From an uncultured archaeon (lineage in GTDB: Archaea; Aenigmatarchaeota; Aenigmatarchaeia; QMZS01): a stretch of 40,051 nt of DNA. Made by a program: the position numbers and the translations under genes. Location of the stretch: assembly GCA_964386335.1 (NCBI GenBank), contig CAYLRQ010000001.1, positions 13,568 to 53,618 of the forward strand, read 5' to 3'. This document shows, in pieces, positions 1 through 40,051 of the stretch. The notes beneath the pieces were generated by a model. The model was given only the letters and a program-made list of their open reading frames with translations, did not search any database and had not been told where the DNA came from. Each line of letters starts with the position of its first letter. Within the stretch, counting starts at the first letter, position 1.

Positions 1-6
1 AATATA

Positions 7-753
7 ATGTTTCTAAAACTAAAAACAAGAGACTTCAATTTTCAGAAAATTTTTAATTCTGGATTATTTTATTTCTTTTATGAATCTGAACCTGTTAGAG
101 AAATTTACTTCAATGGAAAACTTTTTAAATTAGAATTCCGGCAGAAAAATAATTGCCTGATCATAACTTGCCCTATGAAATTTAAAAAAGAGGAGAGAGA
201 CAATCTAATCAGAAGAATAAAATATTGTTTTGGTCTGGAAGAAGACTTGACAGATTTTTATAAAATCTGCGAAAAAGATCCCGTGCTCAAAGACCATCTC
301 GAAAAAATAAAAGAAACGAGAATCATCTCCGCTTTTTCAGATTTTGAATCTCTGGTTGGAGCGATAATCTCGCAGAATAACTCTTATAAAAACTACAGAA
401 GACAGATGTATTCGGTTTATAAAAAAATAAATTTTATTCCGGAAAATTATACAGAAAAAAAACTATCTGGATTGAAATTGGGTTACAAAATTTCTTTTTT
501 GGTTGGCCTTGCTAAAACTTTTGGAAAAATTGAAATCGGAAAAATAAAGGGAATAGGCAAATATTCAATAAATTTATTTGAGATATTTCAGAGGAGAAAC
601 TACAATTGTTTTTATATGGATTGCCTAACAGAAAAAATTCTAAGAGAAAAATATAAAATAAACGACAATTTTGAAGAAAACACAAAAAGACTTTGGGGAA
701 AATACCGAGGTCTCGCCGAAGCTTATTTACAGAGATTTTTTGAGAGAAAATAA
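7..753 (+). CDS. HhH-GPD superfamily DNA glycosylase (Ogg/AlkA-like)
   Basis: 248-aa ORF. 'LVGAIISQNNS' core and helix-hairpin-helix-like 'IKGIGKYSINLFEIF' followed by an Asp-containing segment resemble HhH-GPD glycosylases. Motif-level recognition only. Confidence 0.5.
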   Translation: MFLKLKTRDFNFQKIFNSGLFYFFYESEPVREIYFNGKLFKLEFRQKNNCLIITCPMKFKKEERDNLIRRIKYCFGLEEDLTDFYKICEKDPVLKDHLEKIKETRIISAFSDFESLVGAIISQNNSYKNYRRQMYSVYKKINFIPENYTEKKLSGLKLGYKISFLVGLAKTFGKIEIGKIKGIGKYSINLFEIFQRRNYNCFYMDCLTEKILREKYKINDNFEENTKRLWGKYRGLAEAYLQRFFERK

Positions 754-787
754 TTTCAAACCTTTAAATTATTAAATTGATAAAGTT

Positions 788-1174
788 ATGGGCAAGACAA
801 AAACGAGCAAGATGAGAGGTTCAAAAACCTGTGGATATGGTTCAAAAAAGAAACACAGAGGAAAAGGTTCGAAAGGAGGTAAAGGAATGGCTGGTTCAAA
901 AAAACACAAAAAATTCAAAGTTTTAAAGGAAAATCCAGAATACTTTATCCACAAAAAACTGAAAGGCAGAAAAAAATCAGAGAAAGTAATTAACATAAGG
1001 GATCTTGAAAAAATCAAAGAAAACAAAATAAATCTGAAAGAACTTGGATACACAAAATTGCTTGGAGATGGAGAAATAAAAAGAAAAATCGAAATTGTGA
1101 TAGATAAATGGAGCAAAGGGGCTGAAGAAAAAATAAAAAAAGCGGGAGGAAAAATAATTGCATCAGAATCTTAA
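788..1174 (+). CDS. rpl15: 50S ribosomal protein uL15 (L15P)
   Basis: Very basic Gly/Lys-rich N-terminus 'RGSKTCGYGSKKKHRGKGSKGGKGMAG' is typical of archaeal L15. It lies immediately upstream of secY, the conserved L15-SecY order. Confidence 0.88.
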   Translation: MGKTKTSKMRGSKTCGYGSKKKHRGKGSKGGKGMAGSKKHKKFKVLKENPEYFIHKKLKGRKKSEKVINIRDLEKIKENKINLKELGYTKLLGDGEIKRKIEIVIDKWSKGAEEKIKKAGGKIIASES

Positions 1175-1216
1175 ATGGGAATGTGATAAATATTATTTTT
1201 TAATTGAATTTATTTA

Positions 1217-2557
1217 ATGGATCTATTAAATATACTTCCAGGAGTTGCAAATCCAAAAACAAGACTAAATTTTAAGGATAGATTAAAATGGACAGGAATA
1301 GGTCTGTTGTTGTTCTATTTGATGGGTTTTATACATGTTGCCGGAGCCCAGGCTGAAGTTTATGACAGATTCAAGCAGATTTCTGTCTTGATGGGTTCTA
1401 AATTTGGAACTCTTGCAACTTTGGGAATTGGTCCAATAGTTACGGCTTCTATTCTTTTGCAGGTTTTGGTCGGTTCCAAAATAATAAATTGGGATTTGAA
1501 TACAAAAGAAGGAAGATCAAAATTTCAGGGAACACAAAAACTTCTCGCCATTGCTTTCTGTTTTTTGGAAGGTTTCGCTTATGTCCTGTTTGGGGCGGTT
1601 CCCGCCAGTTCACCTTCATTAATACCCATGGTAGGTCTACAAATTGCTCTCGGTGGTTTAATAATTTTATTCCTTGATGAAGTGATAATGAAATGGGGCA
1701 TCGGCTCGGGTGTTTCCCTATTTATTGCCGCCGGGGTTTCAGAGAGAGTATTTATTGGTTTGTTCTCTCCTTTTGAAAAGGCAGGGGCAATTGCACAATT
1801 GATATACGGCTTTTCAACTGCAAATTTTGTTCTCGTTGGAATGGCGGTCACAACAATTGCGGCAACTATTCTAATTTTTGCTATTTGCCTGTATGCTCAG
1901 TCAATTAAAGTAGAAATTCCTCTGGCCTTTTCCCAACTGAGAGGTTTTGGAAGAAGATGGCCTTTGAATTTCTTTTATACTTCAAACATTCCGGTAATTC
2001 TGGCAGCGGCATTAATTATAAATATATCTATGGTTGGAGCAATGCTGGATTCAAAAGGAATAAGCATCCTTGGAAAATTTGATGAATCTGGAACTCCTGC
2101 TCCAGGAGGAATTGTCTATTATCTAACGCCCCCTCACAATGTTCTTCAGAAGTTCCTGTTCGGCTTTGGTCCAGATCCAGTAGATGTTGTTAGAATTTTT
2201 ACTTATTTGGTTTTTTTGACAATTCTCTGTGTCGTGTTTTCTATATTCTGGGTTGAAACTGCAAATATGGGTCCCGAGGCCGTTGCCGATCAAATTTCAA
2301 ATATTGGCATGCAAATCCCGGGATTTAGAAAAGATAAGAGAATTCTTATAAAAATATTGAGTAAATACATATATCCGCTTACTGTATTGGGTGGAATTGC
2401 CGTAGGTATTTTGGCCGCCCTGGCAGATTTTACCGGAGCTTTGGGTACGGGAACCGGAATTTTACTTACGGTGATGATTTTATACAATTTCTATGAGAGA
2501 ATTTCCCAGCAATATATAGAAGATATGAATCCTGCTGTAAGAAAGTTCTTTAAATAA
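1217..2557 (+). CDS. secY: Preprotein translocase subunit SecY
   Basis: 446-aa polytopic membrane protein. 'RLKWTGIGLLLFYLM', 'LGIGPIVTASILLQ' and 'WGIGSGVSLFIAAG' are SecY/Sec61alpha signatures. It follows uL15. Confidence 0.93.
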   Translation: MDLLNILPGVANPKTRLNFKDRLKWTGIGLLLFYLMGFIHVAGAQAEVYDRFKQISVLMGSKFGTLATLGIGPIVTASILLQVLVGSKIINWDLNTKEGRSKFQGTQKLLAIAFCFLEGFAYVLFGAVPASSPSLIPMVGLQIALGGLIILFLDEVIMKWGIGSGVSLFIAAGVSERVFIGLFSPFEKAGAIAQLIYGFSTANFVLVGMAVTTIAATILIFAICLYAQSIKVEIPLAFSQLRGFGRRWPLNFFYTSNIPVILAAALIINISMVGAMLDSKGISILGKFDESGTPAPGGIVYYLTPPHNVLQKFLFGFGPDPVDVVRIFTYLVFLTILCVVFSIFWVETANMGPEAVADQISNIGMQIPGFRKDKRILIKILSKYIYPLTVLGGIAVGILAALADFTGALGTGTGILLTVMILYNFYERISQQYIEDMNPAVRKFFK

Positions 2558-2700
2558 ATAGTGAGAAGAAGGTGCCCGCACTATTTAAATTCTATCATAA
2601 CCTCAATGCTCTCCACAGGCATTCTCTGACTTTTCTCTTATTTCATATCAAGCTATTCTTTACTTCAATTACAAAAGTTACCAATTCAAATTAGAGAATT

Positions 2701-5094
2701 TTATAGATGGCAAATAACTTCAAAATTTCCCTCTCTAAATGAAACTTCTTCAACTCTGTTTGTTCCCTTTATGTCCGGCAGAACCCGTTTTAATTTCTCA
2801 ATATCTTCCTTTTTAGCCGCTATTTCGATTTTGCTGATTTGTTTTCCAAGAGATAATCTGTTCGATATTTTCCACCTGCGAACTTCCGAAATTACTTCTT
2901 TCAGCAACATGCCGGTTTTTAGAGATTCTCTGTCTTCAATTATTTTTTCGGGAAAATTAGATAAATGAATACTCTTGTCTTTCTCCATTTCTTTAAATAA
3001 AATCTGATAAATCTCTTCCGTAATATAAGGAATAAATGGGGCGAATAACTTGAGTATTCCAAGCAAAACATTATACAAAGTCCATTTAGCACTTAGTTTT
3101 GACTTTTCGTCCTCTCCGTAAATTCTATATTTGACTATTTCAAGATAAAAGTCGCAGAACTCGTGTTTGAAAAACATTTCCGTAATTCTTCTCGCCTCGC
3201 TGAGTTCATATTTGCCAAAATATTTGTGATAATCTTCAATAACAAGACCGAATCTCGTCAGGATCCATCTGTCAACAACAGTTAATTCGGGTTTTTTTAG
3301 TTTTTCAATATTTTGATGTATAAATCTCGAAGCATTCCAGAGTTTAATTAAAATATCCATGTTATGTTTTAAATCTTCCTCTCTAAAAGGCAAATCTTCC
3401 CCGATTTTTGCCGTTGTTGCCCAGAGCCTAATGGCGTCAGCACAATATTTTTCAATAATCTTTAAGGGGTCTATTATATTTCCAAGAGATTTTGACATTT
3501 TCTTTCCTTTCCTGTCAAGACCATGACCGGAAATCATTATATCTTTCCAGGGTTGTTTATCTAAATGCAAGTAAGATTTCAATATTGTGTAAAATGCCCA
3601 TGTTCTAATGATGTCGTGTCCTTGAGGTCTAAGAGACATCGGAAATATTTTTTCAAAAAATTCTTCATCTTCTTTCCATTTAGAATTTATCAACGGGGTG
3701 ATTGAAGAAGTAAACCAGGTATCAAATACATCCAATTCCGGAATAAATTCATTACTTCCGCATTTTGGACATTTCTTCGGATTGTCCTTCTCAGGATCTA
3801 CGGGTAATTTTTCATCTTCTGCTAAAACAACCTCTCCACAATTTTTGCAATACCAAACAGGAAACGGAACTCCATAATATCTCTGCCTTGAGATGCACCA
3901 ATCCCATTTTAAATTATTTACCCAATCTTCATAACGCCTTCTGTAAAATTTGGGATACCAGTTCACTTTTCTTCCAATTTCTATAAGTTTTTCTTTATGT
4001 TTCAGAATATTGACGAACCATTGCTTTGTAACTATGAATTCAACAGGAGTTTTACATCTCCAGCAAACGCCAACATTCTGTTTTAATTCCTCTTGTTTAT
4101 ATAAAATACCTTTTTCTTTTAAATCACTTATTATTTTTTCTCTCGCTTCTTCTATCGTCATTCCCTCGTATTGTTTTGCCATTTTATTCATTTTTCCGTC
4201 TTTTGTGATACATATTCTTAAAGGAAGATCGTGTATTTTCCACCATTCAATATCGGTCTTATCTCCAAATGTGCAAATCATCACAACTCCCGTACCAAAA
4301 TCCGGATCAACTTTTTCATCAGCAAAAATTTCAACTTCTTGTCCAAAGATGGGGACAAATGCCTTTCTGCCTATGTAATTTCTATATCTCTTATCTTCGG
4401 GATGAACCACTATTCCCACACAGGCGGGCAGCAATTCGGGTCTCGTTGTTGCTATTTTTATTTTCTCCCCATCCGACAATTCAAAAGTTAAATAATTAAG
4501 ATTTGTTATTCTTTCCTTATCATCAACTTCTGCCTGGGCCAGAGCAGTCTGATGAAAAGGACACCATATAGTTGGTTCTTCTTTTCTGTAAATTTCGCCT
4601 TTTTTATATAAATCAATAAAAGACCTTTGAGCCTGTTTTTGGCAAAAATTATCAATTGTTCTGTACAATAAATCACGGTCCCAGGAAAATCCCAAAGCTT
4701 CAAAAATTTTAGAATATTCAAGTTCTAGTTCTGTGGCAATATTGAAACACATTTTCCTGAATTCGTTTCTTTCAATGGTTGCTTTGGATACTTTTTTTGT
4801 TTCTTCAACATATTTTTCAGTTGGAAGCCCGTTATCATCAAAACAAGTTGGAAAGAAAACTTCATATCCGAGCATCCTTTTATATCTTGCAATATATTCA
4901 AAATGAGTATAACTCATAACGTGGCCAATATGCATCTTTCCGCTCGGCGTTATCGGTGGAACATCTATGGAGAATATATTTTTCCCCGACTTTATATTAA
5001 ACTTATAAATTTTTTCTTTTTTCCAGAACGCTCTCCATTTTTCTTCAATTTTTCCTAAATCCGGTCTCTTTGGCAAAGTTTCCATAATTAGCAT
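2701..5094 (-). CDS. valS: Valyl-tRNA synthetase (class I aaRS)
   Basis: 797 aa. HIGH motif 'SGKMHIGH', KMSKS motif 'KMSKSLGN', a CP1 editing-type insertion and Zn-knuckle 'CWRCKTP...CKNCG...CPKCG'. Size and N-terminal pattern fit archaeal ValRS better than IleRS or LeuRS. An alternative start is at 5085. Confidence 0.8.
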   Translation of the reverse strand: MLIMETLPKRPDLGKIEEKWRAFWKKEKIYKFNIKSGKNIFSIDVPPITPSGKMHIGHVMSYTHFEYIARYKRMLGYEVFFPTCFDDNGLPTEKYVEETKKVSKATIERNEFRKMCFNIATELELEYSKIFEALGFSWDRDLLYRTIDNFCQKQAQRSFIDLYKKGEIYRKEEPTIWCPFHQTALAQAEVDDKERITNLNYLTFELSDGEKIKIATTRPELLPACVGIVVHPEDKRYRNYIGRKAFVPIFGQEVEIFADEKVDPDFGTGVVMICTFGDKTDIEWWKIHDLPLRICITKDGKMNKMAKQYEGMTIEEAREKIISDLKEKGILYKQEELKQNVGVCWRCKTPVEFIVTKQWFVNILKHKEKLIEIGRKVNWYPKFYRRRYEDWVNNLKWDWCISRQRYYGVPFPVWYCKNCGEVVLAEDEKLPVDPEKDNPKKCPKCGSNEFIPELDVFDTWFTSSITPLINSKWKEDEEFFEKIFPMSLRPQGHDIIRTWAFYTILKSYLHLDKQPWKDIMISGHGLDRKGKKMSKSLGNIIDPLKIIEKYCADAIRLWATTAKIGEDLPFREEDLKHNMDILIKLWNASRFIHQNIEKLKKPELTVVDRWILTRFGLVIEDYHKYFGKYELSEARRITEMFFKHEFCDFYLEIVKYRIYGEDEKSKLSAKWTLYNVLLGILKLFAPFIPYITEEIYQILFKEMEKDKSIHLSNFPEKIIEDRESLKTGMLLKEVISEVRRWKISNRLSLGKQISKIEIAAKKEDIEKLKRVLPDIKGTNRVEEVSFREGNFEVICHL

Positions 5095-5283
5095 ACAATA
5101 TTATTTTTAGTAAATTCTGATTTAATTGCAGATTTCTTCAGATATTGTTGCCTCTAAACAAATCCGGGAAGGTAATAACTGCCAAAAAGAATTCCTGAAA
5201 AAGGAGATTTCTTCGTTAATAAAGAAACCAAAGTTATTTTTATTTCATTTGGTTTATTTAACTTAACTTTTAAATTTTTATTT

Positions 5284-5856
5284 ATGGAACCCAAACTGTT
5301 TGGAAAGTGGGAATATAATGTGGAAATATCCGATCTTGGATTGAAGAGATATATTAATCTCGAGCCAAAGATTTTGCCTAAAACAAACGGGAGAACAAAA
5401 AACAAGAATGTTGTTGAAAAACTTATTACTCATTTAATGGTTCCGGGACATAGAGGAAAAAAACACAGACTCACAAGTGGATTGTGTTCGGGAAAATATC
5501 AGACAATTTATAATATAGTCGAAAAATCCTTTGACATCATCGCGGAAAAAACGAAGAAAAATCCAATTTTGGTTTTTGTTCTGGCAATAGAAAATGCTTC
5601 TCCTTATGAATTAACGGTTTCTCAGCAAATTGGGGGAATTGTTGCAAGAAAACCCGCAATCTGCTCTCCAAAAAAGAGATTGGATTTATCTTTGAGAAGA
5701 CTCGTACAAGGAAGTTATGAAAAATCCTTTAATAAAAAGAAAAAAATGTTTGAAGCTTTGGCCGAGGAAATAATAAATGCCAGCAAAAATAGTCCGGAAA
5801 GTTATGCCATAGCAGAAAGGCAGAGAAATGAAAAAGAAGCAGAAGGCGCGAGATAA
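5284..5856 (+). CDS. rps7: 30S ribosomal protein uS7 (S7P/S5e)
   Basis: N-terminus 'LFGKWEYNVEISDLGLKRYINL' and C-terminal 'AIAERQRNEKEAEGAR' are typical of archaeal S7. 190 aa. Confidence 0.88.
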   Translation: MEPKLFGKWEYNVEISDLGLKRYINLEPKILPKTNGRTKNKNVVEKLITHLMVPGHRGKKHRLTSGLCSGKYQTIYNIVEKSFDIIAEKTKKNPILVFVLAIENASPYELTVSQQIGGIVARKPAICSPKKRLDLSLRRLVQGSYEKSFNKKKKMFEALAEEIINASKNSPESYAIAERQRNEKEAEGAR

Positions 5857-5959
5857 TTTAATCAGCTTTAAATATCTATAAACCCTTCTGAATGGAGTAA
5901 AAACCGCTTTATAATTTCAAAAAAGCGTAAGTTTTTATTAATTAAAAATTTGTTAGTTT

Positions 5960-6496
5960 ATGGAAAAAACTATTAAAATTCCCGAAGGCATAGAATGTTC
6001 CGTGGAGGGATTTAAAGTAAGAGTTAAGGGAAAACTTGGAGAGCTGGAAAGAGATTTGTTTAATAAAGGAATTGCAAATATCATTAAAATCGAAAAATCC
6101 GGGGAAGAAATAAAAATTTCTTCAAATCTGAATAACAAGAAAGGAAAAGCTCTTCTTGGAACAATCATCGCCCGCATATCAAATCTTTTTAGAGGAGTTT
6201 CGCAGGGATATACTTATAAGTTAAAAATTGTTTATACCCATTTTCCCATTTCCGTAAAGCAGGAGGGAGATTCAATAATTTTATCGAACTTTCTCGGACA
6301 GAAAGGAAACAAAAAGATGAAAATTCCCGCCGGAGTAAAGGCAGAGATAAAAAAAGATGAAATAGTGGTTTCTGGAATTGACAAAGAACTTGTCGGACAA
6401 ACTGCCGCAAACATAGAAAAACTAACAAAAGTGAGCAAATTGGATAGAAGAAGATTTCAGGATGGCATATTTATTTTTGAAAAACCAAAAAATTAG
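5960..6496 (+). CDS. rpl6: 50S ribosomal protein uL6 (L6P)
   Basis: 'IKIPEGIECSVEGFKVRVKGKLGELERDL' and the duplicated-domain layout, 178 aa, are typical of archaeal L6. Confidence 0.88.
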   Translation: MEKTIKIPEGIECSVEGFKVRVKGKLGELERDLFNKGIANIIKIEKSGEEIKISSNLNNKKGKALLGTIIARISNLFRGVSQGYTYKLKIVYTHFPISVKQEGDSIILSNFLGQKGNKKMKIPAGVKAEIKKDEIVVSGIDKELVGQTAANIEKLTKVSKLDRRRFQDGIFIFEKPKN

Positions 6497-6777
6497 GTTT
6501 TCCTCTTGGATTTTCTCGATTTTCCCGGCAGAGATATTCTCCTGTGCCTTGCGCAACTCAAACAAACATACAATCTTTTTGAGGGCAACATTAAACTATT
6601 TTTGGTTATTTCCTTTTTCATTGTGGGATCTGATATGGAAAATCCGCTTTTTTTTAGAAATGTTTTATATTTTGGAACTTTTTTCCCGCAAAAAGAACAT
6701 ATTACCATCGACTCTGTTCCTCTTCCCCTTCCATGCTTATGGACTCTCTTATAAGGTGCCTTTACCATAAATAACAT
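6493..6777 (-). CDS. rps26e: 30S ribosomal protein eS26 (S26e)
   Basis: 'KHGRGRGTESMVICSFCGKKVPKYK' and 'LYVCLSCARHRRI' align by eye to eukaryotic/archaeal S26e (GRGHV..RC.NC...VPKDKAI ... YCVSCAIH). The start may be the internal Met at 6768. Confidence 0.78.
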   Translation of the reverse strand: MLFMVKAPYKRVHKHGRGRGTESMVICSFCGKKVPKYKTFLKKSGFSISDPTMKKEITKNSLMLPSKRLYVCLSCARHRRISLPGKSRKSKRKT

Positions 6778-6860
6778 AAAAATATTATTCTTTTAGAACA
6801 ATTTGCATCTAGAAGTTTCTTGAATTATTGAAATCTCCATTTTCTTTCATAACAAATATA

Positions 6861-7439
6861 TTAACAAGATTTCTCAACTTTCAATCTCCATTTATTAATG
6901 GGAAAAATAATCAACCCCGCAGAAATGGCAGTTACGAATTGCATGATTCCAAATGCTGTAAGAAAGGCAACGGGTATAACTCCCAAATTATACAACACCA
7001 AAGCAGAGATAAATAAAAATGCCGCTTTAAGCGCACTTCCATAAAATATTCCCTTCAAATAATGTTTTTTGTGTTTTAGATGGAAGAATTTTACGCTGAA
7101 AATTAGAATTGTATTTCCAATCCAGATGAAGGGGAGCATGAAGAGAAGATAAATCGTCAATGGGCCAAAAAGGACGCCTTTTGTCAGAACTCCAAGACTT
7201 GGAAGAAATATCAGAGGCAGCAGGCTTTTTCCTCTTGTATATAGTGCGCCCGTGATTAGCATGGAATTTACAATTGTTCCAAGCAAAAACTGAGAGTGAA
7301 ATAAAAACAATGGAGTTAAATAAGCTATCAAAGAATATGAACTTATTTCAAAGAGATATTTGTTTCTTGACTGATAAATTCCGGTTTTTAGATTGGACAA
7401 TTCTACGAGATTTTTATAGAAAGTTGTTATCAACGCCAT
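6861..7439 (-). CDS. Integral membrane protein, unknown function
   Basis: 192-aa ORF with about 5-6 hydrophobic spans. No family recognised. Confidence 0.5.
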   Translation of the reverse strand: MALITTFYKNLVELSNLKTGIYQSRNKYLFEISSYSLIAYLTPLFLFHSQFLLGTIVNSMLITGALYTRGKSLLPLIFLPSLGVLTKGVLFGPLTIYLLFMLPFIWIGNTILIFSVKFFHLKHKKHYLKGIFYGSALKAAFLFISALVLYNLGVIPVAFLTAFGIMQFVTAISAGLIIFPINKWRLKVEKSC

Positions 7440-7643
7440 AATATTGATAGGTGATTATGATTATATATACTCTTCCTCGTGATATATTTGAGCAATAAAC
7501 TGCATAAATCTTTAATTTTGGGGGGTACATTTACAATCCGGTTCTTTAAGGCAATGAAAAAAATTATTAGGCAAGGTAGCTTAAGATTTATCAATCCCTC
7601 TTTAGCAAAACTCTAAAAACCCGATATTCAAAAATAAATTTAA

Positions 7644-9101
7644 TTATGACTTCCTTTTATAAAATCTAAAGTAATAGATTGCACTGGCCAATATACCAAC
7701 TGCTATTATAACCATAAGAATTGCTAAATAATCTGGTTGTTTTGGTTTTGAAATCGGTTGTCCTTCTTGCGGTTGTTTCTCTTCTGTTGGTTGTGTTATA
7801 TTTTCTTTTGGATGCTTTGCTGGTTGCTCTTCTTGAACTTCCTCTAAATACTCAACATAGAATTCCACAGAAGTCTCATTAACTATAGAAGCATCTTTCT
7901 CTCCATTTATTTCATAAGTTATTGTTAATTCGTCTCCTTCTGAAACTTCTGGATAAACAAAAGCGTATTCCGGGTCTTTTTCAATAATTTCAACTGTTGC
8001 TTTAGGTGCTGTAACCGTAATTAAATCACTGGAATTCGCAAAGGTTTTTGGAACAGAATCATAAATAATAAAATTTTTTGCTTTCTTCTTTCCCTTATAT
8101 TTTACTTTTAATTCTAATTTTGATTTGTTTTGTTCTATTTTGAATTTTCTTGTTGCCTCCAAATTTGAAGTAATACTTGCCGAAAGCCTCAATAAATTTT
8201 CTATTGCCCGCTGAGACATTTTTCCCTTTCTCAAAACTTTCTCCAAAGCTGTCTGCAATTTTGTATTGTTGCGAAGTCCAACACCAGGAACCAAACTTAA
8301 TTTTTTTGTTGCATTTTTTGCTTTTTTTACCGGAGGGATATAAACTCCTCCGCCAATCCCTCCACCAGTTCCTCCGCCACTGCCTCCATCTCCGCCTTGT
8401 TGTTGTTCTTCCTGCTTACTACCTCCAGCGCTTTTAACAACAACAGTTATTAAGTCTGATTTAGAATCGCAATTTGAAGGTGAAGCGGTGAAGGTGACAT
8501 TTTGAGTTCCAACTGCAGATGCCAAAACAGTGCATGTAAGAGAAGCTCTTCCACCGGGAGAAATCGAAGTCACTGGAGAACATCCGCTCGAGATATTCAT
8601 TCCCGTGCCAGAAACAGAAAAACTCACGGATTCAGCACTTGTGCCCCCACTATTTTCTACATTTAAAGTAACGGTATAAGTAGAATCTTTATCTACTGTG
8701 ACAGAAGAAGGAAAAACAGATAATGAAATTGAAGGGGGTAAAACAACATCAAAGCTTGAACTTTCAGCCGTAGATGGTGAACCCGTAGTGCTAATACTAA
8801 CTTTTATCTTCACATTTGTTTGAATTGTTGAAATTCTTGCAGTTGTCCAGGATACGCTTGTTGTTCCATCTGAGAAAGATTTTGAAGTGCCTTCTTCTGT
8901 TGAAAATCCTGTGGGCAAATCAATTAAATTGACAGTGCCCGAATCGGATAAGCCTGAAACTGTGATTGTAAACGGCATGCCTTTCATTACGGTCCCGCTA
9001 TCTGCACCTGATTGGGTAATTAAAACTGTTGCTGCCTTTACTGGTATGATTAGTGCTAAAGAAATCAAAATTAAAACCAAAACTTTATTTTTTACCATCA
9101 T
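7644..9101 (-). CDS. Secreted, C-terminally membrane-anchored surface protein (Ig/CARDB-like repeats, Gly-rich linker)
   Basis: Signal peptide 'VLVLILISLALIIPVKA'. Ser/Thr-rich beta-type modules ('TYTVTLNVENSGGTSAESVSFSVSG' is CARDB-like). Linker 'QQQGGDGGSGGGTGGGIGGG'. C-terminal TM plus basic tail 'LAILMVIIAVGILASAIYYFRFYKRKS'. ATGA start/stop overlap with the upstream giant gene. Confidence 0.72.
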   Translation of the reverse strand: MMVKNKVLVLILISLALIIPVKAATVLITQSGADSGTVMKGMPFTITVSGLSDSGTVNLIDLPTGFSTEEGTSKSFSDGTTSVSWTTARISTIQTNVKIKVSISTTGSPSTAESSSFDVVLPPSISLSVFPSSVTVDKDSTYTVTLNVENSGGTSAESVSFSVSGTGMNISSGCSPVTSISPGGRASLTCTVLASAVGTQNVTFTASPSNCDSKSDLITVVVKSAGGSKQEEQQQGGDGGSGGGTGGGIGGGVYIPPVKKAKNATKKLSLVPGVGLRNNTKLQTALEKVLRKGKMSQRAIENLLRLSASITSNLEATRKFKIEQNKSKLELKVKYKGKKKAKNFIIYDSVPKTFANSSDLITVTAPKATVEIIEKDPEYAFVYPEVSEGDELTITYEINGEKDASIVNETSVEFYVEYLEEVQEEQPAKHPKENITQPTEEKQPQEGQPISKPKQPDYLAILMVIIAVGILASAIYYFRFYKRKS

Positions 9102-12100
9102 TTGCCACCACCTACTACCTTAAACCATTCTTTTTTTACTTCTGTTGCTCCAGTGGAATCTATTCTTATTTTCACCATATAATCACCTTCTGACCAGGTT
9201 CCATTAGGTGCAATTGTAACCAAAGCATATCCATAATTGTCTGTTTTATTTGAAGTAACGGTTGTATAATCTTCCCCTTCTTCCAAGAAGCAACCGCCTG
9301 TGTGAGTAAACTTCATTATTTTTTCTACGGATATGCTGGCATTAATAATCGGGGTATGGTCAAAGTTATATGCTTTCAATATAAAAGTAACATTATCAGA
9401 TATATTAAATCCTTCGTTCATATCTCTGTTTTTTCTAATTAACATAGAAGTGTTGTTGTAAACCACTATATCCCAATTTGGTTTTTCCTTCCAACTCATA
9501 TTTTTATTTTCTTTTCCAAATCTTAAATTACCGTTCCAGATTGCTGTTGGCAAACTGCTTCTCATCTCAACAATTCCAATTTCTTCTCCATAAAAATCAT
9601 AATAACTTGGAGTCTCTGCACTTAGATTAACACCCCACCAATCTTCTGTTATATAAGGGTCATCATCAACTATATTCTGTGTTAACTTCGCATTATTATT
9701 TGTGAAATCATCCAAAGCAAATATATAATAGGTTTTATTCCTGGCTCCGTCTCTATCCAAATCCAAATTAATTTCTGTTTCATTAACTGCTGCAAAGTAG
9801 GTTGTATTTGTATCTTTAGCTATCCAAACTCCGATGCCCGGCCTAACTTTTCCTGAGAGATTTCCTATTGTTATGCCTTCCCACGGACCCGGGCCGATAC
9901 TTGCTAAGTATAAATTTGATGTGAAATTTTCTCCTATTGAAACATTGATTGCATTGCTAAAATCTCCGTCTGTATCAAACCATGCAACTTTTGCACATTC
10001 ATCAATTCCCAGCACAGAACACATGGGATAATTTAAAGTGCTATTTGCCAAAACTATGTTATAATATACTCCACTCAAATTTAAAGCCATCATTCTCCAT
10101 TTTGGATGATTCCAGTCATGTCTCAAAGGTTTTACTTTTGAACTATTAAAGTTCTTCAAGCCAATAACAACTCCGTGACTTGTATTGGAATTGTTTACAG
10201 CAAGAATATAAAACATATAAGAATGATTATTATAATCTAAAATTGTAATCTGATCTCCCTCATTTTTTGCCTGAACATTTGAGAAATTACAATCTCCTTG
10301 TTTTATCCAGACCTTGCTATTATTTCCCGCATTTAAATAAACCCAATAATTAAAGTCCATGCTTAATGTCCAGTTTTCTGATGTATTATTAGCATCGCTG
10401 GGTATTGCAAAATTCGGACAAGATCCTGACCCGTTGCTTGCAGGATTTGCAAACACACCGTCATAAGTTTTTCCCCATTCACTGATATTGCCCATTAAAT
10501 CCAACAACATGCCATAAGTATCTTCCCTATATCTTTGTAAATTTAACTTTTTAAAGTTATTGATATAACCGCCTTCACCAACACAACTATCTGCCAAAAA
10601 TGCTTTTACTTCCACGAAAGGCCATCTCCGTTCTTCCATTATTTCCTTCCCGTCTTTGGTGATTGCCGCCAAACCAAAAGTATATCTTCCTGTCTCCATT
10701 GATTTGTTTAAGATTTGTGACAAATTAACAATTAATTCGCCTGATGCATTTATCCCCACAGGTGTAAAATTTATATCAGACCCCATAAACTCAAACATTC
10801 CATTTGAATTCTCCAATCTGATATGCGTAATTGTAACATTTGCTACTCCCGGACCTCCAGAAGGTTCTTGAATCATCACAGGAACTCTAACCAGATCACC
10901 TAATTTTATTTGTCCCAAGTCGCTCCAATCACCCGGCTTTACAGTATAAACTTTTATTTTCTTGGCATTGGGAGCAATGCTTAGTAAAACCAATTTGCTT
11001 CCTTCCCCAAATGTTCTTTGCGTTACATCGCTATTTACAGAAATAGGTATTGAGAAATTGCTGGTATTTGAGTAAAATAAGGTATCATAAAGCCCCTCTT
11101 TCTGACTATCTGAAATCATAAAGTACACAGTTGAATTTTCTTTGCCATCGCCATTTAAATCAATTCCTTTTTGTTTTTGCTCATTTGGATCAAAATATCC
11201 CAGCCATTCTTCATTTACTGCACCTAGTTTAAATACTCCGCTCTTTGATAAAGAAGTATTAACAAAAGCTCCTGTCTGTGCTAAAACATTTTGGCCATAT
11301 AGGACAACACTGTTGCTATCCAATTTCAAAACCTTCCATTTTCCCCCATAGGAATCATTTATAATCCCGTTAAGTGGAATTCCCTGAATTGAACTAAAGT
11401 TTGGCGTATCGCTCATCCACAGGTGTGTTGTATTATGATATACATAAACAGGTCTTGAAGAATTAAATTTGGGGAAGTGATGAGTAAACCAATCATTATT
11501 ACCCTGCAGATTCTTAATTAAATTTGCAATATAACCAAAATAGAAATTTGAGAAGTTTTTTGAATTATTTGGAGGCGTTATAACAAGTAAACTCGCCCCA
11601 TAATCCTCAAATTTTTTTCCGCAAATTCCTTTTGCATTTTTTATCTTAAAAGAATAAGGAGTAATATTTAAAATTTTCCAGGTTATATTTCCCGCTTCAA
11701 AAGTCTGCCCTATTGTATAATTTCCGAAGACAATGCAATTATTACTACAATTTAGATTATATGCGAAATGCGTTCCATTCACAGCAACACTTATATCAGT
11801 TCCTGTTTCTCCTTGACTGCAGTAGCCCCAATGCCATTCTCCACTTTCTCCCGAGATGCAATAAGCCCCAGCCATAGTGGCATTATGGATTGAACTTGTA
11901 TTAATATTATGTTGCCCATTCATGTCTGAAGTGCAATTAGTTATATTTGTTGATTGATTGAAAGAGCAAACTCCTGACAAATAATTATTATTCAAACAAG
12001 AATCTTCTCTGTTTTCCAATCTTAATTCTCTCTTTGGTGTATCCGTCTGCTGCTCAATCTGTACTTCAGTTATAGTGGGTGGGAAAACCGACACACTCCT

Positions 12101-15100
12101 TGTTTCAAACTCAATATTTTCCATATCTTTATTTCCCTTTATATCTACAATAGTAAGTTCTAGGTTGTATCTTCCTTTTGAAGAAATTATTTTGGATAAA
12201 TTAACTGTAATTGTGCAATTATTTGCTGTACAGGTAACAGTTGTAGAATTTGCCGGTGGTTTTATATGTTCGCCAATTTTTTTATTCTCTATTGCTCTTA
12301 CGCCTGTTTTGGTTTCATTAAGAATTACGGGACTTCCATTAAATGTATAAGCACTGACATTAATTACAACTATATCATCTGGTGCAAATATAACGGGCCA
12401 TTGATCTTTACCCATATAATCCAGCTTTGCCAAGAAAGGAGATACCCTGAACCAATAGGTGCCTATATCAGTGCCTTTGTTTGTCTTAACTTTGACATTT
12501 GCCATAAGATTTCCCGTCTTATTAATTCCGGTTATATTAATTATCCACATTTCTTCTTCTTGCTGAAATCCGCCATAATCTACAGTAACATTTTCCTTGC
12601 TGATTTTATAATTATAATCTGTCCCGTTTTTTAGTACAATAGGAGGCCCTTCTCTAAACAGATTTATGTTTTCTAATGAAGCATTTGTAATAATTAAAGG
12701 CTGTGGCGTACCATTCATTTTTGACTGAGGGTCATAAGCAACCACTCCAAATAAAACATTGCTGTTTACTCCATACGCTCCTCCCATTCCAAAAGATGCC
12801 ATTAAATTACCTTCAACAACATCAATCTGTCTTGCATCAATCCAGAAATTTCTTATCTCAAATCCAGCCCACCCAAAATAAGTATCATTTGTAGAAAGGT
12901 CGGTTAATTTTAAATCTATATGATACCAGCCTGATGGAAGATTGACCGGATTTATTGTCAGAGTTGCGCTTGAATTATAAACAAATCCTTCAATTACCTT
13001 GTAATCTGCGCCTTTCTCCATTTTCTTCATTAGTTGATCATTCCATAATTCATTAACATCTACCTCCAAACCATCACAATCTGTACAAGTTAATTGAGTT
13101 TTTCCTATATCTCTAATATCAAACAAACTTGCTTTATTTATATCGACAACATTTACCCTTATTGAAATATTTTCTCCAGAGCCAAAAATACAAGGCTGCA
13201 TTTGGCACATTGGTTCGCCCCAAATCATATATTTTTTAAGCATGAAATATCCGGTTCCGGTTCCTTCTTCCACGGTGCCGCTCAAATTTGCCTTGAATTT
13301 AAATTTGAACATGAAAAATCCCTCATCATCAGGGGTAATAAATCTTATTGTCCCGTTAACCAAGGTTTCATTTGCAATTGCTCTATAATCCTCTGTAAAA
13401 ACATCCTTATAAGAAGGCCAAACTTTATACATTTCAATAATTTTTGCATCTGTTATTTTACTCGCATCTAATTCCCGCCTTGTCAACAAATCAGTAATTT
13501 TTAATTTAATTTTTATTGTTTCATTTGGAGCATAGAACCAGAAATCGTCTCCTCTGAAATCTACAGGGTTTGCTCTTGCATATAATTTTTGTATTGAAAA
13601 TCTGGATGTGCTTTCTTTCTTACCTAAAGGATGATCAACACTTATCTTAACTTTATAAAATCCTTCTCTCTGCGGAGCATCAAATATAACCATGCATTGC
13701 TTATGCATAATCTCCGGCGGACCTTCATCAGATACATTCAACAAAGTCGGCACTACAGACATATTTACTATCATTAGATTCAAAGAACTTTTATTTAATT
13801 CTTCTCCATTCTCGTCTGAAACACTAAGAACTGTTATTCTATCTGAGCAATTTACTCCATCGCCCTTATAATCCTCTATATCTATAACCCCCACTTCTTC
13901 GGGAGGACCTTCCATCAAACCTTTTGAAGAGTTAATCAGCATTATTGCAATTGAAACCTTGCTATTTGGAGCAAAGGAATCTACCATTGCTTCCGGACCT
14001 CCAGCAGAATCCAAAAATTGTGTATTTATAGCCATTATCTGCAAAGAGACTGACCTAATTTCAAAAGCAGTTAAAAATTCCTGCTTTTTATTGGAGTAAC
14101 TAGCTATAATATCTACTTTATATTTTCCCTCCGGTTTACCTTCTAAATTTAACTCACTTTCATAAGTTCCGTTTCCTCCTGTTAAAGGAACAGAAGTTGT
14201 AGTTCCATCGGGATAACTAATATTGGCGCTGACCGAAGCCCCATCGATAAGTTGCCCGTCTAAAGTTTTCAATCTTGCAACAATTTTTAATTTTGGATTT
14301 GGCGTAAACAGATAAGTTGGCGTCCCTGCAAGATTTGTAATTTCGCCGTATAATTTGAAATTTTCAACTGAAAAGACTTCTGCAGGCGTTCCATTTATCT
14401 CAATAAAATAATTGCCTGTTCCATTGGGAGCTTTAAAACTGGCATTCAAACAACCCTCTTCCGTTGTATTAACTTCTGTCGAATTAATCACATTGCCTTC
14501 GCTATCTACCAAAGTTATATTTACTGTCTGATTTCCTTTTAAATGGTTTGTAGAATTTTCAACAAAACCCACAAAATAAACCTCTTCTCCACCAGAATAC
14601 ATAGAATCGTTTATTGGAGGTGCCAAAATAATTTTATTTCCGGTTGCAAATTCAACTTCTGCAATAACATAATCAACAGTTTCATCAATTTTCTCACCTA
14701 TTTTTCTTGATTTCCAGATTCTTGAGAAGTTCGCACTTTTATCAATATAGACCGAATCATAAATTCCCGGGAATCTGTTATCAACAAGAACAAAGGTAAA
14801 ATTCATTCCATCTTCTGTCAAATTAAAATAAGTTCCATAATGCAAAATTCCCGATAAAGACAGACCTTTCAGTTCAGAAAAGTTATGTCCGTCTTTTGTT
14901 GTTGTATTGGAGATATTAATAATATTATTTGTATTAACAAATTTTACATCGAGCATTCCCGCAAGATGTGCCTTGAAATATAATTTATCACTAACCATTT
15001 TAAAACCTAAAGGAATTGCTTCATTGCCGGCACTTACATTAACTACATAATCACCGGGGATTGTAAGATTTATATAAGCAGGGTCTGTTGTGTGAATAAC

Positions 15101-15343
15101 CATTGCAAAAATATTATTGCTTCCGCCTATCGACATAGCAGAATGATTTGCAATTAAAGTTCCGGAAGAATTATAAAATTTGGCAACTACCAATGTATGA
15201 TTTGTTGAAGTATCAACAACGCCATCTATTATAATATCCTCGCCCAACATATATTCCGTTTTATCTATATTTGTAACTAATGCAAAGGAGGGGATAATTT
15301 GAACTATAAGAGAAAGTACAAACACCAAAAATATCTTTCTCAT
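9098..15343 (-). CDS. Giant secreted surface protein (2081 aa), N-glycosylation-sequon rich
   Basis: Uninterrupted 6.2-kb ORF. N-terminal signal peptide 'IFLVFVLSLIVQIIPSFALV' and no C-terminal TM. Very dense N-x-S/T sequons (about 20 in the first ~330 residues by manual count). Cys-rich patch around 'CLNNNYLSGVCSFNQSTNITNC'. Confidence 0.85.
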   Translation of the reverse strand: MRKIFLVFVLSLIVQIIPSFALVTNIDKTEYMLGEDIIIDGVVDTSTNHTLVVAKFYNSSGTLIANHSAMSIGGSNNIFAMVIHTTDPAYINLTIPGDYVVNVSAGNEAIPLGFKMVSDKLYFKAHLAGMLDVKFVNTNNIINISNTTTKDGHNFSELKGLSLSGILHYGTYFNLTEDGMNFTFVLVDNRFPGIYDSVYIDKSANFSRIWKSRKIGEKIDETVDYVIAEVEFATGNKIILAPPINDSMYSGGEEVYFVGFVENSTNHLKGNQTVNITLVDSEGNVINSTEVNTTEEGCLNASFKAPNGTGNYFIEINGTPAEVFSVENFKLYGEITNLAGTPTYLFTPNPKLKIVARLKTLDGQLIDGASVSANISYPDGTTTSVPLTGGNGTYESELNLEGKPEGKYKVDIIASYSNKKQEFLTAFEIRSVSLQIMAINTQFLDSAGGPEAMVDSFAPNSKVSIAIMLINSSKGLMEGPPEEVGVIDIEDYKGDGVNCSDRITVLSVSDENGEELNKSSLNLMIVNMSVVPTLLNVSDEGPPEIMHKQCMVIFDAPQREGFYKVKISVDHPLGKKESTSRFSIQKLYARANPVDFRGDDFWFYAPNETIKIKLKITDLLTRRELDASKITDAKIIEMYKVWPSYKDVFTEDYRAIANETLVNGTIRFITPDDEGFFMFKFKFKANLSGTVEEGTGTGYFMLKKYMIWGEPMCQMQPCIFGSGENISIRVNVVDINKASLFDIRDIGKTQLTCTDCDGLEVDVNELWNDQLMKKMEKGADYKVIEGFVYNSSATLTINPVNLPSGWYHIDLKLTDLSTNDTYFGWAGFEIRNFWIDARQIDVVEGNLMASFGMGGAYGVNSNVLFGVVAYDPQSKMNGTPQPLIITNASLENINLFREGPPIVLKNGTDYNYKISKENVTVDYGGFQQEEEMWIINITGINKTGNLMANVKVKTNKGTDIGTYWFRVSPFLAKLDYMGKDQWPVIFAPDDIVVINVSAYTFNGSPVILNETKTGVRAIENKKIGEHIKPPANSTTVTCTANNCTITVNLSKIISSKGRYNLELTIVDIKGNKDMENIEFETRSVSVFPPTITEVQIEQQTDTPKRELRLENREDSCLNNNYLSGVCSFNQSTNITNCTSDMNGQHNINTSSIHNATMAGAYCISGESGEWHWGYCSQGETGTDISVAVNGTHFAYNLNCSNNCIVFGNYTIGQTFEAGNITWKILNITPYSFKIKNAKGICGKKFEDYGASLLVITPPNNSKNFSNFYFGYIANLIKNLQGNNDWFTHHFPKFNSSRPVYVYHNTTHLWMSDTPNFSSIQGIPLNGIINDSYGGKWKVLKLDSNSVVLYGQNVLAQTGAFVNTSLSKSGVFKLGAVNEEWLGYFDPNEQKQKGIDLNGDGKENSTVYFMISDSQKEGLYDTLFYSNTSNFSIPISVNSDVTQRTFGEGSKLVLLSIAPNAKKIKVYTVKPGDWSDLGQIKLGDLVRVPVMIQEPSGGPGVANVTITHIRLENSNGMFEFMGSDINFTPVGINASGELIVNLSQILNKSMETGRYTFGLAAITKDGKEIMEERRWPFVEVKAFLADSCVGEGGYINNFKKLNLQRYREDTYGMLLDLMGNISEWGKTYDGVFANPASNGSGSCPNFAIPSDANNTSENWTLSMDFNYWVYLNAGNNSKVWIKQGDCNFSNVQAKNEGDQITILDYNNHSYMFYILAVNNSNTSHGVVIGLKNFNSSKVKPLRHDWNHPKWRMMALNLSGVYYNIVLANSTLNYPMCSVLGIDECAKVAWFDTDGDFSNAINVSIGENFTSNLYLASIGPGPWEGITIGNLSGKVRPGIGVWIAKDTNTTYFAAVNETEINLDLDRDGARNKTYYIFALDDFTNNNAKLTQNIVDDDPYITEDWWGVNLSAETPSYYDFYGEEIGIVEMRSSLPTAIWNGNLRFGKENKNMSWKEKPNWDIVVYNNTSMLIRKNRDMNEGFNISDNVTFILKAYNFDHTPIINASISVEKIMKFTHTGGCFLEEGEDYTTVTSNKTDNYGYALVTIAPNGTWSEGDYMVKIRIDSTGATEVKKEWFKVVGGGK

Positions 15344-15693
15344 AATAATATATTATTTTATTATATTTAAAGGTTTGTATATATTGAAAAATATACTTTT
15401 TTACTAATAAAAAATAATAAAATAGGTTCAACAAACAAACAAGTCCTTCTTATCCGGCCTAAAAGAGAATTTCCGACAAATTCAAAAAGGATTTAAACCA
15501 AATCTTCCATTTTTAAGAGTTGTAAATGGAATCAAACTTAAGCGGGATCTGAATATATGAGGGTCGCCGCTTATATTTAAAGTTTAAAAAATTGTATTAA
15601 TAGAATATTAAAATAGAGAGAACACACAGATGAAAAATTTTTGAATATCCAATTAAAAGCGCATTTTTATAATATAGAAATGGAATACTAATT

Positions 15694-15900
15694 ATGGAGA
15701 AAATTACAAAAGAGACAACTTTGGGAAAAATTTTAGAAAGAGGAGGTGTGGAGAAAATTCTAGAAAAATTTGAGATACCCTGTCTGCATTGTCCTATGGC
15801 GAGATTTGAGATGGAAAATTTAAAAATCGGAGAAGTTTGCAAAATGTACGGGATTGATGCAAATAAATTAATTAAAGAGTTGAATGAACAAAGGCATTAA
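15694..15900 (+). CDS. DUF1858 / hybrid-cluster-protein-associated redox disulfide domain protein
   Basis: 68 aa. 'TTLGKILERGGVEKILEKFEIPCLHCPMA...YGIDANKLIKELNE' matches the small CxxC redox-disulfide (DUF1858) pattern. It lies upstream of the suf genes. Confidence 0.6.
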   Translation: MEKITKETTLGKILERGGVEKILEKFEIPCLHCPMARFEMENLKIGEVCKMYGIDANKLIKELNEQRH

Positions 15901-16056
15901 GAAAGGAAGGGTCAATCTCTAATTATTAAGTTGTTTTTCAAATATATCCTTATCCGCAAGTTGCTTGAAGTTATTATTTAGATTTTATCTGGGTAATAAG
16001 ATTTGATTGAATAATAAAAAATAGAAAAGGGGTAAAGAATAAAATTAAAAATACTT

Positions 16057-16776
16057 ATGTTGTTGGAAATCAAAGATTTGGAAGTTGAAGGAGATGGGAA
16101 AAAGATATTGAAAGGGATTGATTTAGAAATAGAGAAGGGAGAGATTCAGGCAATTCTTGGTCCAAATGCTTCAGGCAAAAGCACATTGGTAAAAGTAATA
16201 TCTGGAAATCCAAAATACAAAATTAAAAGGGGAAAGATTTTATTTAACGGGGAAGAAATTAACAAGATTCAAACGGAGAAAAGAACAAAACTTGGAATTG
16301 CCATAAGCTGGCAGCATCCTCCCGCTATTAAAAATGTAAAACTTTCTAATCTGCTGGATAAAATTTCCAAAAAGCATGTTGAAATTGAAAAATTTGGTGT
16401 CGGTAAAAATATGCTGGAGAGGGAAATAAATTTAAATTTTTCGGGAGGGGAAAAAAAGATTTCAGAATTGCTACAGATAATATCTTTAAATCCAAAACTC
16501 GCAATTTTTGATGAAATTGATTCTGGACTGGATATCAAAAAATTGGAAAAAGTTGGAGAAATTATAAAAAAAGAGTTAATTGATAAAAAAGTTTCGGTTT
16601 TATTAATTACGCACGGTGGAGAAATACTTAATTTTCTGAAACCCGCTTTTGTTAATGTGATGGTTGACGGAAAGATAATATGCAAAGAAAAAAATTTTAA
16701 AAAGGTCTTAAAAACCATAAGAGAGTATGATTATGAAGAATGCAAAAAATGCAAATTATATTCAAAGAGATCATAG
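16057..16776 (+). CDS. sufC: Fe-S cluster assembly ATPase SufC
   Basis: Walker A 'GPNASGKST', signature 'FSGGEKK', Walker B 'LAIFDEIDSGLD' and H-loop 'LLITHG'. A soluble ABC ATPase next to a SufB/D gene. Confidence 0.88.
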   Translation: MLLEIKDLEVEGDGKKILKGIDLEIEKGEIQAILGPNASGKSTLVKVISGNPKYKIKRGKILFNGEEINKIQTEKRTKLGIAISWQHPPAIKNVKLSNLLDKISKKHVEIEKFGVGKNMLEREINLNFSGGEKKISELLQIISLNPKLAIFDEIDSGLDIKKLEKVGEIIKKELIDKKVSVLLITHGGEILNFLKPAFVNVMVDGKIICKEKNFKKVLKTIREYDYEECKKCKLYSKRS

Positions 16777-17635
16777 TGCAAGTATTTTAAAATCTGAAGG
16801 TGTTGAATTGATGAGAATTTCAGAAGCTTTAAATAAATATGGGTGGTTAAAAAAATTTTTATATGGAAAACCAAAAGAAGGCTATTTTATATTTGTTAAG
16901 AAGCAGATAAAATATCCTCTTATTACTTGCGTAACCATTAATTCCAAAAAGATAAAACAGGAAATGCAGAACATAGTGATAATTGATAAAAATTTGAAAA
17001 TTTCCATGCAGGGAACATGCAGTTCGTTAAAGAAAGATTTGGAGGGGGTGCATTACGCAAGAGGCAAGATAATCCTGAAGGAAGGCGCTCATCTTAAATA
17101 CAATCATCTGCACTCATGGAACGATGGAGATGAAGTAAATTCGAATTATGAATTTTATTTAGAGAAAAACTCCAGACTGGATTATAATTACAATACTGTT
17201 TCATCACCAAAAAATTTATCGCTTACAACAAAAGTTGTGTGTTTGAAAAAGTCTGCTGCAAATCTGAAGATAAGCGGTATCTGCAAGAATTCTAAGATGA
17301 AAATAAAAGAGAATTTAATATTGAAAGAAAATAATTCCTCCGGCATACTGAAATTGAGATTTGTTGGAAAAGAGAACAGCGAAATTTTATCGCACTCGTC
17401 AATTACGGCGGAAGCAGAATGCAAAGGTCATTTGGATTGTCAGGGTTTGCTCGTTGATAAAACTTCAAAAATTTCATTAATTCCAGAATTGGCGTGCAAA
17501 GACAACAGATCTCAGATAACACACGAAGCATCAATTGGAAAAATCTCCGAGGAAGAACTGCATTATCTCAGAACAAGGGGTTTGAACGAGCAGGAGGCAA
17601 TAGATTTGATAGTCAATGGTTTTTTGGAAATATAG
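16727..17635 (+). CDS. sufBD: Fe-S cluster assembly scaffold SufB/SufD family protein
   Basis: C-terminus 'ITHEASIGKISEEELHYLRTRGLNEQEAIDLIVNGF' is the SufB/SufD signature. The short 302-aa form occurs in reduced archaea. The start may be the downstream Met at 16811, which avoids a 50-nt overlap with sufC. The last ~21 nt plus the stop lie inside the 30-bp direct repeat. Confidence 0.8.
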   Translation: MIMKNAKNANYIQRDHSASILKSEGVELMRISEALNKYGWLKKFLYGKPKEGYFIFVKKQIKYPLITCVTINSKKIKQEMQNIVIIDKNLKISMQGTCSSLKKDLEGVHYARGKIILKEGAHLKYNHLHSWNDGDEVNSNYEFYLEKNSRLDYNYNTVSSPKNLSLTTKVVCLKKSAANLKISGICKNSKMKIKENLILKENNSSGILKLRFVGKENSEILSHSSITAEAECKGHLDCQGLLVDKTSKISLIPELACKDNRSQITHEASIGKISEEELHYLRTRGLNEQEAIDLIVNGFLEI

Positions 17636-17644
17636 AAAATTAAA
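17615..17644. repeat. Direct repeat, left copy (aatggttttttggaaatatagaaaattaaa)
   Basis: A 30-bp string covering the sufBD C-terminal codons and TAG stop. It is repeated perfectly at 20029-20058. Confidence 0.95.
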
Positions 17645-17790
17645 AAATAAGAATCTTCATTCGGAGGATAGATTTTTGTTTCCATTTTTTATATTTAAGT
17701 TCATAAATAAAGTATGAGCCAAAGATTTATAAAATTTCGCTTTAACTCCTATTTGAGAGATCATACGAATAAAAAGTGTGTGAAATACTC

Positions 17791-17814
17791 GTTAGTTGCA
17801 ATTTTTGGCGGTGC
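17791..17814. repeat. Unit 1, 5' inverted-repeat arm (gttagttgc ... ttggcggtgc)
   Basis: gttagttgc (17791-17799) is the exact reverse complement of gcaactaac (18222-18230). tttttggcggtgc (17802-17814) pairs with gcaccgccgaaaa (18171-18183) with one G-T position. Confidence 0.85.
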
Positions 17815-17838
17815 TTTAAAGCGAAAGGTATTTAATTT

Positions 17839-18165
17839 ATGACTGAAGAAAAACGATTAATTAGCTATTGTGGAATTTGTTGTTCATTATGTCCCGCTTT
17901 CAGAGAAAAAGAGTGTCCCGGATGCCAAAAACTTTTAGAATTATCTGGTAGATGTGAAATTGCTAAATGTGCAAGCTCAAGAAATATTGAGTGCTGCTTT
18001 TTGTGTAAAGATTTCCCTTGTAAGTTGTTTGAAGAAGGTTTTGATTGGAATTTGGATGAAATTCCAGAATTCAAGGAATTCAAACTTGGTATAGTTAAGT
18101 GGAAACCCTATAGCAAAGAATATATCAGATTGTTTAAAATTGGAAAAGAAAAAACAGAAAAATAA
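17839..18165 (+). CDS. DUF3795-like Cys-rich (putative metal-binding) protein
   Basis: 108 aa. 'CGICCSLCPAFREKECPGCQK...CEIAKCASSRNIECCFLCKDFPC' matches the DUF3795 cysteine pattern. It is enclosed by the unit-1 inverted repeats. Confidence 0.6.
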   Translation: MTEEKRLISYCGICCSLCPAFREKECPGCQKLLELSGRCEIAKCASSRNIECCFLCKDFPCKLFEEGFDWNLDEIPEFKEFKLGIVKWKPYSKEYIRLFKIGKEKTEK

Positions 18166-18170
18166 TTTTC

Positions 18171-18230
18171 GCACCGCCGAAAACTCTTCGGCTTACTTCG
18201 TAAGCCTCGCCACTATCGTGGGCAACTAAC
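18171..18230. repeat. Unit 1, 3' inverted-repeat arm with inserted hairpins
   Basis: It starts 5 nt after the stop codon. gcaccgcc pairs back to 17807-17814. Local hairpins are gccgaa/ttcggc (18176-18192) and ggcttac-ttc-gtaagcc (18190-18206). It ends with gcaactaac. Visibly GC-rich. Confidence 0.85.
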
Positions 18231-18231
18231 A

Positions 18232-18301
18232 GCAAATATGCGAGAAATCTGCACTTCGTTTGATTTTCCCAAATCGCCTATCGGCGACTTCGCATATTTG
18301 C
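18232..18301. repeat. 12-bp perfect-stem hairpin at the junction between units 1 and 2
   Basis: gcaaatatgcga (18232-18243) pairs with tcgcatatttgc (18290-18301). An inner hairpin is tcgcc-tatc-ggcga (18274-18287). The hairpin is flanked by AACTAAC on the left and GTTAAGT on the right. Confidence 0.85.
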
Positions 18302-18306
18302 GATAT

Positions 18307-18363
18307 GTTAAGTCCAATTGAGGTCGGCTCGCAAGTATGATATCTCCCAAATGGGCGGGCTTT
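18307..18363. repeat. Unit 2, 5' inverted-repeat arm (three blocks)
   Basis: gttaagtcc (18307-18315), ttgaggtcggc (18318-18328) and gggcgggcttt (18353-18363) are reverse complements of 19577-19585 (9/9), 19507-19517 (11/11) and 19483-19493 (10/11). Confidence 0.88.
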
Positions 18364-18400
18364 CAAAAGATTTTTATATCTTTAATCATTGACTAAAATT

Positions 18401-19483
18401 ATGTTGTATAAAATTAAAGGAAAACAAACAGAAAAAGTAAATCAAACAAAATTTAAACAAGAAGAAAAATTAGAAAAAGATTTGGAAGATTGGATAGAGA
18501 ATAATCCATCTATCTTAGGAGAAAGGTTATTAATAATAGGGAGACAGGTCCAAATACCTGAAGTTTATGATAGAATTGATTTATTAGCTCTAGATACTAA
18601 TGGAAACGTAGTCATAATAGAATTAAAGAAAGGGGGACTTAAAGATCCAGTAGATATCCAATCTTTGAGATATGCTTCCTATGTTTCAAGGTGGGAATAC
18701 GAGGATTTAGAAAAACAAGCGAAGAACTATTTTTCTGAAAAAGGTGAAGAAGAATTTAATTTTAATGACAAATTTGAAGAATTTTGTTCATCTGCTGGGA
18801 TTGATGAAATTCCAGATTTAAATCAGGATCAAAGGATAATTATAGTTGGAAGTAAATTAAAGGAGAAATTAGGTTCTGTTGCATTGTGGTTAAGAGAACA
18901 CAGCATAGACATAAAAATTATTGAAGTTTCCCTTTACAAAGACGGAGATAATTTATTTTTATCCCCTCAAGTGATAATCCCTGTTCCTACAACAGAGAAG
19001 TTCGAGATTGGTAAACACGCTTTAAGGAAGGATAGACCTTGGTTAAGCAATGGTGAAGATTGGCATTTAAATAAAAGATGTGGAAAAATAATGAAAGAAA
19101 AATTAATTCAATTCAATAATCTAATTAATGAGAACTTTGAGACAGTCGAAGGTCCAAATTGGAATCAAAAATTTTATGTTTCTTTTAAAGAAGGAAATCA
19201 TATTTGGATATATGTTAATACTCATAAAACAACTCTTGTTTTTAATTTTTTAATTAAAAAAGGGGACATGAATGTAAATAAAATATCCGAAGATTTAGGA
19301 ATAAAAATATTTGATAGAGGATCTTCATTATCTGAAAAATTACAATTAGAAAGTTCTGTAGAAATTACAAATAAAGGAGAATATGATAGAATTAGAATGA
19401 GAATAAAAAAAGAATTTAATATTTCTTCTGATAAGTTCTTGAATTTTGTTAAAAATTGCTTCAATTCATTTAAACAAGTATAA
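18401..19483 (+). CDS. NucS-C/DUF91-like PD-(D/E)XK nuclease domain protein with uncharacterised C-terminal domain
   Basis: N-terminal 'LEDWIENNPSILGERLLIIGRQVQIPEVYDRIDLLALDTNGNVVIIELKKG...DIQSLRY' matches the NucS C-terminal / restriction-endonuclease-like motif (D...E-x-K, then Q-L-x-Y). The ATG at 18401 is preferred over the TTG at 18389 used by the ORF track. The C-terminal ~170 aa are unassigned, possibly DUF4268-like. Confidence 0.68.
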   Translation: MLYKIKGKQTEKVNQTKFKQEEKLEKDLEDWIENNPSILGERLLIIGRQVQIPEVYDRIDLLALDTNGNVVIIELKKGGLKDPVDIQSLRYASYVSRWEYEDLEKQAKNYFSEKGEEEFNFNDKFEEFCSSAGIDEIPDLNQDQRIIIVGSKLKEKLGSVALWLREHSIDIKIIEVSLYKDGDNLFLSPQVIIPVPTTEKFEIGKHALRKDRPWLSNGEDWHLNKRCGKIMKEKLIQFNNLINENFETVEGPNWNQKFYVSFKEGNHIWIYVNTHKTTLVFNFLIKKGDMNVNKISEDLGIKIFDRGSSLSEKLQLESSVEITNKGEYDRIRMRIKKEFNISSDKFLNFVKNCFNSFKQV

Positions 19484-19585
19484 AAGCCCACCCTTTATTT
19501 TAGCTCGCCGACCTCAACTTCTTCGTCGCTTCGCTCCTCGACCCCGTTGCACTCTCCTCGCCTTCGGCTCGTCGGGGGACTTAAC
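19483..19585. repeat. Unit 2, 3' inverted-repeat arm with ~59-nt GC-rich insertion
   Basis: It begins at the last base of the stop codon. It contains aaagcccaccc, gccgacctcaa, a GC-rich spacer (19518-19576) and ggacttaac. Its tail 'cctcgcc..tcgt.ggg..acttaacagc' resembles the tail of the unit-1 3' arm. Confidence 0.85.
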
Positions 19586-19632
19586 AGCGATTTAACGAAA
19601 TTCAGGCGGCTCGCTTTATATTTATTCGTAAT

Positions 19633-19977
19633 TTAAATAACTTGTACTTCATAGAATCTTTCCCTTTCTTTCATAGGAACCTTTCCTTTTTCCAAATTAT
19701 TTTTATATGTAAGGATCATATTCTCAATTTCCGAGAAAGGTTTCCAAAATTCTTCTCCAAACCTATTTTCAAGTTCAGCAGCAAGGGGTGATAAGTACCT
19801 CACCCTAGGTACACTAAGCACCGATGTTATAGCTTCGTATATTTGAGCTTTAAAAACACCGCCCTCTCTCTCTATAACCTTTTCTTCTAATATCTCTAAA
19901 GGTGATTTTTTACTAGCTATTATTGTTTGGTTAATACCTCCCTTTTCGTCCCAAACATAAATCTCGTATACCCTCAT
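19633..19977 (-). CDS. Hypothetical protein (114 aa) inside the insertion
   Basis: An ATG-initiated ORF in typical intergenic context, with no recognisable motif. It is the only minus-strand ORF within the repeat-bounded segment. Confidence 0.45.
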   Translation of the reverse strand: MRVYEIYVWDEKGGINQTIIASKKSPLEILEEKVIEREGGVFKAQIYEAITSVLSVPRVRYLSPLAAELENRFGEEFWKPFSEIENMILTYKNNLEKGKVPMKERERFYEVQVI

Positions 19978-20028
19978 ATATAAAAGAGAATAATTAATCT
20001 TTATAAACCTTTCGATTCTTTAACTGCT

Positions 20029-20058
20029 AATGGTTTTTTGGAAATATAGAAAATTAAA
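20029..20058. repeat. Direct repeat, right copy
   Basis: Identical 30/30 to 17615-17644. It lies 31 nt upstream of the CDF transporter start. Confidence 0.95.
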
Positions 20059-20089
20059 GGTGGAGTAAAAAATCTTTCAAATACTAATT

Positions 20090-21328
20090 ATGTCAATAGA
20101 TTTAAAGAAAGGTCAGAAGGCGGTAGAAAAAGCGGGTTTGATTTCGTTTTTGCTGACAGCGGGAAAAGGAATTGTGGGTTTTTTATCCGGAAGTGTTGTT
20201 TTGGTTGCAGATGCTCTGCACAATTTAACCGATCTAACAATTGATATTGCTTCCTGGTTTGGATTGAAAATAGCGCAGAGAAAGCCGGATGAAAAGTTTC
20301 CCTATGGATATTATAAGGTTGAATCTCTAACAACTTTGTTCGTTTCACTTTTTATTTTATATGCTGCATGCGAATTGTTAATTGAAGGTTATTCAAGACT
20401 CTTTATTGTTTCAGAAATTGATGTGCCTTTTCTCGCCATGCTGGTCGCTTTAATTTCTTCTCTTGTCTCAATATTCATATCAAAATATTTGAAAAATACC
20501 GGAAAAAGCATAAATTCAGAACTGCTGATTGTAAATTCAAAGGAAAGATTTGTCGACGGCATTTCTTCAATTTTTGTTTTTTTGGCAATCTTTCTGAATT
20601 ATTACAAAATTCCATGCATTGAGGGAATTACGTCAATGATAATTTCCCTATTAATTTTGAAAGTGGGAATTTTTTCCATAAAAGATTCTGTTTTTTCTTT
20701 GATGGATATCAGCCCAAGTAAAGAAGAGGAGGAGAAAATAAAGAAAATCATAAAGAGTGTAAAAGGTGTTGATGATTTTACAGATCTGAAATTAAGAAAA
20801 TCTGGCCCATTCATTTTTGGAGAAGTAAAAATAAAAGTCAAAAGATTTATTAAGGTTGAAAGAGGTCATGAAATTGCAGATGAAATCGAAAACAAAATTA
20901 AAGAAAAGATAAAACAAGTTAATTCCTTTACTGTGCATGTTGAACCTTACAAAACAAGCAAACACAGAATCGCAATTCCGATTTTGAAACCTTTGGGTTT
21001 GGAATCAAAAGTGATGGAACATTTTGGAAGAGCAAATTATTTTTTGTTTGTTGACACAATCAAAAATTCAATTACCAAACATTATTCAAAGGAAAATCCC
21101 TGCAAAAAGAAAGAAGTTAGAGCTGGGCTGGAAGCCGCACATTTCATCATAAAAGAAAAAGCGGACGTTCTCATAACAAAAGAAATCGGAGAAATCTCCC
21201 TGCATATTTTAAGAGACAAACTAATTGATGTTTATAAAACAAAGGGGGAAACAGCGAAAGAAGTCATTGATAATTTTTTTGAAAATAAATTGGTCAGATT
21301 AAAAGAGCCTACAAGAGAAAAGAATTGA
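20090..21328 (+). CDS. Cation diffusion facilitator (CDF) transporter fused to a NifX/NifB-like (dinitrogenase FeMo-cofactor-binding fold) C-terminal domain
   Basis: N-terminal six-TM CDF core ('ADALHNLTDL', 'FPYGYYKVESL') plus a cytoplasmic CDF domain ('FTVHVEP'). The extra ~110-aa tail 'RIAIPI...MEHFGRANYFLFVD...AHFIIKEKADVLITKEIGEISLHILRDKLIDVY' resembles the Nitro_FeMo-Co/NifX-like fold. Confidence 0.8.
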   Translation: MSIDLKKGQKAVEKAGLISFLLTAGKGIVGFLSGSVVLVADALHNLTDLTIDIASWFGLKIAQRKPDEKFPYGYYKVESLTTLFVSLFILYAACELLIEGYSRLFIVSEIDVPFLAMLVALISSLVSIFISKYLKNTGKSINSELLIVNSKERFVDGISSIFVFLAIFLNYYKIPCIEGITSMIISLLILKVGIFSIKDSVFSLMDISPSKEEEEKIKKIIKSVKGVDDFTDLKLRKSGPFIFGEVKIKVKRFIKVERGHEIADEIENKIKEKIKQVNSFTVHVEPYKTSKHRIAIPILKPLGLESKVMEHFGRANYFLFVDTIKNSITKHYSKENPCKKKEVRAGLEAAHFIIKEKADVLITKEIGEISLHILRDKLIDVYKTKGETAKEVIDNFFENKLVRLKEPTREKN

Positions 21329-21330
21329 AA

Positions 21331-21723
21331 ATGGATGAAAGATTAATTAAAGAGTTTTTAAGAAAAGAAAATATTTTTGCGGTTGTCGGTGTTTCAAGAG
21401 ATAAAAAGAAATATGGATACAAAGTATATAAAAATCTAAAAGAAGCTGGATATAAAGTTTATCCAATAAATCCGAATGCAAATGAAATTGACGGAGAAAA
21501 ATGCTATTCTGCTCTTTCAAAGTTGCCAGAAAAACCGGATGTCGTTAATCTTGTTGTTCAACCAAGAGTTACAGAACAAATTGTGAAAGAATGCAAAAAA
21601 TTGGGAATTAGAAAGGTATGGATGCAGCCGGGATCAGAATCTAAAAAAGCTGTTAATTTCTGCCTGGAAAATAACATAGAAGTTATTTACAATATTTGCA
21701 TTATGGCAAAGAGAAAAAAATAA
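21331..21723 (+). CDS. CoA-binding domain protein (YccU-like)
   Basis: 'IFAVVGVSRDKKKYGYKVYKNLKEAGYKVYPINP...VVNLVVQP...IRKVWMQPGSES' is the CoA_binding_2 pattern. ATG at 21331; the ORF track starts at TTG 21325. Confidence 0.78.
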   Translation: MDERLIKEFLRKENIFAVVGVSRDKKKYGYKVYKNLKEAGYKVYPINPNANEIDGEKCYSALSKLPEKPDVVNLVVQPRVTEQIVKECKKLGIRKVWMQPGSESKKAVNFCLENNIEVIYNICIMAKRKK

Positions 21724-21828
21724 GTTCTGACACTCTGCATAAGAGAATTCTCAAACAGTTTTTTAGCTTTAATAACTGGAAATACTAATTAGTTTTAAAT
21801 AATATAACAGTGTAATATTATTATAATT

Positions 21829-22128
21829 ATGAAGTGCGAAATATTTGTTAACGATTATCTGCCTGCTATCAGAGCAATAATTGCAAAAAAATTGATAAAC
21901 TTCGGATTTACCCAGCAGGAAATTGCAGATAAATTATATTTGTCGCAGGGGGCTGTTGCTCTCTACAAAAAGCAGGTAAGAGGCAAAAAAGTAAAAGAAT
22001 TGGAAGAGAAGCCGGGAGTAAAAGAAAAAATAGAAGAACTCTCAGAAAAGATAATTTCAAGAGATCTAAAGATGGAAGAACTTGAAGCCGAATATTGCAG
22101 GATATGCAGATTCATTTTTAATAAATAA
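21829..22128 (+). CDS. Small HTH transcriptional regulator
   Basis: 99 aa. 'FTQQEIADKLYLSQGAVALYKK' is a helix-turn-helix segment, and there is a C-terminal 'CRICR'. Confidence 0.55.
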   Translation: MKCEIFVNDYLPAIRAIIAKKLINFGFTQQEIADKLYLSQGAVALYKKQVRGKKVKELEEKPGVKEKIEELSEKIISRDLKMEELEAEYCRICRFIFNK

Positions 22129-22150
22129 GAATTTAAATCCTGTAATTATT

Positions 22151-22972
22151 ATGAGTTTCTTCAGAACAACACTATTGCTGGGTTTATTAACCGGAATTTT
22201 TTTGGGAGCGGGATTTTTGATTGCTGGAATTTCGGGGGCAATTATCGCATTATTTTTCGCGGCCTTCTTTAATTTTTTCTCTTATTGGTATTCAGATAAA
22301 ATTGTCCTGAATATGTATGGAGCAAAAAAATTAAAAAATGAAGAAATAGAAGACATTGTTTCCAAACTCGCAAAAAAGGCAAAGATTCAAAAACCCGAAT
22401 TATATTCTATAAATACTTCCGTTCCAAATGCTTTCGCAACTGGCAGAAATGAGAAAAACAGCGCCATTGTTGTTACAAAGGGTTTAATCAACAGTTTGAA
22501 TAAGGAAGAAATTGAAGGTGTTCTCGCTCATGAAATTTCACACATAAAGAATCATGATATTCTAATTTCAACAATGGCCGCAACAATAGGAGGAGCAATT
22601 TCTTTTCTCGCAAATATGGCCTGGTGGAGTTTGTTTGTAGGAGATTCCAATAGAGATAGTTTGGTATTTCTTCCTCTCCTGATTTTTGCTCCAATCGGAG
22701 CCACAATCGTCCAACTGGCAATTTCAAGAACGAGAGAATATGGAGCGGACTATTCAGCAGGCATTATAACAAAGAATCCTTTGGGTCTGGCAAATGCTTT
22801 GAGAAAAATAGAAAGTTTTGTAAAAACAAATCCAATAAGAGGAAATTCCGCAACAAGCCACCTATTTATTGTAAATCCTTTCAAAGCTGATGCAATCTCA
22901 AAATTATTTTCAACCCATCCTAAAACTGAAGACAGAATTAAGAGATTAGAAGAATTGGCGAAGAAAATTTAA
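22151..22972 (+). CDS. htpX: Zinc metalloprotease HtpX (M48 family)
   Basis: N-terminal TM pair, HExxH 'LAHEISHIKNHD', downstream 'REYGADY' and 'STHPKTEDRI'. The start is set at Met 22151; the ORF-track start at 22082 overlaps the upstream gene. Confidence 0.88.
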   Translation: MSFFRTTLLLGLLTGIFLGAGFLIAGISGAIIALFFAAFFNFFSYWYSDKIVLNMYGAKKLKNEEIEDIVSKLAKKAKIQKPELYSINTSVPNAFATGRNEKNSAIVVTKGLINSLNKEEIEGVLAHEISHIKNHDILISTMAATIGGAISFLANMAWWSLFVGDSNRDSLVFLPLLIFAPIGATIVQLAISRTREYGADYSAGIITKNPLGLANALRKIESFVKTNPIRGNSATSHLFIVNPFKADAISKLFSTHPKTEDRIKRLEELAKKI

Positions 22973-22983
22973 GGAATACCAAA

Positions 22984-23658
22984 TTAAGCAATAGCTTGAA
23001 CTTCATAAGAAGATTCAATAGGAACTTCGCTTTCTAAAATTGAGTTTAGTACATATCTTGTAAAGTTAAGGGTTTTTTTCCAGTAAGATGGAAGAGAATC
23101 ATAAAGCAATGCTTCAACTGAAACGCCAATCGGTAGGTTATATTTCCTTCTCAAAATGCCAGAATCTGAGGAGATTATGAGACTGCAACCAACTTTATCG
23201 GCTTCTTCAATTTGATACAAATCTTCCAATCCGCTATCCCTTGCAGAGAATCTAAGATCACCGATCTTCTCAATATTTACTTCTTTCACATATTTTTTGA
23301 CAAATTTTTCAATTTTTTTCAAAACATTTAGTTTCTCAAGTATCTGTTCCCCTTTTTTTAAGATTACCCTTTCTGATAACTCTTTCCATTTCTCACTGAT
23401 ATATGCTTTATATTTTCTTTTTTCTATTTGTCCAAATAAATTTAATGTCATCTTGTATGCTGCATAATTCTGATTCCCAAACTCTGTACAGACTCTATCA
23501 ATAATTTTCATAATTTCGGTTTCGTCCAAAAAAACCTCTTTACTCTCTATATCTGGAATAAAAATAGGCCGTGAAAGATAAGGATACTGATAAGAAGTTG
23601 GGTCTATATATTCTACTGCTTTATATATCTCATAAGTATTTTTTGGAAGAGCCCTCAT
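22984..23658 (-). CDS. Hypothetical protein (224 aa)
   Basis: A long ORF with no confident family. The C-terminal 'ADKVGCSLIISSDSGILRR' is faintly PIN-like. Confidence 0.45.
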   Translation of the reverse strand: MRALPKNTYEIYKAVEYIDPTSYQYPYLSRPIFIPDIESKEVFLDETEIMKIIDRVCTEFGNQNYAAYKMTLNLFGQIEKRKYKAYISEKWKELSERVILKKGEQILEKLNVLKKIEKFVKKYVKEVNIEKIGDLRFSARDSGLEDLYQIEEADKVGCSLIISSDSGILRRKYNLPIGVSVEALLYDSLPSYWKKTLNFTRYVLNSILESEVPIESSYEVQAIA

Positions 23659-23756
23659 AAGTTAATTTTATTAAAAATAAATAAATTAACTCTCATATAG
23701 TGGTGGCTGACTGAAAGAACGGCAGGCAAATCAAATAAATTTAAGCAAAATTATTT

Positions 23757-24275
23757 ATGGAAGATTTGTTTACAAAATTGATAGTAGACAGTTCAATAGA
23801 TTCTCATTTGGCGGAAGTTTTCAAATACTACACAACTGCGTTCTATGAAATTTGTCTAAATTACGACCGAAAAATAACCAAAAAAGAGTTTTTCGATTTT
23901 CTCGCATTTGCCGAAAATATCCTGTTGCCGAAAGTATTTTCTAAAGCTGCCTGTCATCTCCACACATATATAAACTTTTATAATAAAACCGTATGGGAAG
24001 GGGTGCCTCAGGATAAAAGAGATTTAAGAAAATTAACAGATAATTTCGATGAATTAATAGCAAATTATGTTGGTTGCTGTTTTAATAGTTGCCTTGGGAA
24101 TATTATAGCAGACCTTATAAAGGATAAAAAAAATAAGACGCCGATATTTTTGGGATATGAACAGATAATAAGAAGTACCATAGAAAGTGCGTACAAAAGG
24201 AGCAGAGATAAAATGTTGAAAGAATATGAAGAGTTTTTAGAAAAAGAAAAAGAAAATTTGATACAATATAATTAA
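23757..24275 (+). CDS. Hypothetical protein (172 aa)
   Basis: An ORF divergent from 22984-23658. No recognisable motif. Confidence 0.45.
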   Translation: MEDLFTKLIVDSSIDSHLAEVFKYYTTAFYEICLNYDRKITKKEFFDFLAFAENILLPKVFSKAACHLHTYINFYNKTVWEGVPQDKRDLRKLTDNFDELIANYVGCCFNSCLGNIIADLIKDKKNKTPIFLGYEQIIRSTIESAYKRSRDKMLKEYEEFLEKEKENLIQYN

Positions 24276-24299
24276 TACGGATTTGATTAAAACAAAAAC

Positions 24300-24626
24300 T
24301 TAAATCTTTTTAATCACAACATGTCTTTTCGTTTTGGAAATTGGCCTGCATTCTGCAACTATTACCTCGTCTCCTTCTTTTAATTTAATGCATTTCGGTT
24401 TGTGAACGCTTATTTTTTTCTTTCTCCTCTCATATCTCTCATATTTTTTAACAAATTTCAGATATCTCCTTTCAATTATTGCCGTATTTTCTGGATCCAA
24501 GGATACAACTCTGCCTTTCAAAAGTTTTCCCCTTATTTTCAAGTTTCCATGAAAAGGGCAATCCTTGCTCTCGCATTTTTCTTTTGGAAATTCAACTTCT
24601 ATCCCTATAGATCTCATAATTAACAA
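24300..24626 (-). CDS. rps17: 30S ribosomal protein uS17 (S17P/S11e)
   Basis: 'CPFHGNLKIRGKLLKGRVVSL...ERRKKKISVHKPKCIKLKEGDEVIVAECRPISKTKRHVV' is typical of archaeal S17. The start may be 24617. Confidence 0.85.
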   Translation of the reverse strand: MLIMRSIGIEVEFPKEKCESKDCPFHGNLKIRGKLLKGRVVSLDPENTAIIERRYLKFVKKYERYERRKKKISVHKPKCIKLKEGDEVIVAECRPISKTKRHVVIKKI

Positions 24627-24808
24627 AAAAATAAATTAAGATAATTGTAAATAATCGTTCAAAACTAAACAGTCAAAAAAGAAAGGTTGTAGAGATTTTT
24701 CCGAATTGATGAAAAATCAGAACGGAGATATAATTAGAGATAAAAATATTTAAACAGCAGGAATCGGTTTATGGGGCTCTTCTGTTTTACAATTACTAAA
24801 AAATAAAA

Positions 24809-25087
24809 TTAATTTTCAACAATTTCTATAATTCTGCCTTCCAATAATTTTTCCCATGGACGTATTCCTTCTTCCTCCGCTTTTTTTGTTGGTATCGCCG
24901 TAACGGCCCCATAAGAATCTATTTCAACAACAAACTCTCTGTTACAATTTTTGTTGTTGCATCTATGAATATTTTTGTTGTTTTTCCTAACATTGAATTT
25001 ATTATCTTTTCTGTATTTCATTTCTATTTCCCCTCTGTGCAAGGTATTGCAAAAAGGACAACCAACCTCATATCTTATCAGAACCAT
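24809..25087 (-). CDS. Small zinc-ribbon protein
   Basis: 92 aa with 'CPFC' and 'CNNKNC' cysteine pairs. No family assigned. Confidence 0.45.
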   Translation of the reverse strand: MVLIRYEVGCPFCNTLHRGEIEMKYRKDNKFNVRKNNKNIHRCNNKNCNREFVVEIDSYGAVTAIPTKKAEEEGIRPWEKLLEGRIIEIVEN

Positions 25088-25289
25088 AATAAATATGCAT
25101 ATATTTGTATATATATTTTATAAAGATGAGAATACTCTCTCATAAAAGCATTGTATAAAAACCATCCAAATGCTTGTTATTGTAATGAGAAAGCGACCTC
25201 TAGGATTTGAAAACCAAAATAATCTGGTAAAGGGTTGAATTGTCAGAAATAAATATTTAACACTTCTGTTTTTTCTTTGATCACCATAC

Positions 25290-25973
25290 TCAAAGAATAA
25301 AAAACAAAAAAATAAGAGATACGAGCAATAATATTGTTAAATGCTTCAAACCCGCTATATAGGAGTTCTCGGTTATTTTTCCCATCGCAATCCCGGATAA
25401 AATGGCTTCTATGATAATAATGTGTTGAAATAAAATCTTGTATTCTGATAAGTTCGTGATGCCAATAGAGGGAATAAAGAATGAAAAAATAATAAAAATA
25501 ATTCCCAAAAAAACAAAGAAAATGAAATACAAAGAAATCAATTGGGGGAATAATTCCGTGCTTCTCTCTCTTTCAAGTTCTTTGGTTAAATAAATATATT
25601 CATTTATCTCCCTCATAGTATTGCCTATATCTGTGCTAAAATCGGCGGCCCTTTCGGCCAAAGTGATTATCTTTTTGATAAATTTATTGTTTGCCTTTCT
25701 TTCAAAATTTTCAAGAGCAATCTGGAAAGGTGTTCCCCATTCAATCTGCAAACACATATTTCTTATCAATGGCGTAAGTCTTCCGTAATTTCCTTCTTTG
25801 CTTTTTCTTACGGATTCCACCAAAGACATCCCGGTTGAGGTATTATTATATATTTCCTGAAAAAACTTTGGAAAAAATTCCAGAATTTCTTTATTTTTTA
25901 AATAATTATAATAGATAACTGCACTAAAACATATCAGGATTGCGGATAAAACAAAAACAATTAAAGTAATCAT
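25290..25973 (-). CDS. FlaJ/TadC-like type IV pilus/archaellum platform protein, C-terminal-half equivalent (T2SS-F domain)
   Basis: An N-terminal TM, then a cytoplasmic helical domain 'TGMSLVESVRKS...WGTPFQIALENFERK...', then TM helices. 4-nt overlap with the upstream half. Confidence 0.68.
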   Translation of the reverse strand: MITLIVFVLSAILICFSAVIYYNYLKNKEILEFFPKFFQEIYNNTSTGMSLVESVRKSKEGNYGRLTPLIRNMCLQIEWGTPFQIALENFERKANNKFIKKIITLAERAADFSTDIGNTMREINEYIYLTKELERERSTELFPQLISLYFIFFVFLGIIFIIFSFFIPSIGITNLSEYKILFQHIIIIEAILSGIAMGKITENSYIAGLKHLTILLLVSLIFLFFIL

Positions 25974-26833
25974 ACTTTCACCAAACCCAATATAATCAAA
26001 TATATCGCCCCGCTCACAGGAACAAAAACATATACCAACAATCTCATCAAGAAAGGTATATTAAAAGAAAAGAATGTTGAAGTAATCAAAGAAAATGTAG
26101 TCAGAAGGATCATAATGACAAGCGGGACTATCAAAAATACCACTATGTAGATATCCGCCAAAAAGCTCATCAAAGTGGTATATTTCCTCTGTCTCTCTCT
26201 ATAAACGTCAATTTCTTTCCTTGATTCCTCACTTAAATACAGATTTATATTTCCTCCAGATAAAATAGTTGAATTCAAACCCAATAAAAAATTTTTGAAT
26301 TTTTCTGAGGGTGTTCTAAAGGCGATCTCACTTATACTTGAAGTTACGTCTTTTCCAACCAAAATGATTTGTTTGTAAATTCTTTCAAATTCTTTGGAAA
26401 ATTCGCCAAATTCCTTGTCTTCTGCAATATATTTAATCATCTGCTCGGGAGGAACTCCGCTCTTTGAAATGATATTCATATAAGATATCCCAAAAGGCAT
26501 ATTTCTTTCAATATCTTTCATCTGCCTGCTGTATTTATAAAAAGGGTACAAATAAAAAACGGTTGCAATTGTCCAAGTCAGAGTTGATGTTAAGATTAAC
26601 GATATTATAAAAGATTGTGCAAAATTCAACTTCCAGAATATCAAAAAAAAATAAAGAAAAAATACGAAAGAAACATTTAAACAGATAAAGGCATAGAAAA
26701 AAAGTTTTCCGATGTATTTCTCATAAATAATCGGCAAATTTGATTTCTCTACGAGCTCCTTTAAAGATTGAAGTTTCTTTCCGAAGAATTTGGTCCCTAT
26801 CTTTCCGAATAATTGAATTAACTCAGAATACAT
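25970..26833 (-). CDS. FlaJ/TadC-like platform protein, N-terminal-half equivalent (T2SS-F domain)
   Basis: 'ERNMPFGISYMNIISKSGVPPEQMIKYIA...VGKDVTSSISEIAFRTPSEKFKNFLLGLNSTILSGGNINLYL' matches the archaeal FlaJ/TadC repeat unit and is flanked by TM helices. Confidence 0.7.
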   Translation of the reverse strand: MYSELIQLFGKIGTKFFGKKLQSLKELVEKSNLPIIYEKYIGKLFFYAFICLNVSFVFFLYFFLIFWKLNFAQSFIISLILTSTLTWTIATVFYLYPFYKYSRQMKDIERNMPFGISYMNIISKSGVPPEQMIKYIAEDKEFGEFSKEFERIYKQIILVGKDVTSSISEIAFRTPSEKFKNFLLGLNSTILSGGNINLYLSEESRKEIDVYRERQRKYTTLMSFLADIYIVVFLIVPLVIMILLTTFSLITSTFFSFNIPFLMRLLVYVFVPVSGAIYLIILGLVKV

Positions 26834-26855
26834 AATTTAAAAAATTATATTCTTT

Positions 26856-27473
26856 ATGGTTTTTGAATATTCTTATACAAATTATGTAAAACCTCAAACA
26901 AAAAAATTATTCAGAAACATCACAATAATTAGTCTATTTTTCATTGTTTTTTGTATAATTCTAATATTATTGGCGAAATTATATTTGCCTTCCCATCTGT
27001 TATCGGGTATTGATATTTCCGGGTTTCTGAGTTATGGTTATCTGGGACTCTTCATAATTACTTTATTGGGCGGAACATTTTTTCCAGTTGGAAGTCCTGC
27101 TGTAGTTGCAACGGCGGGAGCAATAGGAATGCCAAAATTGCCCGTTATTCTTATATCGGCACTTGGATATACAATAGGAGTATGCATTAATTATTTTTTA
27201 GCCTATGAATTTGGCATTCATTACGTTCAAAAAAAAATGGAAAAAGAAGTGTTCGAAGATCTTTTGGTTTGGTGGAATAAATATGGGATTATTCTCGTCG
27301 TTTTATTTGCATTATTCCCCATTCTTCCGTTCAATCTTCTGGCTCTGCTCTGCGGTTTATTCAGATTCAATCTATTTTATTTTATACTAATTAATTTTGC
27401 TTCCAATCTTCTAAATTCCTATCTCTTCGTTTATCTTGGCTCTTCCATTGCGGCCTTGATTGGTTTGTTTTAG
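26856..27473 (+). CDS. DedA/YqaA-family (VTT domain) membrane protein
   Basis: 205 aa. 'YGYLGLFIITLLGGTFFPVGSPAVVATAG' and polytopic topology resemble the YqaA/SNARE-associated family. Confidence 0.6.
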   Translation: MVFEYSYTNYVKPQTKKLFRNITIISLFFIVFCIILILLAKLYLPSHLLSGIDISGFLSYGYLGLFIITLLGGTFFPVGSPAVVATAGAIGMPKLPVILISALGYTIGVCINYFLAYEFGIHYVQKKMEKEVFEDLLVWWNKYGIILVVLFALFPILPFNLLALLCGLFRFNLFYFILINFASNLLNSYLFVYLGSSIAALIGLF

Positions 27474-27481
27474 TTTTTTGA

Positions 27482-28924
27482 TTATTCCAGTTTTTTAAGC
27501 AAATCTTCTATCTCTCTGATTTTCTTTTTTATTTGCTCAATTATCTCTTCTTTTCTTTGTTCTTCGGTTTTCTTAGTTTCTTTATAAGTTTCTGTCATAA
27601 AGTTCAAGATGTCTTCATTTGTTTTTAATTCAATAACTTCGTTTGTTTTGGCATTTACGAAGGCTTGATATGCAATTCCCGCCGAATCAAAAGGAATAAC
27701 AACAACTTTCCAATACAAAGTATTATTTTTGAAAAAAGGCAAAGGCTCTGCGAGTTTAAATCTGCTCCAATCAACTATTGGATTGTTTTGCCTTACAAAA
27801 TCTGTTGCCTTTATAGGTCCAGTTAAAGTCATTCCAGGAAGTTCAAGCAATTCAATTTTTCCCGTCCTCGCATCAATAATAAAGATTTTGAATATGCCGT
27901 GACTTGCGCCATAAGGTTCTGTTGAGATAAACCATTTCAATCCCTCCTTTGTATCTAACAAAAAAGGTTGCCTGTTGAAATCTATATCCTGAATTTCAGT
28001 CTGGTCCTTATGTATGAAAAAATAGTTTATTAAACCATTTTTAAATGCATAGGATTCTACATACAATCTCGCCAAATTTTCTGGAAAAATTCTGTTTCCC
28101 TCAAGTATTTTATTTTTTAAAGCCTGTTCCGGTTTCAGGAAGTTAATTTTTCCCGCCGAATCAACAATAAACAAACCTTCAAATTCCGGAAGGGTGTACA
28201 ACAAACCATAATAAAGTTTATATTTATAACCAATTGCGGGAACAATGGTATAGATTTCTCCGTTCTTATAAATATAATAAACATCATCGAAATCTACAAA
28301 ATATTTTTCTTTGTATAGATTCCAATACAAGTTGTCAAAAATCTGCATTTCCTGTCCAATCTCCAAATCCTTCTCTATTATCTTGGAATTTTTCTCCTGT
28401 TTTGTCGCGTCAACAATAACAATTCCCTTATTCTTGATTAAAAATTTTAATAAATCCCCGTCCGGAATCAAAGGAAATACCCATGACAAAGAATTATTTA
28501 TATTTACTATATTTTCTGGACCAAGTTTATACTGGGCAAGCTGCAGAGAATCCTTTGCATATCGGTAAGCAACACTCATCGGCATCAATCTTAAATTTTT
28601 TGTTGATTCCGGCAAGGTTTGTATATTGTTGAATTTTAAAGTTTTTGGCAATTCTAAAAAAACTATAATGTTTGAGAAAAACGATGCAAAGAGCAGCAAA
28701 AAGAAAAGCAAAATTACTGAAGTCGATTTAAAAATATTTATTGTCAGTTCTTTATTTTTCATTTTTCTCCTGCTGAAAAAGAAATAAATAACAGCCCAAA
28801 TCAGAACAACTTCTATAATTGCCGGATTTTTATAAAAGTATATAGCAACGGGATGAAACCACGGTCTGAAAAAATAGATAATTAATATTGCAAAGAGACA
28901 AAGTAGGATTTTTTTAATATTCAT
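27482..28924 (-). CDS. Membrane-anchored protein with large extracytoplasmic domain (possibly a short UPF0182/COG1615-like form)
   Basis: Three N-terminal TM helices, then a ~330-aa soluble region and a charged coiled-coil tail. Resemblance to UPF0182 ('FVDFDDVYYIYKNGEIYTIVPA', 'LYWKVVVIP') is weak. Confidence 0.5.
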   Translation of the reverse strand: MNIKKILLCLFAILIIYFFRPWFHPVAIYFYKNPAIIEVVLIWAVIYFFFSRRKMKNKELTINIFKSTSVILLFFLLLFASFFSNIIVFLELPKTLKFNNIQTLPESTKNLRLMPMSVAYRYAKDSLQLAQYKLGPENIVNINNSLSWVFPLIPDGDLLKFLIKNKGIVIVDATKQEKNSKIIEKDLEIGQEMQIFDNLYWNLYKEKYFVDFDDVYYIYKNGEIYTIVPAIGYKYKLYYGLLYTLPEFEGLFIVDSAGKINFLKPEQALKNKILEGNRIFPENLARLYVESYAFKNGLINYFFIHKDQTEIQDIDFNRQPFLLDTKEGLKWFISTEPYGASHGIFKIFIIDARTGKIELLELPGMTLTGPIKATDFVRQNNPIVDWSRFKLAEPLPFFKNNTLYWKVVVIPFDSAGIAYQAFVNAKTNEVIELKTNEDILNFMTETYKETKKTEEQRKEEIIEQIKKKIREIEDLLKKLE

Positions 28925-29013
28925 ATATCTATATCGGTTTTAATTAAATAAAGGAAGAATCAGAATGCCCGAAGGATATTGCTATAATCAGAGGTTTCTT
29001 CAAAACTAAATCA

Positions 29014-29988
29014 TCAAACAGTGTGTTGTCTAATTTCTTTATTGAGAAAATAAAGAACGATCAGTCCAATAATTACAACAATCCAGAAACTGATAAATCT
29101 GTCTAATAAAATAAGAGATGAAGAGATGAGAGAAGGAATTCCAAGAACCAGAAGAGATGAAATTGTTCCCCCTTCCACCAAACCGAGACCTCCAGGAAGC
29201 CACGGGATAGAGGAAAATAAGATCAGAAGAACCCAGACTGCCAAAATAATGGTGAATGAAACTTGAAAATTAATAGCCAGAAAAACAAAATATATCCGTA
29301 GAAATTCCAGAAATCGGCAAAAAAAAGAGATTGAAAAAATTTTCAAAAATAATTTCTTATTACACAAATATCTAAAACTCGAACTGAAAACTTTAGTCGA
29401 TATTTTCGCATTTGGTTTAAAGAATCTTAAAAGATACTTCTCGATAAATTTCTCAATTTTGTTTTTATCAGACAGAATTCTAAATGCAAAGAAAAAACCG
29501 CCAACACAGATAATAAACGATACAATTCCAATATACAAAAATCCAATTGAAATAAGTTTGGTGGCAGATAAAAATATAACTAAAATCAGCAGAAGGGAAT
29601 AAAAAGAAATTAGCTCGCTTGTTATTTCTATAATAACTGAAGCCGTTGCTTTTGTCACAGGTATGTTAGTTTTTGTAAGATAATACAACTTTACGGGCTC
29701 TCCTCCCGCTTTGACTATTGGAGTTAACTGATTAACGGCCATTCCAGAAATCAAAATTTTGAACAATTTTTTGTATTTTATATCATATTTTTGTGCGGAT
29801 AAAATTGTTTTCAGTCTCGCAACATATAAAAAAATTATAAAAAATTGAATTAACAAAGCAATAAAAAAATAATTTAAGTTGGAATTCAACAAAATATTAA
29901 TAACCTGCGTCCCGCCGAAGTAGAAAATTACTCCAAAAAACAAAAAAATGCCCAAGACAGTTCCAATTATTCTTTTCATTAAAAACAC
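29014..29988 (-). CDS. Flippase-like / lysylphosphatidylglycerol-synthase TM-region family (UPF0104) membrane protein
   Basis: 324-aa polytopic protein. 'ISGMAVNQLTPIVKAGGEPVKLYYL' and 'PGGLGLVEGG' are characteristic of this family. Confidence 0.65.
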   Translation of the reverse strand: MFLMKRIIGTVLGIFLFFGVIFYFGGTQVINILLNSNLNYFFIALLIQFFIIFLYVARLKTILSAQKYDIKYKKLFKILISGMAVNQLTPIVKAGGEPVKLYYLTKTNIPVTKATASVIIEITSELISFYSLLLILVIFLSATKLISIGFLYIGIVSFIICVGGFFFAFRILSDKNKIEKFIEKYLLRFFKPNAKISTKVFSSSFRYLCNKKLFLKIFSISFFCRFLEFLRIYFVFLAINFQVSFTIILAVWVLLILFSSIPWLPGGLGLVEGGTISSLLVLGIPSLISSSLILLDRFISFWIVVIIGLIVLYFLNKEIRQHTV

Positions 29989-30213
29989 CTATATTTATTT
30001 GTTTTTTAAATCTTAAATCGCATTTTCCGGTTTTGGTATTTATCGGATTGTTCTTTCATATTCTCAAATTCTAATTGCAATAAGTAAATTGCGGATTAAG
30101 GATGTGGAAAATATTCTTAAAGAAGAGGATAATTCAAAATTGAAAATAATGCAGAGCATATTCACATTTCTGATTTCCAAATAAAATAAAAGGTTTTTGG
30201 GATTTAATATAAG

Positions 30214-32367
30214 TTACTCCAATCCTTTCCTTTTTTTAATCTTCGAAATAACCTGTTCCTGAAGTGAAACCGGTAATTTTTCAAACACGACATTGATCAA
30301 AGAGTAGAATCCTTTTCCCCTTGTTGCCGATTTCAAAGCTCCTTCAAATCCAAACATTTCGGAAACGGGTATTTTTGCTTTTATTATTGCCGTTCCCAAT
30401 TCTGTTTCAACATTCAGAACCTGTCCTCTTCTGTTTTGGATTTCGTTCATGGCTTCGCCCACCAACTCCTCTGGAACATCAATTCTTATTATCTGCAAAG
30501 GTTCAAGAATTCTCGGATTTGACTGCAATATTGCTTCTTTTATTGCAGTTCTTACAGCGGGAATTACCTGAGCAGGACCTCTGTGTATTGCATCTTCGTG
30601 CAATTCGGCGTCTACAATTTTGACTTTTATCTTTGAGCAGGGTTCTCTTGCCAAAGGCCCTTCATCGCAAACATCCTTGAATGCCTGTTTTAATAATTCA
30701 AAGGTCTCATTCAAATATTGAATTCCTTTCGTTGCGTTTATCAGAATATTTTTATTATACACATAAAGAATCTTTTTTGCCTCTTCTCTTGGCAATCCGC
30801 ATTTCACAAAAGATTCTATAACCTCTCCCTTTATCTTATTTAATTTTTCTTCCTGTATTTTTCCGGAAACCAGACACTCATAAACAGATTCTTCAAGAGG
30901 CTCTACAATGAGATAAAACTTGTTGTGTTTATTTGGACTTTTTCCTTCCACTTCTTTGGGAGTTGCGGATTCGACTGTTTCCCGGTATACGACAATGGGG
31001 GTAGAACTTCTTATTTCTATCCCTTTTTCTTTAAGCACATTTTCAACTTTTGCATCAATATGCAATTCTCCAAGACCTGAAACGAGATACTCTCCAGTTT
31101 CTTCATTTATTTTTACCTCCAGACTCGGGTCTTCTTTATTAACCTGTTTCAGAAATTCGATTAACTTCGGCAAATCTTTTATATTTTTTGGTTCTATTGA
31201 TTTCGTCACTACGGGTTCAAAGATATGCTTTATGCCTTCAAAAGGAGTAATAACACATTCCGGATTGCAAATTGTTTCTCCCGAGAAAGAATCCGGTATT
31301 CCGACAATGCCCACGATATTTCCGCACAAAGCTTCATCAATTTTAATTCTTTTAGGCCCTCTGTATATTGAAACCTGCTGAACCCTCTGTTTTTTGTGTT
31401 GGCCAACAAGATAAACTTCTTCTCCCTCCTTTAGAGTGCCTGAGAAGATTCTGGCTGTTGCAACCAAACCGGCATGAGGATCTGGAATAACTTTTGTAAT
31501 TATGGCTGCTAATTTTGAGTTCGGGTCGCAGTTTGTCATACCTTTTCCGATTTCGCTATCTTCCTCTCCCGGCCATATCTTTTTAATTCTGTATTTTTGT
31601 GCTCTCAAAGGATCTGGCAAATGTTTGATAATGCTCTCCAAAACAACCCTATGAAGAGGAGCTTTTTTTGCCAGTTCTTTCTCTTTATTGTCATTGGTGA
31701 ATTCAATAACATCTTTGAATGTTATTTTTGTTTTTTGCATATAGGGAACGGATATCGCCCAGTTTTTATAGGCAGAACCAAATACAACGGAGCCGTTCAT
31801 AACATTTACAAACCATTCTTCTCTGAATTCTGGTTCGGCATATTTTTCGATTAATTCATTTACTTCTTTTATATATCTTTCAAATCTTTTTTGCATTTCT
31901 TCAGGAGATATTTTCAGTTCTTTGATCAATCTATCGACCTTATTTATAAAAAGAATTGGCTTTACTCTTTCCTTCAAAGCCTGTCTTAATACCGTTTCTG
32001 TTTGAGGCATTACGCCTTCAACCGCACAGATAACTACAACCGCTCCATCAACGGCTCTCATTGCTCTGGTTACATCTGCGCCAAAATCAACATGTCCAGG
32101 AGTATCAATAAGATTAATCAGATAATCCTTGTTTTCATAATTATAAACAATAGATACATTGGCAGAATAAATTGTAATTCCCCTCTCCTGCTCTTGTTTA
32201 TCAAAATCCGTAAAAAGTTGTTTTCCCGCAAGGTCTTCAGAAAGCATCCCGGCTCCAGATAACAAGTTGTCCGTCATGGTTGTTTTTCCATGGTCTATGT
32301 GGGCAACAATTCCAATATTTCTAATGGTCTCTCTATTTCTCATCAATTTAACAACATCTTCTGCCAT
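30214..32367 (-). CDS. fusA: Translation elongation factor aEF-2
   Basis: G-domain motifs 'AHIDHGKTT', 'DTPGHVDF' and 'NKVDR'. The diphthamide region 'HEDAIHRGPAQ' is typical of archaeal/eukaryotic EF-2. 717 aa. Confidence 0.95.
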   Translation of the reverse strand: MAEDVVKLMRNRETIRNIGIVAHIDHGKTTMTDNLLSGAGMLSEDLAGKQLFTDFDKQEQERGITIYSANVSIVYNYENKDYLINLIDTPGHVDFGADVTRAMRAVDGAVVVICAVEGVMPQTETVLRQALKERVKPILFINKVDRLIKELKISPEEMQKRFERYIKEVNELIEKYAEPEFREEWFVNVMNGSVVFGSAYKNWAISVPYMQKTKITFKDVIEFTNDNKEKELAKKAPLHRVVLESIIKHLPDPLRAQKYRIKKIWPGEEDSEIGKGMTNCDPNSKLAAIITKVIPDPHAGLVATARIFSGTLKEGEEVYLVGQHKKQRVQQVSIYRGPKRIKIDEALCGNIVGIVGIPDSFSGETICNPECVITPFEGIKHIFEPVVTKSIEPKNIKDLPKLIEFLKQVNKEDPSLEVKINEETGEYLVSGLGELHIDAKVENVLKEKGIEIRSSTPIVVYRETVESATPKEVEGKSPNKHNKFYLIVEPLEESVYECLVSGKIQEEKLNKIKGEVIESFVKCGLPREEAKKILYVYNKNILINATKGIQYLNETFELLKQAFKDVCDEGPLAREPCSKIKVKIVDAELHEDAIHRGPAQVIPAVRTAIKEAILQSNPRILEPLQIIRIDVPEELVGEAMNEIQNRRGQVLNVETELGTAIIKAKIPVSEMFGFEGALKSATRGKGFYSLINVVFEKLPVSLQEQVISKIKKRKGLE

Positions 32368-32653
32368 AACATACGAAAATTTTAAATTATTAATCAGAAA
32401 TTGTATTCAACTGTTTTTTCATATCCGAAGTTTCTCGATATAAAAACAAACTCTATTTATTCTTTCCGGAAAAATCCTGAATTGTTCATTTATTTTGAAT
32501 TTTCTCTTCTATGGCAAGAAAAAAGATTCTTCAAACCAGAAAAAAATAGAAAACAATTTTTTAATAATCTCCGTATTTAATCAATTTCTGCAAATATCTT
32601 CGTTCTGAATAAACTGCATATTGTCGTTATTTAATATTTAACTTCAGTAAATT

Positions 32654-32932
32654 ATGAAAATTCCAAAGGAGCAAAAAAGATATTGCAAATATTGCAAAAA
32701 ACACACCGTTCAAAAACTGAAGAGAGTTAAGAACAAGCCGAGGAGAAAGCTCGCGGTGGGGCAGAGAAGACATCTAAGAAAACTTGCCGGCTATGGTTCT
32801 TTTCCGGCAAAAAAGCCGAAAGGAAGGGGAAAACCAACCACAAAACTGGATTTCAGATATATCTGCAAAGAGTGCGGGAAACAAAATATTATTGGAAAAG
32901 GTTTTAGAATTAAGAAAATTGAAATGGTTTAA
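32654..32932 (+). CDS. rpl44e: 50S ribosomal protein eL42 (L44e)
   Basis: 'YCKYCKKHTVQK...GQRRHLRKLAGYG...CKECGK' shows the L44e zinc-ribbon pattern. 92 aa. Confidence 0.88.
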   Translation: MKIPKEQKRYCKYCKKHTVQKLKRVKNKPRRKLAVGQRRHLRKLAGYGSFPAKKPKGRGKPTTKLDFRYICKECGKQNIIGKGFRIKKIEMV

Positions 32933-33231
32933 AGAGTCTATATAATTAACGTAAAGATTGGATGAATATGGTAGAATAATGGCAAGATTGTCGAAATTGG
33001 GCAAGCAATTAATAAGCGACTAATAACAAGTTAGACTATCTTTCATACAAATCCTTTGTCCCGACCTTCAGATTATCTAAAAGTTTTGATACTTTTAAAT
33101 ATCTTCTTTTAAACCATAAAACTCAACAAAACCTTGTTTAAATCCAAATTTTTTGAGGCAAAATTTTCGTCCTTACATTTTTAAGAATATTGAAGATTTA
33201 ATGGATTTTGGAGTCAAAGTTTGCACATAAC

Positions 33232-34086
33232 TTATATTTTAAAAAAGATTTTGTGATACAAGTTCGCAATCACTAATTCCAATCCAATAATTTCTTCATA
33301 TAATTTTCTATCATATATTTCTCCAGATAAACTACGTTCCATTTTAAACAAATTCTTCGCGATTTTTTCCAGTTCTCCAAGTGCCGCTCTCCCATCCAAT
33401 TTGCCATTTTCTATATTTAAAAGAGATTTCTCCATATCTTTTAAACTGCCAAAGTTTATGATCTGGGTATCAATATCATCAAAATATGGCAGAATTATAA
33501 TAATCTTCGGGGGTTTGATTCGATCTAAAATTTCTCTTTTTAATTCCTGAATCTCCATATACATCTCAAATTTAGTTGCCGTATCGGATATTTTGTAAAC
33601 TGTAAGCAAAGCGTCATTCAATTTATTAAATGAATAATTCGGAGAACTTTCACCATACAATTTTGCTAAATTAATTCTTTGTCTGGCGGAAGCGGTAAAA
33701 ACATCGCCATGTTTTTTTCTGGCTTTTTCTCTGGATTTAAGTTCTTCCTCTTCAAATATTTTCCTTATTTCTTCTTCCATCTCAACTTCATTTTCATAAA
33801 CTTTTATTTCCAGATGCGAAAGTCCAAGATCTTTGACATACTTGTTATAGAGTTTTTCCAGTTCTTTTTCTAGTTCGTAATTATTTGTGGTTTTTATGGC
33901 TACCACAACCCTTTTTTTATGTCGATACAGGCGTTTGATTTCATCTTCTTTATTCATTTTTGGTAAAATAGAAGGATAAACTATTTCCCTTAATGATTTT
34001 ATTCTTGCATATGGGCTCATTTTTACAAAAGCCGTACCATATTCTGAACTTCTTATTGAATCCCCTACATAAAAATATTCCATCAT
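33232..34086 (-). CDS. Hypothetical protein (284 aa)
   Basis: A long ORF rich in charged helical segments, with no recognisable motif. 4-nt overlap with the upstream 88-aa ORF. Confidence 0.45.
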   Translation of the reverse strand: MMEYFYVGDSIRSSEYGTAFVKMSPYARIKSLREIVYPSILPKMNKEDEIKRLYRHKKRVVVAIKTTNNYELEKELEKLYNKYVKDLGLSHLEIKVYENEVEMEEEIRKIFEEEELKSREKARKKHGDVFTASARQRINLAKLYGESSPNYSFNKLNDALLTVYKISDTATKFEMYMEIQELKREILDRIKPPKIIIILPYFDDIDTQIINFGSLKDMEKSLLNIENGKLDGRAALGELEKIAKNLFKMERSLSGEIYDRKLYEEIIGLELVIANLYHKIFFKI

Positions 34087-34349
34087 TTTTCTGAAGAAAA
34101 AATTTCTCTCTCATAATGCCATTTCAATATATAATCGATCTCCTGTTTTATGTATTCTTCCAAATCAGAATTCTTCAATAAATTTCTAATTTCTCTTTTG
34201 TATAAGTTTATTTTTCTTAATTCTTCTCTGCTGTTTTTCTTGTTTAATCTCAGATAGGCTGCGGGAATCAGAACCTCAAAAAATAATTCTATTTTTTCTT
34301 CCGCAGAAATTTTAGATAATTTGCCCCAACAAAATAAATCCCCAACCAT
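34083..34349 (-). CDS. Hypothetical protein (88 aa)
   Basis: An ORF translationally coupled (4-nt overlap) to 33232-34086. No motif. Confidence 0.4.
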   Translation of the reverse strand: MVGDLFCWGKLSKISAEEKIELFFEVLIPAAYLRLNKKNSREELRKINLYKREIRNLLKNSDLEEYIKQEIDYILKWHYEREIFSSEK

Positions 34350-34373
34350 CTTCCAAAAGAAATAAAAATATGG

Positions 34374-34426
34374 GGATTACTGCAACTTGACAAAAATTGT
34401 AATTGGATGATAAAATGCAGTAATCC
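34374..34426. repeat. Intergenic hairpin (11-bp perfect stem, 31-nt loop)
   Basis: ggattactgca (34374-34384) pairs with tcgcagtaatcc-type complement tgcagtaatcc (34416-34426). It lies between the ABCE1 stop and the start of the 88-aa ORF, both on the minus strand. Confidence 0.6.
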
Positions 34427-34492
34427 AAATTCGCATAATATTATTTACTCCAAGTATTTATAATTTTTGAATTTTATACGGCAAATGTCTAT

Positions 34493-36112
34493 TTATTTCA
34501 AACTCAAAAATTCTTTTCTCTTTTTCTGCTCCCTGTCCAATTGACTCCCTGCCTTGTTTGCCTTAAATCTGCCCGTTTCTGGATCTCTTCTAAAAGTTAT
34601 ATTGAAATTCTTCAAAAAATTATTCAACGCGTCATAAGTTCGGATTATTTCTGCATACCCGGATTTCGCGGGCTTTCCTTTAAAAAATAAAATCCTGTTT
34701 GAAATTTGAGAGAGTAAATGCAAATCGTGATCAACAATTACAATGCTTGCCTGTTTGTTTTTGATAATTCTGCCAAGAATTTTGACTAATTGCAATCTGT
34801 TCTCGATATCCAAAAATGCAGAGGGTTCGTCCAGAAGATACAGGTCGGCTTCCTTAGACAAACACAAAGCTATTGCGAGGGTCTGCAACTCCCCTCCAGA
34901 CAAATCCACAACATTTTTCTTGTATAATGTTTCGAGATGCAGGGGATAAGCAATTTGCTCCTTAAATTCTCTCGATTTCGGGACGATTTCCTCGACGGGA
35001 CCAGAAAAATCCGGATAAAGGTATTGCGGTTTGTAAGAAATAGAAGATTTGCAGGATATACTTCCTTTATCTAACTTTAGTTTGCCCGCAAGAATTTCCA
35101 TAAATGTTGTCTTGCCGATCGAGTTTGGACCTATAATCCCAAGAATTTCGTTCTTATAAATTTCTCCGCCTTTGACTTTTAATTTAAAATCTCCCCTCTT
35201 TTTTTCCAGATTTGAGAAAGAAATCAGTTTTTCAAGTTTTAAATCTTCTTGCAAATTTATATCAAATTTTATTCTGTCTCCTCTGATTCGGACATTCTCC
35301 GCAGGCAGATATCCCGCAAGATAGGAATTTATTCCTCTGAGAGAAGGATATAAAGTAGAAACGACGCCATATACTCCGGGAGAACCATACAACAAATAAA
35401 CTTCATCCGAAAGATAATCCAAAATTACGAGATCGTGCTCAACAATTATTACTTCTTTATCTTTCAATCTGTCTTTTATTAAATTTGCCACCTTCAATCT
35501 GGAAACAACATCCAAATAAGACGAGGGTTCGTCCAGAAGATACAGGTCGGCTTCTTTTGATAGGCAAAGACCTATATTTAATAACTGCAATTCGCCTCCA
35601 GAATAATTCGGTTTTTTCTTTATGTTTAATTCTCTTATTATCGATTTATCTATTTTTTCTATATCCACCGGTTTGAGTATCTGTGGTTTATAAGAAATTG
35701 TTTTTTCTTCGCTCAAATAGACTCTTAAAAGCGTTGGAAAATTTTCCGATGCAATTTCTTTTTTCTTTGCCAGAATTTTTATCGCCGTTGATTTTCCTAT
35801 TCCGTTCCTTCCAATCAGGCCAATAATTACCTTTTTTTTTGGAATTGGCAGATTATAGAGAGAGAATTTGTTTTCCCCATATCTATAAACCAGGTGCCCT
35901 ATTTTTTCTGGAGTATTTACAATTTTTATTGCGCCAAAAGGACACCTGTTTGCACAAATTCCGCATCCCACACAAAGTTCTTCGTTTATCTTTGCCGTTT
36001 TTTCTATCGTTATGCATTTCTCTTTTAGTTTATTTCTTGGGCATACTTTTTCACACAAATTTCCGCATTTTTTGGGTTCGCATTTTTTCTCATCAATAAC
36101 CGCCAGTCTCAT
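34493..36112 (-). CDS. abce1: ABCE1 / RNase L inhibitor (ribosome recycling factor)
   Basis: N-terminal 4Fe-4S ferredoxin-type clusters ('CGNLCEKVCP', 'CVGCGICANRCP') followed by two ABC ATPase domains ('GRNGIGKST', 'GPNSIGKTT', two 'SGGELQ', two 'LYLLDEPS'). Confidence 0.9.
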   Translation of the reverse strand: MRLAVIDEKKCEPKKCGNLCEKVCPRNKLKEKCITIEKTAKINEELCVGCGICANRCPFGAIKIVNTPEKIGHLVYRYGENKFSLYNLPIPKKKVIIGLIGRNGIGKSTAIKILAKKKEIASENFPTLLRVYLSEEKTISYKPQILKPVDIEKIDKSIIRELNIKKKPNYSGGELQLLNIGLCLSKEADLYLLDEPSSYLDVVSRLKVANLIKDRLKDKEVIIVEHDLVILDYLSDEVYLLYGSPGVYGVVSTLYPSLRGINSYLAGYLPAENVRIRGDRIKFDINLQEDLKLEKLISFSNLEKKRGDFKLKVKGGEIYKNEILGIIGPNSIGKTTFMEILAGKLKLDKGSISCKSSISYKPQYLYPDFSGPVEEIVPKSREFKEQIAYPLHLETLYKKNVVDLSGGELQTLAIALCLSKEADLYLLDEPSAFLDIENRLQLVKILGRIIKNKQASIVIVDHDLHLLSQISNRILFFKGKPAKSGYAEIIRTYDALNNFLKNFNITFRRDPETGRFKANKAGSQLDREQKKRKEFLSLK

Positions 36113-36264
36113 TCTTTAATTAAAGTTCTCAGTGTGAAAATGCAATTAAAGATAAACCTTTTGTTGTTATTGCATATAATATAATAAAGGCAAGAATACA
36201 CACTATTATAATAACTGCCCAGAAGACATTCTGGTGCAAGATTTCTTCTTCTCCCATAACTAAA

Positions 36265-37545
36265 TTAATTTATTTTTGAATTTAAGGTTTGTAACGCTTT
36301 CTTTGCCTCTATAAAACAAGGATCAATACGTAACGCCTCTATATAATTAGTTTCAGCAGAGGCAGGATCGCCCAATATCTGTAAATATAGACCTTTATTG
36401 TAAAGATATTTCGGATTGCTGGGGTTTATCTTTATGGCTTTTTCTGAACATTCCAGAGCTCTTTGATAATCATTCAACCAATAGTACATTACCCCCATTC
36501 TGTCATATATTGCAGCTTTTGCCTCTTCCTTTGATTCAAGAAGCAACCCTTCTAAAATCGACAATGCCTCTTTATAATTTTCTTTAAGCATTTGTATATC
36601 CGCTTCGGCGTAAGCAATAGCTTCTTCATCGCCAATTTCTTTGGCTATTTTTAATCTCTTTTTACAAGATAAAAGTTTAGTTTCATCATCTGCGTATCTG
36701 TTTAAAAAAGCTTTTTCATAATAATTTATTGCTTCCTTTTTGTTGCCTTTAATATATTCTATATATCCTTTCAATATTAAGCTGCGGATATCTTCTGAAA
36801 ATATATTTAATGCTTTTTCTAGATACTTCTCCGCCTCAGAAATTTTATTTTCACCAACAGCCCTCTGTGCTTTTTCAAATAATGCCGGAACAAATTCTGG
36901 AAAATGAGATAAAATTTCATTCAACCTTTCTTCTTTATACACCCAATACATATTATCATCGCCACATAGATGTGAATAATAAAGAGCTAGAACATTCGTT
37001 TTTAGAGCCTGTTCCAGACCTTCCCCCGCAGAGATCCTTTCCATTTCTTTATATCTGGCAACCGTCTCTATGTCTCTGTCTGGATCACCTTTTATCCTTA
37101 TAAAAGTGTGGTTGGGAAGAGCAACATTTCTTAATTTAAAAAATAAATCAAAATTTATCATTTCCGCAAGGCATGAAAATAAAATTGTTTTTCCAAGGCA
37201 GTTCGCCCTCCTGCTTTCTTTATTGTCTATTGTGTCCAAAATATCTACAAGATTGTATCTACCTTCTAAATAAGGAATATTCTCTTCTGCAACAAATTTT
37301 TTAATGACTTCCTTTGCCGCTATTTCAGTTCCGCCAGTTTCTTCTACTTCGGCGAATAGAGCGTCTGCTATAGAAAAAAGTTTTTTCATATAGTTCTCCG
37401 GATTTGTAGAAATATTTTCCATTCTTTTAATTTTCTGACAGGTATGCAATATTTGCTCGGTATAAGAAAGTTTAGAGTCGGTCTTCAAGATTCTACCTCT
37501 ATTTTTGTGGAGGTTCTCCCATAATTTAGTTTTATTTACCACCAT
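36265..37545 (-). CDS. TPR-repeat protein with N-terminal transglutaminase-like (SirB1-type) domain
   Basis: The C-terminal half has several TPR-like units ('AINYYEKAF', 'ALECSEKAIKINPSNPKYLYNKGLYL', 'AETNYIEALRIDP'). The N-terminal 'ANCLGKTILFSCLAEM...LPNHTFIRI...D' gives a Cys-His-Asp arrangement. Confidence 0.62.
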   Translation of the reverse strand: MVVNKTKLWENLHKNRGRILKTDSKLSYTEQILHTCQKIKRMENISTNPENYMKKLFSIADALFAEVEETGGTEIAAKEVIKKFVAEENIPYLEGRYNLVDILDTIDNKESRRANCLGKTILFSCLAEMINFDLFFKLRNVALPNHTFIRIKGDPDRDIETVARYKEMERISAGEGLEQALKTNVLALYYSHLCGDDNMYWVYKEERLNEILSHFPEFVPALFEKAQRAVGENKISEAEKYLEKALNIFSEDIRSLILKGYIEYIKGNKKEAINYYEKAFLNRYADDETKLLSCKKRLKIAKEIGDEEAIAYAEADIQMLKENYKEALSILEGLLLESKEEAKAAIYDRMGVMYYWLNDYQRALECSEKAIKINPSNPKYLYNKGLYLQILGDPASAETNYIEALRIDPCFIEAKKALQTLNSKIN

Positions 37546-37568
37546 TAAATAATAGTATAATAAAGTAT

Positions 37569-38357
37569 TTAAGCCTGATGAGGAAGTACTTCGCCTGTTT
37601 TATATAGTTCATCTAAATTAAAAAACCTTATTGCATTTTCTGTTGTTATTTTATCCGCCTCAGAAAAATCTAATTTTTTTATTTCTGCGATTTTTTCAAT
37701 CACAAATTTTACAGAAAGAGGGGTGTTCCTCTTTCCAAATCCCAGCCATGGAGAATCTGTTTCCGTCATCAATTGCTCGATCTTCATTTTTTTTGTGATC
37801 TTTTTTATGCTCTTGCTTCTAAAAATAGAAGTATTAATCGAGACAAAATACTGATTTTCTATTACTTTTTGAATTAGATTTTTATCCGAGAAAAAATGAA
37901 GCAAAACTTTTTTTGGTTTTTGTTCAATTATGATTTTCAGACACTCTTCTGCAGCATCCCTGCAATGAACAATTAGAGGCAGATCAAGTTTCTTCGCAAG
38001 ACTTATGTGTTCAATAAAAAGTTTTTTCTGCCCCTCTCTCAATTTCTTATCCTTAATCCAATAATAATCAAGACCGCATTCGCCAATTCCAACCAAATTA
38101 TTTCTGTTTTTCTCAATTTTTTCCAAATATTCTCTTATTTCGTCCCCCGAAAATTTTGAGATAAATTCAGGATGAAAACCCGCCGTGAGAAAAACAAAAT
38201 TTTTGTATTTTTTGACCAACTTCAGACTTTTATCAAAATCTTTCGGGTTGGCGCAGGAAGTAATTATCGCGAGCAATTCTTCCTTGCACTTTGAAATCAC
38301 TTCTTCCCTGTCTTCATCGTAATCCGATTGCTCTAAGTGGCAGTGAACATCTATCAT
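37569..38357 (-). CDS. tatD: TatD-family metal-dependent hydrolase/DNase
   Basis: 'MIDVHCHL', 'GIGECGLDYYW', 'PLIVHCRDA', 'VLLHFFSD' and 'ETDSPWL' are TatD signatures. The start is set at Met 38357, which abuts the upstream stop; the ORF-track start at 38393 overlaps it by 35 nt. Confidence 0.85.
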   Translation of the reverse strand: MIDVHCHLEQSDYDEDREEVISKCKEELLAIITSCANPKDFDKSLKLVKKYKNFVFLTAGFHPEFISKFSGDEIREYLEKIEKNRNNLVGIGECGLDYYWIKDKKLREGQKKLFIEHISLAKKLDLPLIVHCRDAAEECLKIIIEQKPKKVLLHFFSDKNLIQKVIENQYFVSINTSIFRSKSIKKITKKMKIEQLMTETDSPWLGFGKRNTPLSVKFVIEKIAEIKKLDFSEADKITTENAIRFFNLDELYKTGEVLPHQA

Positions 38358-38358
38358 T

Positions 38359-38994
38359 TTAAAAATCCAATCCAGAAAAGGTTTTTTTTTCATTATAAAA
38401 ATAATGCTTTTTCTCTTCCAGTTCTGTTACAAGATCCGCCATTTTAATTATTCTTTCTGAAGCAAATCTTCCAGTTAGTATGAAATGAATATTTTTTCTT
38501 CTTTCCAACAAAGAAATCACCTCGTCTTCATTCACAAGTTTGAACTTTATTGCATACAAAATCTCATCCAAAATTATTAATCTATGTTTGTTTTCAAGCA
38601 AAAGTTTTTTTGCAAATTCCATCCCCTTTTTCGCTTTCTTTTTATGAACTTCAAATGAACTTTTTTTTAAATTTGATGCGAGTTTGTCGGCGGCAACTTT
38701 TTTGCTCAATTTCTTTCCACTAAACAAATTTAAAGAAACGAATTCTATTCCCTTTCCCTTCAGCCATCCCCCAAGAGTTGCCTGGGTTGTAGCCAAAAAA
38801 TAAGGGGGTCCGAATAAATATAAATCAATAAATTTGTTGTTCTCAAGGATTCTGTATTCTCCCGTTTTGCGACCCTTCATAAACTGCAAAATTGCGACTT
38901 TTTTTCCATAACCGGCAAATCTTATTGCATGACCTAATGCGGCCGTTGTCTTTCCTTCTCCATTGCCTGTGTATATAAGAATTTTTCCGAGCAT
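38359..38994 (-). CDS. Cob(I)yrinic acid a,c-diamide adenosyltransferase family protein (CobA/CobO/BtuR-like)
   Basis: 'ILIYTGNGEGKTTAALGHAIRFAGYGKKVAILQFMKG' plus 'LIILDEILYAIKFKLV..EDEVISLL..R....HFILTGR' align by eye with BtuR/CobA. It has an extra ~50-aa basic insertion in the middle. Confidence 0.72.
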   Translation of the reverse strand: MLGKILIYTGNGEGKTTAALGHAIRFAGYGKKVAILQFMKGRKTGEYRILENNKFIDLYLFGPPYFLATTQATLGGWLKGKGIEFVSLNLFSGKKLSKKVAADKLASNLKKSSFEVHKKKAKKGMEFAKKLLLENKHRLIILDEILYAIKFKLVNEDEVISLLERRKNIHFILTGRFASERIIKMADLVTELEEKKHYFYNEKKTFSGLDF

Positions 38995-39019
38995 AATTAA
39001 TCATATTTTAGTCTATAAA

Positions 39020-39190
39020 TCCCGCGAGCCAGATTTTCATCAACCCCGTTCTAATTAATTTTTCTTTCTTAGGGGGGTGTCTGACTTTGAACTGGCAACC
39101 CCTCGGTTTCTGAATTAGAGCACCTGCGTTTGTGTAAAACCAAAGTGTTAAACACTACAGCCGAGTGCTCTGCCATTGAGCTATCGCGGG
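39020..39190 (-). tRNA. tRNA-Tyr (anticodon GUA) with two introns: canonical 37/38 (about 39108-39154) and T-loop (about 39034-39085)
   Basis: Manual fold of the minus strand: acceptor CCCGCGA/UCGCGGG with C1-G72; D-arm GCUC-AAUGGCA-GAGC; anticodon stem CUCGG/CCGAG with loop CUGUAG^A after removing 47 nt; variable GGGUU; T-arm GCCAG-UUCAAAU-CUGGC only after removing ~52 nt; discriminator A. Spliced length is 72 nt and CCA is not encoded. This is the strongest GC island outside the 18.2-19.6 kb region. Confidence 0.82.
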
Positions 39191-39219
39191 ATAATATTAA
39201 TTACTTTTTAAGTTTTTTA

Positions 39220-39612
39220 ATGAAATACAAAGAAATGTTGGATAAAGTGTATGAAAAAATAAAAAAAGGAGAAATAAAAGACAGAATCAATATAATAAAA
39301 CCAGAAATTTCAAGTAGCGGAAATAAAACAATTATTTCAAATTTTGAGCAGTTTTGCAATTCAATTAGAAGAGATAAAAAACAGGTTGCAAAGTTTTTAT
39401 ACAGAGAACTCGCCACTTCTGGGTCAATAGACGGAAGAAAGTTGATCCTGCAGACGAGGTCTCCAATTTTGGAAGATAAAATACAAAAATATCTCAAAAA
39501 TTTTGTTTATTGCCACGAATGCGGAAAACCGGATACAATTCTGCAAAAAGAAGGGAGATTCTATATTTTGAAGTGCGAGGCATGCGGGGCGAGGAAAAGT
39601 GTGAAATTATGA
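39220..39612 (+). CDS. eif2b: Translation initiation factor aIF2 beta subunit
   Basis: 'YKEMLDKVYEKI...FLYRELATSGSIDG..LILQTR......IQKYLKNFVYCHECGKPDTIL.KEGR...LKCEACGA' is the aIF2-beta / eIF2-beta zinc-ribbon pattern. The start is set at Met 39220 because the ORF-track start at 39130 runs through the tRNA gene. Confidence 0.88.
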   Translation: MKYKEMLDKVYEKIKKGEIKDRINIIKPEISSSGNKTIISNFEQFCNSIRRDKKQVAKFLYRELATSGSIDGRKLILQTRSPILEDKIQKYLKNFVYCHECGKPDTILQKEGRFYILKCEACGARKSVKL

Positions 39613-39935
39613 CAAGAGATAAAAAAGAAAGATGGGTAAGAATCTGTCCTAAGTGTGGTAGCAAAGATGTTGAAGCAAGAGGAATGGTATGGGACTTGGC
39701 TTATAGTCAAACTTGGGTATGTAGAACTTGTGGATTTCAAGGTTCATTATTTCCTGAAGTAAAAGAAGATGAAGCATTGAATATTCCCGAGAAATTACCA
39801 AAATTCAATCCTTCCAGAATGCCAATTGTTCCTGGAAAACCAAACAAATTATTTAGAGTAATTTCTTATTTGATAGTTATTTTTATAATATTGGCATTAA
39901 TACTTCTTCTCTTAAAATTTGTTAATCTCTTGTAA
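39609..39935 (+). CDS. Zinc-ribbon protein with C-terminal TM anchor
   Basis: 'CPKCGSKD...CRTCGF' zinc ribbon and hydrophobic tail 'VISYLIVIFIILALILLLL'. ATGA overlap with the aIF2-beta stop. The ORF-track start at 39510 lies inside aIF2-beta. Confidence 0.5.
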   Translation: MTRDKKERWVRICPKCGSKDVEARGMVWDLAYSQTWVCRTCGFQGSLFPEVKEDEALNIPEKLPKFNPSRMPIVPGKPNKLFRVISYLIVIFIILALILLLLKFVNLL

Positions 39936-39972
39936 TTCTTGATTGACTAAAAATTTTAAAACAAAAAAATAA

Positions 39973-40051
39973 ATGAAAATAACTTTTCTCGGAACCGGAG
40001 GGGGAAGGTTTGTTGTTTTAAATCAATTGAGAGCAACAGGTGGTTTTATCA
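39973..40051 (+). CDS. Metallo-beta-lactamase-fold protein (5' fragment, runs off the window)
   Basis: 'MKITFLGTGGGRFVVLNQLRATGGFI' resembles the N-terminal strand/turn of MBL-fold hydrolases. Only 26 codons are visible. Confidence 0.4.
   Translation, partial: MKITFLGTGGGRFVVLNQLRATGGFI

Follow-up and report, generated by a model that had tools for sequence, protein, structure and literature searches.

The window analyzed here, a stretch of 40,051 nt, comes from a tiny vent archaeon of the Aenigmatarchaeota with a genome of ~1.0 Mb (94% complete). Two genes on its reverse strand encode a giant protein and a much smaller partner (Table 1). A sequence-only reading had described both ORFs and their ATGA overlap, and its coordinates and lengths matched ours exactly. 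Its estimate that the pair fills nearly 20% of the window was also accurate (7,700 of 40,051 bases, 19%). In the junction, GGTGGTGGCAAATGATGG, the ATG of the partner (9101-9099) overlaps the TGA of the giant (9100-9098), and a Shine-Dalgarno-like GGTGGTGG run (GGTGG) is found at 9105-9112, 4-11 nt 5′ of the partner start. Translation of the second gene would be coupled to that of the first through this overlap. A TATA-like box is a candidate promoter of the giant, and its spacing of 19-28 nt from the ATG suggests a leaderless or near-leaderless mRNA. The T-runs after the partner stop resemble an archaeal terminator, and the unit thus seems to be a two-gene operon. The genes 3′ of the partner were different in every related locus. 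A search for RNA-seq runs covering the locus returned none.

Table 1. Features of the gene pair, in positions of the window.
Feature	Position	Strand	Basis or remark
TATA-like archaeal box, TTTAAATATA	15362..15371	(-)	Direct reading
Giant ORF, 2,081 aa	9098..15343	(-)	Read from sequence
Predicted Sec-type signal peptide of giant, residues 1-~22	15278..15343	(-)	Sequence features only
MG2 (macroglobulin-type beta-sandwich) of giant, residues 248-316	14396..14602	(-)	Pfam PF01835
C-terminal half of giant, residues 1085-2081, compact, almost all beta	9101..12091	(-)	AF2
Cys-rich, poorly conserved region of giant, residues ~1110-1255	11579..12016	(-)	Conservation bins 0.14-0.18
Coupling junction	9098..9112	(-)	ATGA start/stop overlap at 9098-9101
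Partner ORF, 485 aa, type-I membrane protein	7644..9101	(-)	Sequence and AF2 model
Ig-Ig adaptor module of partner, residues 24-225	8427..9032	(-)	AF2 pLDDT >90
Gly-rich disordered linker of partner, residues 226-260	8322..8426	(-)	pLDDT <50 at 229-257
Alpha/beta domain 3 of partner, residues 261-422	7836..8321	(-)	AF2 and sequence comparison
Second disordered linker (423-455) and C-terminal TM helix (458-481) of partner	7659..7835	(-)	Hydrophobicity, AF2
T-runs (TTTATTTTT, GTTTTT)	7615..7638	(-)	Directly 3′ of partner stop; archaeal-terminator-like

Architecture of the two proteins

The giant has a single hydrophobic segment, residues 1-27 (MRK, a hydrophobic core and SFA), and no further hydrophobic segment or membrane anchor was found beyond it. 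This agrees with the earlier description of a protein with a signal peptide and without an anchor. The mature form is ~229 kDa with a pI of 5.0. It would be a Sec-secreted, anchorless, acidic protein built of MG/Ig-type beta-sandwiches and an all-beta C-terminal half. One MG2 match was significant (PF01835, E = 4e-11, 43.5 bits, cut-off 32.8), and Pfam recognized this domain in 11 of 11 members of the giant family. The C-terminal half was modeled by AF2 with a pLDDT of 82.8 and a pTM of 0.64. Neither protein had a significant NCBIfam match, and a phmmer search of both against PDB sequences returned nothing meaningful. The sequence-only reading had suggested a search for adhesin, S-layer or beta-helix folds. 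In the PDB, Foldseek matched the C-terminal half of the giant only to generic MG/Ig chains (TM-scores 0.06-0.10). Conservation was even over the whole length of the giant, with more than 200 invariant residues across the orthologs, conserved cysteines among them. The exception is the Cys-rich region, where ortholog lengths vary and where the BLASTP alignment with the Pyrohabitans ortholog has a gap.

An alternative is that the two proteins form no complex. The giant might instead be released from the cell, as a binding protein or an alpha-2-macroglobulin-like trap for instance, and the partner would then be an unrelated surface protein that is co-transcribed with it. The giant lacks an anchor, MG2 is present in all members, and the weak Foldseek matches included complement C3/C5 and bacterial alpha-2-macroglobulins. 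However, the TM-scores are very low, the thioester motif CxEQ is absent from the whole giant, no bait region is recognizable, and the modeled C-terminal half contains no helical thioester domain. With no such motif, and no helical domain in the modeled half, the alpha-2-macroglobulin-like trap was rejected. The wider possibility of a free exoprotein is also difficult to reconcile with the strict adjacency and start/stop overlap, which are kept across phyla while the flanking genes and the partner anchor change, and a sequon-free adaptor (see below) would be puzzling if it formed no protein-protein interface. We consider it very unlikely.

In the partner, hydrophobic segments were found at the N-terminus (1-31) and near the C-terminus (454-481), the latter followed by RFYKRKS, a basic tail that runs up to the stop codon (7644-7646). 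The AF2 model (pLDDT 85.9) consists of two Ig domains, two disordered linkers, an alpha/beta domain and a TM helix. The second Ig domain is CARDB/DUF11-like. Its Pfam match to CARDB, at 136-210, is borderline, and CARDB was matched in 29 of 62 partner homologs. Foldseek comparison of the whole partner model with the PDB yielded only generic tandem Ig/MG matches, with TM-scores below 0.26. The signal peptide, Ig/CARDB-like modules, Gly linker and C-terminal TM helix proposed from the sequence were therefore all found.

Conservation of the pair and exchange of partner modules

The pair is a real, conserved and undescribed two-gene unit, which we found in more than 40 loci. More than 40 orthologs of the giant, full length or truncated at an end, were collected. 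Aenigmatarchaeota with ~1 Mb genomes account for most of the carriers, and the others are MAGs labeled Hydrothermarchaeota, Halobacteriota and Micrarchaeota. Pairing across related genomes was evident: in all of the ~24 giant-bearing genomes of the phylum sample, the partner lies directly 3′ of the giant on the same strand. It adjoins the giant in every fetched locus that has downstream sequence, although the flanking genes differ throughout. Across all loci the two genes are separated by -36 to +28 nt, and the 4-nt overlap recurs in five others. The giant is single-copy, and BLASTP detected no paralogy between the pair and the other giant-plus-small pairs of this genome. In genomes that seemed to carry only the partner, the upstream gene encodes a giant of ~2,550 aa that is a remote homolog of ours (hhalign probability 99.5%).

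The pair has a patchy distribution. A full-length giant is present in ~30 of the 301 genomes of the phylum (~10%) and in one of five sampled congeners, although in some relatives an apparent absence may be an artefact of assembly, as in G097, where a partner-like gene runs off the contig end. Orthologs on the Hydrothermarchaeota- and Halobacteriota-labeled contigs were 35-40% identical, with the taxonomy being that of the depositors' labels and mis-binning possible. The Hydrothermarchaeota-labeled contig has a GC content of 54.5% and carries CoA-biosynthesis genes (CoaBC) and a P-type ATPase. GC and gene content argue against mis-binning of the Pyrohabitans contig. The cassette would thus be optional, and it may have been exchanged horizontally between archaea of different phyla.

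Only one part of the partner is invariably linked to the giant, namely the Ig-Ig module. Next to the giant, the partner match is limited to positions 1-250 (7 genomes; ~12 loci). In other lineages, domain 3 and the anchor are swapped for a PGF-pre-PGF domain. Alignment with these partners by hhalign gave 49% identity over the Ig-Ig module (E = 1e-75), and beyond it nothing aligned. The corresponding families, TIGR04213 and TIGR04126, are PGF-pre-PGF and PGF-CTERM archaeosortase substrates. Orthologous partners elsewhere carry the true domain in place of domain 3, whereas the present partner has no TIGR04213 match and no PGF motif, its tail being a TM helix with basic residues. The possibility that domain 3 is a divergent PGF-pre-PGF domain was ruled out, as hhalign gave no alignment. 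One of the orthologous partners ends in a CGP-TM-RGRLRR tail. No exosortase/archaeosortase (PF09721) was matched in this genome, with a search that detected the family in only one of 14 control genomes. The C-terminal cassette of the partner recurs on unrelated large proteins. The Ig-Ig module is rare: a search of 1.84 billion representatives found it in only 51 clusters at E<=1e-10.

The earlier suggestion that the small protein serves as the membrane stalk of the giant gains support from the conserved pairing and the membrane anchor of the partner. The partner probably tethers the giant to the cell.

Selection for sequons and the N-glycosylation machinery

The giant contains 99 N-x-S/T sequons, compared with 27.8 expected from its composition (3.56x, z = 15.4). 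In 1000 composition shuffles the standard deviation was 4.6 and the maximum was 42. The excess that had been noticed by eye is therefore real, and the 20 sequons counted manually within the first ~330 residues were confirmed exactly. For the reversed motif, [ST]-x-N, the 30 occurrences are at the chance level. As the cytoplasmic control, 539 cytoplasmic-type ORFs of the same genome gave an observed/expected ratio of 0.98. Each 80-aa bin of the giant is enriched. Every ortholog has an excess of 2.0-4.5x, in genomes of 33-58% GC, and the conservation of sequon Asn is 0.41 versus 0.25 for other Asn. It seems that N-glycosylation sites have been selected over the entire length of the giant, which strongly suggests that the protein is heavily N-glycosylated. 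Sequon excess is not confined to the pair. Eight ORFs of at least 1,000 aa in this genome have more than twofold excess and together make up 5.2% of it.

The partner is only mildly enriched (8 sequons versus 4.1 expected, z = 2.2), and its modules differ. Over 62 homologs, domain 3 is enriched (249 versus 105.9 expected), whereas the Ig-Ig module is depleted: 16 versus 45.8 expected (0.35x) and 10 versus 117.9 (0.08x).

These figures also bear on whether the giant is a decaying gene and its sequons a by-product of AT-rich composition. In G260, a genome of the same genus, four ORFs take the place of the giant, and single in-frame stops occur in a few other genomes. Against this stand over 25 orthologs that are intact and full length (2,000-2,350 aa), with their invariant residues, a composition-controlled excess that holds across the whole GC range, and a reversed motif at chance. 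The sequence-only reading had named a pseudogene in related genomes as evidence that would refute its proposal. The present findings effectively refute decay, and we give this explanation almost no weight.

The membrane domain of STT3 was found in the genome (126 bits). The only STT3 homolog is 414 aa long and lacks the C-terminal WWDYG domain, and no WWDYG-like motif was detected in any of the six frames of the 94%-complete genome. The short form is kept in relatives. With this sole homolog, the glycosylation machinery would be either non-canonical or incompletely assembled.

Relation to S-layers and other surface systems, and a proposed model

The sequence-only reading proposed the pair as a candidate S-layer or host-attachment complex. 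The S-layer proposal was not upheld, because the canonical S_layer_C domain is present in 280 of the 301 phylum genomes and the full-length giant in only about a tenth. Neither the giant nor the partner matched S_layer_N, S_layer_C or DUF1608 (PF05123, PF05124, PF07752). In this genome the S_layer_C matches lie outside the pair, for example at the end of contig C2, and Pfam profile searches for S_layer_N and DUF1608 gave no match. S_layer_N is too insensitive across the phylum, and S_layer_C is the informative model.

A more specific version would make the pair an S-layer or second outer lattice, with the giant as the lattice and the partner as the stalk, as in SlaA/SlaB of the Sulfolobales. 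The logic and the sizes are similar. SlaA is an anchorless protein of 1,424 aa with 31 sequons, and SlaB has 475 aa with beta-sandwiches, a TM helix and a 132-aa trimeric coiled coil (PMC10903991). Here too, a large, anchorless, beta-rich and sequon-rich protein is combined with a partner of ~480 aa that has beta-sandwich domains and a TM helix. In addition, the giant is a single-copy, acidic, all-beta protein and is less conserved than its partner, which parallels the reported relation of SlaA to SlaB (PMC10903991). Giant S-layer proteins with many Ig-like domains also exist, such as PySLP, the 'colossal' S-layer protein of Pyrobaculum (2,667 aa; bioRxiv 10.64898/2026.08.21.746120). Compared by description only, PySLP resembles our pair in its length of more than 2,000 aa, Ig-like beta-sandwiches, conserved cysteines, candidate N-glycans and a TM helix followed by a basic cytoplasmic tail, which in our pair is on the partner. 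However, it is a single chain that forms a lattice with its own TM anchor, whereas the anchor in our pair is a separate gene product.

Other observations oppose the lattice. We found no sequence or fold match to SlaA/SlaB. SlaA was not among the top 50 Foldseek matches of the C-terminal half of the giant, and neither SlaA nor SlaB was among the top Foldseek matches of the two proteins. In place of the coiled-coil stalk of SlaB, the AF2 model of the partner has two short helices (280-311), flexible linkers and the alpha/beta domain. S_layer_C is found in 95 of 98 high-quality genomes, in this genome and in the listed pair-bearing genomes. There is a same-genus S_layer_C protein, and the C-terminus of its ortholog ends contig C2 of this genome. 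MSTP-like S-layer proteins have been assigned to Aenigmatarchaeota (preprint). We therefore regard the lattice as quite unlikely. Since the pair coexists with an S_layer_C protein and is present in a minority of genomes, it is probably an accessory add-on beside the canonical S-layer and not the main coat.

The host-attachment proposal, which was tied to episymbionts, is not supported either, because orthologs also occur in MAGs outside DPANN, labeled Hydrothermarchaeota and Halobacteriota. Under this explanation the complex would be specific to DPANN episymbiosis and the giant would recognize the host cell surface. It would fit the small genomes of the mainly aenigmatarchaeal carriers, the recurrence of giant surface proteins in DPANN (the eight of this genome take 5.2% of its DNA) and the patchy, horizontally exchanged distribution, which suits host-range determinants. 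But the orthologs in the two non-DPANN groups are full length and have the same partner, Pfam recognized no lectin, protease or other host-interaction domain, and the giant has no hypervariable tip, the Cys-rich region being the only variable one. Host attachment is thus unlikely.

The SPEARE giants of Nanohaloarchaeota are self-anchored surface proteins that combine protease/adhesion domains with an ATPase or nuclease portion in the cytoplasm. Our pair is similar in that a giant, sequon-rich DPANN surface protein is accompanied by a small conserved partner gene. It differs in that the giant has no TM segment beyond its signal peptide and no ATPase, nuclease, protease or adhesion domain in Pfam searches. 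This genome also encodes a SPEARE-like, HerA-tailed protein of 2,990 aa, which is a different gene without BLAST similarity to the giant.

On balance, we favor, with moderate confidence, the explanation that the operon encodes an accessory glycoprotein complex of the cell surface with a membrane tether. The partner would consist, in order, of a signal peptide, a glycan-free Ig-Ig module, a Gly linker, a glycosylated alpha/beta domain, a second linker, a TM helix and a basic tail. The Ig-Ig module would act as a docking adaptor that binds the giant non-covalently. The remainder of the partner would serve as a long flexible tether, keeping the giant level with the canonical S-layer or farther out. 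The giant may then form a glycan-coated surface structure, and adhesion or protection as its role is a guess from the architecture.

More tentatively, the pair might represent a class of two-component surface appendage not yet described in archaea. The cassette would be horizontally mobile, and its rare, glycan-free Ig-Ig adaptor, fused to interchangeable anchors, would dock a fully glycan-coated giant of ~230 kDa. The complex would project through or above the canonical S-layer and be common to DPANN episymbionts and MAGs assigned to phyla outside DPANN. The anchor types would be a plain TM helix, a Cys-knot with TM, and PGF-pre-PGF with a sorting signal.

In ultra-small archaea, attachment, feeding and the avoidance of viruses depend on surface structures, and the architecture and mode of anchoring have been worked out for hardly any of the giant proteins on these surfaces. 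A separate question is the mechanism of N-glycosylation in this lineage, which has a short STT3 lacking WWDYG and secreted proteins clearly selected for sequons. For one family of giants, our results offer a testable model with a docking module, a tether and glycan-excluded zones. The opposite sequon patterns, an excess on exposed parts and depletion in the adaptor, could provide a general, sequence-only means of finding protein-protein interfaces on archaeal glycoproteins.

Gene pair and predicted layout of its proteins

The two ORFs, which encode a giant protein predicted to be secreted and its membrane partner, were found at exactly the positions and lengths given in the sequence-only reading. 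The ATGA coupling was also there: the partner ATG overlaps the giant TGA in the junction sequence GGTGGTGGCAAATGATGG, and a Shine-Dalgarno-like GGTGG run lies 4-11 nt upstream of the partner start. A TTTAAATATA box is located 19-28 nt upstream of the giant ATG, and T-runs follow the partner stop codon. Together, the box, the coupling junction and the T-runs suggest that the pair forms a two-gene operon whose mRNA may be leaderless. A search of sequencing runs found the pair locus in about 20 DNA runs, from vents and sediments, and in no RNA run. The small ORF downstream of the pair had no family match and has its own AT-rich upstream region. It was not kept beside the pair in other loci.

Coordinates of the pair, the neighboring ORF and the protein features (protein features in residues)
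Feature	Position	Strand	Length	Basis
Giant ORF	9098..15343	(-)	2,081 aa	
Partner ORF	7644..9101	(-)	485 aa	
Downstream ORF	6861-7439	(-)	192 aa	
Giant, hydrophobic segment	1-27			
Giant, MG2 domain	248-316			Pfam
Partner, signal peptide	N-terminus			AF2 model
Partner, Ig-like domain (Ig1)	25-120			AF2 model
Partner, CARDB/DUF11-like Ig domain (Ig2)	125-223			AF2 model
Partner, disordered Gly linker	229-257			AF2 model
Partner, alpha/beta domain (domain 3)	263-420			AF2 model
Partner, second disordered linker	429-455			AF2 model
Partner, C-terminal hydrophobic segment	454-481			
Partner, TM helix	458-481			AF2 model

As had been proposed, the giant has a signal-type N-terminus and no anchor, its only hydrophobic segment being the N-terminal one. 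The mature protein has a computed mass of 229 kDa and a pI of 5.0. MG2 was its one significant Pfam domain. It was present in all 11 aligned family members, together with scattered weak Ig-like matches (e.g. Invasin_D3, Big_1 and FlgD_ig), and the alignment has more than 200 invariant columns, conserved cysteines among them. Conservation of the giant peaks at residues 561-720, 1361-1440 and 1761-1840, and its last Ig-like domain lies at about 1969-2081. A scan of the whole giant sequence found no CxEQ thioester motif. Modelled with AF2 from 18 sequences, residues 1085-2081 were almost entirely beta (pLDDT 82.8, pTM 0.64). Foldseek against the PDB matched this C-terminal half only to generic MG/Ig chains (complement C5, C3, alpha-2-macroglobulins, SbsC and PrgB) at TM-scores of 0.06-0.10, and revealed no specific structural relative.

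The partner has the expected hydrophobic segments at both ends, the C-terminal one being followed by RFYKRKS. In Foldseek, its AF2 model (62 sequences, pLDDT 85.9) matched Ig stalks of a generic kind, for example the legs of integrins.

Sequon excess and the glycosylation machinery

We compared the number of sequons (N-x-S/T, x not P) in each ORF of the genome (1.006 Mb in 150 contigs, 32% GC, 94% complete) with that expected from its own composition. In the giant we counted 99 sequons against 27.8 expected (z = 15.4; 1000 shuffles, sd 4.6, maximum 42); the reversed motif was at chance level, with 30 occurrences. The manual count of 20 sequons in the first ~330 residues was exact. The observed/expected ratio was 0.98 over the 539 cytoplasmic-type ORFs and 2.0 in the ORFs with a hydrophobic N-terminus. 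The excess thus survives composition control, and therefore the outcome that the sequence-only reading had named as counting against it, a density no higher than in cytoplasmic proteins, was not what we found.

Every 80-residue bin of the giant showed an excess (1.5-5.6x), as did all of the ten first-found homologs (2.3-3.7x) and all fetched orthologs (2.0-4.5x, spanning 33-58% GC). Among distant homologs, conservation was 0.41 for sequon Asn versus 0.25 for other Asn. The sequon excess is a family trait of the giant. It also extends beyond the pair: eight ORFs of at least 1,000 aa, which make up 5.2% of the genome and include a 2,990-aa HerA-tailed protein, have more than 2x. The eight lie on contigs C1, C2, C7 and C52 of this genome, G000 (loci L005-L010). 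Contig C1 carries four of them around the window: the giant itself, an S8 subtilase of 1,789 aa, a protein of 1,667 aa and an ORF of 5,438 aa that has 302 sequons. Directly downstream of several of these large ORFs lies a small gene (475, 404, 315 or 274 aa).

The selection for sequons in secreted proteins argues that N-glycosylation operates in this lineage. The sole STT3/AglB homolog of the genome (L001, G000:C19:2534-3778) is 414 aa long and ends right after the membrane domain, and no WWDYG-like motif was found in six frames of the whole, 94% complete assembly. Short homologs of 406-464 aa are the conserved form in the genus and family; those in other families of the phylum have 687-875 aa. 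The STT3 enzyme is either non-canonical or incompletely assembled.

Conserved pairing and the two parts of the partner

Judged by the names of the homologs, the organism belongs to Aenigmatarchaeota. Among 301 genomes sampled from the phylum and searched for both proteins, about 30 from several families have full-length giants. In each of the ~24 genomes where both sets of coordinates could be paired, the partner follows the giant immediately and on the same strand. A scripted survey gave a gap of -36 to +28 nt in all fetched loci having downstream sequence, and the 4-nt overlap was exact in five further loci. A gene the size of the partner (519, 507 and 315 aa) comes straight after the giant in three distant loci, whose flanking genes differ greatly. 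Where genomes at first showed only a partner, a giant of ~2,550 aa was found directly upstream of it; this giant is remotely homologous over the N-terminal array (residues 245-1105; hhalign probability 99.5%, 22% identity). One further apparent absence was a contig-end artefact. Within the genus of the window's genome, the giant was found in one of five sampled genomes. There (G260; L054, G260:C31:9500-19500) it is split into four ORFs of 830, 478, 528 and 382 aa beside an intact partner, which points to a pseudogene or to faulty assembly.

Other arrangements were also observed. In one family (f18; G041:C2, G198:C29, G214:C8, G244:C2), a ~498-aa partner-like gene is separated by 3-4 kb from the gene for an MG2 protein of 1,500-1,700 aa. 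On a metagenome contig (L028:1-11389), the pair is closely preceded by genes for a family-2 glycosyltransferase and a polysaccharide flippase-like protein and closely followed by one for a 1,081-aa S8 peptidase.

The partner match beside the giant was restricted to positions ~1-250, the part with the two-domain Ig-Ig module (residues 24-225), in seven sampled genomes and about twelve loci. Partners annotated as PGF-pre-PGF have this module at ~50% identity, followed by a true TIGR04213 domain. Profile-profile comparison with them aligned the Ig-Ig module alone (E = 1e-75) and gave no alignment of domain 3. When 1.84 billion representatives were searched exhaustively with the module by phmmer, only 51 clusters reached E<=1e-10; almost all were proteins of 400-545 aa with the module directly behind the signal peptide. 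The C-terminal part of the partner family (domain 3, a Cys-rich knot and the TM helix) is also found at the end of many unrelated ORFs, 400-3,000 aa long, and the knot-plus-TM cassette at the end of many unrelated large ORFs across the phylum, including a 1,017-aa ORF of this genome (at G000:C52:1283-1504). In the alignment of partner homologs (A2), most have the knot (CxPGExRCxGxxLQxC...) before the TM helix; the window partner is without it.

Sequons were also unevenly distributed. Over 62 partner homologs, which are related and so non-independent although the within-family contrast is still large, we counted 16 sequons against 45.8 expected in Ig1 (ratio 0.35), 10 against 117.9 in Ig2 (0.08) and 249 against 105.9 in domain 3 (2.35). 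In our reading, the Ig-Ig module would be a dedicated adaptor, kept free of glycans, that docks to the giant, and the rest of the partner an interchangeable flexible tether.

Relation to S-layers and spread of the pair

The design of the pair is like that of SlaA (1,424 aa, 31 sequons, no anchor) and SlaB (475 aa, beta-sandwiches and a TM helix) (PMC10903991), and it recalls PySLP, a colossal Ig-domain S-layer protein (bioRxiv 10.64898/2026.08.21.746120). The membership tests placed the pair with neither of them, nor with alpha-2-macroglobulins, SPEARE proteins or PGF-CTERM substrates. A literature search found no published description of the giant/partner family.

The pair had been suggested as a candidate S-layer. 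MSTP-like S-layer proteins have been assigned to Aenigmatarchaeota in a preprint, and neither Pfam S_layer_N nor DUF1608 matched in this genome. A sub-threshold S_layer_N match in a genome of the same genus led to a 739-aa ORF (L055:2-2218) that passes Pfam S_layer_C (42.9 bits versus a cut-off of 23.9). In this genome, its ortholog is truncated where contig C2 ends, leaving the C-terminal 118 residues, at 69% identity (G000:C2:34482-34835). The canonical S_layer_C occurs in 280 of the 301 genomes (95 of 98 high-quality ones), including this genome and the listed pair-bearing ones, against about 30 with a full-length giant, which speaks against the pair as the S-layer. The genome has a second MG2 giant ~1 kb past the right end of the window, the 1,667-aa protein (L007, G000:C1:54545-59548). 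Its domains are MG2 and NPCBM_assoc, sequons are in 3.6x excess, and a second hydrophobic segment is taken to be its own anchor. Its orthologs, of about 1,950 aa, were found in 121 of the 301 genomes; therefore it is far more widespread than the pair.

Giant orthologs also occur outside DPANN, with 35-40% identity over nearly the full length, 3.5x sequons and the partner downstream. One comes from Ca. Pyrohabitans (Hydrothermarchaeota), on a contig with 54.5% GC that also encodes CoaBC and a P-type ATPase; the MAGs with the others bear the labels Halobacteriota, Hydrothermarchaeota and Micrarchaeota, as given by the depositors. Host attachment specific to episymbionts, the other suggested role, is not supported in view of orthologs and partners on contigs labelled non-DPANN. 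What the sequence-only reading observed was borne out, and its interpretation was upheld in part. The pair probably encodes a two-component archaeal surface glycoprotein complex, in which the two proteins would dock. Considering its patchy occurrence, the non-DPANN orthologs and the co-occurrence with S_layer_C, it is an optional cassette that coexists with a canonical S-layer and has probably been transferred horizontally.

What the first reader, a model, noticed from the sequence alone, without database searches (positions are those of the whole stretch)
17615..20058. Perfect 30-bp direct repeat duplicating the sufBD 3' end brackets a ~2.4-kb insertion with no visible recombinase
The string aatggttttttggaaatatagaaaattaaa occurs at 17615-17644, where it covers the last sufBD codons and the TAG stop. 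It occurs again, 30/30 identical, at 20029-20058, just upstream of the CDF transporter gene. Duplication of a gene's 3' end at both edges of foreign DNA is the classic attL/attR scar of site-specific integration that preserves the target gene. Deleting one copy plus the interior gives a compact sufBD-to-CDF junction of about 40 nt, like the other junctions in this window. The interior holds three accessory ORFs (DUF3795-like, NucS-like nuclease, a 114-aa orphan) and the only non-tRNA GC-rich islands in 40 kb. There is no tyrosine or serine recombinase, DDE transposase or HUH enzyme. The element is therefore either non-autonomous, decayed, or moved by an unrecognised mechanism.
Basis: partly seen in the sequence, partly recalled or inferred. 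Interest (0 to 1): 0.85.

Follow-up and report, generated by a model that had tools for sequence, protein, structure and literature searches.

The report
Defence-gene cassette array inserted after sufBD
A 2.4-kb strain-variable insertion in a DPANN archaeon, bracketed by a duplicated 30-bp gene end, turns out to be a small stack of integron-like gene cassettes (one carrying an anti-virus nuclease also found in bacteria), and related strains show the empty site and swapped cassettes.

Summary
The 30-bp repeat is exact, occurs only twice in the window, and has sharp edges. It brackets a true insertion. A sister lineage (about 93.5% identical, fully syntenic) has sufBD followed directly by the CDF gene, with one repeat copy and a 42-nt spacer.

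All four junction types (attB, attL, attR, and attP-like inside tandem units) share the same 30-bp core.

The interior was missed. The "GC-rich islands" are structured recombination sites of the attC kind. They separate gene cassettes that join at G|TT. Each cassette's first 8-9 bases are the exact complement of its own inverse core.

Co-occurring strains gain, lose or swap cassettes at exactly these points. This includes the nuclease cassette, a restriction-modification cassette, and a different cassette after DUF3795.

The "NucS-like" gene belongs to the PDC-S11 ("Madara") defence nuclease family. It is 81% identical to a cassette with the same site type in a Cloacimonadota bacterium. More distant homologues sit between canonical attC sites.

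The sites are non-canonical: a canonical attC model does not detect them. The recombinases are unknown.

The parts
16727..17635 (+). sufBD, the target gene. Its 3' end is preserved by the left repeat copy.
   Evidence: Pfam SUFBD_core, E 5e-28. The last 21 nt of coding sequence are conserved in relatives L008 and L012.
17615..17644 (+). Left copy of the 30-bp core, in an attL-type junction: gatagtc|core|aaataagaatc.
17645..17791 (+). 'Leader' segment A. It is AT-rich and ends in the G of the first G|TT cassette junction (GTTAGTTGC, 17791-17799). It travels together with the 30-mer in tandem units. Its 3' part has the layout of a decayed hairpin site.
   Evidence: The same segment follows the internal 30-mer in L111-L114. 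The R-M cassette of L113 is inserted exactly at this G|TT. The segment shows no significant fold.
17792..18307 (+). Cassette 1. It contains a 5' arm (17802-17814), the DUF3795 ORF (17839-18165), a 3' arm (18171-18183), a GC-rich spacer, and hairpin site S1 (R'' GCAACTAAC at 18222-18230; R' G|TTAAGT at 18307-18313).
   Evidence: The start GTTAGTTGC is the exact complement of the cassette's own R''. S1 folds with z = -4.6. Model R2 scores it 103 bits on the + strand and 15 bits on the - strand. Homology with L106 ends exactly at 18313.
18308..19597 (+). Cassette 2. It starts TTAAGTCC and has 5' arms at 18318-18328 and 18353-18363. The ORF (18401-19483) encodes a PDC-S11/Madara-family NucS-like PD-(D/E)xK nuclease. 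The 3' arms are at 19483-19493 and 19507-19517, followed by a GC-rich spacer. The recombination site is truncated: R'' GGACTTAAC (19577-19585) and L'' (19588-19597) remain, but the loop, L' and R' are deleted.
   Evidence: GTTAAGTCC (18307-18315) is the exact complement of GGACTTAAC. PADLOC PDC-S11 matches at E 2e-46. The cassette is absent in L108. The remnant does not fold and scores 6.7 bits with R2.
19598..20028 (-). Right-hand segment carrying the 114-aa orphan ORF (19633-19977, minus strand). It is always adjacent to the right or internal 30-mer.
   Evidence: No family hit in Pfam, PADLOC or NCBIfam. Only 4 protein clusters in 5.8 billion proteins, all from this lineage.
20029..20058 (+). 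Right copy of the 30-bp core, in an attR-type junction: aactgct|core|ggtggag. It is non-coding here and has picked up single substitutions in some strains.
   Evidence: L108, L002 and L110 copies are 29/30.
20090..21328 (+). CDF transporter gene with a C-terminal Nitro_FeMo-Co domain. It is the native downstream neighbour of sufBD.
   Evidence: Pfam. It is directly adjacent to sufBD in L103-L105 and L004.

Best explanation
The window comes from a Candidatus Aenigmatarchaeota (DPANN) genome.

What is shown:
- Bases 17645-20058 are a strain-variable insertion between sufBD and its native neighbour, the CDF gene.
- The inserted DNA is a unit made of leader segA, then gene cassettes, then the orf114 segment, then a 30-bp copy of the sufBD 3' end.
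- The cassettes are of the integron type. Each is an ORF followed by a roughly 100-nt hairpin recombination site. The site reads: inverse core xxxTAAC, then AG, a 10-12-bp stem, a variable loop containing CCCAAAT plus a small hairpin plus ACTT, the return stem, a 4-5-nt bulge, and the core G|TTxxxx.
- Cassettes are joined at G|TT. Each begins with the exact complement of its own inverse core.
- Strains differ by whole cassettes at exactly these points.
- The nuclease cassette encodes a PDC-S11 ('Madara') type defence nuclease. A restriction-modification cassette occupies the same array in other strains.

What is inferred:
- Cassettes move as excised circles by recombination at G|TT, catalysed in trans by an integron-integrase-like tyrosine recombinase that is not encoded here. 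This is how a cassette 81% identical in protein came to sit in a Cloacimonadota bacterium.
- The whole unit entered the sufBD 3' end as a circle by Campbell-type recombination across the 30-bp identity. This left the repeat at both ends and kept sufBD intact. Repeated events or accretion produced the tandem units.
- This step is most likely site-specific, using an integrase supplied in trans. Homologous recombination is not excluded.
- The nuclease cassette is now fixed in this strain, because its own site has lost the loop, L' and R'.
For: Empty site and insertion:
- L103, L104 and L105 have sufBD stop, one core copy, then CDF after 42 nt, with synteny on both sides.
- The more distant relative L004 has sufBD and CDF adjacent. 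L008 and L009 have other genes in the spacer.

Junctions:
- attB, attL, attR and attP-like junctions share one sharply bounded core.

Cassette logic:
- The complement-of-own-R'' rule holds: 9/9 for DUF3795 (17791-17799 against 18222-18230), 9/9 for the nuclease (18307-18315 against 19577-19585), 9/9 for the R-M cassette in L113/L111, and 8/9 in L018 and L108.
- The same rule holds in the canonical control L055.

Cassette polymorphism at G|TT:
- L106 diverges from the window right after GTTAAGT.
- L108 lacks the nuclease cassette.
- L113 has a 2.4-kb R-M cassette inserted exactly between G17791 and TTAGTTGC.

Site family:
- There are 4 distinct full sites, with perfect but different stems.
- 13 of 21 pairs have compensatory changes. 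89% of cells are paired, against 27-40% in slid controls, and 0 of 500 shuffles reach this.

Integron link:
- A covariance model built from 9 published archaeal attCs (Ghaly et al. 2022, PMC9668308, Data S9) hits canonical attCs directly flanking nuclease homologues in L055, L045, L074 and L085.
- In L035 it hits a canonical attC in the same array as an S-type site.
- Archaeal arrays, mostly without an integrase and including Aenigmatarchaeota, are documented.

Defence function:
- PADLOC PDC-S11 matches at E 2e-46.
- PDC-S11 was characterised as Madara in bioRxiv 10.64898/2026.09.05.749240.
- Integron cassettes acting as defence banks are documented.
Against: - The canonical attC model (R1) does not detect the window's site at E up to 10, although it works on positive examples elsewhere.
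- The site geometry differs from canonical attC. It has a continuous 10-12-bp stem, a 4-5-nt bulge next to R', and conserved CCCAAAT/ACTT in the loop. It also has extra 6-17-bp 'arms' that pair the cassette's 5' end with the region just after the ORF. Canonical cassettes such as L055 lack these arms.
- No integron integrase or other recombinase was found in the ORFs scanned in the 40-kb window or in the gene tables of the related contigs.
- The same DUF3795 ORF carries two different 3' sites (S1 in the window, S3 in L108). L002 has a hybrid site. Simple cassette logic does not predict either.
- Integron recombination by itself does not create a 30-bp flanking repeat, so a second mechanism has to be assumed.
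- Only one intact site remains in this window.
Confidence: 0.7

Rival explanations
1. The 30-bp repeat and the tandem units arose by homologous recombination or unequal crossing-over, not by a site-specific integrase. Examples are a single crossover of an excised multi-cassette circle that happened to carry the sufBD end, or sister-chromosome misalignment. The cassettes themselves are still integron-type.
For: No integrase lies in or near the element. Tandem units in L112 are 99.3% identical over 912 nt, as expected after duplication. The core shows no dyad symmetry and does not fold.
Against: The identity block has the same sharp 30-bp edges in four junction types and in several independent samples. 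Independent insertions with different contents begin at the same base after the core: segA, and the 860-bp segment of L014. 30 bp is short for efficient homologous recombination (general knowledge, not tested here).
Confidence: 0.2
2. The GC-rich islands are terminal inverted repeats of a transposon whose transposase is the PD-(D/E)xK nuclease. The element would be autonomous by an unrecognised cut-and-paste mechanism.
For: The nuclease ORF is bracketed by inverted sequences: GTTAAGTCC..TTGAGGTCGGC at the left and GCCGACCTCAA..GGACTTAAC at the right. The protein is widespread in Bacteria and Archaea at 50-84% identity.
Against: The same kind of ends and hairpin site follow unrelated ORFs that have no nuclease: DUF3795, HhH-GPD, and MTase+GIY-YIG. 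Most nuclease homologues lack such ends, and several sit between canonical attC sites. The family matches a characterised defence nuclease. There are no target-site duplications at cassette junctions.
Confidence: 0.04
3. The islands encode a structured non-coding RNA, for example a guide or regulatory RNA for the nuclease or a UTR-pairing element. They would not be DNA recombination sites.
For: There is strong covariation and a strand-specific model score. 5' and 3' arms enclose the ORFs and would pair the mRNA ends. The 5' half of the site differs between the window and L002, which resembles a variable 'guide'.
Against: There is no Rfam match. The element follows unrelated ORFs. Strain differences break exactly at G|TT of the core, and cassette starts complement their own inverse core. 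These are DNA recombination signatures that an RNA role does not explain. An additional RNA-level role for the arms is not excluded.
Confidence: 0.05
4. The repeat is an assembly artefact: a k-mer-sized join in a metagenome-assembled contig.
For: 30 bp equals k-1 for k=31. The Logan contig L001 stops exactly at the end of the left copy.
Against: Independent assemblies made with other assemblers and k values span one or both copies with the same interior: L014 (k141), L023 (JGI), L108, L111 and L113. The break in L001 is simply what a genuine 30-bp repeat does to a k=31 graph.
Confidence: 0.01

Closest known systems
Integron gene cassettes and CALINs (clusters of attC sites lacking an integrase), including the archaeal ones of Ghaly et al. 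2022 (PMC9668308)
   Same: Short ORFs are each followed by a hairpin site with an AAC...GTT inverse core and core. Cassettes are joined at G|TT, and each cassette start is complementary to its own inverse core. Whole cassettes are present, absent or swapped between strains. No integrase is adjacent. The cargo is defence genes. The same cassette occurs across domains. Homologous nuclease genes lie in canonical bacterial arrays.
   Different: A model of canonical attCs does not detect the sites. The stem and bulge geometry differs. The loop has conserved CCCAAAT/ACTT motifs. Extra arms extend the complementarity beyond the R box and across the ORF. A 40-70-nt GC-rich spacer precedes R'' in some cassettes. 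The whole array is bracketed by a 30-bp repeat of the neighbouring gene's end and can be tandemly repeated.
Non-autonomous integrative elements flanked by att repeats and mobilised in trans. From my own knowledge: cis-mobilisable elements (CIMEs) formed by accretion next to ICEs in Streptococcus, and integrase-less satellites among the tycheposons of Prochlorococcus.
   Same: Direct repeats duplicate the 3' end of the target gene, so the gene stays intact. An empty site exists in relatives. There is no integrase inside. Tandem units are separated by internal att copies.
   Different: The target here is a protein-coding gene end in a DPANN archaeon. The cargo is organised as integron-type cassettes. 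No cognate integrase-bearing partner element has been identified.
PDC-S11 / 'Madara' modification-dependent defence nuclease (PADLOC; bioRxiv 10.64898/2026.09.05.749240)
   Same: The match to five PDC-S11 profiles is nearly full length (best E 2e-46). The N-terminal domain is a NucS-like PD-(D/E)xK fold, with conserved D60, E74 and K76.
   Different: This is an archaeal, cassette-borne copy. Its activity and its dependence on DNA modification have not been tested here.

Membership tests
Integron cassette array (attC sites; CALIN) | A hairpin recombination site with inverse core RYYYAAC and core GTTRRRY at the 3' end of a cassette ORF | tested here: met
   S1: R'' is AACTAAC (6/7 to the consensus) and R' is GTTAAGT (7/7). 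The hairpin folds with z = -4.6. The family shows compensatory changes in 13 of 21 pairs.
Integron cassette array (attC sites; CALIN) | Recognition by a covariance model of canonical attC sites (the criterion used by attC-finding pipelines) | tested here: not met
   Model R1 was built from 9 published archaeal attCs. It gives no hit at 18220-18318 at E up to 10 with filters off. The same model finds canonical attCs flanking homologues in L055, L045 and L074. R1 is a small home-made model with trimmed loops, so the official IntegronFinder model was not tested.
Integron cassette array (attC sites; CALIN) | Cassette boundaries at G|TT, with the first bases of each cassette complementary to its own inverse core (the footprint of a circular intermediate) | tested here: met
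   9/9, 9/9, 9/9, 8/9 and 8/9 in five cassettes. The same rule is seen in the canonical control L055.
Integron cassette array (attC sites; CALIN) | Cassette-wise gain, loss and shuffling between related genomes | tested here: met
   L106 has a different cassette after GTTAAGT. L108 lacks the nuclease cassette. L113 and L111 have an R-M cassette inserted at G|TTAGTTGC.
Integron cassette array (attC sites; CALIN) | At least two attC sites clustered together (the CALIN criterion) | tested here: inconclusive
   The window has one intact site (S1) plus one truncated site (19577-19597) and a decayed layout in segA. Alleles L111 and L113 have two intact sites, S4 and S3.
Integron cassette array (attC sites; CALIN) | An integron integrase (IntI) and an attI site next to the array | tested here: not met
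   No Phage_integrase or other recombinase domain was found in the window ORFs scanned against Pfam or in the gene tables of related contigs. The rest of the 79-kb source contig and the rest of the genome could not be examined.
Integron cassette array (attC sites; CALIN) | Recombination of the folded bottom strand by IntI | not testable with these tools
   This needs conjugation or recombination assays like those in Ghaly et al. 2022.
Site-specifically integrated, non-autonomous element (attL/attR) | Direct repeats that duplicate the target end, and an empty site with one copy in relatives | tested here: met
Site-specifically integrated, non-autonomous element (attL/attR) | An attP-type junction (right end, core, left end) | tested here: met
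   aactgct|core|aaataagaatc occurs in L111, L112 (twice), L113 and L114. It was seen only inside tandem arrays. A free circle was not demonstrated.
Site-specifically integrated, non-autonomous element (attL/attR) | A cognate integrase, in cis or in trans | tested here: not met
   There is none in the element or among the window ORFs scanned. A source in trans could not be searched.
PDC-S11 / Madara defence nuclease | Full-length similarity to the PDC-S11 profiles and a NucS-like PD-(D/E)xK motif | tested here: met
   PADLOC E 2.4e-46 over residues 7-340. NucS_C, E 9e-5. Invariant D60, E74 and K76 in 23 homologues. Anti-phage activity was not tested.

The most novel reading that the evidence does not exclude
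The S-type sites are roughly 100-nt hairpins with a bulge next to the core and 6-17-bp arms that clamp the cassette's two ends around the ORF. They may define a cassette-mobilisation system that is distinct from classical integrons. This system would use a recombinase other than a canonical IntI and would be shared by DPANN archaea and uncultured bacteria (Cloacimonadota, sediment lineages). Its arrays would be packaged into a 30-bp-att unit that integrates into the end of a housekeeping gene, accretes in tandem, and so moves whole defence arrays at once.
Probability: 0.2. Interest if true: 0.8.

Novelty: new variant of a known kind. Interest (0 to 1): 0.6.

Why it matters
The locus gives a population-level view of how a reduced DPANN archaeon reshuffles defence genes. 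The empty site, several occupied alleles, cassette swaps and tandem units are all recoverable from public metagenomes.

It adds a concrete, near-identical cross-domain case to the proposal that integron-type cassettes carry genes between Archaea and Bacteria. The shared cassette encodes a Madara/PDC-S11 nuclease and carries the same unusual recombination site in an Aenigmatarchaeote and in a Cloacimonadota bacterium.

The sites are missed by a canonical attC model. Arrays of this kind may therefore be under-counted by current integron finders.

The combination of attC-type cassettes with an att-flanked, integrase-less carrier unit raises a testable question: which recombinases, supplied in trans, move cassettes and whole arrays in organisms that do not encode them nearby?

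Tried and rejected
- Rfam, at gathering thresholds and at E up to 10, found no family for the islands.
- ARAGORN found no tRNA or tmRNA.
- I first thought the two islands were halves of one RNA gene split by the ORF, or a guide RNA for the nuclease. I rejected this because the module follows unrelated ORFs and strain breakpoints fall at G|TT.
- The MAFFT alignment of island 1 against the reverse of island 2 was uninformative. Manual and locus comparison was needed.
- An exact-motif scan of 80 homologue loci found the module only in L018/L019 and in the window's own lineage. Most homologues are ordinary resident or canonical-cassette genes.
- The viral contig scan for the nuclease found no relatives.
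- The canonical attC model did not hit the window.
- The 30-mer and its surroundings do not fold, and the repeat does not extend in degenerate form.
- A weak 7-nt inverted match (AAGAATC) near the two ends of the insert was judged to be chance.
- The orf114 homologue search returned only lineage-restricted orphans, so I did not attempt structure prediction.
- The PDB profile search for the nuclease gave only a marginal NucS hit.
- The exact look-up of the 364-aa TTG-start product failed. The real start is the ATG at 18401, giving 360 aa.

Full report
**Observation**

The 30-mer AATGGTTTTTTGGAAATATAGAAAATTAAA is present at 17615-17644 and 20029-20058. The two copies are 30/30 identical. No further copy exists in the window even with 3 mismatches, and none is expected by chance. 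The left copy ends sufBD (16727-17635, SUFBD_core). The right copy lies 31 nt before the CDF gene (20090-21328). Outside the 30 nt, the two contexts are only 25-30% identical, so the repeat has sharp edges.

No recombinase domain was found in the window ORFs I scanned against Pfam, which were all the large ones except core translation genes and two large surface-protein genes. The remark about tRNA islands is not borne out: ARAGORN finds none.

**Organism and empty site**

SufBD relatives place the window in Candidatus Aenigmatarchaeota, a DPANN group. In distant relatives, sufBD is followed directly by the CDF gene (L004, 66-nt spacer) or by one unrelated gene and then CDF (L008, L009). In L012 (95% nt identity) synteny ends a few bases after the stop.

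The decisive evidence comes from cluster members of the SufBD protein. These led to contigs L103, L104 and L105, which are about 93.5% identical to the window and syntenic for many genes on both sides. There, the sufBD stop is followed by a single core copy and then the CDF start 42 nt later.

The same SufBD protein also occurs on an occupied contig (L106). Both states therefore coexist in one set of samples.

**What the interior is**

The GC-rich islands flank the nuclease ORF, and at first sight they looked like inverted repeats or a split RNA. Comparison with other contigs changed this picture.

A Cloacimonadota contig (L018) encodes a nuclease 81% identical in protein. It has the same module after the ORF, with compensatory changes. 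The module also follows DUF3795 in the window, HhH-GPD in L002, and a methyltransferase plus GIY-YIG pair in L111 and L113.

Its core is a hairpin of about 100 nt with this layout:
- an inverse core xxxTAAC, followed by AG;
- a 10-12-bp stem;
- a variable loop that ends in CCCAAAT, a small hairpin, and ACTT;
- the return stem;
- a 4-5-nt bulge;
- the core G|TTxxxx.

Four distinct full sites have perfect stems of unrelated sequence. On the model-fitted alignment, 13 of 21 pairs show changes on both sides. 89% of cells pair, against 27-40% when partners are slid, and no shuffle out of 500 reaches the observed values. The alignment was fitted to the model, so this leans toward the structure.

**Cassette logic**

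Each cassette begins, right after a G, with the exact complement of its own inverse core:
- GTTAGTTGC (17791-17799) against GCAACTAAC (18222-18230);
- GTTAAGTCC (18307-18315) against GGACTTAAC (19577-19585);
- GTTATGTGC against GCACATAAC for the R-M cassette;
- 8/9 in L018 and L108.

This is the footprint of a circular intermediate that recombines at G|TT. A textbook canonical array shows the same footprint (L055: GTTGGGCG against CGCCCAAC).

Strains differ by whole cassettes at these exact points:
- L106 matches the window up to 18313, the end of GTTAAGT, and then carries another cassette.
- L108 lacks the nuclease cassette.
- L113 and L111 have a 2.4-kb R-M cassette inserted precisely between G17791 and TTAGTTGC.

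**Link to integrons, and its limits**

Archaeal integron arrays are documented. Most lack an integrase, and they include Aenigmatarchaeota from hydrothermal sediments (Ghaly et al. 2022, PMC9668308).

I built a covariance model from the nine archaeal attCs in their Data S9. It finds canonical attCs immediately flanking nuclease homologues in L055 (both sides), L045, L074 and L085. In L035 it finds a canonical attC in the same array as an S-type site, which a second model had picked up. The nuclease family is therefore a recurrent integron cassette gene, and S-type and canonical sites can share an array.

The same canonical model does not detect the window's site. The S-type sites also have features that canonical cassettes lack:
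- the bulge next to the core;
- conserved loop motifs;
- 6-17-bp arms that pair the cassette's 5' end with the region just after the ORF (17802-17814 with 18171-18183; 18318-18328 with 19507-19517; 18353-18363 with 19483-19493);
- often a GC-rich spacer before the inverse core.

I therefore call them a divergent, attC-like class. I do not file them as canonical attCs.

**State of this window's array**

S1 (18220-18318) is intact and strongly strand-specific: 103 bits against 15 bits. The nuclease cassette's own site keeps only the inverse core and the first stem half. Comparison with L108 shows an 86-nt internal deletion whose endpoints fall at G|TT-like sequences. This cassette is probably immobilised here.

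L002 has a hybrid site with a broken stem. This implies either further site copies in the population or a chimeric assembly. The same DUF3795 ORF occurs with two different sites (S1 and S3), which simple cassette logic does not predict.

**The 30-bp repeat**

Integron recombination alone does not make such a repeat. The repeat belongs to a larger unit: leader segA, then cassettes, then the orf114 segment, then the core. All four junction types occur with the same core:
- attB (L103-L105);
- attL (window, L108, L111, L113);
- attR (window, L108, L109, L110, L002; three of these with one substitution in the non-coding copy);
- attP-like junctions (orf114 segment, core, segA) inside tandem units in L111-L114.

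Other insertions also start at the base after the right core, such as the 860 bp in L014.

Nothing here shows whether the crossover is site-specific, which I favour, or homologous.

**Function**

The 360-aa protein (start at the ATG at 18401) matches PADLOC PDC-S11 over nearly its full length, at E 2e-46. It has a NucS-like PD-(D/E)xK motif. A 2026 preprint characterised PDC-S11 as 'Madara', a modification-dependent anti-phage nuclease.

With the R-M cassette found in other alleles, the locus is a small defence-cassette hotspot. This agrees with recent work on integrons as defence gene banks. orf114 is a lineage-restricted orphan. The function of DUF3795 is unknown.

**Verdict**

The more informative finding is that the insert is an integron-like cassette array with non-canonical sites. 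The array is carried on an att-flanked, non-autonomous unit, and the locus is polymorphic in nature. One of its cassettes is also found, 81% identical in protein and with the same site type, in a bacterial genome.

It is a new variant of known kinds (CALIN, CIME-like element), not a new category. That would change only if the S-type sites prove to use a different recombinase.

Noticed in passing
window 7481/7692-15650: An 8-kb block holds two large surface-protein genes: 485 aa (7644-9101) and 2081 aa (9098-15343), both on the minus strand. It is absent from closely related contigs L001 and L103-L106, but present in L108. This is a second strain-variable region. L001 has a 58-nt stretch at the junction that resembles window 7968-8025.
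   Followed up: partly
L018 3470-4806 (Cloacimonadota, GCA_034722995.1 contig JAYEOL010000014.1): A single nuclease cassette, 81% identical in protein to the archaeal one, carries the same S-type site and arms. It sits alone between an ETF/ferredoxin gene and an amidohydrolase gene. This is a lone cassette in a bacterial chromosome.
   Followed up: partly
L035 1071-1521 and about 2805: A GC-rich sediment contig has an S-type site (E 0.004) and a canonical attC (E 0.026) in one array upstream of a nuclease homologue. After the nuclease there is only the inverse-core/first-stem half of an S-type site.
   Followed up: partly
L113 (reverse complement) 1097-3549; L111; L112: A 2.4-kb cassette encoding an N6/N4 DNA methyltransferase and a GIY-YIG endonuclease (a restriction-modification pair) is inserted at the first G|TT junction of the same hotspot. 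A second unit follows the internal 30-mer and carries a Cofac_haem_bdg-like gene.
   Followed up: partly
L014 2518-3377: An extra 860 bp, with 161-aa and 66-aa orphan ORFs on the minus strand, is inserted exactly after the right 30-mer. It replaces the 17 nt at window 20059-20075. It has no G|TT boundary and no third repeat copy.
   Followed up: partly
L002 923-1062: The site after an HhH-GPD gene has a 5' half that cannot pair with its 3' half. The 3' half is identical to S1. This is either recombination between two sites or a chimeric assembly. The true left context of that strain is unknown.
   Followed up: no
window 17802-17814 / 18171-18183 and 18318-18363 / 19483-19517: The 5' and 3' untranslated ends of each cassette are complementary ('arms'), so the ORF is enclosed in a long-range helix. 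These arms covary between the window and L018. Their role is unexplained. Possibilities include an extended recombination site in the circular form, or pairing of the mRNA ends.
   Followed up: partly
window 20090-21328: The CDF transporter is fused to a C-terminal Nitro_FeMo-Co (dinitrogenase cofactor-binding-like) domain. In L008, a separate small gene of that domain sits between sufBD and CDF.
   Followed up: no
window 1-40051: ARAGORN, run with bacterial settings, finds no tRNA gene in 40 kb. Rfam finds nothing above gathering thresholds.
   Followed up: no

What the first reader, a model, noticed from the sequence alone, without database searches (positions are those of the whole stretch)
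17791..19620. Two tandem ORFs, each tightly enclosed by homologous GC-rich, multi-block inverted repeats
Unit 1 has the 5' arm gttagttgc...ttggcggtgc (17791-17814), the DUF3795-like ORF, and the 3' arm gcaccgccgaaaa-[hairpins]-gcaactaac (18171-18230). Unit 2 has the 5' arm gttaagtcc/ttgaggtcggc/gggcgggcttt (18307-18363), the nuclease ORF, and the 3' arm aaagcccaccc/gccgacctcaa/[59-nt GC-rich insert]/ggacttaac (19483-19585).

In both units the inner block ends within about 25-40 nt of the start codon, and the 3' arm starts within 0-5 nt of the stop codon. In both, the extra hairpin-forming insertion sits only in the 3' arm. The arms of the two units resemble each other: gtta(a)gt..aatt..gg.cgg on the left and cctcgcc..tcgt.ggg..ac(t)taacagc on the right. 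They therefore look like diverged copies of one element type.

I know of no described archaeal element with this architecture. Candidate explanations are mobile gene cassettes, miniature TIR elements carrying cargo, or RNA processing stems (like rRNA bulge-helix-bulge stems) that would excise or circularise ORF-containing RNAs.
Basis: seen in the sequence. Interest (0 to 1): 0.9.

Follow-up and report, generated by a model that had tools for sequence, protein, structure and literature searches.

The report
Hairpin-bounded mobile gene cassettes, possibly Xer-driven
The two ORFs are mobile gene cassettes, each closed by a conserved hairpin recombination site of a type found in both Archaea and Bacteria; the sites work like integron attC sites but fail a proxy test for that class, and in related archaea they sit next to the housekeeping recombinase XerA.

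Summary
In detail: every repeat block is at the stated coordinates, and the pattern recurs far beyond this window.

The blocks are cassette boundaries. Each unit starts x|TTAnnnnnAAT and ends with the complementary …TAA|C. A conserved hairpin site follows (window 18222-18321; model R1 83 bits). Across 26 sites, 18 of 23 pairs show compensatory changes. The same site forms arrays of up to 6 in Woesearchaeota, other archaea, several bacterial phyla and IMG/VR contigs.

ORF2 is a PADLOC PDC-S11 defence candidate. It occurs with homologous arms in a Cloacimonadota MAG, while most of its homologues lack arms.

The extra GC-rich blocks that pair across the ORF are general: own versus cross-cassette p=6.6e-6 and p=3e-9.

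Hairpins capped by TTC (GAA on the other strand) and cargo in either orientation point to folded DNA, not RNA.

The sites are not recognised by a proxy model of canonical attC. Their 11-nt arms resemble dif arms. In four Nanoarchaeota lineages the arrays lie beside xerA, one with empty and occupied alleles.

Best reading: integron-like cassettes, probably moved by a Xer-type recombinase. The enzyme and the role of the spanning stems are inferred. The window has no recombinase, and its second site is truncated.

The parts
17615..17645 (+). Direct repeat copy 1 (3' end of the sufBD gene), identical to 20029-20058
   Evidence: blastn of L001 against the window and direct reading
17791..17802 (+). 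Cassette 1 left end: G|TTAGTTGCAAT (R' arm; the first 9 nt pair with 18222-18230)
   Evidence: 11-mer consensus TTA-nnnn-MAAT
17802..17814 (+). Cassette 1 second block, 5' half (TTTTTGGCGGTGC)
17839..18165 (+). ORF1, 108 aa, DUF3795 (cargo of cassette 1)
   Evidence: Pfam PF12675 E=1.4e-6
18171..18183 (+). Cassette 1 second block, 3' half (GCACCGCCGAAAA)
18184..18221 (+). 3'-arm-only insert of cassette 1, with hairpin GGCTTAC-TTC-GTAAGCC (18190-18206)
18222..18321 (+). Complete recombination site: R'' GCAACTAAC, then A, then stem GCAAATATGCGA (18232-18243) / TCGCATATTTGC (18290-18301) with CCCAAATCGCC…GGCGACTTC in the loop, then GATAT, then G|TTAAGTCCAAT
   Evidence: model R1 83.4 bits, E=1.8e-22; covariation
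18307..18363 (+). Cassette 2 5' arm: GTTAAGTCC (18307-18315), TTGAGGTCGGC (18318-18328), GGGCGGGCTTT (18353-18363)
18401..19483 (+). ORF2, 360 aa, NucS-like nuclease domain; PADLOC PDC-S11 defence candidate (cargo of cassette 2)
   Evidence: PADLOC E=2.4e-46; Pfam NucS_C 8.7e-5; homologues of 360 aa
19483..19585 (+). Cassette 2 3' arm: AAAGCCCACCC (19483-19493), GCCGACCTCAA (19507-19517), 59-nt insert (19518-19576), R'' GGACTTAAC (19577-19585)
   Evidence: homologous 3' arms in L005, L030, L031, L032
19586..19615 (+). Truncated second site: AGCGATTTAACGAAATTC…, resembling the 5' half of the L052/L065/L142-type site; no CCCAAAT box, 3' stem or GTTA follows
   Evidence: direct comparison; no R1 match
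19633..19977 (-). 114-aa ORF of unknown function, convergent, inside the repeat-bounded island
   Evidence: no family match
20029..20058 (+). Direct repeat copy 2

Best explanation
The region holds two gene cassettes of a widespread, cross-domain family that moves by site-specific recombination.

Anatomy. Each cassette is a unit that begins just after a crossover point (x|TTAnnnnnAAT) and ends with the complementary arm (…TAA|C). A recombination site follows, built as arm, then C-A, then a hairpin with an 11-12 bp stem and a conserved CCCAAATYGCC…GGCRACTTC box, then 4-6 nt, then G|TT and the arm of the next cassette.

Proposed mechanism. Recombination between two such sites would excise a circular cassette carrying one site. 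Recombination of that circle with a chromosomal site would insert it. In the circle, the cassette's two ends are adjacent. This is the form I propose is recognised as folded single-stranded DNA, as with integron attC sites.

Proposed enzyme. The enzyme is most likely a Xer-type tyrosine recombinase. In Nanoarchaeota this would be the housekeeping XerA, whose gene lies beside such arrays.

This window. The array is a recombinase-less fragment: cassette 1 (DUF3795), one intact site, cassette 2 (a PDC-S11 defence-candidate nuclease) and a truncated second site. It sits inside a variable island bounded by a 31-nt direct repeat.

Shown: the anatomy, the conservation and covariation, the arrays, the cross-domain spread, the xerA adjacency and the allelic variation.

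Inferred: the circular intermediate, DNA folding, the exact crossover position, XerA as catalyst, and any role of the ORF-spanning stems.
For: 1. The site is real and conserved.
- 15 sites from 15 loci (12 from other genomes or metagenomes) align with 11 of 19 pairs compensatory.
- Across 26 sites, 90.3% of cells are paired against 72.5% in shuffles (0 of 500 reached it). 18 of 23 pairs have double changes. Slid controls give 30-48%.

2. The sites form arrays. Model R1 finds 2-3 sites per locus in L032, L037, L065, L075, L140 and L165. It finds up to 6 in 8 kb in IMG/VR contigs.

3. The arms move with the cargo.
- ORF2 homologues with homologous arms and site occur in a Cloacimonadota MAG (L005, 81% aa identity), L030 and L032. 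L031 has the 3' arm only.
- Most homologues have no arms.
- Between the window and L005/L032, the terminal arms changed on both sides: TTAAGTCC/GGACTTAA versus TTATGTGC/GCACATAA.

4. The cassette-spanning second blocks are general.

5. The evidence points to DNA, not RNA.
- TTC-capped hairpins occur 10 times against 0.94 expected. They read C-GAA-G on the other strand, the d(GCGAAGC) type.
- The same TTC tip is in attC-aadA7.
- The MFS gene in L165 is inverted relative to its arms.

6. There is a link to Xer.
- The R' arms have the consensus TTA-nnnn-MAAT. The P. abyssi dif arms are TTATATCCAAT and TTATATCTAAA (PMC2958812).
- L031 has a hairpin-less arm-7 nt-arm version.
- xerA passes the NF040815 cutoff (238 and 240 bits against 220) and falls below the integron-integrase cutoff. 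It lies beside the first cassette in L142 and L052 and in L165. A truncated copy lies 45 nt from cassette 1 in L032.
- L156 and L157 have the same XerA but are empty and occupied (2.3 kb) alleles. The insert is bounded by ATTGCGTTGAACAT and ATTGAGTTGAACAT.

7. There is allelic variation at the window locus itself: L174 has a different gene in place of cassette 1.
Against: - There is no recombinase in the 40-kb window. The window array is not next to xerA. Its left end has no recognisable partner site, and its second site is truncated, so here it may be immobile.
- xerA adjacency is seen only in Nanoarchaeota-type contigs and in L032. No tyrosine recombinase lies within the 3-14 kb held around the bacterial and IMG/VR arrays. 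An integron integrase elsewhere in those genomes therefore cannot be excluded.
- The dif resemblance rests on AT-rich 11-mers. The long hairpin inside the 'central region' has no precedent among Xer substrates that I know of.
- The xerA-adjacent site has not been shown to be dif.
- The exchange point between the window and L174 lies inside the hairpin, not at G|TTA. The simple crossover model does not predict this.
- The covariation counts were made on an alignment fitted to the model.
Confidence: 0.68

Rival explanations
1. These are ordinary integron cassettes: a cluster of attC sites lacking an integrase (CALIN), as already described for Nanoarchaeota. They are moved in trans by a canonical IntI encoded elsewhere. 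The xerA adjacency is coincidental, or reflects XerA being mistaken for IntI.
For: - The logic is the same as for integrons: arrays mostly in one orientation, AAC/GTT core triplets, each cassette's 5' end complementary to its own R'', an imperfect hairpin of about 90-135 nt, and a TTC/GAA tip as in attC-aadA7.
- Archaeal CALINs and cross-domain cassette sharing are published (PMC9668308).
- No recombinase is seen near the bacterial arrays.
Against: - A covariance model built from 10 experimentally tested attCs (9 archaeal plus the bacterial attC-aadA7) finds none of these sites, even with filters off.
- Canonical attCs share TAAC-AAnTC-nnTCnAnC-nGAC. Here the stem starts 1-2 nt after TAAC, and a different box (CCCAAAT…ACTTC) is conserved.
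- The only adjacent recombinases are XerA equivalogs. They match the IntI model in two stretches and below its cutoff, and the K-to-HxxR spacing read in the L032 copy is short. I take both as absence of the IntI-specific insertion.
- The arm conservation extends to 11 nt (…AAT), which is not part of GTTRRRY.
Confidence: 0.2
2. These are non-autonomous transposons: miniature terminal-inverted-repeat elements carrying cargo, moved by a transposase encoded elsewhere.
For: Perfect 9-bp terminal inverted repeats and subterminal repeat blocks enclose each ORF.
Against: - There is no target-site duplication: the flanks are ACTC/AGCA for unit 1 and ATAT/AGCG for unit 2.
- The variable positions of the termini differ between cassettes but are complementary within each one, which is not expected for a transposase-binding end.
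- Units are always separated by the same conserved hairpin site and occur in head-to-tail arrays.
- No transposase is associated with them.
Confidence: 0.04
3. These are RNA-level stems. The arms pair in a transcript to direct processing, stabilisation or circularisation of ORF-containing RNA.
For: - The spliced arms fold strongly as RNA.
- Covariation cannot by itself tell RNA from DNA.
- G·U-compatible mismatches exist on both strands.
Against: - There is no Rfam match.
- There is no bulge-helix-bulge geometry.
- The hairpin tips are TTC triloops, not C(UUCG)G tetraloops. On the other strand they read as the DNA-stable C-GAA-G.
- The MFS cargo in L165 is inverted relative to the arms.
- TATA-like boxes lie between the 5' arm and the ATG in both units. 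The cassette's own mRNA would therefore lack the 5' arm (reading; inference).
Confidence: 0.05

Closest known systems
Integron gene cassettes and attC sites, including archaeal integrons and CALINs (Ghaly et al. 2022, PMC9668308)
   Same: - Cassettes lie in tandem arrays.
- The boundaries are …AAC and G|TT….
- Each cassette's 5' end is complementary to the start of its own site.
- The site is a structured imperfect hairpin conserved by structure more than by sequence.
- The hairpin has a GAA/TTC tip.
- Cargo includes defence and modification genes.
- Cassettes are shared between Archaea and Bacteria.
- Many arrays lack a nearby recombinase.
   Different: - The sites are not recognised by a proxy model of canonical attC.
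- The spacing differs: 1-2 nt against 4-6 nt around the stem.
- The conserved box is different.
- The arm conservation extends to 11 nt.
- Long extra stems pair across the ORF, with a 38-60 nt insert in the 3' arm only.
- The cassettes seem to carry their own promoters.
- The neighbouring recombinase, where present, is XerA without the IntI-specific domain.
IMEX: integrative mobile elements exploiting Xer, such as CTXphi, whose folded single-stranded attP mimics dif
   Same: - The elements encode no recombinase.
- The arms resemble dif half-sites.
- Insertion is next to the host xer gene's site.
- The elements accumulate in tandem.
- A folded-DNA substrate is plausible.
   Different: - Known IMEXs are bacterial phages or genomic islands, not 0.4-1.6 kb single-gene cassettes.
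- None that I know has a conserved hairpin inside the central region.
- An archaeal IMEX using XerA was not found in the literature searched.
Acinetobacter pdif modules: genes flanked by XerC/XerD-like sites on plasmids (PMC7399989)
   Same: Small gene modules are bounded by Xer-like sites and encode no recombinase.
   Different: - From my own knowledge of the literature, pdif sites are plain 28-bp duplex sites that alternate in orientation around modules.
- Here the sites are in direct orientation, carry a hairpin, and lie on chromosomes of uncultured Archaea and Bacteria.
Archaeal XerA/dif chromosome-dimer resolution (Cortez et al. 2010, PMC2958812)
   Same: - The recombinase family is the same (NF040815 equivalog).
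- The 11-nt arms are of similar sequence (TTATATCCAAT against TTAAGTCCAAT).
- A plain arm-7 nt-arm site lies beside xerA in the empty allele L156.
   Different: In Thermococcales, dif is a single site that is not next to xerA and carries no cargo. A cassette-capturing role has not been described.

Membership tests
Integron (IntI + attC cassette array) | Integron integrase with the IntI-specific additional domain near the array | tested here: not met
   There is no tyrosine recombinase in the 40-kb window. In related loci the neighbour is XerA. It scores 238 and 240 bits on NF040815 (cutoff 220). It scores 210-212 bits on TIGR02249 (cutoff 265), in two stretches.
Integron (IntI + attC cassette array) | attC core boxes R''=RYYYAAC and R'=GTTRRRY, with the crossover at G|TT | tested here: met
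   AACTAAC/GTTAGTT and ACTTAAC/GTTAAGT are in the window. AAC and GTT are conserved in most of the 26 sites. The crossover position is inferred from first-cassette junctions.
Integron (IntI + attC cassette array) | Site matches the canonical attC architecture or model | tested here: not met
   Proxy covariance model R2 was built from 10 tested attCs. It gives no overlapping match at E<=10, with filters off as well. IntegronFinder's own model could not be run.
Integron (IntI + attC cassette array) | Unpaired central spacer and extrahelical bases in the L box | tested here: inconclusive
   There is an asymmetric internal loop (1-2 nt against 4-6 nt). The window stem is a perfect 12 bp; L005 has one extra base.
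Integron (IntI + attC cassette array) | Tandem cassettes, each ORF followed closely by a site, with the 5' end complementary to its own R'' | tested here: met
Integron (IntI + attC cassette array) | Recombination of the folded bottom strand | not testable with these tools
   There is only indirect support: GAA-type loops on the bottom strand.
IMEX / Xer-dif exploiting element | Site with two about 11-bp Xer-binding arms around a 6-8 bp central region | tested here: inconclusive
   The arms fit TTA-nnnn-MAAT and …TAA. They are 6-8 nt apart once the hairpin is looped out. Plain versions occur in L031 and L156. The hairpin in the centre is atypical, and no binding data exist.
IMEX / Xer-dif exploiting element | Integration at the host dif site, using host Xer | tested here: inconclusive
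   Arrays abut xerA in L142, L052, L165 and L157. That this site is dif, and that XerA acts on it, was not tested. It is not the case in the window.
IMEX / Xer-dif exploiting element | No self-encoded recombinase | tested here: met
   The cassettes carry one or two cargo genes only.
Acinetobacter-type pdif modules | Modules bounded by inversely oriented XerC/D sites | tested here: not met
   All sites in an array have the same orientation.
MITE-like TIR transposon with cargo | Target-site duplication and dispersed copies | tested here: not met
   No duplication flanks either unit. There are no other copies in the window.
Archaeal bulge-helix-bulge processing stems / structured RNA family | BHB motif or a match to a known RNA family | tested here: not met
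   Rfam gathering search gave 0 matches. The E-value search gave only chance snoRNA hits. The helices are 9-11 bp with 2-5 nt against 38-59 nt loops.

The most novel reading that the evidence does not exclude
Nanoarchaeota (Woesearchaeota/Pacearchaeota-type DPANN archaea) run an integron-like gene-capture platform with their housekeeping XerA and a dif-like site beside xerA. Cassettes carry a new class of hairpin-interrupted dif-like sites, plus stems that pair across the whole cassette. The same cassettes circulate in Bacteria and on virus-like contigs. This would be a Xer-based counterpart, or a living relative of the ancestor, of the integron.
Probability: 0.4. Interest if true: 0.9.

Novelty: new variant of a known kind. 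Interest (0 to 1): 0.75.

Why it matters
Integrons are the textbook system for capturing genes as small cassettes. Their integrase is thought to derive from Xer-type recombinases, but no intermediate is known.

This cassette family has integron logic, a different site class, and physical linkage to the housekeeping XerA in genome-reduced archaea. If confirmed, it would give a candidate Xer-based capture system.

It would also give a concrete route for gene exchange between Archaea and Bacteria. Here the exchanged gene is a defence-candidate nuclease shared at 81% identity with a Cloacimonadota MAG.

Finally, it would add a searchable signature (model R1) for finding hidden accessory-gene arrays in metagenomes. 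The ORF-spanning stems are an unexplained structural feature that can be tested directly.

Tried and rejected
- Rfam (gathering and permissive) and ARAGORN found nothing relevant.
- The repeat finder on the region was swamped by AT-rich chance repeats.
- A generic local alignment of the 5' against the 3' flanks was too noisy in AT-rich DNA. I replaced it with a position-restricted own-versus-cross test.
- The genome contigs pattern was too loose.
- Looking up ORF2 as translated from the TTG start found nothing. The real start is the ATG at 18401.
- The supplements of Ghaly 2022 hold no sequence with the CCCAAAT box.
- PLSDB plasmids and INPHARED phages gave no match.
- Model R1 missed the P0177-lineage sites, which have GAAC/GTTC arms and a loop of about 170 nt. 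I found them by eye.
- I could not make the L-box stem read as a second Xer arm in register, and dropped that idea.
- I first read the loops as UUCG tetraloops. Parsing the stems shows TTC triloops.
- The 114-aa ORF and the two extra L001 ORFs match no family.
Full report
**1. Observation**

- Unit 1: GTTAGTTGC (17791-17799) pairs with GCAACTAAC (18222-18230). TTTTTGGCGGTGC (17802-17814) pairs with GCACCGCCGAAAA (18171-18183).
- Unit 2: GTTAAGTCC (18307-18315) pairs with GGACTTAAC (19577-19585). TTGAGGTCGGC (18318-18328) pairs with GCCGACCTCAA (19507-19517). GGGCGGGCTTT (18353-18363) pairs with AAAGCCCACCC (19483-19493).

A GC-rich insert of 38 nt (unit 1) or 59 nt (unit 2) sits only in the 3' arm. 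With the ORFs replaced by a linker, the arms fold as described. Unit 1 gives -46.1 kcal/mol (z=-6.6) and unit 2 gives -64.8 kcal/mol (z=-2.8).

ORF1 (17839-18165) is a DUF3795 protein. ORF2 is best read from ATG 18401, giving 360 aa like its homologues. It has a weak NucS-type nuclease domain and matches the PADLOC defence candidate PDC-S11 at E=2.4e-46.

**2. Setting**

The window is 33% G+C. It is archaeal, with scattered ribosomal-protein genes: L44e, eIF-2 beta, aEF-2 and ABCE1. I take this as DPANN-like.

No tyrosine recombinase or transposase is present in the 40 kb. Rfam and ARAGORN find nothing in the region.

The two units and a convergent 114-aa ORF lie between sufBD and a cation-efflux gene. 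They are bracketed by a 31-nt direct repeat of the sufBD 3' end (17615-17645 and 20029-20058).

Near-identical contigs from other samples vary here.
- L001 has 860 extra bases after the second repeat copy.
- The L154 contig ends at the first repeat copy.
- L174 has a 278-aa HhH-GPD gene where unit 1 is.

**3. The arms travel with the cargo, across domains**

ORF2 has 466 homologues in Bacteria and Archaea. Most loci show no arms: L007, L010, L015, L016, L018 and L019.

Homologous arms, and the same hairpin after them, flank the gene in three places:
- a Cloacimonadota MAG (L005/L006, 81% aa identity);
- GCA_029855995.1 (L030);
- L032/L033.

L031 has only the 3' arm.

Between the window and L005/L032, the terminal arms differ at two positions on each side, and the differences are compensatory: TTAAGTCC/GGACTTAA against TTATGTGC/GCACATAA. 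The second blocks are wholly different yet still complementary.

**4. The site between cassettes**

It is the core of a conserved site. Its parts, in order, are:
- the R'' arm (…TAAC);
- A or AG;
- a stem of 11-12 bp;
- a variable part;
- the box CCCAAATYGCC-(TTC)-GGCRACTTC;
- the other half of the stem;
- 4-6 nt;
- G|TTAnnnnnAAT.

It still gave true sites in Anaerolineales, Aerophobetes, Zixibacteria, Bacteroidota, Spirochaetales, Dehalococcoidia, Methanosarcinales, two Woesearchaeota and other archaeal MAGs.

Structure support:
- 15 sites align with 11 of 19 predicted pairs showing compensatory changes.
- On 26 sites found by covariance model R1, 90.3% of cells pair against 72.5% in shuffles (0 of 500 reached it). 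18 of 23 pairs have double changes. Slid controls give 30-48%.
- These counts come from an alignment fitted to the model, so they lean towards it.

R1 finds arrays in L032, L037, L065, L075, L140 and L165. All 14 IMG/VR contigs hit by a tighter pattern carry true sites, with up to six in 8 kb. The L180 cargo includes two DNA methylases and an RNA ligase.

In the window R1 finds only 18222-18321 (83 bits). After unit 2, only 19586-19615 remains. It resembles the 5' half of the L052/L065/L142-type site.

**5. The ORF-spanning blocks are general**

In 12 cassettes, I compared the 30 nt after the terminal 9-mer with the last 130 nt of the cassette. Against its own cassette the mean score was 10.25. 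Against other cassettes it was 6.05 (maximum 9), p=6.6e-6.

An independent set of 17 cassettes gave 11.1 against 6.06, p=3e-9.

Examples:
- L065: blocks of 9, 15 and 16 bp, with a 58-nt insert in the 3' arm only.
- L142: blocks of 9 and 15 bp.
- L052: blocks of 9 and 14 bp plus further blocks around a two-gene cassette.

The 3' half of the second block always ends …AA|C-T, and the 5' half starts (AA)|TT. It looks like a second nested TT…AA pair.

**6. DNA rather than RNA**

- Hairpins in the 3' arms and sites are capped by TTC triloops closed by C-G: 10 observed against 0.94 expected. On the other strand this is C-GAA-G, the d(GCGAAGC)-type mini-hairpin. That this type is unusually stable in DNA is established knowledge cited from memory.
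- The tested attC-aadA7 has the same tip.
- In L165 the MFS gene is inverted relative to its arms and sites.
- TATA-like boxes (TTTAAAG at 17815-17821 and TTTTTATAT at 18371-18379) lie between the 5' arm and the ATG. The cassette's own transcript would then lack the 5' arm. This is my reading and an inference.
- There is no target-site duplication.

**7. Which recombinase**

The logic is integron-like:
- AAC and G|TT boundaries;
- a 5' end complementary to the cassette's own R'';
- a hairpin site;
- arrays.

Archaeal integrons and recombinase-less attC clusters are published (PMC9668308).

But the canonical attCs tested in that paper share TAAC-AAnTC-nnTCnAnC-nGAC. A model built from ten of them (R2) matches none of the present sites, even with filters off. 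This is a proxy. IntegronFinder's own model was not available.

The conserved arm here is 11 nt, TTA-nnnn-MAAT.
- It is close to the P. abyssi dif arms TTATATCCAAT and TTATATCTAAA (PMC2958812). The window's TTAAGTCCAAT matches 9 of 11.
- It is also close to the E. coli XerD arm TTATGTTAAAT (from memory).
- R'' arms such as GCTGCGCATAA and GGGGCACATAA resemble the XerC arm GGTGCGCATAA (from memory).
- With the hairpin looped out, the two arms are 6-8 nt apart.
- L031 has a hairpin-less version, GGGGCACATAA-CAGGTGG-TTATGTGGCTT.

A XerA equivalog lies next to the first cassette in several loci. It scores 238-240 bits on NF040815 against a cutoff of 220. It is below the integron-integrase cutoff and matches that model in two stretches. 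I read this, together with the short K-to-HxxR spacing in the L032 copy, as absence of the IntI-specific insertion.
- In L142 and L052 it lies divergently next to the first cassette.
- The same holds in L165.
- A truncated copy lies 45 nt upstream of cassette 1 in L032.

This XerA is the common, highly conserved Nanoarchaeota type.

Contigs encoding one identical XerA (P0177) differ about 100 nt upstream of the gene.
- L156 is empty: …ATTGCGTTGAACAT|AAAGTTATCAATAG….
- L157 carries 2.3 kb with an Mrr-type gene and sites of this family. The insert is bounded by ATTGCGTTGAACAT and ATTGAGTTGAACAT.
- Six of the ten contigs shown start 190-590 nt upstream of xerA.

No tyrosine recombinase lies within the 3-14 kb held around the bacterial and IMG/VR arrays.

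Searches of the paper library found no report of XerA-linked cassette arrays or archaeal IMEXs.

**8. Proposed mechanism**

Shown:
- the anatomy;
- the conservation and covariation;
- the arrays;
- the spread across domains;
- the xerA adjacency;
- the presence/absence alleles.

Inferred:
- Two sites recombine at G|TT to release a circle carrying one site, and the circle inserts at a dif-like site.
- In the circle, the terminal 9-mers and the second and third blocks extend the base of the conserved hairpin into one long folded structure.
- Positions that vary between cassettes are nevertheless complementary within each cassette. This argues for selection on pairing, not only on protein recognition.
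- In an array, the same stems could bring the two flanking sites together for excision.
- The enzyme is a Xer-type recombinase in Nanoarchaeota. In Bacteria it is open.

**9. What does not fit**

- The window array has no recombinase and no recognisable left partner site, and its second site is truncated. It may be a dead fragment inside another variable island (the 31-nt repeat).
- Between the window and L174, homology begins at R''. The 5' half of the hairpin differs at 9 of 23 positions and no longer pairs, while the 3' half is identical. The exchange point is therefore inside the hairpin, which a simple G|TT crossover does not predict.

**10. Verdict**

The feature is real. It is a mobile gene-cassette pair of a cross-domain family that works like an integron. 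The family fails the proxy test for canonical attC and has no IntI. It has dif-like arms, ORF-spanning stems and a physical link to xerA.

I file it as a new variant of a known kind.

Noticed in passing
window 39019-39192 (minus strand): A GC-rich 174-nt stretch reads on the minus strand as ATCCCGCGATAGCTCAATGGCAGAGC…GCGGGAT. It looks like a tRNA gene interrupted by one or more introns. ARAGORN and Rfam did not call it.
   Followed up: partly
window 7644-15343: Two large minus-strand genes (485 aa CARDB-like, 2081 aa with an MG2 domain) are absent from the otherwise syntenic contig L154. L154 has a 68-aa DUF1858 gene there instead. This is a second variable region in the population.
   Followed up: partly
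window 17615-17645 and 20029-20058; L001 2518-3377: A 31-nt direct repeat of the sufBD 3' end brackets ORF1, ORF2 and the 114-aa ORF. L001 has an extra 860 bp (161-aa and 66-aa ORFs, no family match) immediately after the second copy. The origin of the repeat is unexplained.
   Followed up: partly
L174 966-1065 versus window 18222-18321: The hairpin is chimeric. Its 5' half has diverged (9 of 23 nt) and no longer pairs, while its 3' half is identical. The exchange point between alleles therefore lies inside the site.
   Followed up: partly
L188 9573-10508: An IMG/VR contig has four sites only 140-180 nt apart with no ORF between them. These are empty or degenerate cassettes.
   Followed up: no
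window 18340-18363; L142 2443-2468: The CCCAAAT motif of the site's conserved box also occurs in the 5' arm of cassette 2 (ATCTCCCAAATGGGCGGGC). It occurs again in the small hairpin beside xerA in L142 (GTAATCCCAAAT-TTA-TTTGGGATTAC). It may be a protein-binding element.
   Followed up: no
L155-L164, downstream of xerA: In the P0177 population the CobA-like gene after xerA is 189 aa in some contigs, 122 aa in others and not called in L158. A 94-aa ORF is present or absent. The downstream side of xerA is therefore also variable.
   Followed up: no

Follow-up and report, generated by a model that had tools for sequence, protein, structure and literature searches.

A probable integron-like folded recombination site terminating a mobile cassette in an Aenigmatarchaeota chromosome

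The textbook case of gene capture by way of folded single-stranded DNA is the integron, and the I2 helix of its integrase, IntI, is regarded as the innovation that enabled this mode of capture (PMC7790495). Integrons and CALINs (attC clusters without an integrase) have already been reported in Aenigmatarchaeota (PMC9668308), which makes the integrase-less archaeal cassettes proposed in the original prediction plausible, and the functions of archaeal integron cassettes (PMC9668308 Data S7) resemble the contents of the arrays described below. Here we analysed a stretch of 40,051 nucleotides of an Aenigmatarchaeota (DPANN) chromosome, referred to as the window. From sequence comparison, positions 18223-18316 very probably represent the recombination site with which a mobile DUF3795 cassette (17792-18307) ends on its 3′ side, in a recombinase-less array.

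When the sequence was re-read, every motif of the original prediction was found where it had been placed. On the plus strand, the site opens with TAAC-A and closes with GTTA of the next cassette. AACTAAC (18224-18230) is followed by a 1-nt spacer (A, 18231) and by the left arm of a perfect 12-bp outer stem (18232-18243 / 18290-18301; GCAAATATGCGA / TCGCATATTTGC), which encloses inner hairpin 1 (18244-18268), CCAAAT (18269-18274), inner hairpin 2 (18275-18286) and ACTTC (18287-18291); a 5-nt spacer, GATAT (18302-18306), then leads to GTTAAGT (18307-18313). Folded as single-stranded DNA, the site reached -19.5 kcal/mol (z = -4.0), and none of 200 shuffled sequences was equally stable. The imperfect palindrome 3′ of the ORF, in the order R″-L″...L′-R′, was thus borne out by both motifs and fold. 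The covariance model R2 gave 65.2 bits on the plus strand and 10.5 bits on the minus strand, scores that are inflated as the training alignment included the window along with contigs L004, L006 and L018. The site matches all conserved columns of alignment A3, and its assignment as an attC-like site of the family described below, termed type-2, draws on fold, R2 score, family alignment and covariation. A search of Rfam 15 at permissive thresholds returned nothing relevant, only three chance-level snoRNA matches at E > 1. The window contains one intact site, whereas an attC cluster would have at least two in one orientation within a few kb. The region after unit 2 (19586-19660) resembles the layout only superficially, with a fold z of +0.9 and no R2 match; a degenerate remnant lies where the site of cassette 2 would be expected on the plus strand (19586-19632, AAC-A-GCGA..TCGC-TTTAT-ATTTATT), where ATT replaces GTT.

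Each cassette carries complementary ends of its own. In cassette 1, the R′ core GTTAGTTGC (17791-17799, with GTTAGTT at 17791-17797) is the exact reverse complement of the R″ core GCAACTAAC (18222-18230, with AACTAAC at its end), and the crossover probably falls between G 17791 and T 17792. The same holds for cassette 2, where the R′ core GTTAAGTCC (18307-18315) and the R″ core GGACTTAAC (19577-19585, with ACTTAAC at 19579-19585) are exact reverse complements. The predicted complementarity between the AAC core and the GTT core of its own unit therefore holds and extends to 9 nt in both units. As had also been claimed, the AAC core does not match the GTT core that physically follows it, pairing at only 5 of 7 positions. 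Among 40 further cassettes, the mean match over the 9 variable positions was 6.17 for own ends, compared with 4.12 for physically adjacent cores and 4.27 when cores were paired at random. When the non-coding DNA of cassette 1 was circularised, it formed one continuous fold of -75.4 kcal/mol, compared with -56.3 kcal/mol for the linear junction of equal length. Such own-end complementarity is as expected if a cassette is excised as a circle and then re-inserted.

Cassette 1 encodes a 108-aa DUF3795 protein (17839-18165, plus strand; PF12675, 29 bits), and DUF3795 ORFs are also found as cassettes in contig L205. Its ORF is bracketed by an inner pairing, P2, between TTTTGGCGGTGC (17803-17814) and GCACCGCCGAAAA (18171-18183); the 3′ arm belongs to a 3′ non-coding part (18171-18223) that also holds three small GC-rich hairpins (18176-18192, 18190-18206 and 18209-18223). 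The first two overlap and thus are alternatives, and the hairpin at 18190-18206 is closed by a TTC triloop. Cassette 2 encodes a 360-aa protein with an N-terminal NucS_C/PDDEXK-like nuclease domain (18401-19483, plus strand), of a family spread over Bacteria and Archaea; the cassette is 81% identical between the window archaeon and a Cloacimonadota genome. Its 5′ pairing arms (within 18320-18363) are GAGGTCGGC (18320-18328), which pairs with GCCGACCTC (19507-19515), and GGGCGGGCTTT (18353-18363), which pairs with AAAGCCCACCC (19483-19493). The 3′ non-coding part of cassette 2 (19483-19585), made up of pairing arms, GC-rich hairpins and the R″ core, is conserved in homologues in L018, L083 and L084, and in the L018 homologue the pairing is kept with a different sequence (GGGCTAAGGGAGGC / GCCTGCCTTAGCCC). 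The extended inner pairing noticed at the outset is therefore present in both units of the window, but it does not generalize: as a family-wide rule it was rejected, since enrichment was weak, with 7 of 40 cassettes above the permuted 95th percentile.

The cassettes lie in an island inserted at the 3′ end of sufD (SUFBD_core). The island is bordered, as predicted, by perfect copies of a 30-bp direct repeat (17615-17644 and 20029-20058, 100% identity, plus strand), of which the left copy consists of the last sufD codons, the stop codon and 9 nt more; in contigs L004 and L007, the right copy is a 182-bp 3′ fragment of sufD. An AT-rich leader (17645-17790) connects the left repeat to the first cassette and is identical in L004 and L007 up to GTTAG. 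No recombinase gene and no attI-like hairpins were found in the leader; it was considered as a decayed attI-like region, but showed no significant similarity to the double hairpins of L006, L206 and L207. On the other side, an inverted 114-aa ORF without a family match (19633-19977, minus strand) was always found together with cassette 2, in a block spanning 18307-20031 in the contig comparison. This ORF was rejected as a reversed cassette, as no complementary ends of its own were visible by eye and 19572-19660 gave neither fold nor model match. No tyrosine recombinase of the IntI or Xer type, not even a fragment, was detected in the window and the next 8.3 kb, in agreement with the prediction of an integrase-less cluster.

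All evidence for mobility came from the comparison of contigs from metagenomes, in part MEGAHIT assemblies of related strains. The identical 360-aa cassette was found behind at least four different upstream cassettes: the DUF3795 cassette in the window, L002, L005 and L010; a 111-aa ORF in L004, L007, L008 and L009; an HhH-GPD cassette in L003; and a multi-ORF DUF4760 cassette in L006. The unit 2 ORF with its arms thus occurs in other contexts, as mobility had been expected to require. In L004, L007, L008 and L009, homology to the window starts exactly at 18307, the G of GTTAAGT, and the left break between the window and L004/L007 falls within GTTAG (17791-17795). With these breakpoints, what has been swapped is precisely a single cassette from G|TT to G|TT, and the proposed exchange of units at G|TT boundaries is supported at both ends. 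The replacement cassette reads GTTAGGCGA-AATTTTGGCCGC ... GCGGCCAAAA ... TCGCCTAAC-A-stem...stem-AGAAC-GTTAAGT; its architecture is that of the window cassette, and its arms differ and covary, with compensatory sequence. L018 is an exception in that C, not G, precedes the TT of the cassette. An IS608-like rule of insertion 3′ of TAAC was also tried and rejected; it fits the left junction in L018 (AATAAC|TT), but not the junctions in the window.

The window site is a member of a large, strand-specific family of integron-like sites. These type-2 sites are folded elements of 85-105 nt repeated in arrays, in which R″ NNNNTAAC is separated by 1 nt from an outer stem (10-12 bp, ATAT at its centre); this stem leads into a three-way junction whose two inner hairpins lie around CCAAAT and ACTTC, and 4-5 nt then precede R′ GTTANNNN. 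The layout was found in at least 119 contigs by an independent pattern scan, and outside the window it recurs, with its sequence covarying, at more than 190 sites; three covariance-model searches with R2 returned 164, 30 and 12 sites. A simple AAC-stem-GTT scan was discarded as too permissive (470 hits, mostly chance G-T stems). We extracted 81 distinct full sites. Of 17 predicted base pairs in the family, 12 have changed on both sides in a compensatory manner. A single bulged base at alignment column 12 occurs in about 40% of family members, and the perfect stem of the window site has none of the extrahelical bases that the original prediction, by analogy with attC, had led us to look for. 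In related contigs, type-2 arrays comprise 2-7 sites, all on one strand. Across the family, the top strand has CTTCG 70 times and CGAAG once, and its triloops are TTC in 28 cases and GAA in none. In Pfam, 147 ORFs of type-2 contigs included DNA methylases, restriction enzymes and acetyltransferases; integrase was not among the 25 commonest families, which comprise all those with two or more members. In the literature that we searched, we found no description of type-2 sites or of the array-associated recombinase without I2 described next.

An IntI-like tyrosine recombinase of about 356 aa, co-directional with the array, is encoded inside the type-2 arrays of L192, L097, L205 and L206, and at the array-facing contig end of L207. 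It was found by phmmer with IntI1 and XerC probes, and confirmed by NCBIfam and PDB searches; it scored 166 bits against IntI1 and 88 bits against XerC. The best PDB match was IntI4 (2a3v), whose residues 181-239 are bypassed by the two-part alignment; about 17 residues of the recombinase correspond to this segment, so that I2 is lacking. The protein reached 240 bits on TIGR02249, short of the cut-off at 265 bits, and passed NCBIfam NF040815 (recomb_XerA_Arch: site-specific tyrosine recombinase/integron integrase). The N terminus is extended by about 80-95 aa, and the protein aligns at LPVVL and the C-terminal SPLD, which IntI1 and the IntI of L035 have in common and XerC lacks in the alignment. 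Between Bacteria and Archaea, members of the family still share 70-96% identity, more than would suit a housekeeping Xer passed on vertically. In plasmids, the only relatives of the recombinase had less than 60% identity and were annotated as TnpF or tyrosine-type recombinase, in Acinetobacter. After the recombinase gene, a double hairpin GGATATCCGAAC...GTTCGGATAT ending in GTTA is conserved in L206, L207 and L006, the last of which carries both this structure and cassette 2 of the window. The double hairpin would be the equivalent of attI for the I2-less recombinase.

These observations suggest a mechanism in which one DNA strand folds, probably the complement of the ORFs, since the small hairpins then carry GAA triloops. 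The GAA triloop is very stable in DNA. As in attC, the folded strand would then imitate a tyrosine-recombinase core site, with the R″/R′ duplex as one of its arms and the outer stem as the other; cleavage by a tyrosine recombinase at G|TT would release a circular cassette, with the circle junction ...GCATATTTGCGATATG|TTAGTTGCAATT, and the circle would re-insert at another site. Judging from its association with type-2 sites in four to five short contigs, the enzyme is most likely the recombinase without I2, a sister of IntI. The copy in the window has lost, or never had, a recombinase and an attI-like site and, as its cassette 2 site is degenerate as well, the window appears to hold a decaying CALIN-like remnant.

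A competing reading regards the sites as ordinary attCs of divergent sequence, recombined in trans by a canonical IntI containing I2, with the I2-less recombinase a passenger. The recombinase gene does sit between type-2 sites like a cassette and could be one, and IntI1 can recombine cloned archaeal attCs (PMC9668308). Moreover, type-2 cassettes share arrays with canonical attCs in L030, L104 and L139; in L139 a canonical attC is directly followed, at G|TT, by a type-2 cassette, forming a hybrid junction. The 360-aa gene family is itself a canonical integron cassette in many bacteria, and in L035 it belongs to a complete integron beside a true IntI (434 bits on TIGR02249). In L104, canonical and type-2 sites alternate but form no hybrid cores, and in this array the two kinds may therefore not interact. 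The match to an attC covariance model envisaged in the original prediction did not materialize: our proxy model R1, built from 13 sequences (nine validated archaeal attCs from PMC9668308 Data S9 and four bacterial ones), was silent at 18224-18313 with filters off and E ≤ 10, yet it recovered attCs outside its training set in L039, L033, L035, L030, L104 and L139. As neither a proxy attC match nor, in the window and the adjoining 8.3 kb, an IntI or Xer was found, the window site is, as far as a 13-sequence proxy model can tell, attC-like in logic and not a canonical attC. Further arguments against divergent attCs are the spacers (1 versus 4-5 nt, not about 5 versus 5-6), the stem of the window site without extrahelical bases and the three-way junction of the family, and the GGATAT stem motif common to type-2 sites and the sequence 3′ of the recombinase gene. 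No IntI bearing I2 was found in about 0.55 Mb of type-2 contigs, four of which have the I2-less enzyme. We regard a divergent attC served by a canonical IntI as rather unlikely.

Other readings do without a site-specific cassette system. The terminal inverted repeats of 9-19 nt on each unit would suit non-autonomous transposons (GTTANNNNN ... NNNNNTAAC) carrying a cargo ORF, with the inter-unit hairpin as backbone DNA, but this is highly improbable: no target-site duplication flanks unit 1 or unit 2, the hairpin module switches together with the upstream unit (window versus L004) and is itself conserved and covarying, arrays contain as many as six or seven sites in one orientation, the TTAC-target logic of IS608 does not fit the window junctions, and no transposase is associated, the one Y1_Tnp gene lying 2.6 kb away in L018 only. 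It is likewise improbable that the structure acts in RNA, as a terminator, a processing signal or a pairing of 5′ and 3′ UTRs, and that the different contexts arose by homologous recombination between strains. Such a role would account for stable hairpins that immediately follow ORFs on the coding strand and for the P2 pairing that brackets the ORF from just past the stop codon, but the breaks between sequences with no other relationship lie precisely at GTTA, Rfam gave no match, P2 is not general, and the many TTC triloops, unremarkable in RNA, are GAA DNA triloops on the other strand. The site may have an additional RNA role, for example in termination. A coincidental resemblance of core sites in AT-rich DNA can practically be dismissed; short AAC and GTT motifs abound and hundreds of weak hits come out of a simple stem scan, but comparison has already refuted this reading, as covarying copies of the layout number more than 190 and the layout marks the points of cassette exchange.

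The recombination site at the end of the DUF3795 cassette, which we prefer to these readings, accounts for an island in a DPANN genome that differs between strains and adjoins the 3′ end of sufD. More tentatively, with a chance that we put somewhat short of even, type-2 sites and the I2-less recombinase may constitute a second, undescribed integron-like lineage with its own attI-like hairpin and a co-directional enzyme, abundant in sediment-type metagenomes, occurring in Bacteria and in Archaea including DPANN, and exchanging cassettes with classical integrons. If the I2-less enzyme recombines folded single-stranded sites, the current account of the origin of IntI from Xer-like ancestors would change. 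If the link between enzyme and sites holds, standard integron-finding tools may overlook a sizeable share of environmental cassette arrays, the system would offer a natural test of the requirement for I2 in hairpin recombination, and an additional route of gene flow between Bacteria and Archaea would exist.

Among known systems, IS200/IS605 elements and PATEs, their palindrome-associated derivatives, resemble type-2 cassettes in being hairpin-dependent and strand-specific, with probably circular single-stranded intermediates, whereas type-2 cassettes have no associated Y1 HUH transposase, have terminal inverted cores and occur in arrays; IS200/IS605 elements insert singly, on the 3′ side of a tetranucleotide. 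Archaeal XerA/dif and Xer-dependent integrative elements share with the type-2 system a recombinase that passes NF040815 and stem arms of the GATAT type, but dif-like sites are 28-bp duplexes and type-2 sites are folded, arrayed elements. The recombinase is close to integron integrases in its top PDB match, in LPVVL and SPLD and in scoring higher with IntI1 than with XerC; it differs from them in the missing I2, the sub-cut-off TIGR02249 score, the N-terminal extension and a gene embedded in and co-directional with the array, where IntI is divergent from it. Compared with canonical attCs, type-2 sites have spacers of 1 and 4-5 nt instead of about 5 and 5-6 nt, no pair of extrahelical bases, a conserved ATAT centre, CCAAAT, ACTTC and three-way junction, an R box extended to 9-19 bp, and no associated IntI bearing I2. 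With integron cassettes and CALINs they nevertheless have in common one ORF per unit, an imperfect palindrome, RYYYAAC-like and GTTRRRY-like cores, exchange at G|TT, own-end complementarity, co-oriented arrays and similar functions.

At the junction between the DUF3795 cassette (cassette 1) and the cassette of the 360-aa ORF (cassette 2), every element of the original prediction was found in place: the R′ core of cassette 1 (GTTAGTT, 17791-17797) and its R″ core (AACTAAC, 18224-18230), a perfect 12 bp outer stem (18232-18243 with 18290-18301), a GATAT spacer (18302-18306), the R′ (GTTAAGT, 18307-18313) and R″ (ACTTAAC, 19579-19585) cores of cassette 2, and the 30 bp repeat surrounding the array. 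As claimed, the end of each unit is complementary to its own start, and the match spans 9 nt in unit 1 (GTTAGTTGC/GCAACTAAC) as well as in unit 2 (GTTAAGTCC/GGACTTAAC). Folded as single-stranded DNA, the site (18223-18316) reached −19.5 kcal/mol (z = −4.0), and 0 of 200 shuffles were equally stable. The circularised non-coding DNA of cassette 1 gave one continuous fold of −75.4 kcal/mol, containing P2 (the inner pairing block with arms on either side of the ORF), small hairpins, the R box, and the outer stem; the linear junction of equal length folded at −56.3 kcal/mol.

The exact 360-aa product of cassette 2 is encoded on 17 contigs. In BLASTN comparison with the window and inspection, the block 18307-20031 had four different upstream neighbours: the DUF3795 gene (window and contigs L002, L005, and L010), a 111-aa ORF (L004, L007, L008, and L009), an HhH-GPD gene (L003), and a multi-ORF DUF4760 cassette (L006). 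The right homology breakpoint in the four contigs carrying the 111-aa ORF is exactly 18307, the G of GTTAAGT, while the left flank in L004 and L007 is identical to the window up to GTTAG (17791-17795). Therefore, exactly one G|TT-to-G|TT unit was replaced. The replacement unit, GTTAGGCGA-AATTTTGGCCGC ... ORF ... GCGGCCAAAA ... TCGCCTAAC-A-GGTGCATATCCGA ... TTCGGATATGCCC-AGAAC-GTTAAGT, keeps the architecture of cassette 1 with different but mutually compensating sequences. Failure to find either ORF with its arms in another context was the strongest of the refutation conditions set for the prediction, and the swap at G|TT thus favours the cassette reading. Two unusual arrangements were also seen. 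At L083 2790-2900, a cassette 3′ end is directly followed by its own start (GGGGCACATAAC-AGGTG-GTTATGTGGC), the hairpin module being absent and the 5′ arm upstream of the ORF missing; this resembles the junction of a circle, or else a cassette opened into linear form at another position. In Altiarchaeales (L020 2120-2380 and L021), the 360-aa gene is preceded by the cassette-start-like GTTAGCAAAATTTTAG and a GC-rich structured segment, lacks 3′ arms and a type-2 site (the attC-like family described below), and is followed by a DUF1016/YhcG PDDEXK gene; this copy looks like a decayed cassette.

Archaeal integrons and CALINs (attC clusters without an integrase), some of them in Aenigmatarchaeota, have been published (PMC9668308). 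Relatives of the 360-aa protein number at least 733 across Bacteria and Archaea; a copy in a Cloacimonadota MAG is 81% identical and one from Altiarchaeales 79%. Among the species-representative genomes scanned, textbook attC sites flank its gene in Pirellulales, Syntrophaceae, and Desulfobacteraceae (for example L032: GTTGGGTGA..ORF..TCACCCAAC-AACAG-CGTGCACAGGAC...GCCTGTGACG-CTGAGC-GTTAGCG), and the array of locus L035 adjoins an integrase scoring 434 bits on TIGR02249. A proxy attC covariance model was built from 9 experimentally validated archaeal attCs (PMC9668308 Data S9) and 4 bacterial sites. It recovered untrained attCs in L039, L033, L035, L030, L104, and L139, and produced no match at 18224-18313 with filters off at E ≤ 10. 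Canonical attC spacers are about 5 and 5-6 nt long, whereas those of the window site are 1 and 5 nt; unlike in canonical attC, the stem is free of extrahelical bases and two inner hairpins lie in the loop. Judged by the 13-sequence proxy model and by geometry, the window site is not a canonical attC.

The homologous cassette in L018 (Cloacimonadota) carries a site of the same design in other sequence, ..GGCACATAAC-A-GGGGATATAAGG (hairpin) CCCAAAT (TGCC TTC GGCA) ACTTC TTATATACCCC-AGAC-GTTAGAAGG, and its arms flanking the ORF covary. A search pattern taken from four sites, TAAC N9 ATAT NN GAAGT N11-19 ATTTRG in the opposite-strand reading, matched on at least 119 metagenome contigs, and most matches showed features that the pattern does not force, namely upstream TAAC-A, a complementary 5′ arm, and downstream GTTANNNNAAT. 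From these, 81 distinct complete sites, termed type-2, were extracted. When 59 sites were aligned, double compensatory changes appeared at 12 of the 17 predicted pairs; the column pair 14-96, for example, has GC 22, CG 13, AU 10, and UA 9. R2, the covariance model built on this alignment, was run three times over these contigs and matched 164, 30, and 12 sites. Type-2 arrays there contain as many as six or seven sites, all of which lie on one strand. Among mostly bacterial genome loci totalling 0.9 Mb, R2 matched only L030, L084, and already known relatives. In the window R2 matched a single site, at 65.2 bits on the + strand and 10.5 bits on the − strand; the score is inflated by the presence of the window sequence among those used for training. 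The window site belongs to a family of attC-like sites that is abundant and structurally distinct.

The predicted circular-cassette complementarity holds across this family. Among 40 cassettes lying between two type-2 sites, the own-end match averaged 6.17 of the 9 variable positions after GTT, whereas the physically adjacent core gave 4.12 and random pairs gave 4.27. Own-end pairing extends to 17-19 nt in several cassettes (L177: GTTATCTGAAATGCTGTGC / GCACAGCACATCAGATAAC). The deeper P2 pairing around the ORFs, also noted in the original prediction, does exist in the window, but it is not a general feature, exceeding the permuted 95th percentile in 7 of 40 cassettes. Many unrelated cassettes among the 40 (L086-L206) share one conserved mismatch, at position 11 of the extended own-end pairing, where the 5′ arm has ..GAAATG.. 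and the complement of the 3′ arm has ..GAAGTG.., placing A opposite C. The two strands of the family also differ: with the forced motif set aside, there are 70 occurrences of CTTCG and one of CGAAG, and hairpins on the ORF strand have TTC triloops in 28 cases and GAA triloops in none. TTC triloops on the ORF strand are C-GAA-G triloops on the complementary strand, and C-GAA-G triloops are unusually stable in DNA. This would fit a bottom strand that folds, as it does in integrons.

The two site types also occur together. In L030 (an Anaerolineae MAG), a type-2 cassette lies between long GC-rich palindromic sites ending in GTTAG, one of them matched weakly by the proxy model (18.8 bits, E = 0.44); in L104 canonical and type-2 sites alternate; and at a hybrid junction in L139 a type-2 cassette (start GTTATGTGC, own end GCACATAAC) directly follows a canonical attC. 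The two types therefore share arrays and, in some cases at least, recombine with each other.

All DNA gathered for the comparison was probed with IntI1 and XerC sequences. This revealed a true IntI in L035 and two truncated IntI-like genes (L192 and L097), immediately 5′ of type-2 arrays and co-directional with them, which are XerA/IntI-type tyrosine recombinases in NCBIfam. At E ≤ 1e-20 their family comprises more than 5,997 sequences, among them ones from Nitrospirota, ANME-1, Methanocellales, and Micrarchaeota, and the best-scoring 120 show 60-96% identity. Type-2 arrays in L205 and L206 enclose a full-length member of 356 aa, P0123, which is oriented as the cassettes and occurs in differing cassette contexts; no canonical attC was matched in these two arrays. 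A second member, P0127, lies at the contig end of L207, after ordinary chromosomal genes. P0123 scored 166 bits against IntI1 and 88 bits against XerC. With 240 bits it stayed under the TIGR02249 cut-off of 265 bits, and it passed NF040815. The LPVVL and SPLD motifs, common to IntI1 and the L035 IntI and absent from XerC in the same alignment, line up with P0123, but the I2 insertion has no counterpart in it. Its best structural relative was VchIntIA (2a3v), in two stretches omitting IntI4 residues 181-239. A conserved double hairpin, GGTATATCCGAAC..GTTCG..ATACC, CCAAA, GGATATCCGAAC..GTTCGGATAT, lies 3′ of the recombinase gene and ends in AACGA-GTTA, the start of the first cassette (in L206 a beta-lactamase, GTTATGTGAAATATAC ... 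GTATACTTCACATAAC). The array of L006, which bears cassette 2 of the window, begins with a homologous double hairpin. The GGATAT stem motif common to the attI-like double hairpin and the type-2 outer stems argues, by association, for a functional link between recombinase and sites. Homologues on many Acinetobacter plasmids of livestock and clinical origin (for example NZ_CP041297.1 and FJ012881.1), with about 53% identity over the catalytic half, are annotated as tyrosine-type recombinase/integrase (TnpF in FJ012881.1), and a Chryseobacterium plasmid gene with 45% full-length identity is annotated as 'site-specific tyrosine recombinase/integron integrase'.

The window is archaeal chromosome, carrying aIF2-beta, L44e, RLI/ABCE1, EF-2, S7, L6, and SecY; its RLI protein is identical to RLJ06313.1 in NCBI (Candidatus Aenigmatarchaeota archaeon), and the window is contained in a 60.8-kb contig (ena:ERZ27245762:k141_389524). 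No tyrosine recombinase gene or fragment was found in the window or the 8.3 kb beyond, nor was a second type-2 site. The leader (17645-17790) has no significant similarity to the attI-like region. The inverted 114-aa ORF is a constant companion of cassette 2, whose own site is degenerate (19586-19660), with ATT replacing the expected GTT (TTTAT-ATTTATT). A weak type-2 site just 5′ of the recombinase gene in L205 and L206 (L206 586-661) also ends so (...CAGAAC-ATTATCC), and the ATT ending may represent a recurrent 'dead-end' variant.

The island borders are direct repeats of the sufD 3′ end (window 17457-17644 and 20029-20058). In the window the repeat is 30 bp (17615-17644 and 20029-20058, the left copy being the sufD 3′ end), perfect in both copies, and encloses the array as predicted. 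The right repeat in L004 and L007 is a 182-bp sufD 3′ fragment (L004 2606-2787) preceded by 100 bp of unrelated DNA, and L005 has an additional 860-bp insertion (2518-3377) with two reverse ORFs directly after the right repeat. Therefore, the sufD 3′ end is a strain-variable integration hotspot, and the island was probably placed there by an event other than cassette recombination. Fe-S cluster assembly genes adjoin arrays twice, in L097 (5769-7151; NifU-like gene, truncated recombinase, array) and in the window (16057-17635; sufC, sufD, array). Giant proteins of 2081 aa (window 9098-15343, − strand) and 1652 aa (L208 2562-7520) are also predicted; the former is rich in N-x-S/T motifs, and Pfam gives no more than faint MG2-type matches for either, so they may be cell-surface proteins.

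Taken together, these observations support an integron-style cassette junction with circular logic in an integrase-less remnant array, and the window site is very probably a cassette recombination site. An IntI-sister recombinase devoid of I2, the additional domain of integron integrases, is the likely enzyme; we put the chance that this recombinase is the cognate enzyme at even or slightly less. Literature searches found no description of the type-2 site family or of an I2-less array-associated recombinase, and the site type, and probably the enzyme, are new here. The I2 insertion is a feature of IntI that P0123 lacks, and within the integron-like subgroup of a recombinase classification the IntI insertion is 'not fully conserved' (PMC8138268).

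Follow-up and report, generated by a model that had tools for sequence, protein, structure and literature searches.

In a 40,051-nucleotide stretch of DNA from an uncultured archaeon of the Aenigmatarchaeota (the window), we identified a gene for what is probably a stand-alone defence nuclease of the PDC-S11 ("Madara") family, carried as the cargo of an integron-like cassette. A first-pass annotation of the same DNA had left three readings side by side: a defence-type nuclease carried as cargo, a free-standing homing endonuclease responsible for the insertion in which the gene lies, and a TnsA-like mobility nuclease that recognises flanking inverted repeats. The first is supported by the match to PDC-S11, by a family of similar sites elsewhere in the genome and by the variable presence of the gene. 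To the question of whether the nuclease is cargo or engine, the answer is cargo.

The finding extends a single-gene defence family, validated only very recently, to DPANN-type archaea, a group about whose anti-viral repertoire little is known, and the locus is a nucleotide-resolved case of a defence gene moving between bacteria and archaea as a cassette. Current ideas are not overturned, as archaeal cassette arrays and integron cassettes with defence genes have both been published before. Archaeal integrons have been described, with attC sites in Aenigmatarchaeota among them, and genes for restriction or methylation account for 8.3 % of the archaeal cassettes that could be annotated (Ghaly et al. 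2022, bioRxiv 10.1101/2022.02.06.479319). Integron cassettes are also known to carry defence genes (bioRxiv 10.1101/2024.07.02.601719).

The open reading frame (ORF) lies within a 2414-bp insertion between sufBD and a gene for a CDF transporter, and the ends of this insertion form a perfect 30-nt direct repeat (Table 1). In one congener the site is empty, with sufBD and the CDF gene 66 nt apart. The closest congener (95 % DNA identity over sufBD) is rearranged past sufBD, carries MetRS downstream and has no empty site. Besides the nuclease, the insertion encodes a DUF3795 protein and a 114-aa protein that profile searches placed in no family. Neither carries any signature of a nuclease, which bears out the earlier statement that the nuclease is the only enzyme of the insertion with the potential to cleave DNA. 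The outer 30-nt direct repeat is not accounted for by cassette recombination.

Table 1. Features of the insertion and of the protein it encodes (nucleotide positions in the window unless residues are given)
Feature	Position	Strand	Description
Left 30-nt direct repeat	17615..17644	.	Covers the last 22 nt of sufBD including the stop codon
Cassette 1	17791..18165	+	Start GTTAGTTGC-AATTT-TTGGCGGTGC (17791-17814); DUF3795 ORF 17839-18165
Complete junction site, DUF3795 cassette 1 / nuclease cassette	18171..18315	+	Arm GCACCGCCGAAAA, hairpin module, R'', L'', inner hairpin, L', R'
Boxes of the junction site			R'' GGGCAACTAAC (AAC 18228-30), L'' 18233-43, L' 18290-300, R' GTT 18307-09
Inner hairpin of the junction site			CCCAAATCGCC..GGCGACTTCG, between L'' and L'
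Left arm, 5' end of nuclease cassette	18307..18363	+	GTT 18307-09, start TTAAGTCC, AATTG, blocks TTGAGGTCGGCTCGC and GGGCGGGCTTT; metagenome joint at 18309
A/T box ATTTTTATAT	18370..18379	+	22-31 nt 5' of the ATG; proposed from the sequence
PDC-S11 (Madara-family) nuclease gene	18401..19483	+	360 aa; profile match PDLC04913 (E 2.4e-46)
NucS-C-like PD-(D/E)XK nuclease	residues ~1-135
Small beta-rich middle module	residues 144-193
Disordered linker	residues 198-210
C-terminal alpha/beta domain	residues 213-360		Unmatched fold
Right arm, truncated 3' site	19483..19593	+	AAAGCCCACCC, GCTCGCCGACCTCAA, AACTTCTTCG module, R''-type GGACTTAAC at 19577-85, AG
Next unit	19594..19977	-	Start AACGA-AATTC-AGGCGGCTCGC (+ strand); 114-aa ORF 19633-19977, minus strand
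Right 30-nt direct repeat	20029..20058	.	31 nt upstream of the CDF transporter start

A NucS-like nuclease of the PDC-S11 family

The nuclease ORF is intact on the plus strand, from an ATG at 18401 to a TAA at 19481-19483. The mechanical ORF begins at a TTG at 18389, but MLYKIKG is the start of all homologues. Upstream of the ATG, the A/T box is likely an archaeal TATA-type promoter located inside the cassette. At the equivalent position, one bacterial copy of the gene (locus L001) has TATAAT and AGGAGG.

The N-terminus contains the RIDLLALD...VVIIELKKG...QSLRY motif, as had been noted from the sequence. The match to Pfam NucS_C spans residues 29-98 and is weak when the whole ORF is searched (E 8.7e-5, slightly under the gathering score), and residues 1-204 give E 3.6e-5 and 24.2 bits, with the cut-off at 24. 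A sequence search of the PDB with the protein gave no significant match. The best Foldseek matches of an AlphaFold model are NucS (2vld) and EndoMS (5gke), which have the PD-(D/E)XK fold and the catalytic residues in common with this protein. D60, E74, K76, Q87 and Y91 do not vary among 104 homologues, so that the catalytic D/E/K residues are kept both in this copy and across the family. Fold and conservation suggest that the N-terminal domain is the DNA-cutting module.

Two of the PADLOC models for PDC-S11 match over the full length of the protein, PDLC04913 at residues 11-344 (E 2.4e-46) and PDLC04910 at residues 9-346 (E 6.1e-44), and three of the five models match the N-terminal ~210 residues only. 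PDC-S11 of E. coli ECOR34 has been renamed Madara and described as a modification-dependent anti-phage nuclease with a C-terminal EVE-like domain that senses modification; it restricts T4 with modified DNA and not T4(C), and the mutation D63A abolishes defence (bioRxiv 10.64898/2026.09.05.749240). Both are single-gene systems of about 330-360 aa with an N-terminal NucS-like PD-(D/E)XK domain and an RID-LLA-D...IELK...QxLRY motif, and they share the middle module up to about residue 200-240. A PDC-S11 protein of E. coli (L105:3995-4990; PDLC04909, E 2e-112; motif RRID63LLAID) aligns with residues 2-239 of the archaeal protein at 29 % identity (E 1e-27), and its D63 aligns with D60. Past residue ~240 there is no sequence similarity between the two. 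The presumed sensor domain of the E. coli protein, which matches PDLC04909, is not homologous in sequence to the C-terminal domain of the archaeal protein, which matches PDLC04913 and PDLC04910; a different domain takes the position of the EVE-like one. The settings also differ, a BREX-linked island in E. coli and a gene cassette in a DPANN-type archaeon.

The C-terminal ~150 residues are modelled confidently (pLDDT 94.6) and carry the invariant aromatic and polar residues W214, W221, H222, C227, W254, Q256 and Y259. Foldseek returned nothing significant for this domain (best E 8.6e-3). A YdhG-like protein gives the highest TM-scores (0.44-0.54), and EVE, PUA, SRA and YTH folds are absent from the top 50 matches. 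Because it matches no solved fold, the domain is a candidate new sensor module. The design of the family is a conserved NucS-like cutter combined with exchangeable C-terminal domains.

In the mechanism that we propose, the PD-(D/E)XK domain (D60, E74-x-K76, Q87, Y91) would cut DNA and a flexible linker would join it to the C-terminal alpha/beta domain. By analogy with Madara, the latter may recognise some property of invading DNA, perhaps a modified base, and would then license cleavage, probably as a dimer. No partner methyltransferase would be needed, which fits a gene that stands alone at unrelated loci. The gene itself is not self-moving. It travels as the cargo of an integron-like cassette, from 18307 to about 19593, that brings its own promoter-like box.

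The trigger may differ from that of Madara. The protein could be a defence or addiction nuclease of another kind, either an abortive-infection effector whose C-terminal domain binds, for example, a viral protein or a nucleotide signal, or an exclusion gene that stabilises the array. In its favour, the C-terminal domain bears no relation to its E. coli counterpart and Foldseek gave no EVE-like match for it, and the authors of the Madara study themselves leave open "a non-specific abortive response" (bioRxiv 10.64898/2026.09.05.749240). Nothing specific speaks against this proposal, which is a variant of the modification-sensing reading with the trigger alone changed. We consider it rather unlikely.

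A housekeeping role, as a NucS/EndoMS paralogue that cleaves mismatched or branched DNA in repair, has only a slim chance of being correct. The two best fold matches would agree with it, as would the NCBI label of haloarchaeal plasmid relatives, "endonuclease NucS domain-containing protein". However, only the catalytic domain matches. NucS and EndoMS have an N-terminal DNA-binding domain followed by the nuclease, whereas here that domain is missing and the nuclease comes first; the protein is therefore not a NucS orthologue. The score to NCBIfam NucS NF003270 is 34.6 bits against a cut-off of 216; neither the two-domain architecture nor a score above the family cut-off is found. Moreover, NucS/EndoMS is a core gene and the gene described here is accessory, missing from all the congeners searched and variable within the population, with relatives on plasmids and adjoining defence genes. 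The "NucS-like" label of the first-pass annotation consequently stands for the nuclease fold and does not extend to orthology.

Cassette boundaries and a family of recombination sites

The inverted repeats consist of three pairs of arms. GTTAAGTCC at 18307 complements GGACTTAAC at 19577, TTGAGGTCGGC at 18318 complements GCCGACCTCAA at 19507, and GGGCGGGCTTT at 18353 complements AAAGCCCACCC at 19483, which takes in the final base of the stop codon. Aligned locally, the arms score 37.3, above all 300 shuffles (mean 20.9, sd 3.7), so that the earlier description of repeats that bracket the gene and begin at its stop codon is confirmed. A regulatory pairing of the 5' and 3' ends of the mRNA is unlikely, with the promoter-like box lying 3' of the left arm. 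A reading of the surroundings of the ORF as a structured RNA or intron was dropped as well, since these elements also enclose other genes and obey the logic of cassettes. Rfam gave nothing at gathering threshold in the window and, at E <= 5, one chance snoRNA match in 17600-20100. ARAGORN found no tRNA.

The inverted repeats represent a generic cassette recombination site in two halves and are not a nuclease target. The ends of a cassette complement each other because a single folded AAC...GTT site is split between them on integration. Between cassette 1 and the nuclease cassette this site is complete, with its AAC and GTT boxes and paired L stem inside 18220-18315; it folds with z = -4.1 and scores 90.7 bits with our covariance model of the family (R1). 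At the 3' end of the nuclease cassette, the conserved AACTTCTTCG module is present, the L''/L' stem of a full site is missing, and only the R'' half is kept; R1 has no match there. The same architecture encloses the neighbouring DUF3795 gene, where the start of cassette 1 complements its own 3' GGGCAACTAAC and GCACCGCC. The 5' end of a cassette pairs with its own R'' at nine of nine positions in both cases (GTTAAGTCC with GGACTTAAC, GTTAGTTGC with GCAACTAAC). At the bacterial locus L001, the cassette start TTATGTGC is likewise complementary to the R'' box GCACATAA. One cassette on contig C14 pairs at eight of nine positions, and the complementarity is not seen in the array on contig C45.

Across this genome, R1 detects 17 sites (E < 0.05) on 14 contigs. 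They follow unrelated genes, among them a second DUF3795 gene, a cupin, an FkbM methyltransferase, two NUDIX genes and several without a family, and on C45 two sites flank a rubrerythrin gene. Every one of ten site sequences has AAC and GTT unchanged, and 86.5 % of cells are paired. Compensatory changes occur in eight of the eleven pairs of the L stem, with covariation above that of 500/500 shuffles. A simple scanner for TAAC...GTTA hairpins was noisier than shuffled sequence (74 versus 146 matches) and was used for choosing seeds only. BLAST of the arms against the homologue loci found L001 and L007 only, and the covariance model was needed for finding further sites.

These elements resemble integron cassettes in several respects. 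One gene is followed by a folded, imperfectly palindromic site with AAC...GTT, the start of the cassette complements its own 3' R'' box, and individual cassettes are variably present and shared across domains. As in integrons and CALINs, there are arrays of two to three sites (C14, C45) and single sites on other contigs. In contrast to classical attC, however, the sites are longer and more conserved, with asymmetric spacers, an additional hairpin module on the 5' side, an inner hairpin CCCAAATTGCC..GGCAACTT that does not vary and, 6 nt past GTT, a conserved AATTG. An integron cassette also has a full 3' site, whereas that of the nuclease cassette is truncated. Finally, integrons have IntI, and a search of this 94 %-complete genome with TIGR02249 gave no match. 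The tyrosine recombinase profile PF00589 gave only E 0.06 in the same genome, on a virus- or plasmid-like contig. That contig also carries DnaB, dCMP deaminase and methylases.

The absence of a recombinase from the genome as assembled, the tight bracketing of the gene and its standing as the only recognisable nuclease in the insertion could be taken to mean that the protein moves the unit itself, as a TnsA-like enzyme or a novel PD-(D/E)XK transposase recognising the GC-rich arms. This reading is largely refuted, and we judge it highly improbable. The arms are generic: arms of identical architecture bracket the DUF3795 gene, and sites of the family come after about 17 unrelated cargo genes, where a TnsA-type element would have ends of its own and a TnsB partner. 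The three-ORF unit has no TnsB-like or other partner gene. There is one copy of the nuclease gene in the genome against many sites, 84 of 86 homologue loci lack the site, and the family member tested in E. coli acts in phage defence.

Distribution and variable presence of the nuclease gene

None of the 10 other species of the genus that were searched has the nuclease gene. Among 40 relatives, 38 have no match and the remaining two have weak, partial matches to the nuclease half. By contrast, copies with 79-86 % amino acid identity occur in Bacteroidales, Cloacimonadota and Caldisericales, and copies with 73-79 % in Altiarchaeales and Archaeoglobales. The copy in Cloacimonadota (81 % protein and 80 % DNA identity) has a homologous site downstream of it (79 bits). 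The gene is horizontally transferred defence cargo, exchanged between bacteria and archaea.

A site is present at two of the 86 homologue loci, and the others have no R1 match; there the homologues are lone genes at unrelated chromosomal positions. Of 96 genes directly adjoining homologues, about 13 match models for restriction-modification or MADS defence, and 356 plasmid records contain homologues. Viral contigs yielded no relative of the protein, and a phage collection gave two weak partial matches only. The first-pass annotation had named, as the outcome that would count against its proposal, homologues that are ordinary chromosomal repair genes without flanking repeats, or loss of the catalytic residues. 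Most homologues do lack the repeats, but they are not ordinary repair genes, and their catalytic residues are retained.

Only some members of this archaeal population, a natural hydrothermal and sediment one, have the nuclease cassette. In two metagenome runs (X5 and X20, at least 95 % likeness), contigs join 18309 directly to 19594 and so skip exactly the nuclease gene, although these are short-read contigs in which the shorter side of the joint is only 22 nt. In run X2 the depth over the cassette is 46 against about 200 in the flanks (~23 %), and contigs break at 19594-19597 in most of 10 metagenome runs.

PD-(D/E)XK homing endonucleases exist, and this gene lies in an insertion that is missing from a congener, yet a free-standing enzyme that cleaved the sufBD-CDF junction and inserted a copy of its own gene there can hardly be the explanation: homologues occupy unrelated loci in every genome examined, with no common target gene, no intron or intein residence and no Rfam intron match, the insertion also holds two further genes and cassette junctions, and where population variants have lost or exchanged the gene, the change falls exactly at cassette boundaries rather than at the sufBD-CDF junction.

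Within the reading as cassette-borne defence cargo, a more specific proposal is possible if somewhat doubtful. The protein may represent a Madara subtype whose aromatic-rich, unmatched C-terminal domain senses another non-self signal, and its cassette, ready for expression, may be part of a trade between Bacteria (Bacteroidales, Cloacimonadota, Caldisericales) and ultra-small Archaea that uses long, non-canonical attC-like sites and a recombinase other than IntI.

The variants also bear on the point of crossover. The cassette-less joint fits an exchange at G|TT. A second variant (L112), which carries a different upstream cassette, breaks inside the site and not at GTT.

Family membership and architecture of the nuclease

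The nuclease ORF is intact and encodes a protein of 360 amino acids. Mechanical ORF calling places its start at TTG 18389; because all 27 of the close homologues begin at MLYKIKG, matching the ATG at 18401, the coordinates in the first-pass annotation are right. The NucS C-terminal motif noticed there is present as a weak match of Pfam NucS_C to the whole ORF (E = 8.7e-5; residues 1–204 score 24.2 bits, the cut-off being 24), and the NCBIfam NucS model gives 34.6 bits, far under its 216-bit cut-off. Two PADLOC models of PDC-S11, a class of candidate single-gene defence system, cover the whole protein (PDLC04913, E = 2.4e-46; PDLC04910, E = 6.1e-44), and the match to three other PDC-S11 models is confined to approximately the first 210 residues. 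The window protein is a member of this family.

PDC-S11 of E. coli ECOR34, which was named Madara, restricts Tevenvirinae phages, including wild-type T4 with its glucosyl-hmC DNA but not T4(C), and is killed by the substitution D63A in its N-terminal NucS-like PD-(D/E)XK domain (preprint, Sept 2026, 10.64898/2026.09.05.749240). We recovered an E. coli PDC-S11 relative (L105:3995–4990; PDLC04909, E = 2e-112) in which Asp63 lies within RRIDLLAID. This protein is 29% identical to window residues 2–239 (E = 1e-27), and its D63 aligns with window D60. It has no similarity to the window protein past approximately residue 240; PDC-S11 is thus a family with a constant nuclease half and exchangeable C-terminal halves. 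The family has already been described as a defence system; what is new here is the C-terminal subtype, in which the window protein differs from the experimentally tested Madara member.

In an alignment of 104 homologues, the PD-(D/E)XK triad and QxxxY motif (D60, E74, K76, Q87, and Y91) are invariant; the catalytic residues are kept and the domain is conserved and intact. Seven residues of the C-terminal half (W214, W221, H222, C227, W254, Q256, and Y259) are likewise invariant. An AlphaFold2 model of the full-length protein (pLDDT 81) contains a disordered linker at residues 198–210, and its only significant PDB matches in Foldseek, NucS (2vld) and EndoMS (5gke), are both to the N-terminal half. 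Residues 205–360 modelled alone give a confident structure (pLDDT 94.6, pTM 0.88) with no significant match in the PDB (best E = 8.6e-3). The best TM-scores, 0.44–0.54, are to a YdhG-like protein, several matches are type III secretion chaperone-like folds, and no EVE, SRA, or YTH fold is among the top 50. Pfam also has no match to this half, which the first-pass annotation had called uncharacterised.

Inverted arms and a family of cassette sites

The inverted repeats that had been noticed around the nuclease ORF are real and consist of three pairing blocks, the innermost of which shares the final base of the stop codon. Their arm-to-arm alignment score of 37.3 exceeds those of 300 of 300 shuffles (mean 20.9). 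The DUF3795 gene in the same insertion is bracketed likewise. In both window cassettes, the first 9 nucleotides after the G of GTT perfectly complement the cassette's own 3' R''-type box and are not complementary to the R'' box of the upstream site. Complementarity of the start to the cassette's own R'' is also found in a Cloacimonadota locus (L001) and in one cassette on contig C14 of the window's genome; it fails in the array on contig C45. Such complementarity is a signature of integron cassettes, in which recombination at G|TT splits the site. Each arm is accordingly one half of the nuclease cassette's own extended, folded recombination site, and such arms are generic to cassettes of this kind.

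Coordinates and sequences of features in the window and in contigs of the same genome
Feature	Position	Sequence
Nuclease ORF (+)	18401–19483	
Perfect 30-nt direct repeat, left	17615–17644	
Perfect 30-nt direct repeat, right	20029–20058	
Outer block	18307 pairs with 19577	GTTAAGTCC with GGACTTAAC
Middle block	18318 pairs with 19507	TTGAGGTCGGC with GCCGACCTCAA
Inner block	18353 pairs with 19483	GGGCGGGCTTT with AAAGCCCACCC
Before DUF3795 ORF	17791–17814	GTTAGTTGC-AATTT-TTGGCGGTGC
After DUF3795 ORF		GCACCGCC...GGGCAACTAAC
R1-type sites, C14	68–170, 1370–1472, 1926–2035	
R1-type sites, C45	2169–2269, 3265–3369, 6517–6622	

The flanks of the homologues in L001 and in a bacterial metagenome (L007) share with the window a conserved element just past the stop codon. 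In L001 this element runs on into a hairpin whose window counterpart sits upstream of the gene, and the differences between the two sets of stems are compensatory changes. Ten elements from the window's genome and L001 can be aligned, with invariant AAC and GTT boxes, a conserved inner hairpin, and compensatory changes in 8 of the 11 L-stem pairs. Paired bases occupy 86.5% of the cells, compared with 27–47% when the partners are slid, and the observed covariation was reached by none of 500 shuffles.

A covariance model built from these ten elements (R1) locates 17 sites (E < 0.05) across 14 contigs of the genome, which is approximately 1.0 Mb with 32% GC and carries an archaeal SSU rRNA. Nearly all of these sites follow a same-strand ORF at a distance of 40–90 nucleotides, and the ORFs are diverse: a second DUF3795 protein, a cupin, an FkbM methyltransferase, two NUDIX hydrolases, and several without a family. 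Some sites form small co-oriented arrays (three on C14, two or three on C45), at intervals of 0.5–3 kb; the genes lying between sites encode cupin, NUDIX, MBL-fold, and rubrerythrin proteins, the last of these between two sites on C45. On a further contig (C20:5016–6614), a second NucS_C-like protein of 265 amino acids (Pfam NucS_C, E = 3.2e-5; weak PDC-S11 and PDC-S18 matches) starts 16 nucleotides past an R1-type site and is followed by an ORF that resembles a DNA methyltransferase and has an SPPY motif; the two may be a restriction-modification-like cassette pair.

Unlike classical attC, the sites of this family have an additional 5' hairpin module (AACTCTTCGG...), a conserved AATTG 6 nucleotides after GTT, asymmetric spacers, and a conserved interior. 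The vehicle type has already been described in archaea: attC arrays, mostly integrase-less, occur in archaeal genomes including those of Aenigmatarchaeota, and restriction or methylation accounts for 8.3% of annotated cassette proteins (Ghaly et al. 2022, bioRxiv 10.1101/2022.02.06.479319). Bacterial integron cassettes carrying defence genes have also been published (bioRxiv 10.1101/2024.07.02.601719). We detected no integron integrase or convincing tyrosine recombinase of any kind in the window's genome, whose completeness is estimated at 94%. Its only tyrosine-recombinase-like match, which is very weak (E = 0.06), is on a virus- or plasmid-like contig (C28:~2000–5300, L092) with a DnaB-type helicase, a dCMP deaminase, and two DNA methylase-like ORFs. 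The R' flank (for example 18302–18315, ATATGTTAAGTCC; CTATGTTAAATC on contig C3) resembles the TTATGTTAAAT arm of bacterial dif, a sequence likeness that is only a lead toward a Xer-type enzyme acting on these sites.

Distribution of homologues and population variants

A word-indexed search found 733 homologues, the closest of which occur in both domains of life: Bacteroidales (86% amino-acid identity), Cloacimonadota (81%), Caldisericales and Altiarchaeales (79% each), and Archaeoglobales (73%), with homologues in Chloroflexi, Aminicenantes, Deltaproteobacteria, and Syntropharchaeales at approximately 50%. The gene was not found in any of ten other species of the window's genus, and 38 of 40 relatives within the class had no match, the other two having a weak partial match to the nuclease half. 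The window's genome contains no canonical NucS. Relatives are carried on 356 plasmid records, mostly of Klebsiella, Escherichia, and Providencia, together with haloarchaeal megaplasmids; phage records and viral contigs contain essentially none. The GC content of the gene (28–31%) is below that of several hosts. In other genomes the homologue is a lone gene amid unrelated housekeeping or defence genes. Among 96 immediate neighbours, MADS mad2 appears six times and components of type I, II, or III restriction-modification systems appear in others; since no neighbour family recurs more than six times, no fixed partner gene is evident.

Such a pattern is that of an accessory defence gene with horizontal mobility, not of a repair gene. 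Reading the protein as a repair paralogue fails because of its architecture and its distribution. Nor do the two mobility roles proposed in the first-pass annotation hold. As a homing endonuclease the protein would have caused the insertion, and as a TnsA-like nuclease it would recognise the arms. Both readings fail because the arms are generic rather than nuclease-specific, the neighbourhood survey that had been suggested found no flanking site at 84 of 86 homologue loci, and no target is shared among the loci. The link between gene and cassette is not confined to the closest relatives, because a 51% identical homologue on a GC-richer metagenome contig (L024, 1040–1620 and 2850–2900) also lies behind an R1-type site (45 bits). 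Approximately 170 nucleotides past its stop codon, this contig carries ...GCATAACAGAGGGGTATAAGG, which resembles R''/L'' of the Cloacimonadota site.

At least 20 metagenome runs from hydrothermal vents and sediments contain the 3.1-kb stretch. Contigs from two of these (X5 and X20) join 18309 to 19594 through one C with at least 95% likeness. The joint, seen in short-read contigs with 22 nucleotides on the shorter side, corresponds to the product of a precise deletion from G|TT 18307 to A|TT 19590 plus one T>C change, which takes out the nuclease cassette exactly. Contig breaks fall at 19594–19597 and 18245–18309 in most of the ten runs mapped, and X6 has a different upstream site (..AATCGCATATGTTC) ahead of 19594. 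In X2, a 1340-nt zero-mismatch contig over the gene has a depth of 46, compared with 209 for the sufBD flank and 198 for the CDF flank; ratios in X4 and X12 are similar. In another assembly (L112, ENA ERZ2433807), the nuclease, orf114, and CDF genes are those of the window (99.5% identity), and the upstream DUF3795 and sufBD genes are replaced by a gene for a 278-aa HhH-GPD (DNA glycosylase-type) protein. Homology begins at window 18223, inside a hybrid junction site whose 3' half is identical to the window, whose 5' half is different, and whose L''/L' pairing is no longer good. Because this break falls inside the site and not at GTT, the crossover point is only approximate.

The population data are evidence that the nuclease gene is a discrete, dispensable module. 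The gene is accessory, has been transferred horizontally, and varies in presence at the boundaries of cassettes. The question of defence cargo or mobility enzyme receives an ordinary answer; of some value are the near-identical copies across domains, the presence/absence polymorphism at the nucleotide level, and the C-terminal fold without a match.

Contigs from five metagenome runs bridge 17482 to 17830 through the nine letters GTTGGAGAA. These contigs are deeply covered (in X2 at 402, more than the local value) and probably come from another organism or a repeat.

Proposed action and the insertion locus

We infer that the protein acts in defence as a self-sufficient nuclease, probably dimeric like NucS and Madara. 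The C-terminal domain, with its invariant aromatic cluster, would recognise some property of foreign DNA, or a different signal of infection, and so license cleavage by the N-terminal domain; by analogy with Madara the trigger may be DNA modification, or it may be something else. An A/T box at 18370–18379, inside the cassette and 22–31 nucleotides upstream of the ATG, is a probable promoter, and the bacterial copy carries TATAAT and AGGAGG at the corresponding position. The cassette would be moved in trans by some separate recombinase, and the window copy, with its truncated 3' site, may now be immobile.

Cassette recombination does not account for the direct repeat that bounds the 2414-bp insertion in which the nuclease ORF lies; in a congener (G007), only 66 nucleotides separate sufBD from the CDF transporter gene. 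The 50 nucleotides immediately inward of the left repeat (17645–17694) reproduce on the minus strand, at 94%, the promoter plus the first 13 codons of a contig C52 gene for a HemK/Mtq2-like methyltransferase; this likeness suggests that the block arose by copying from, or recombination with, a different locus. The sufBD-CDF spacer looks like an insertion hot spot, because a strain variant (L107, ENA ERZ27248308) has a further 860-nt insertion (2518–3377) exactly at the end of the right repeat (window 20058/20076), with ORFs of 161 and 66 amino acids, both on the minus strand.
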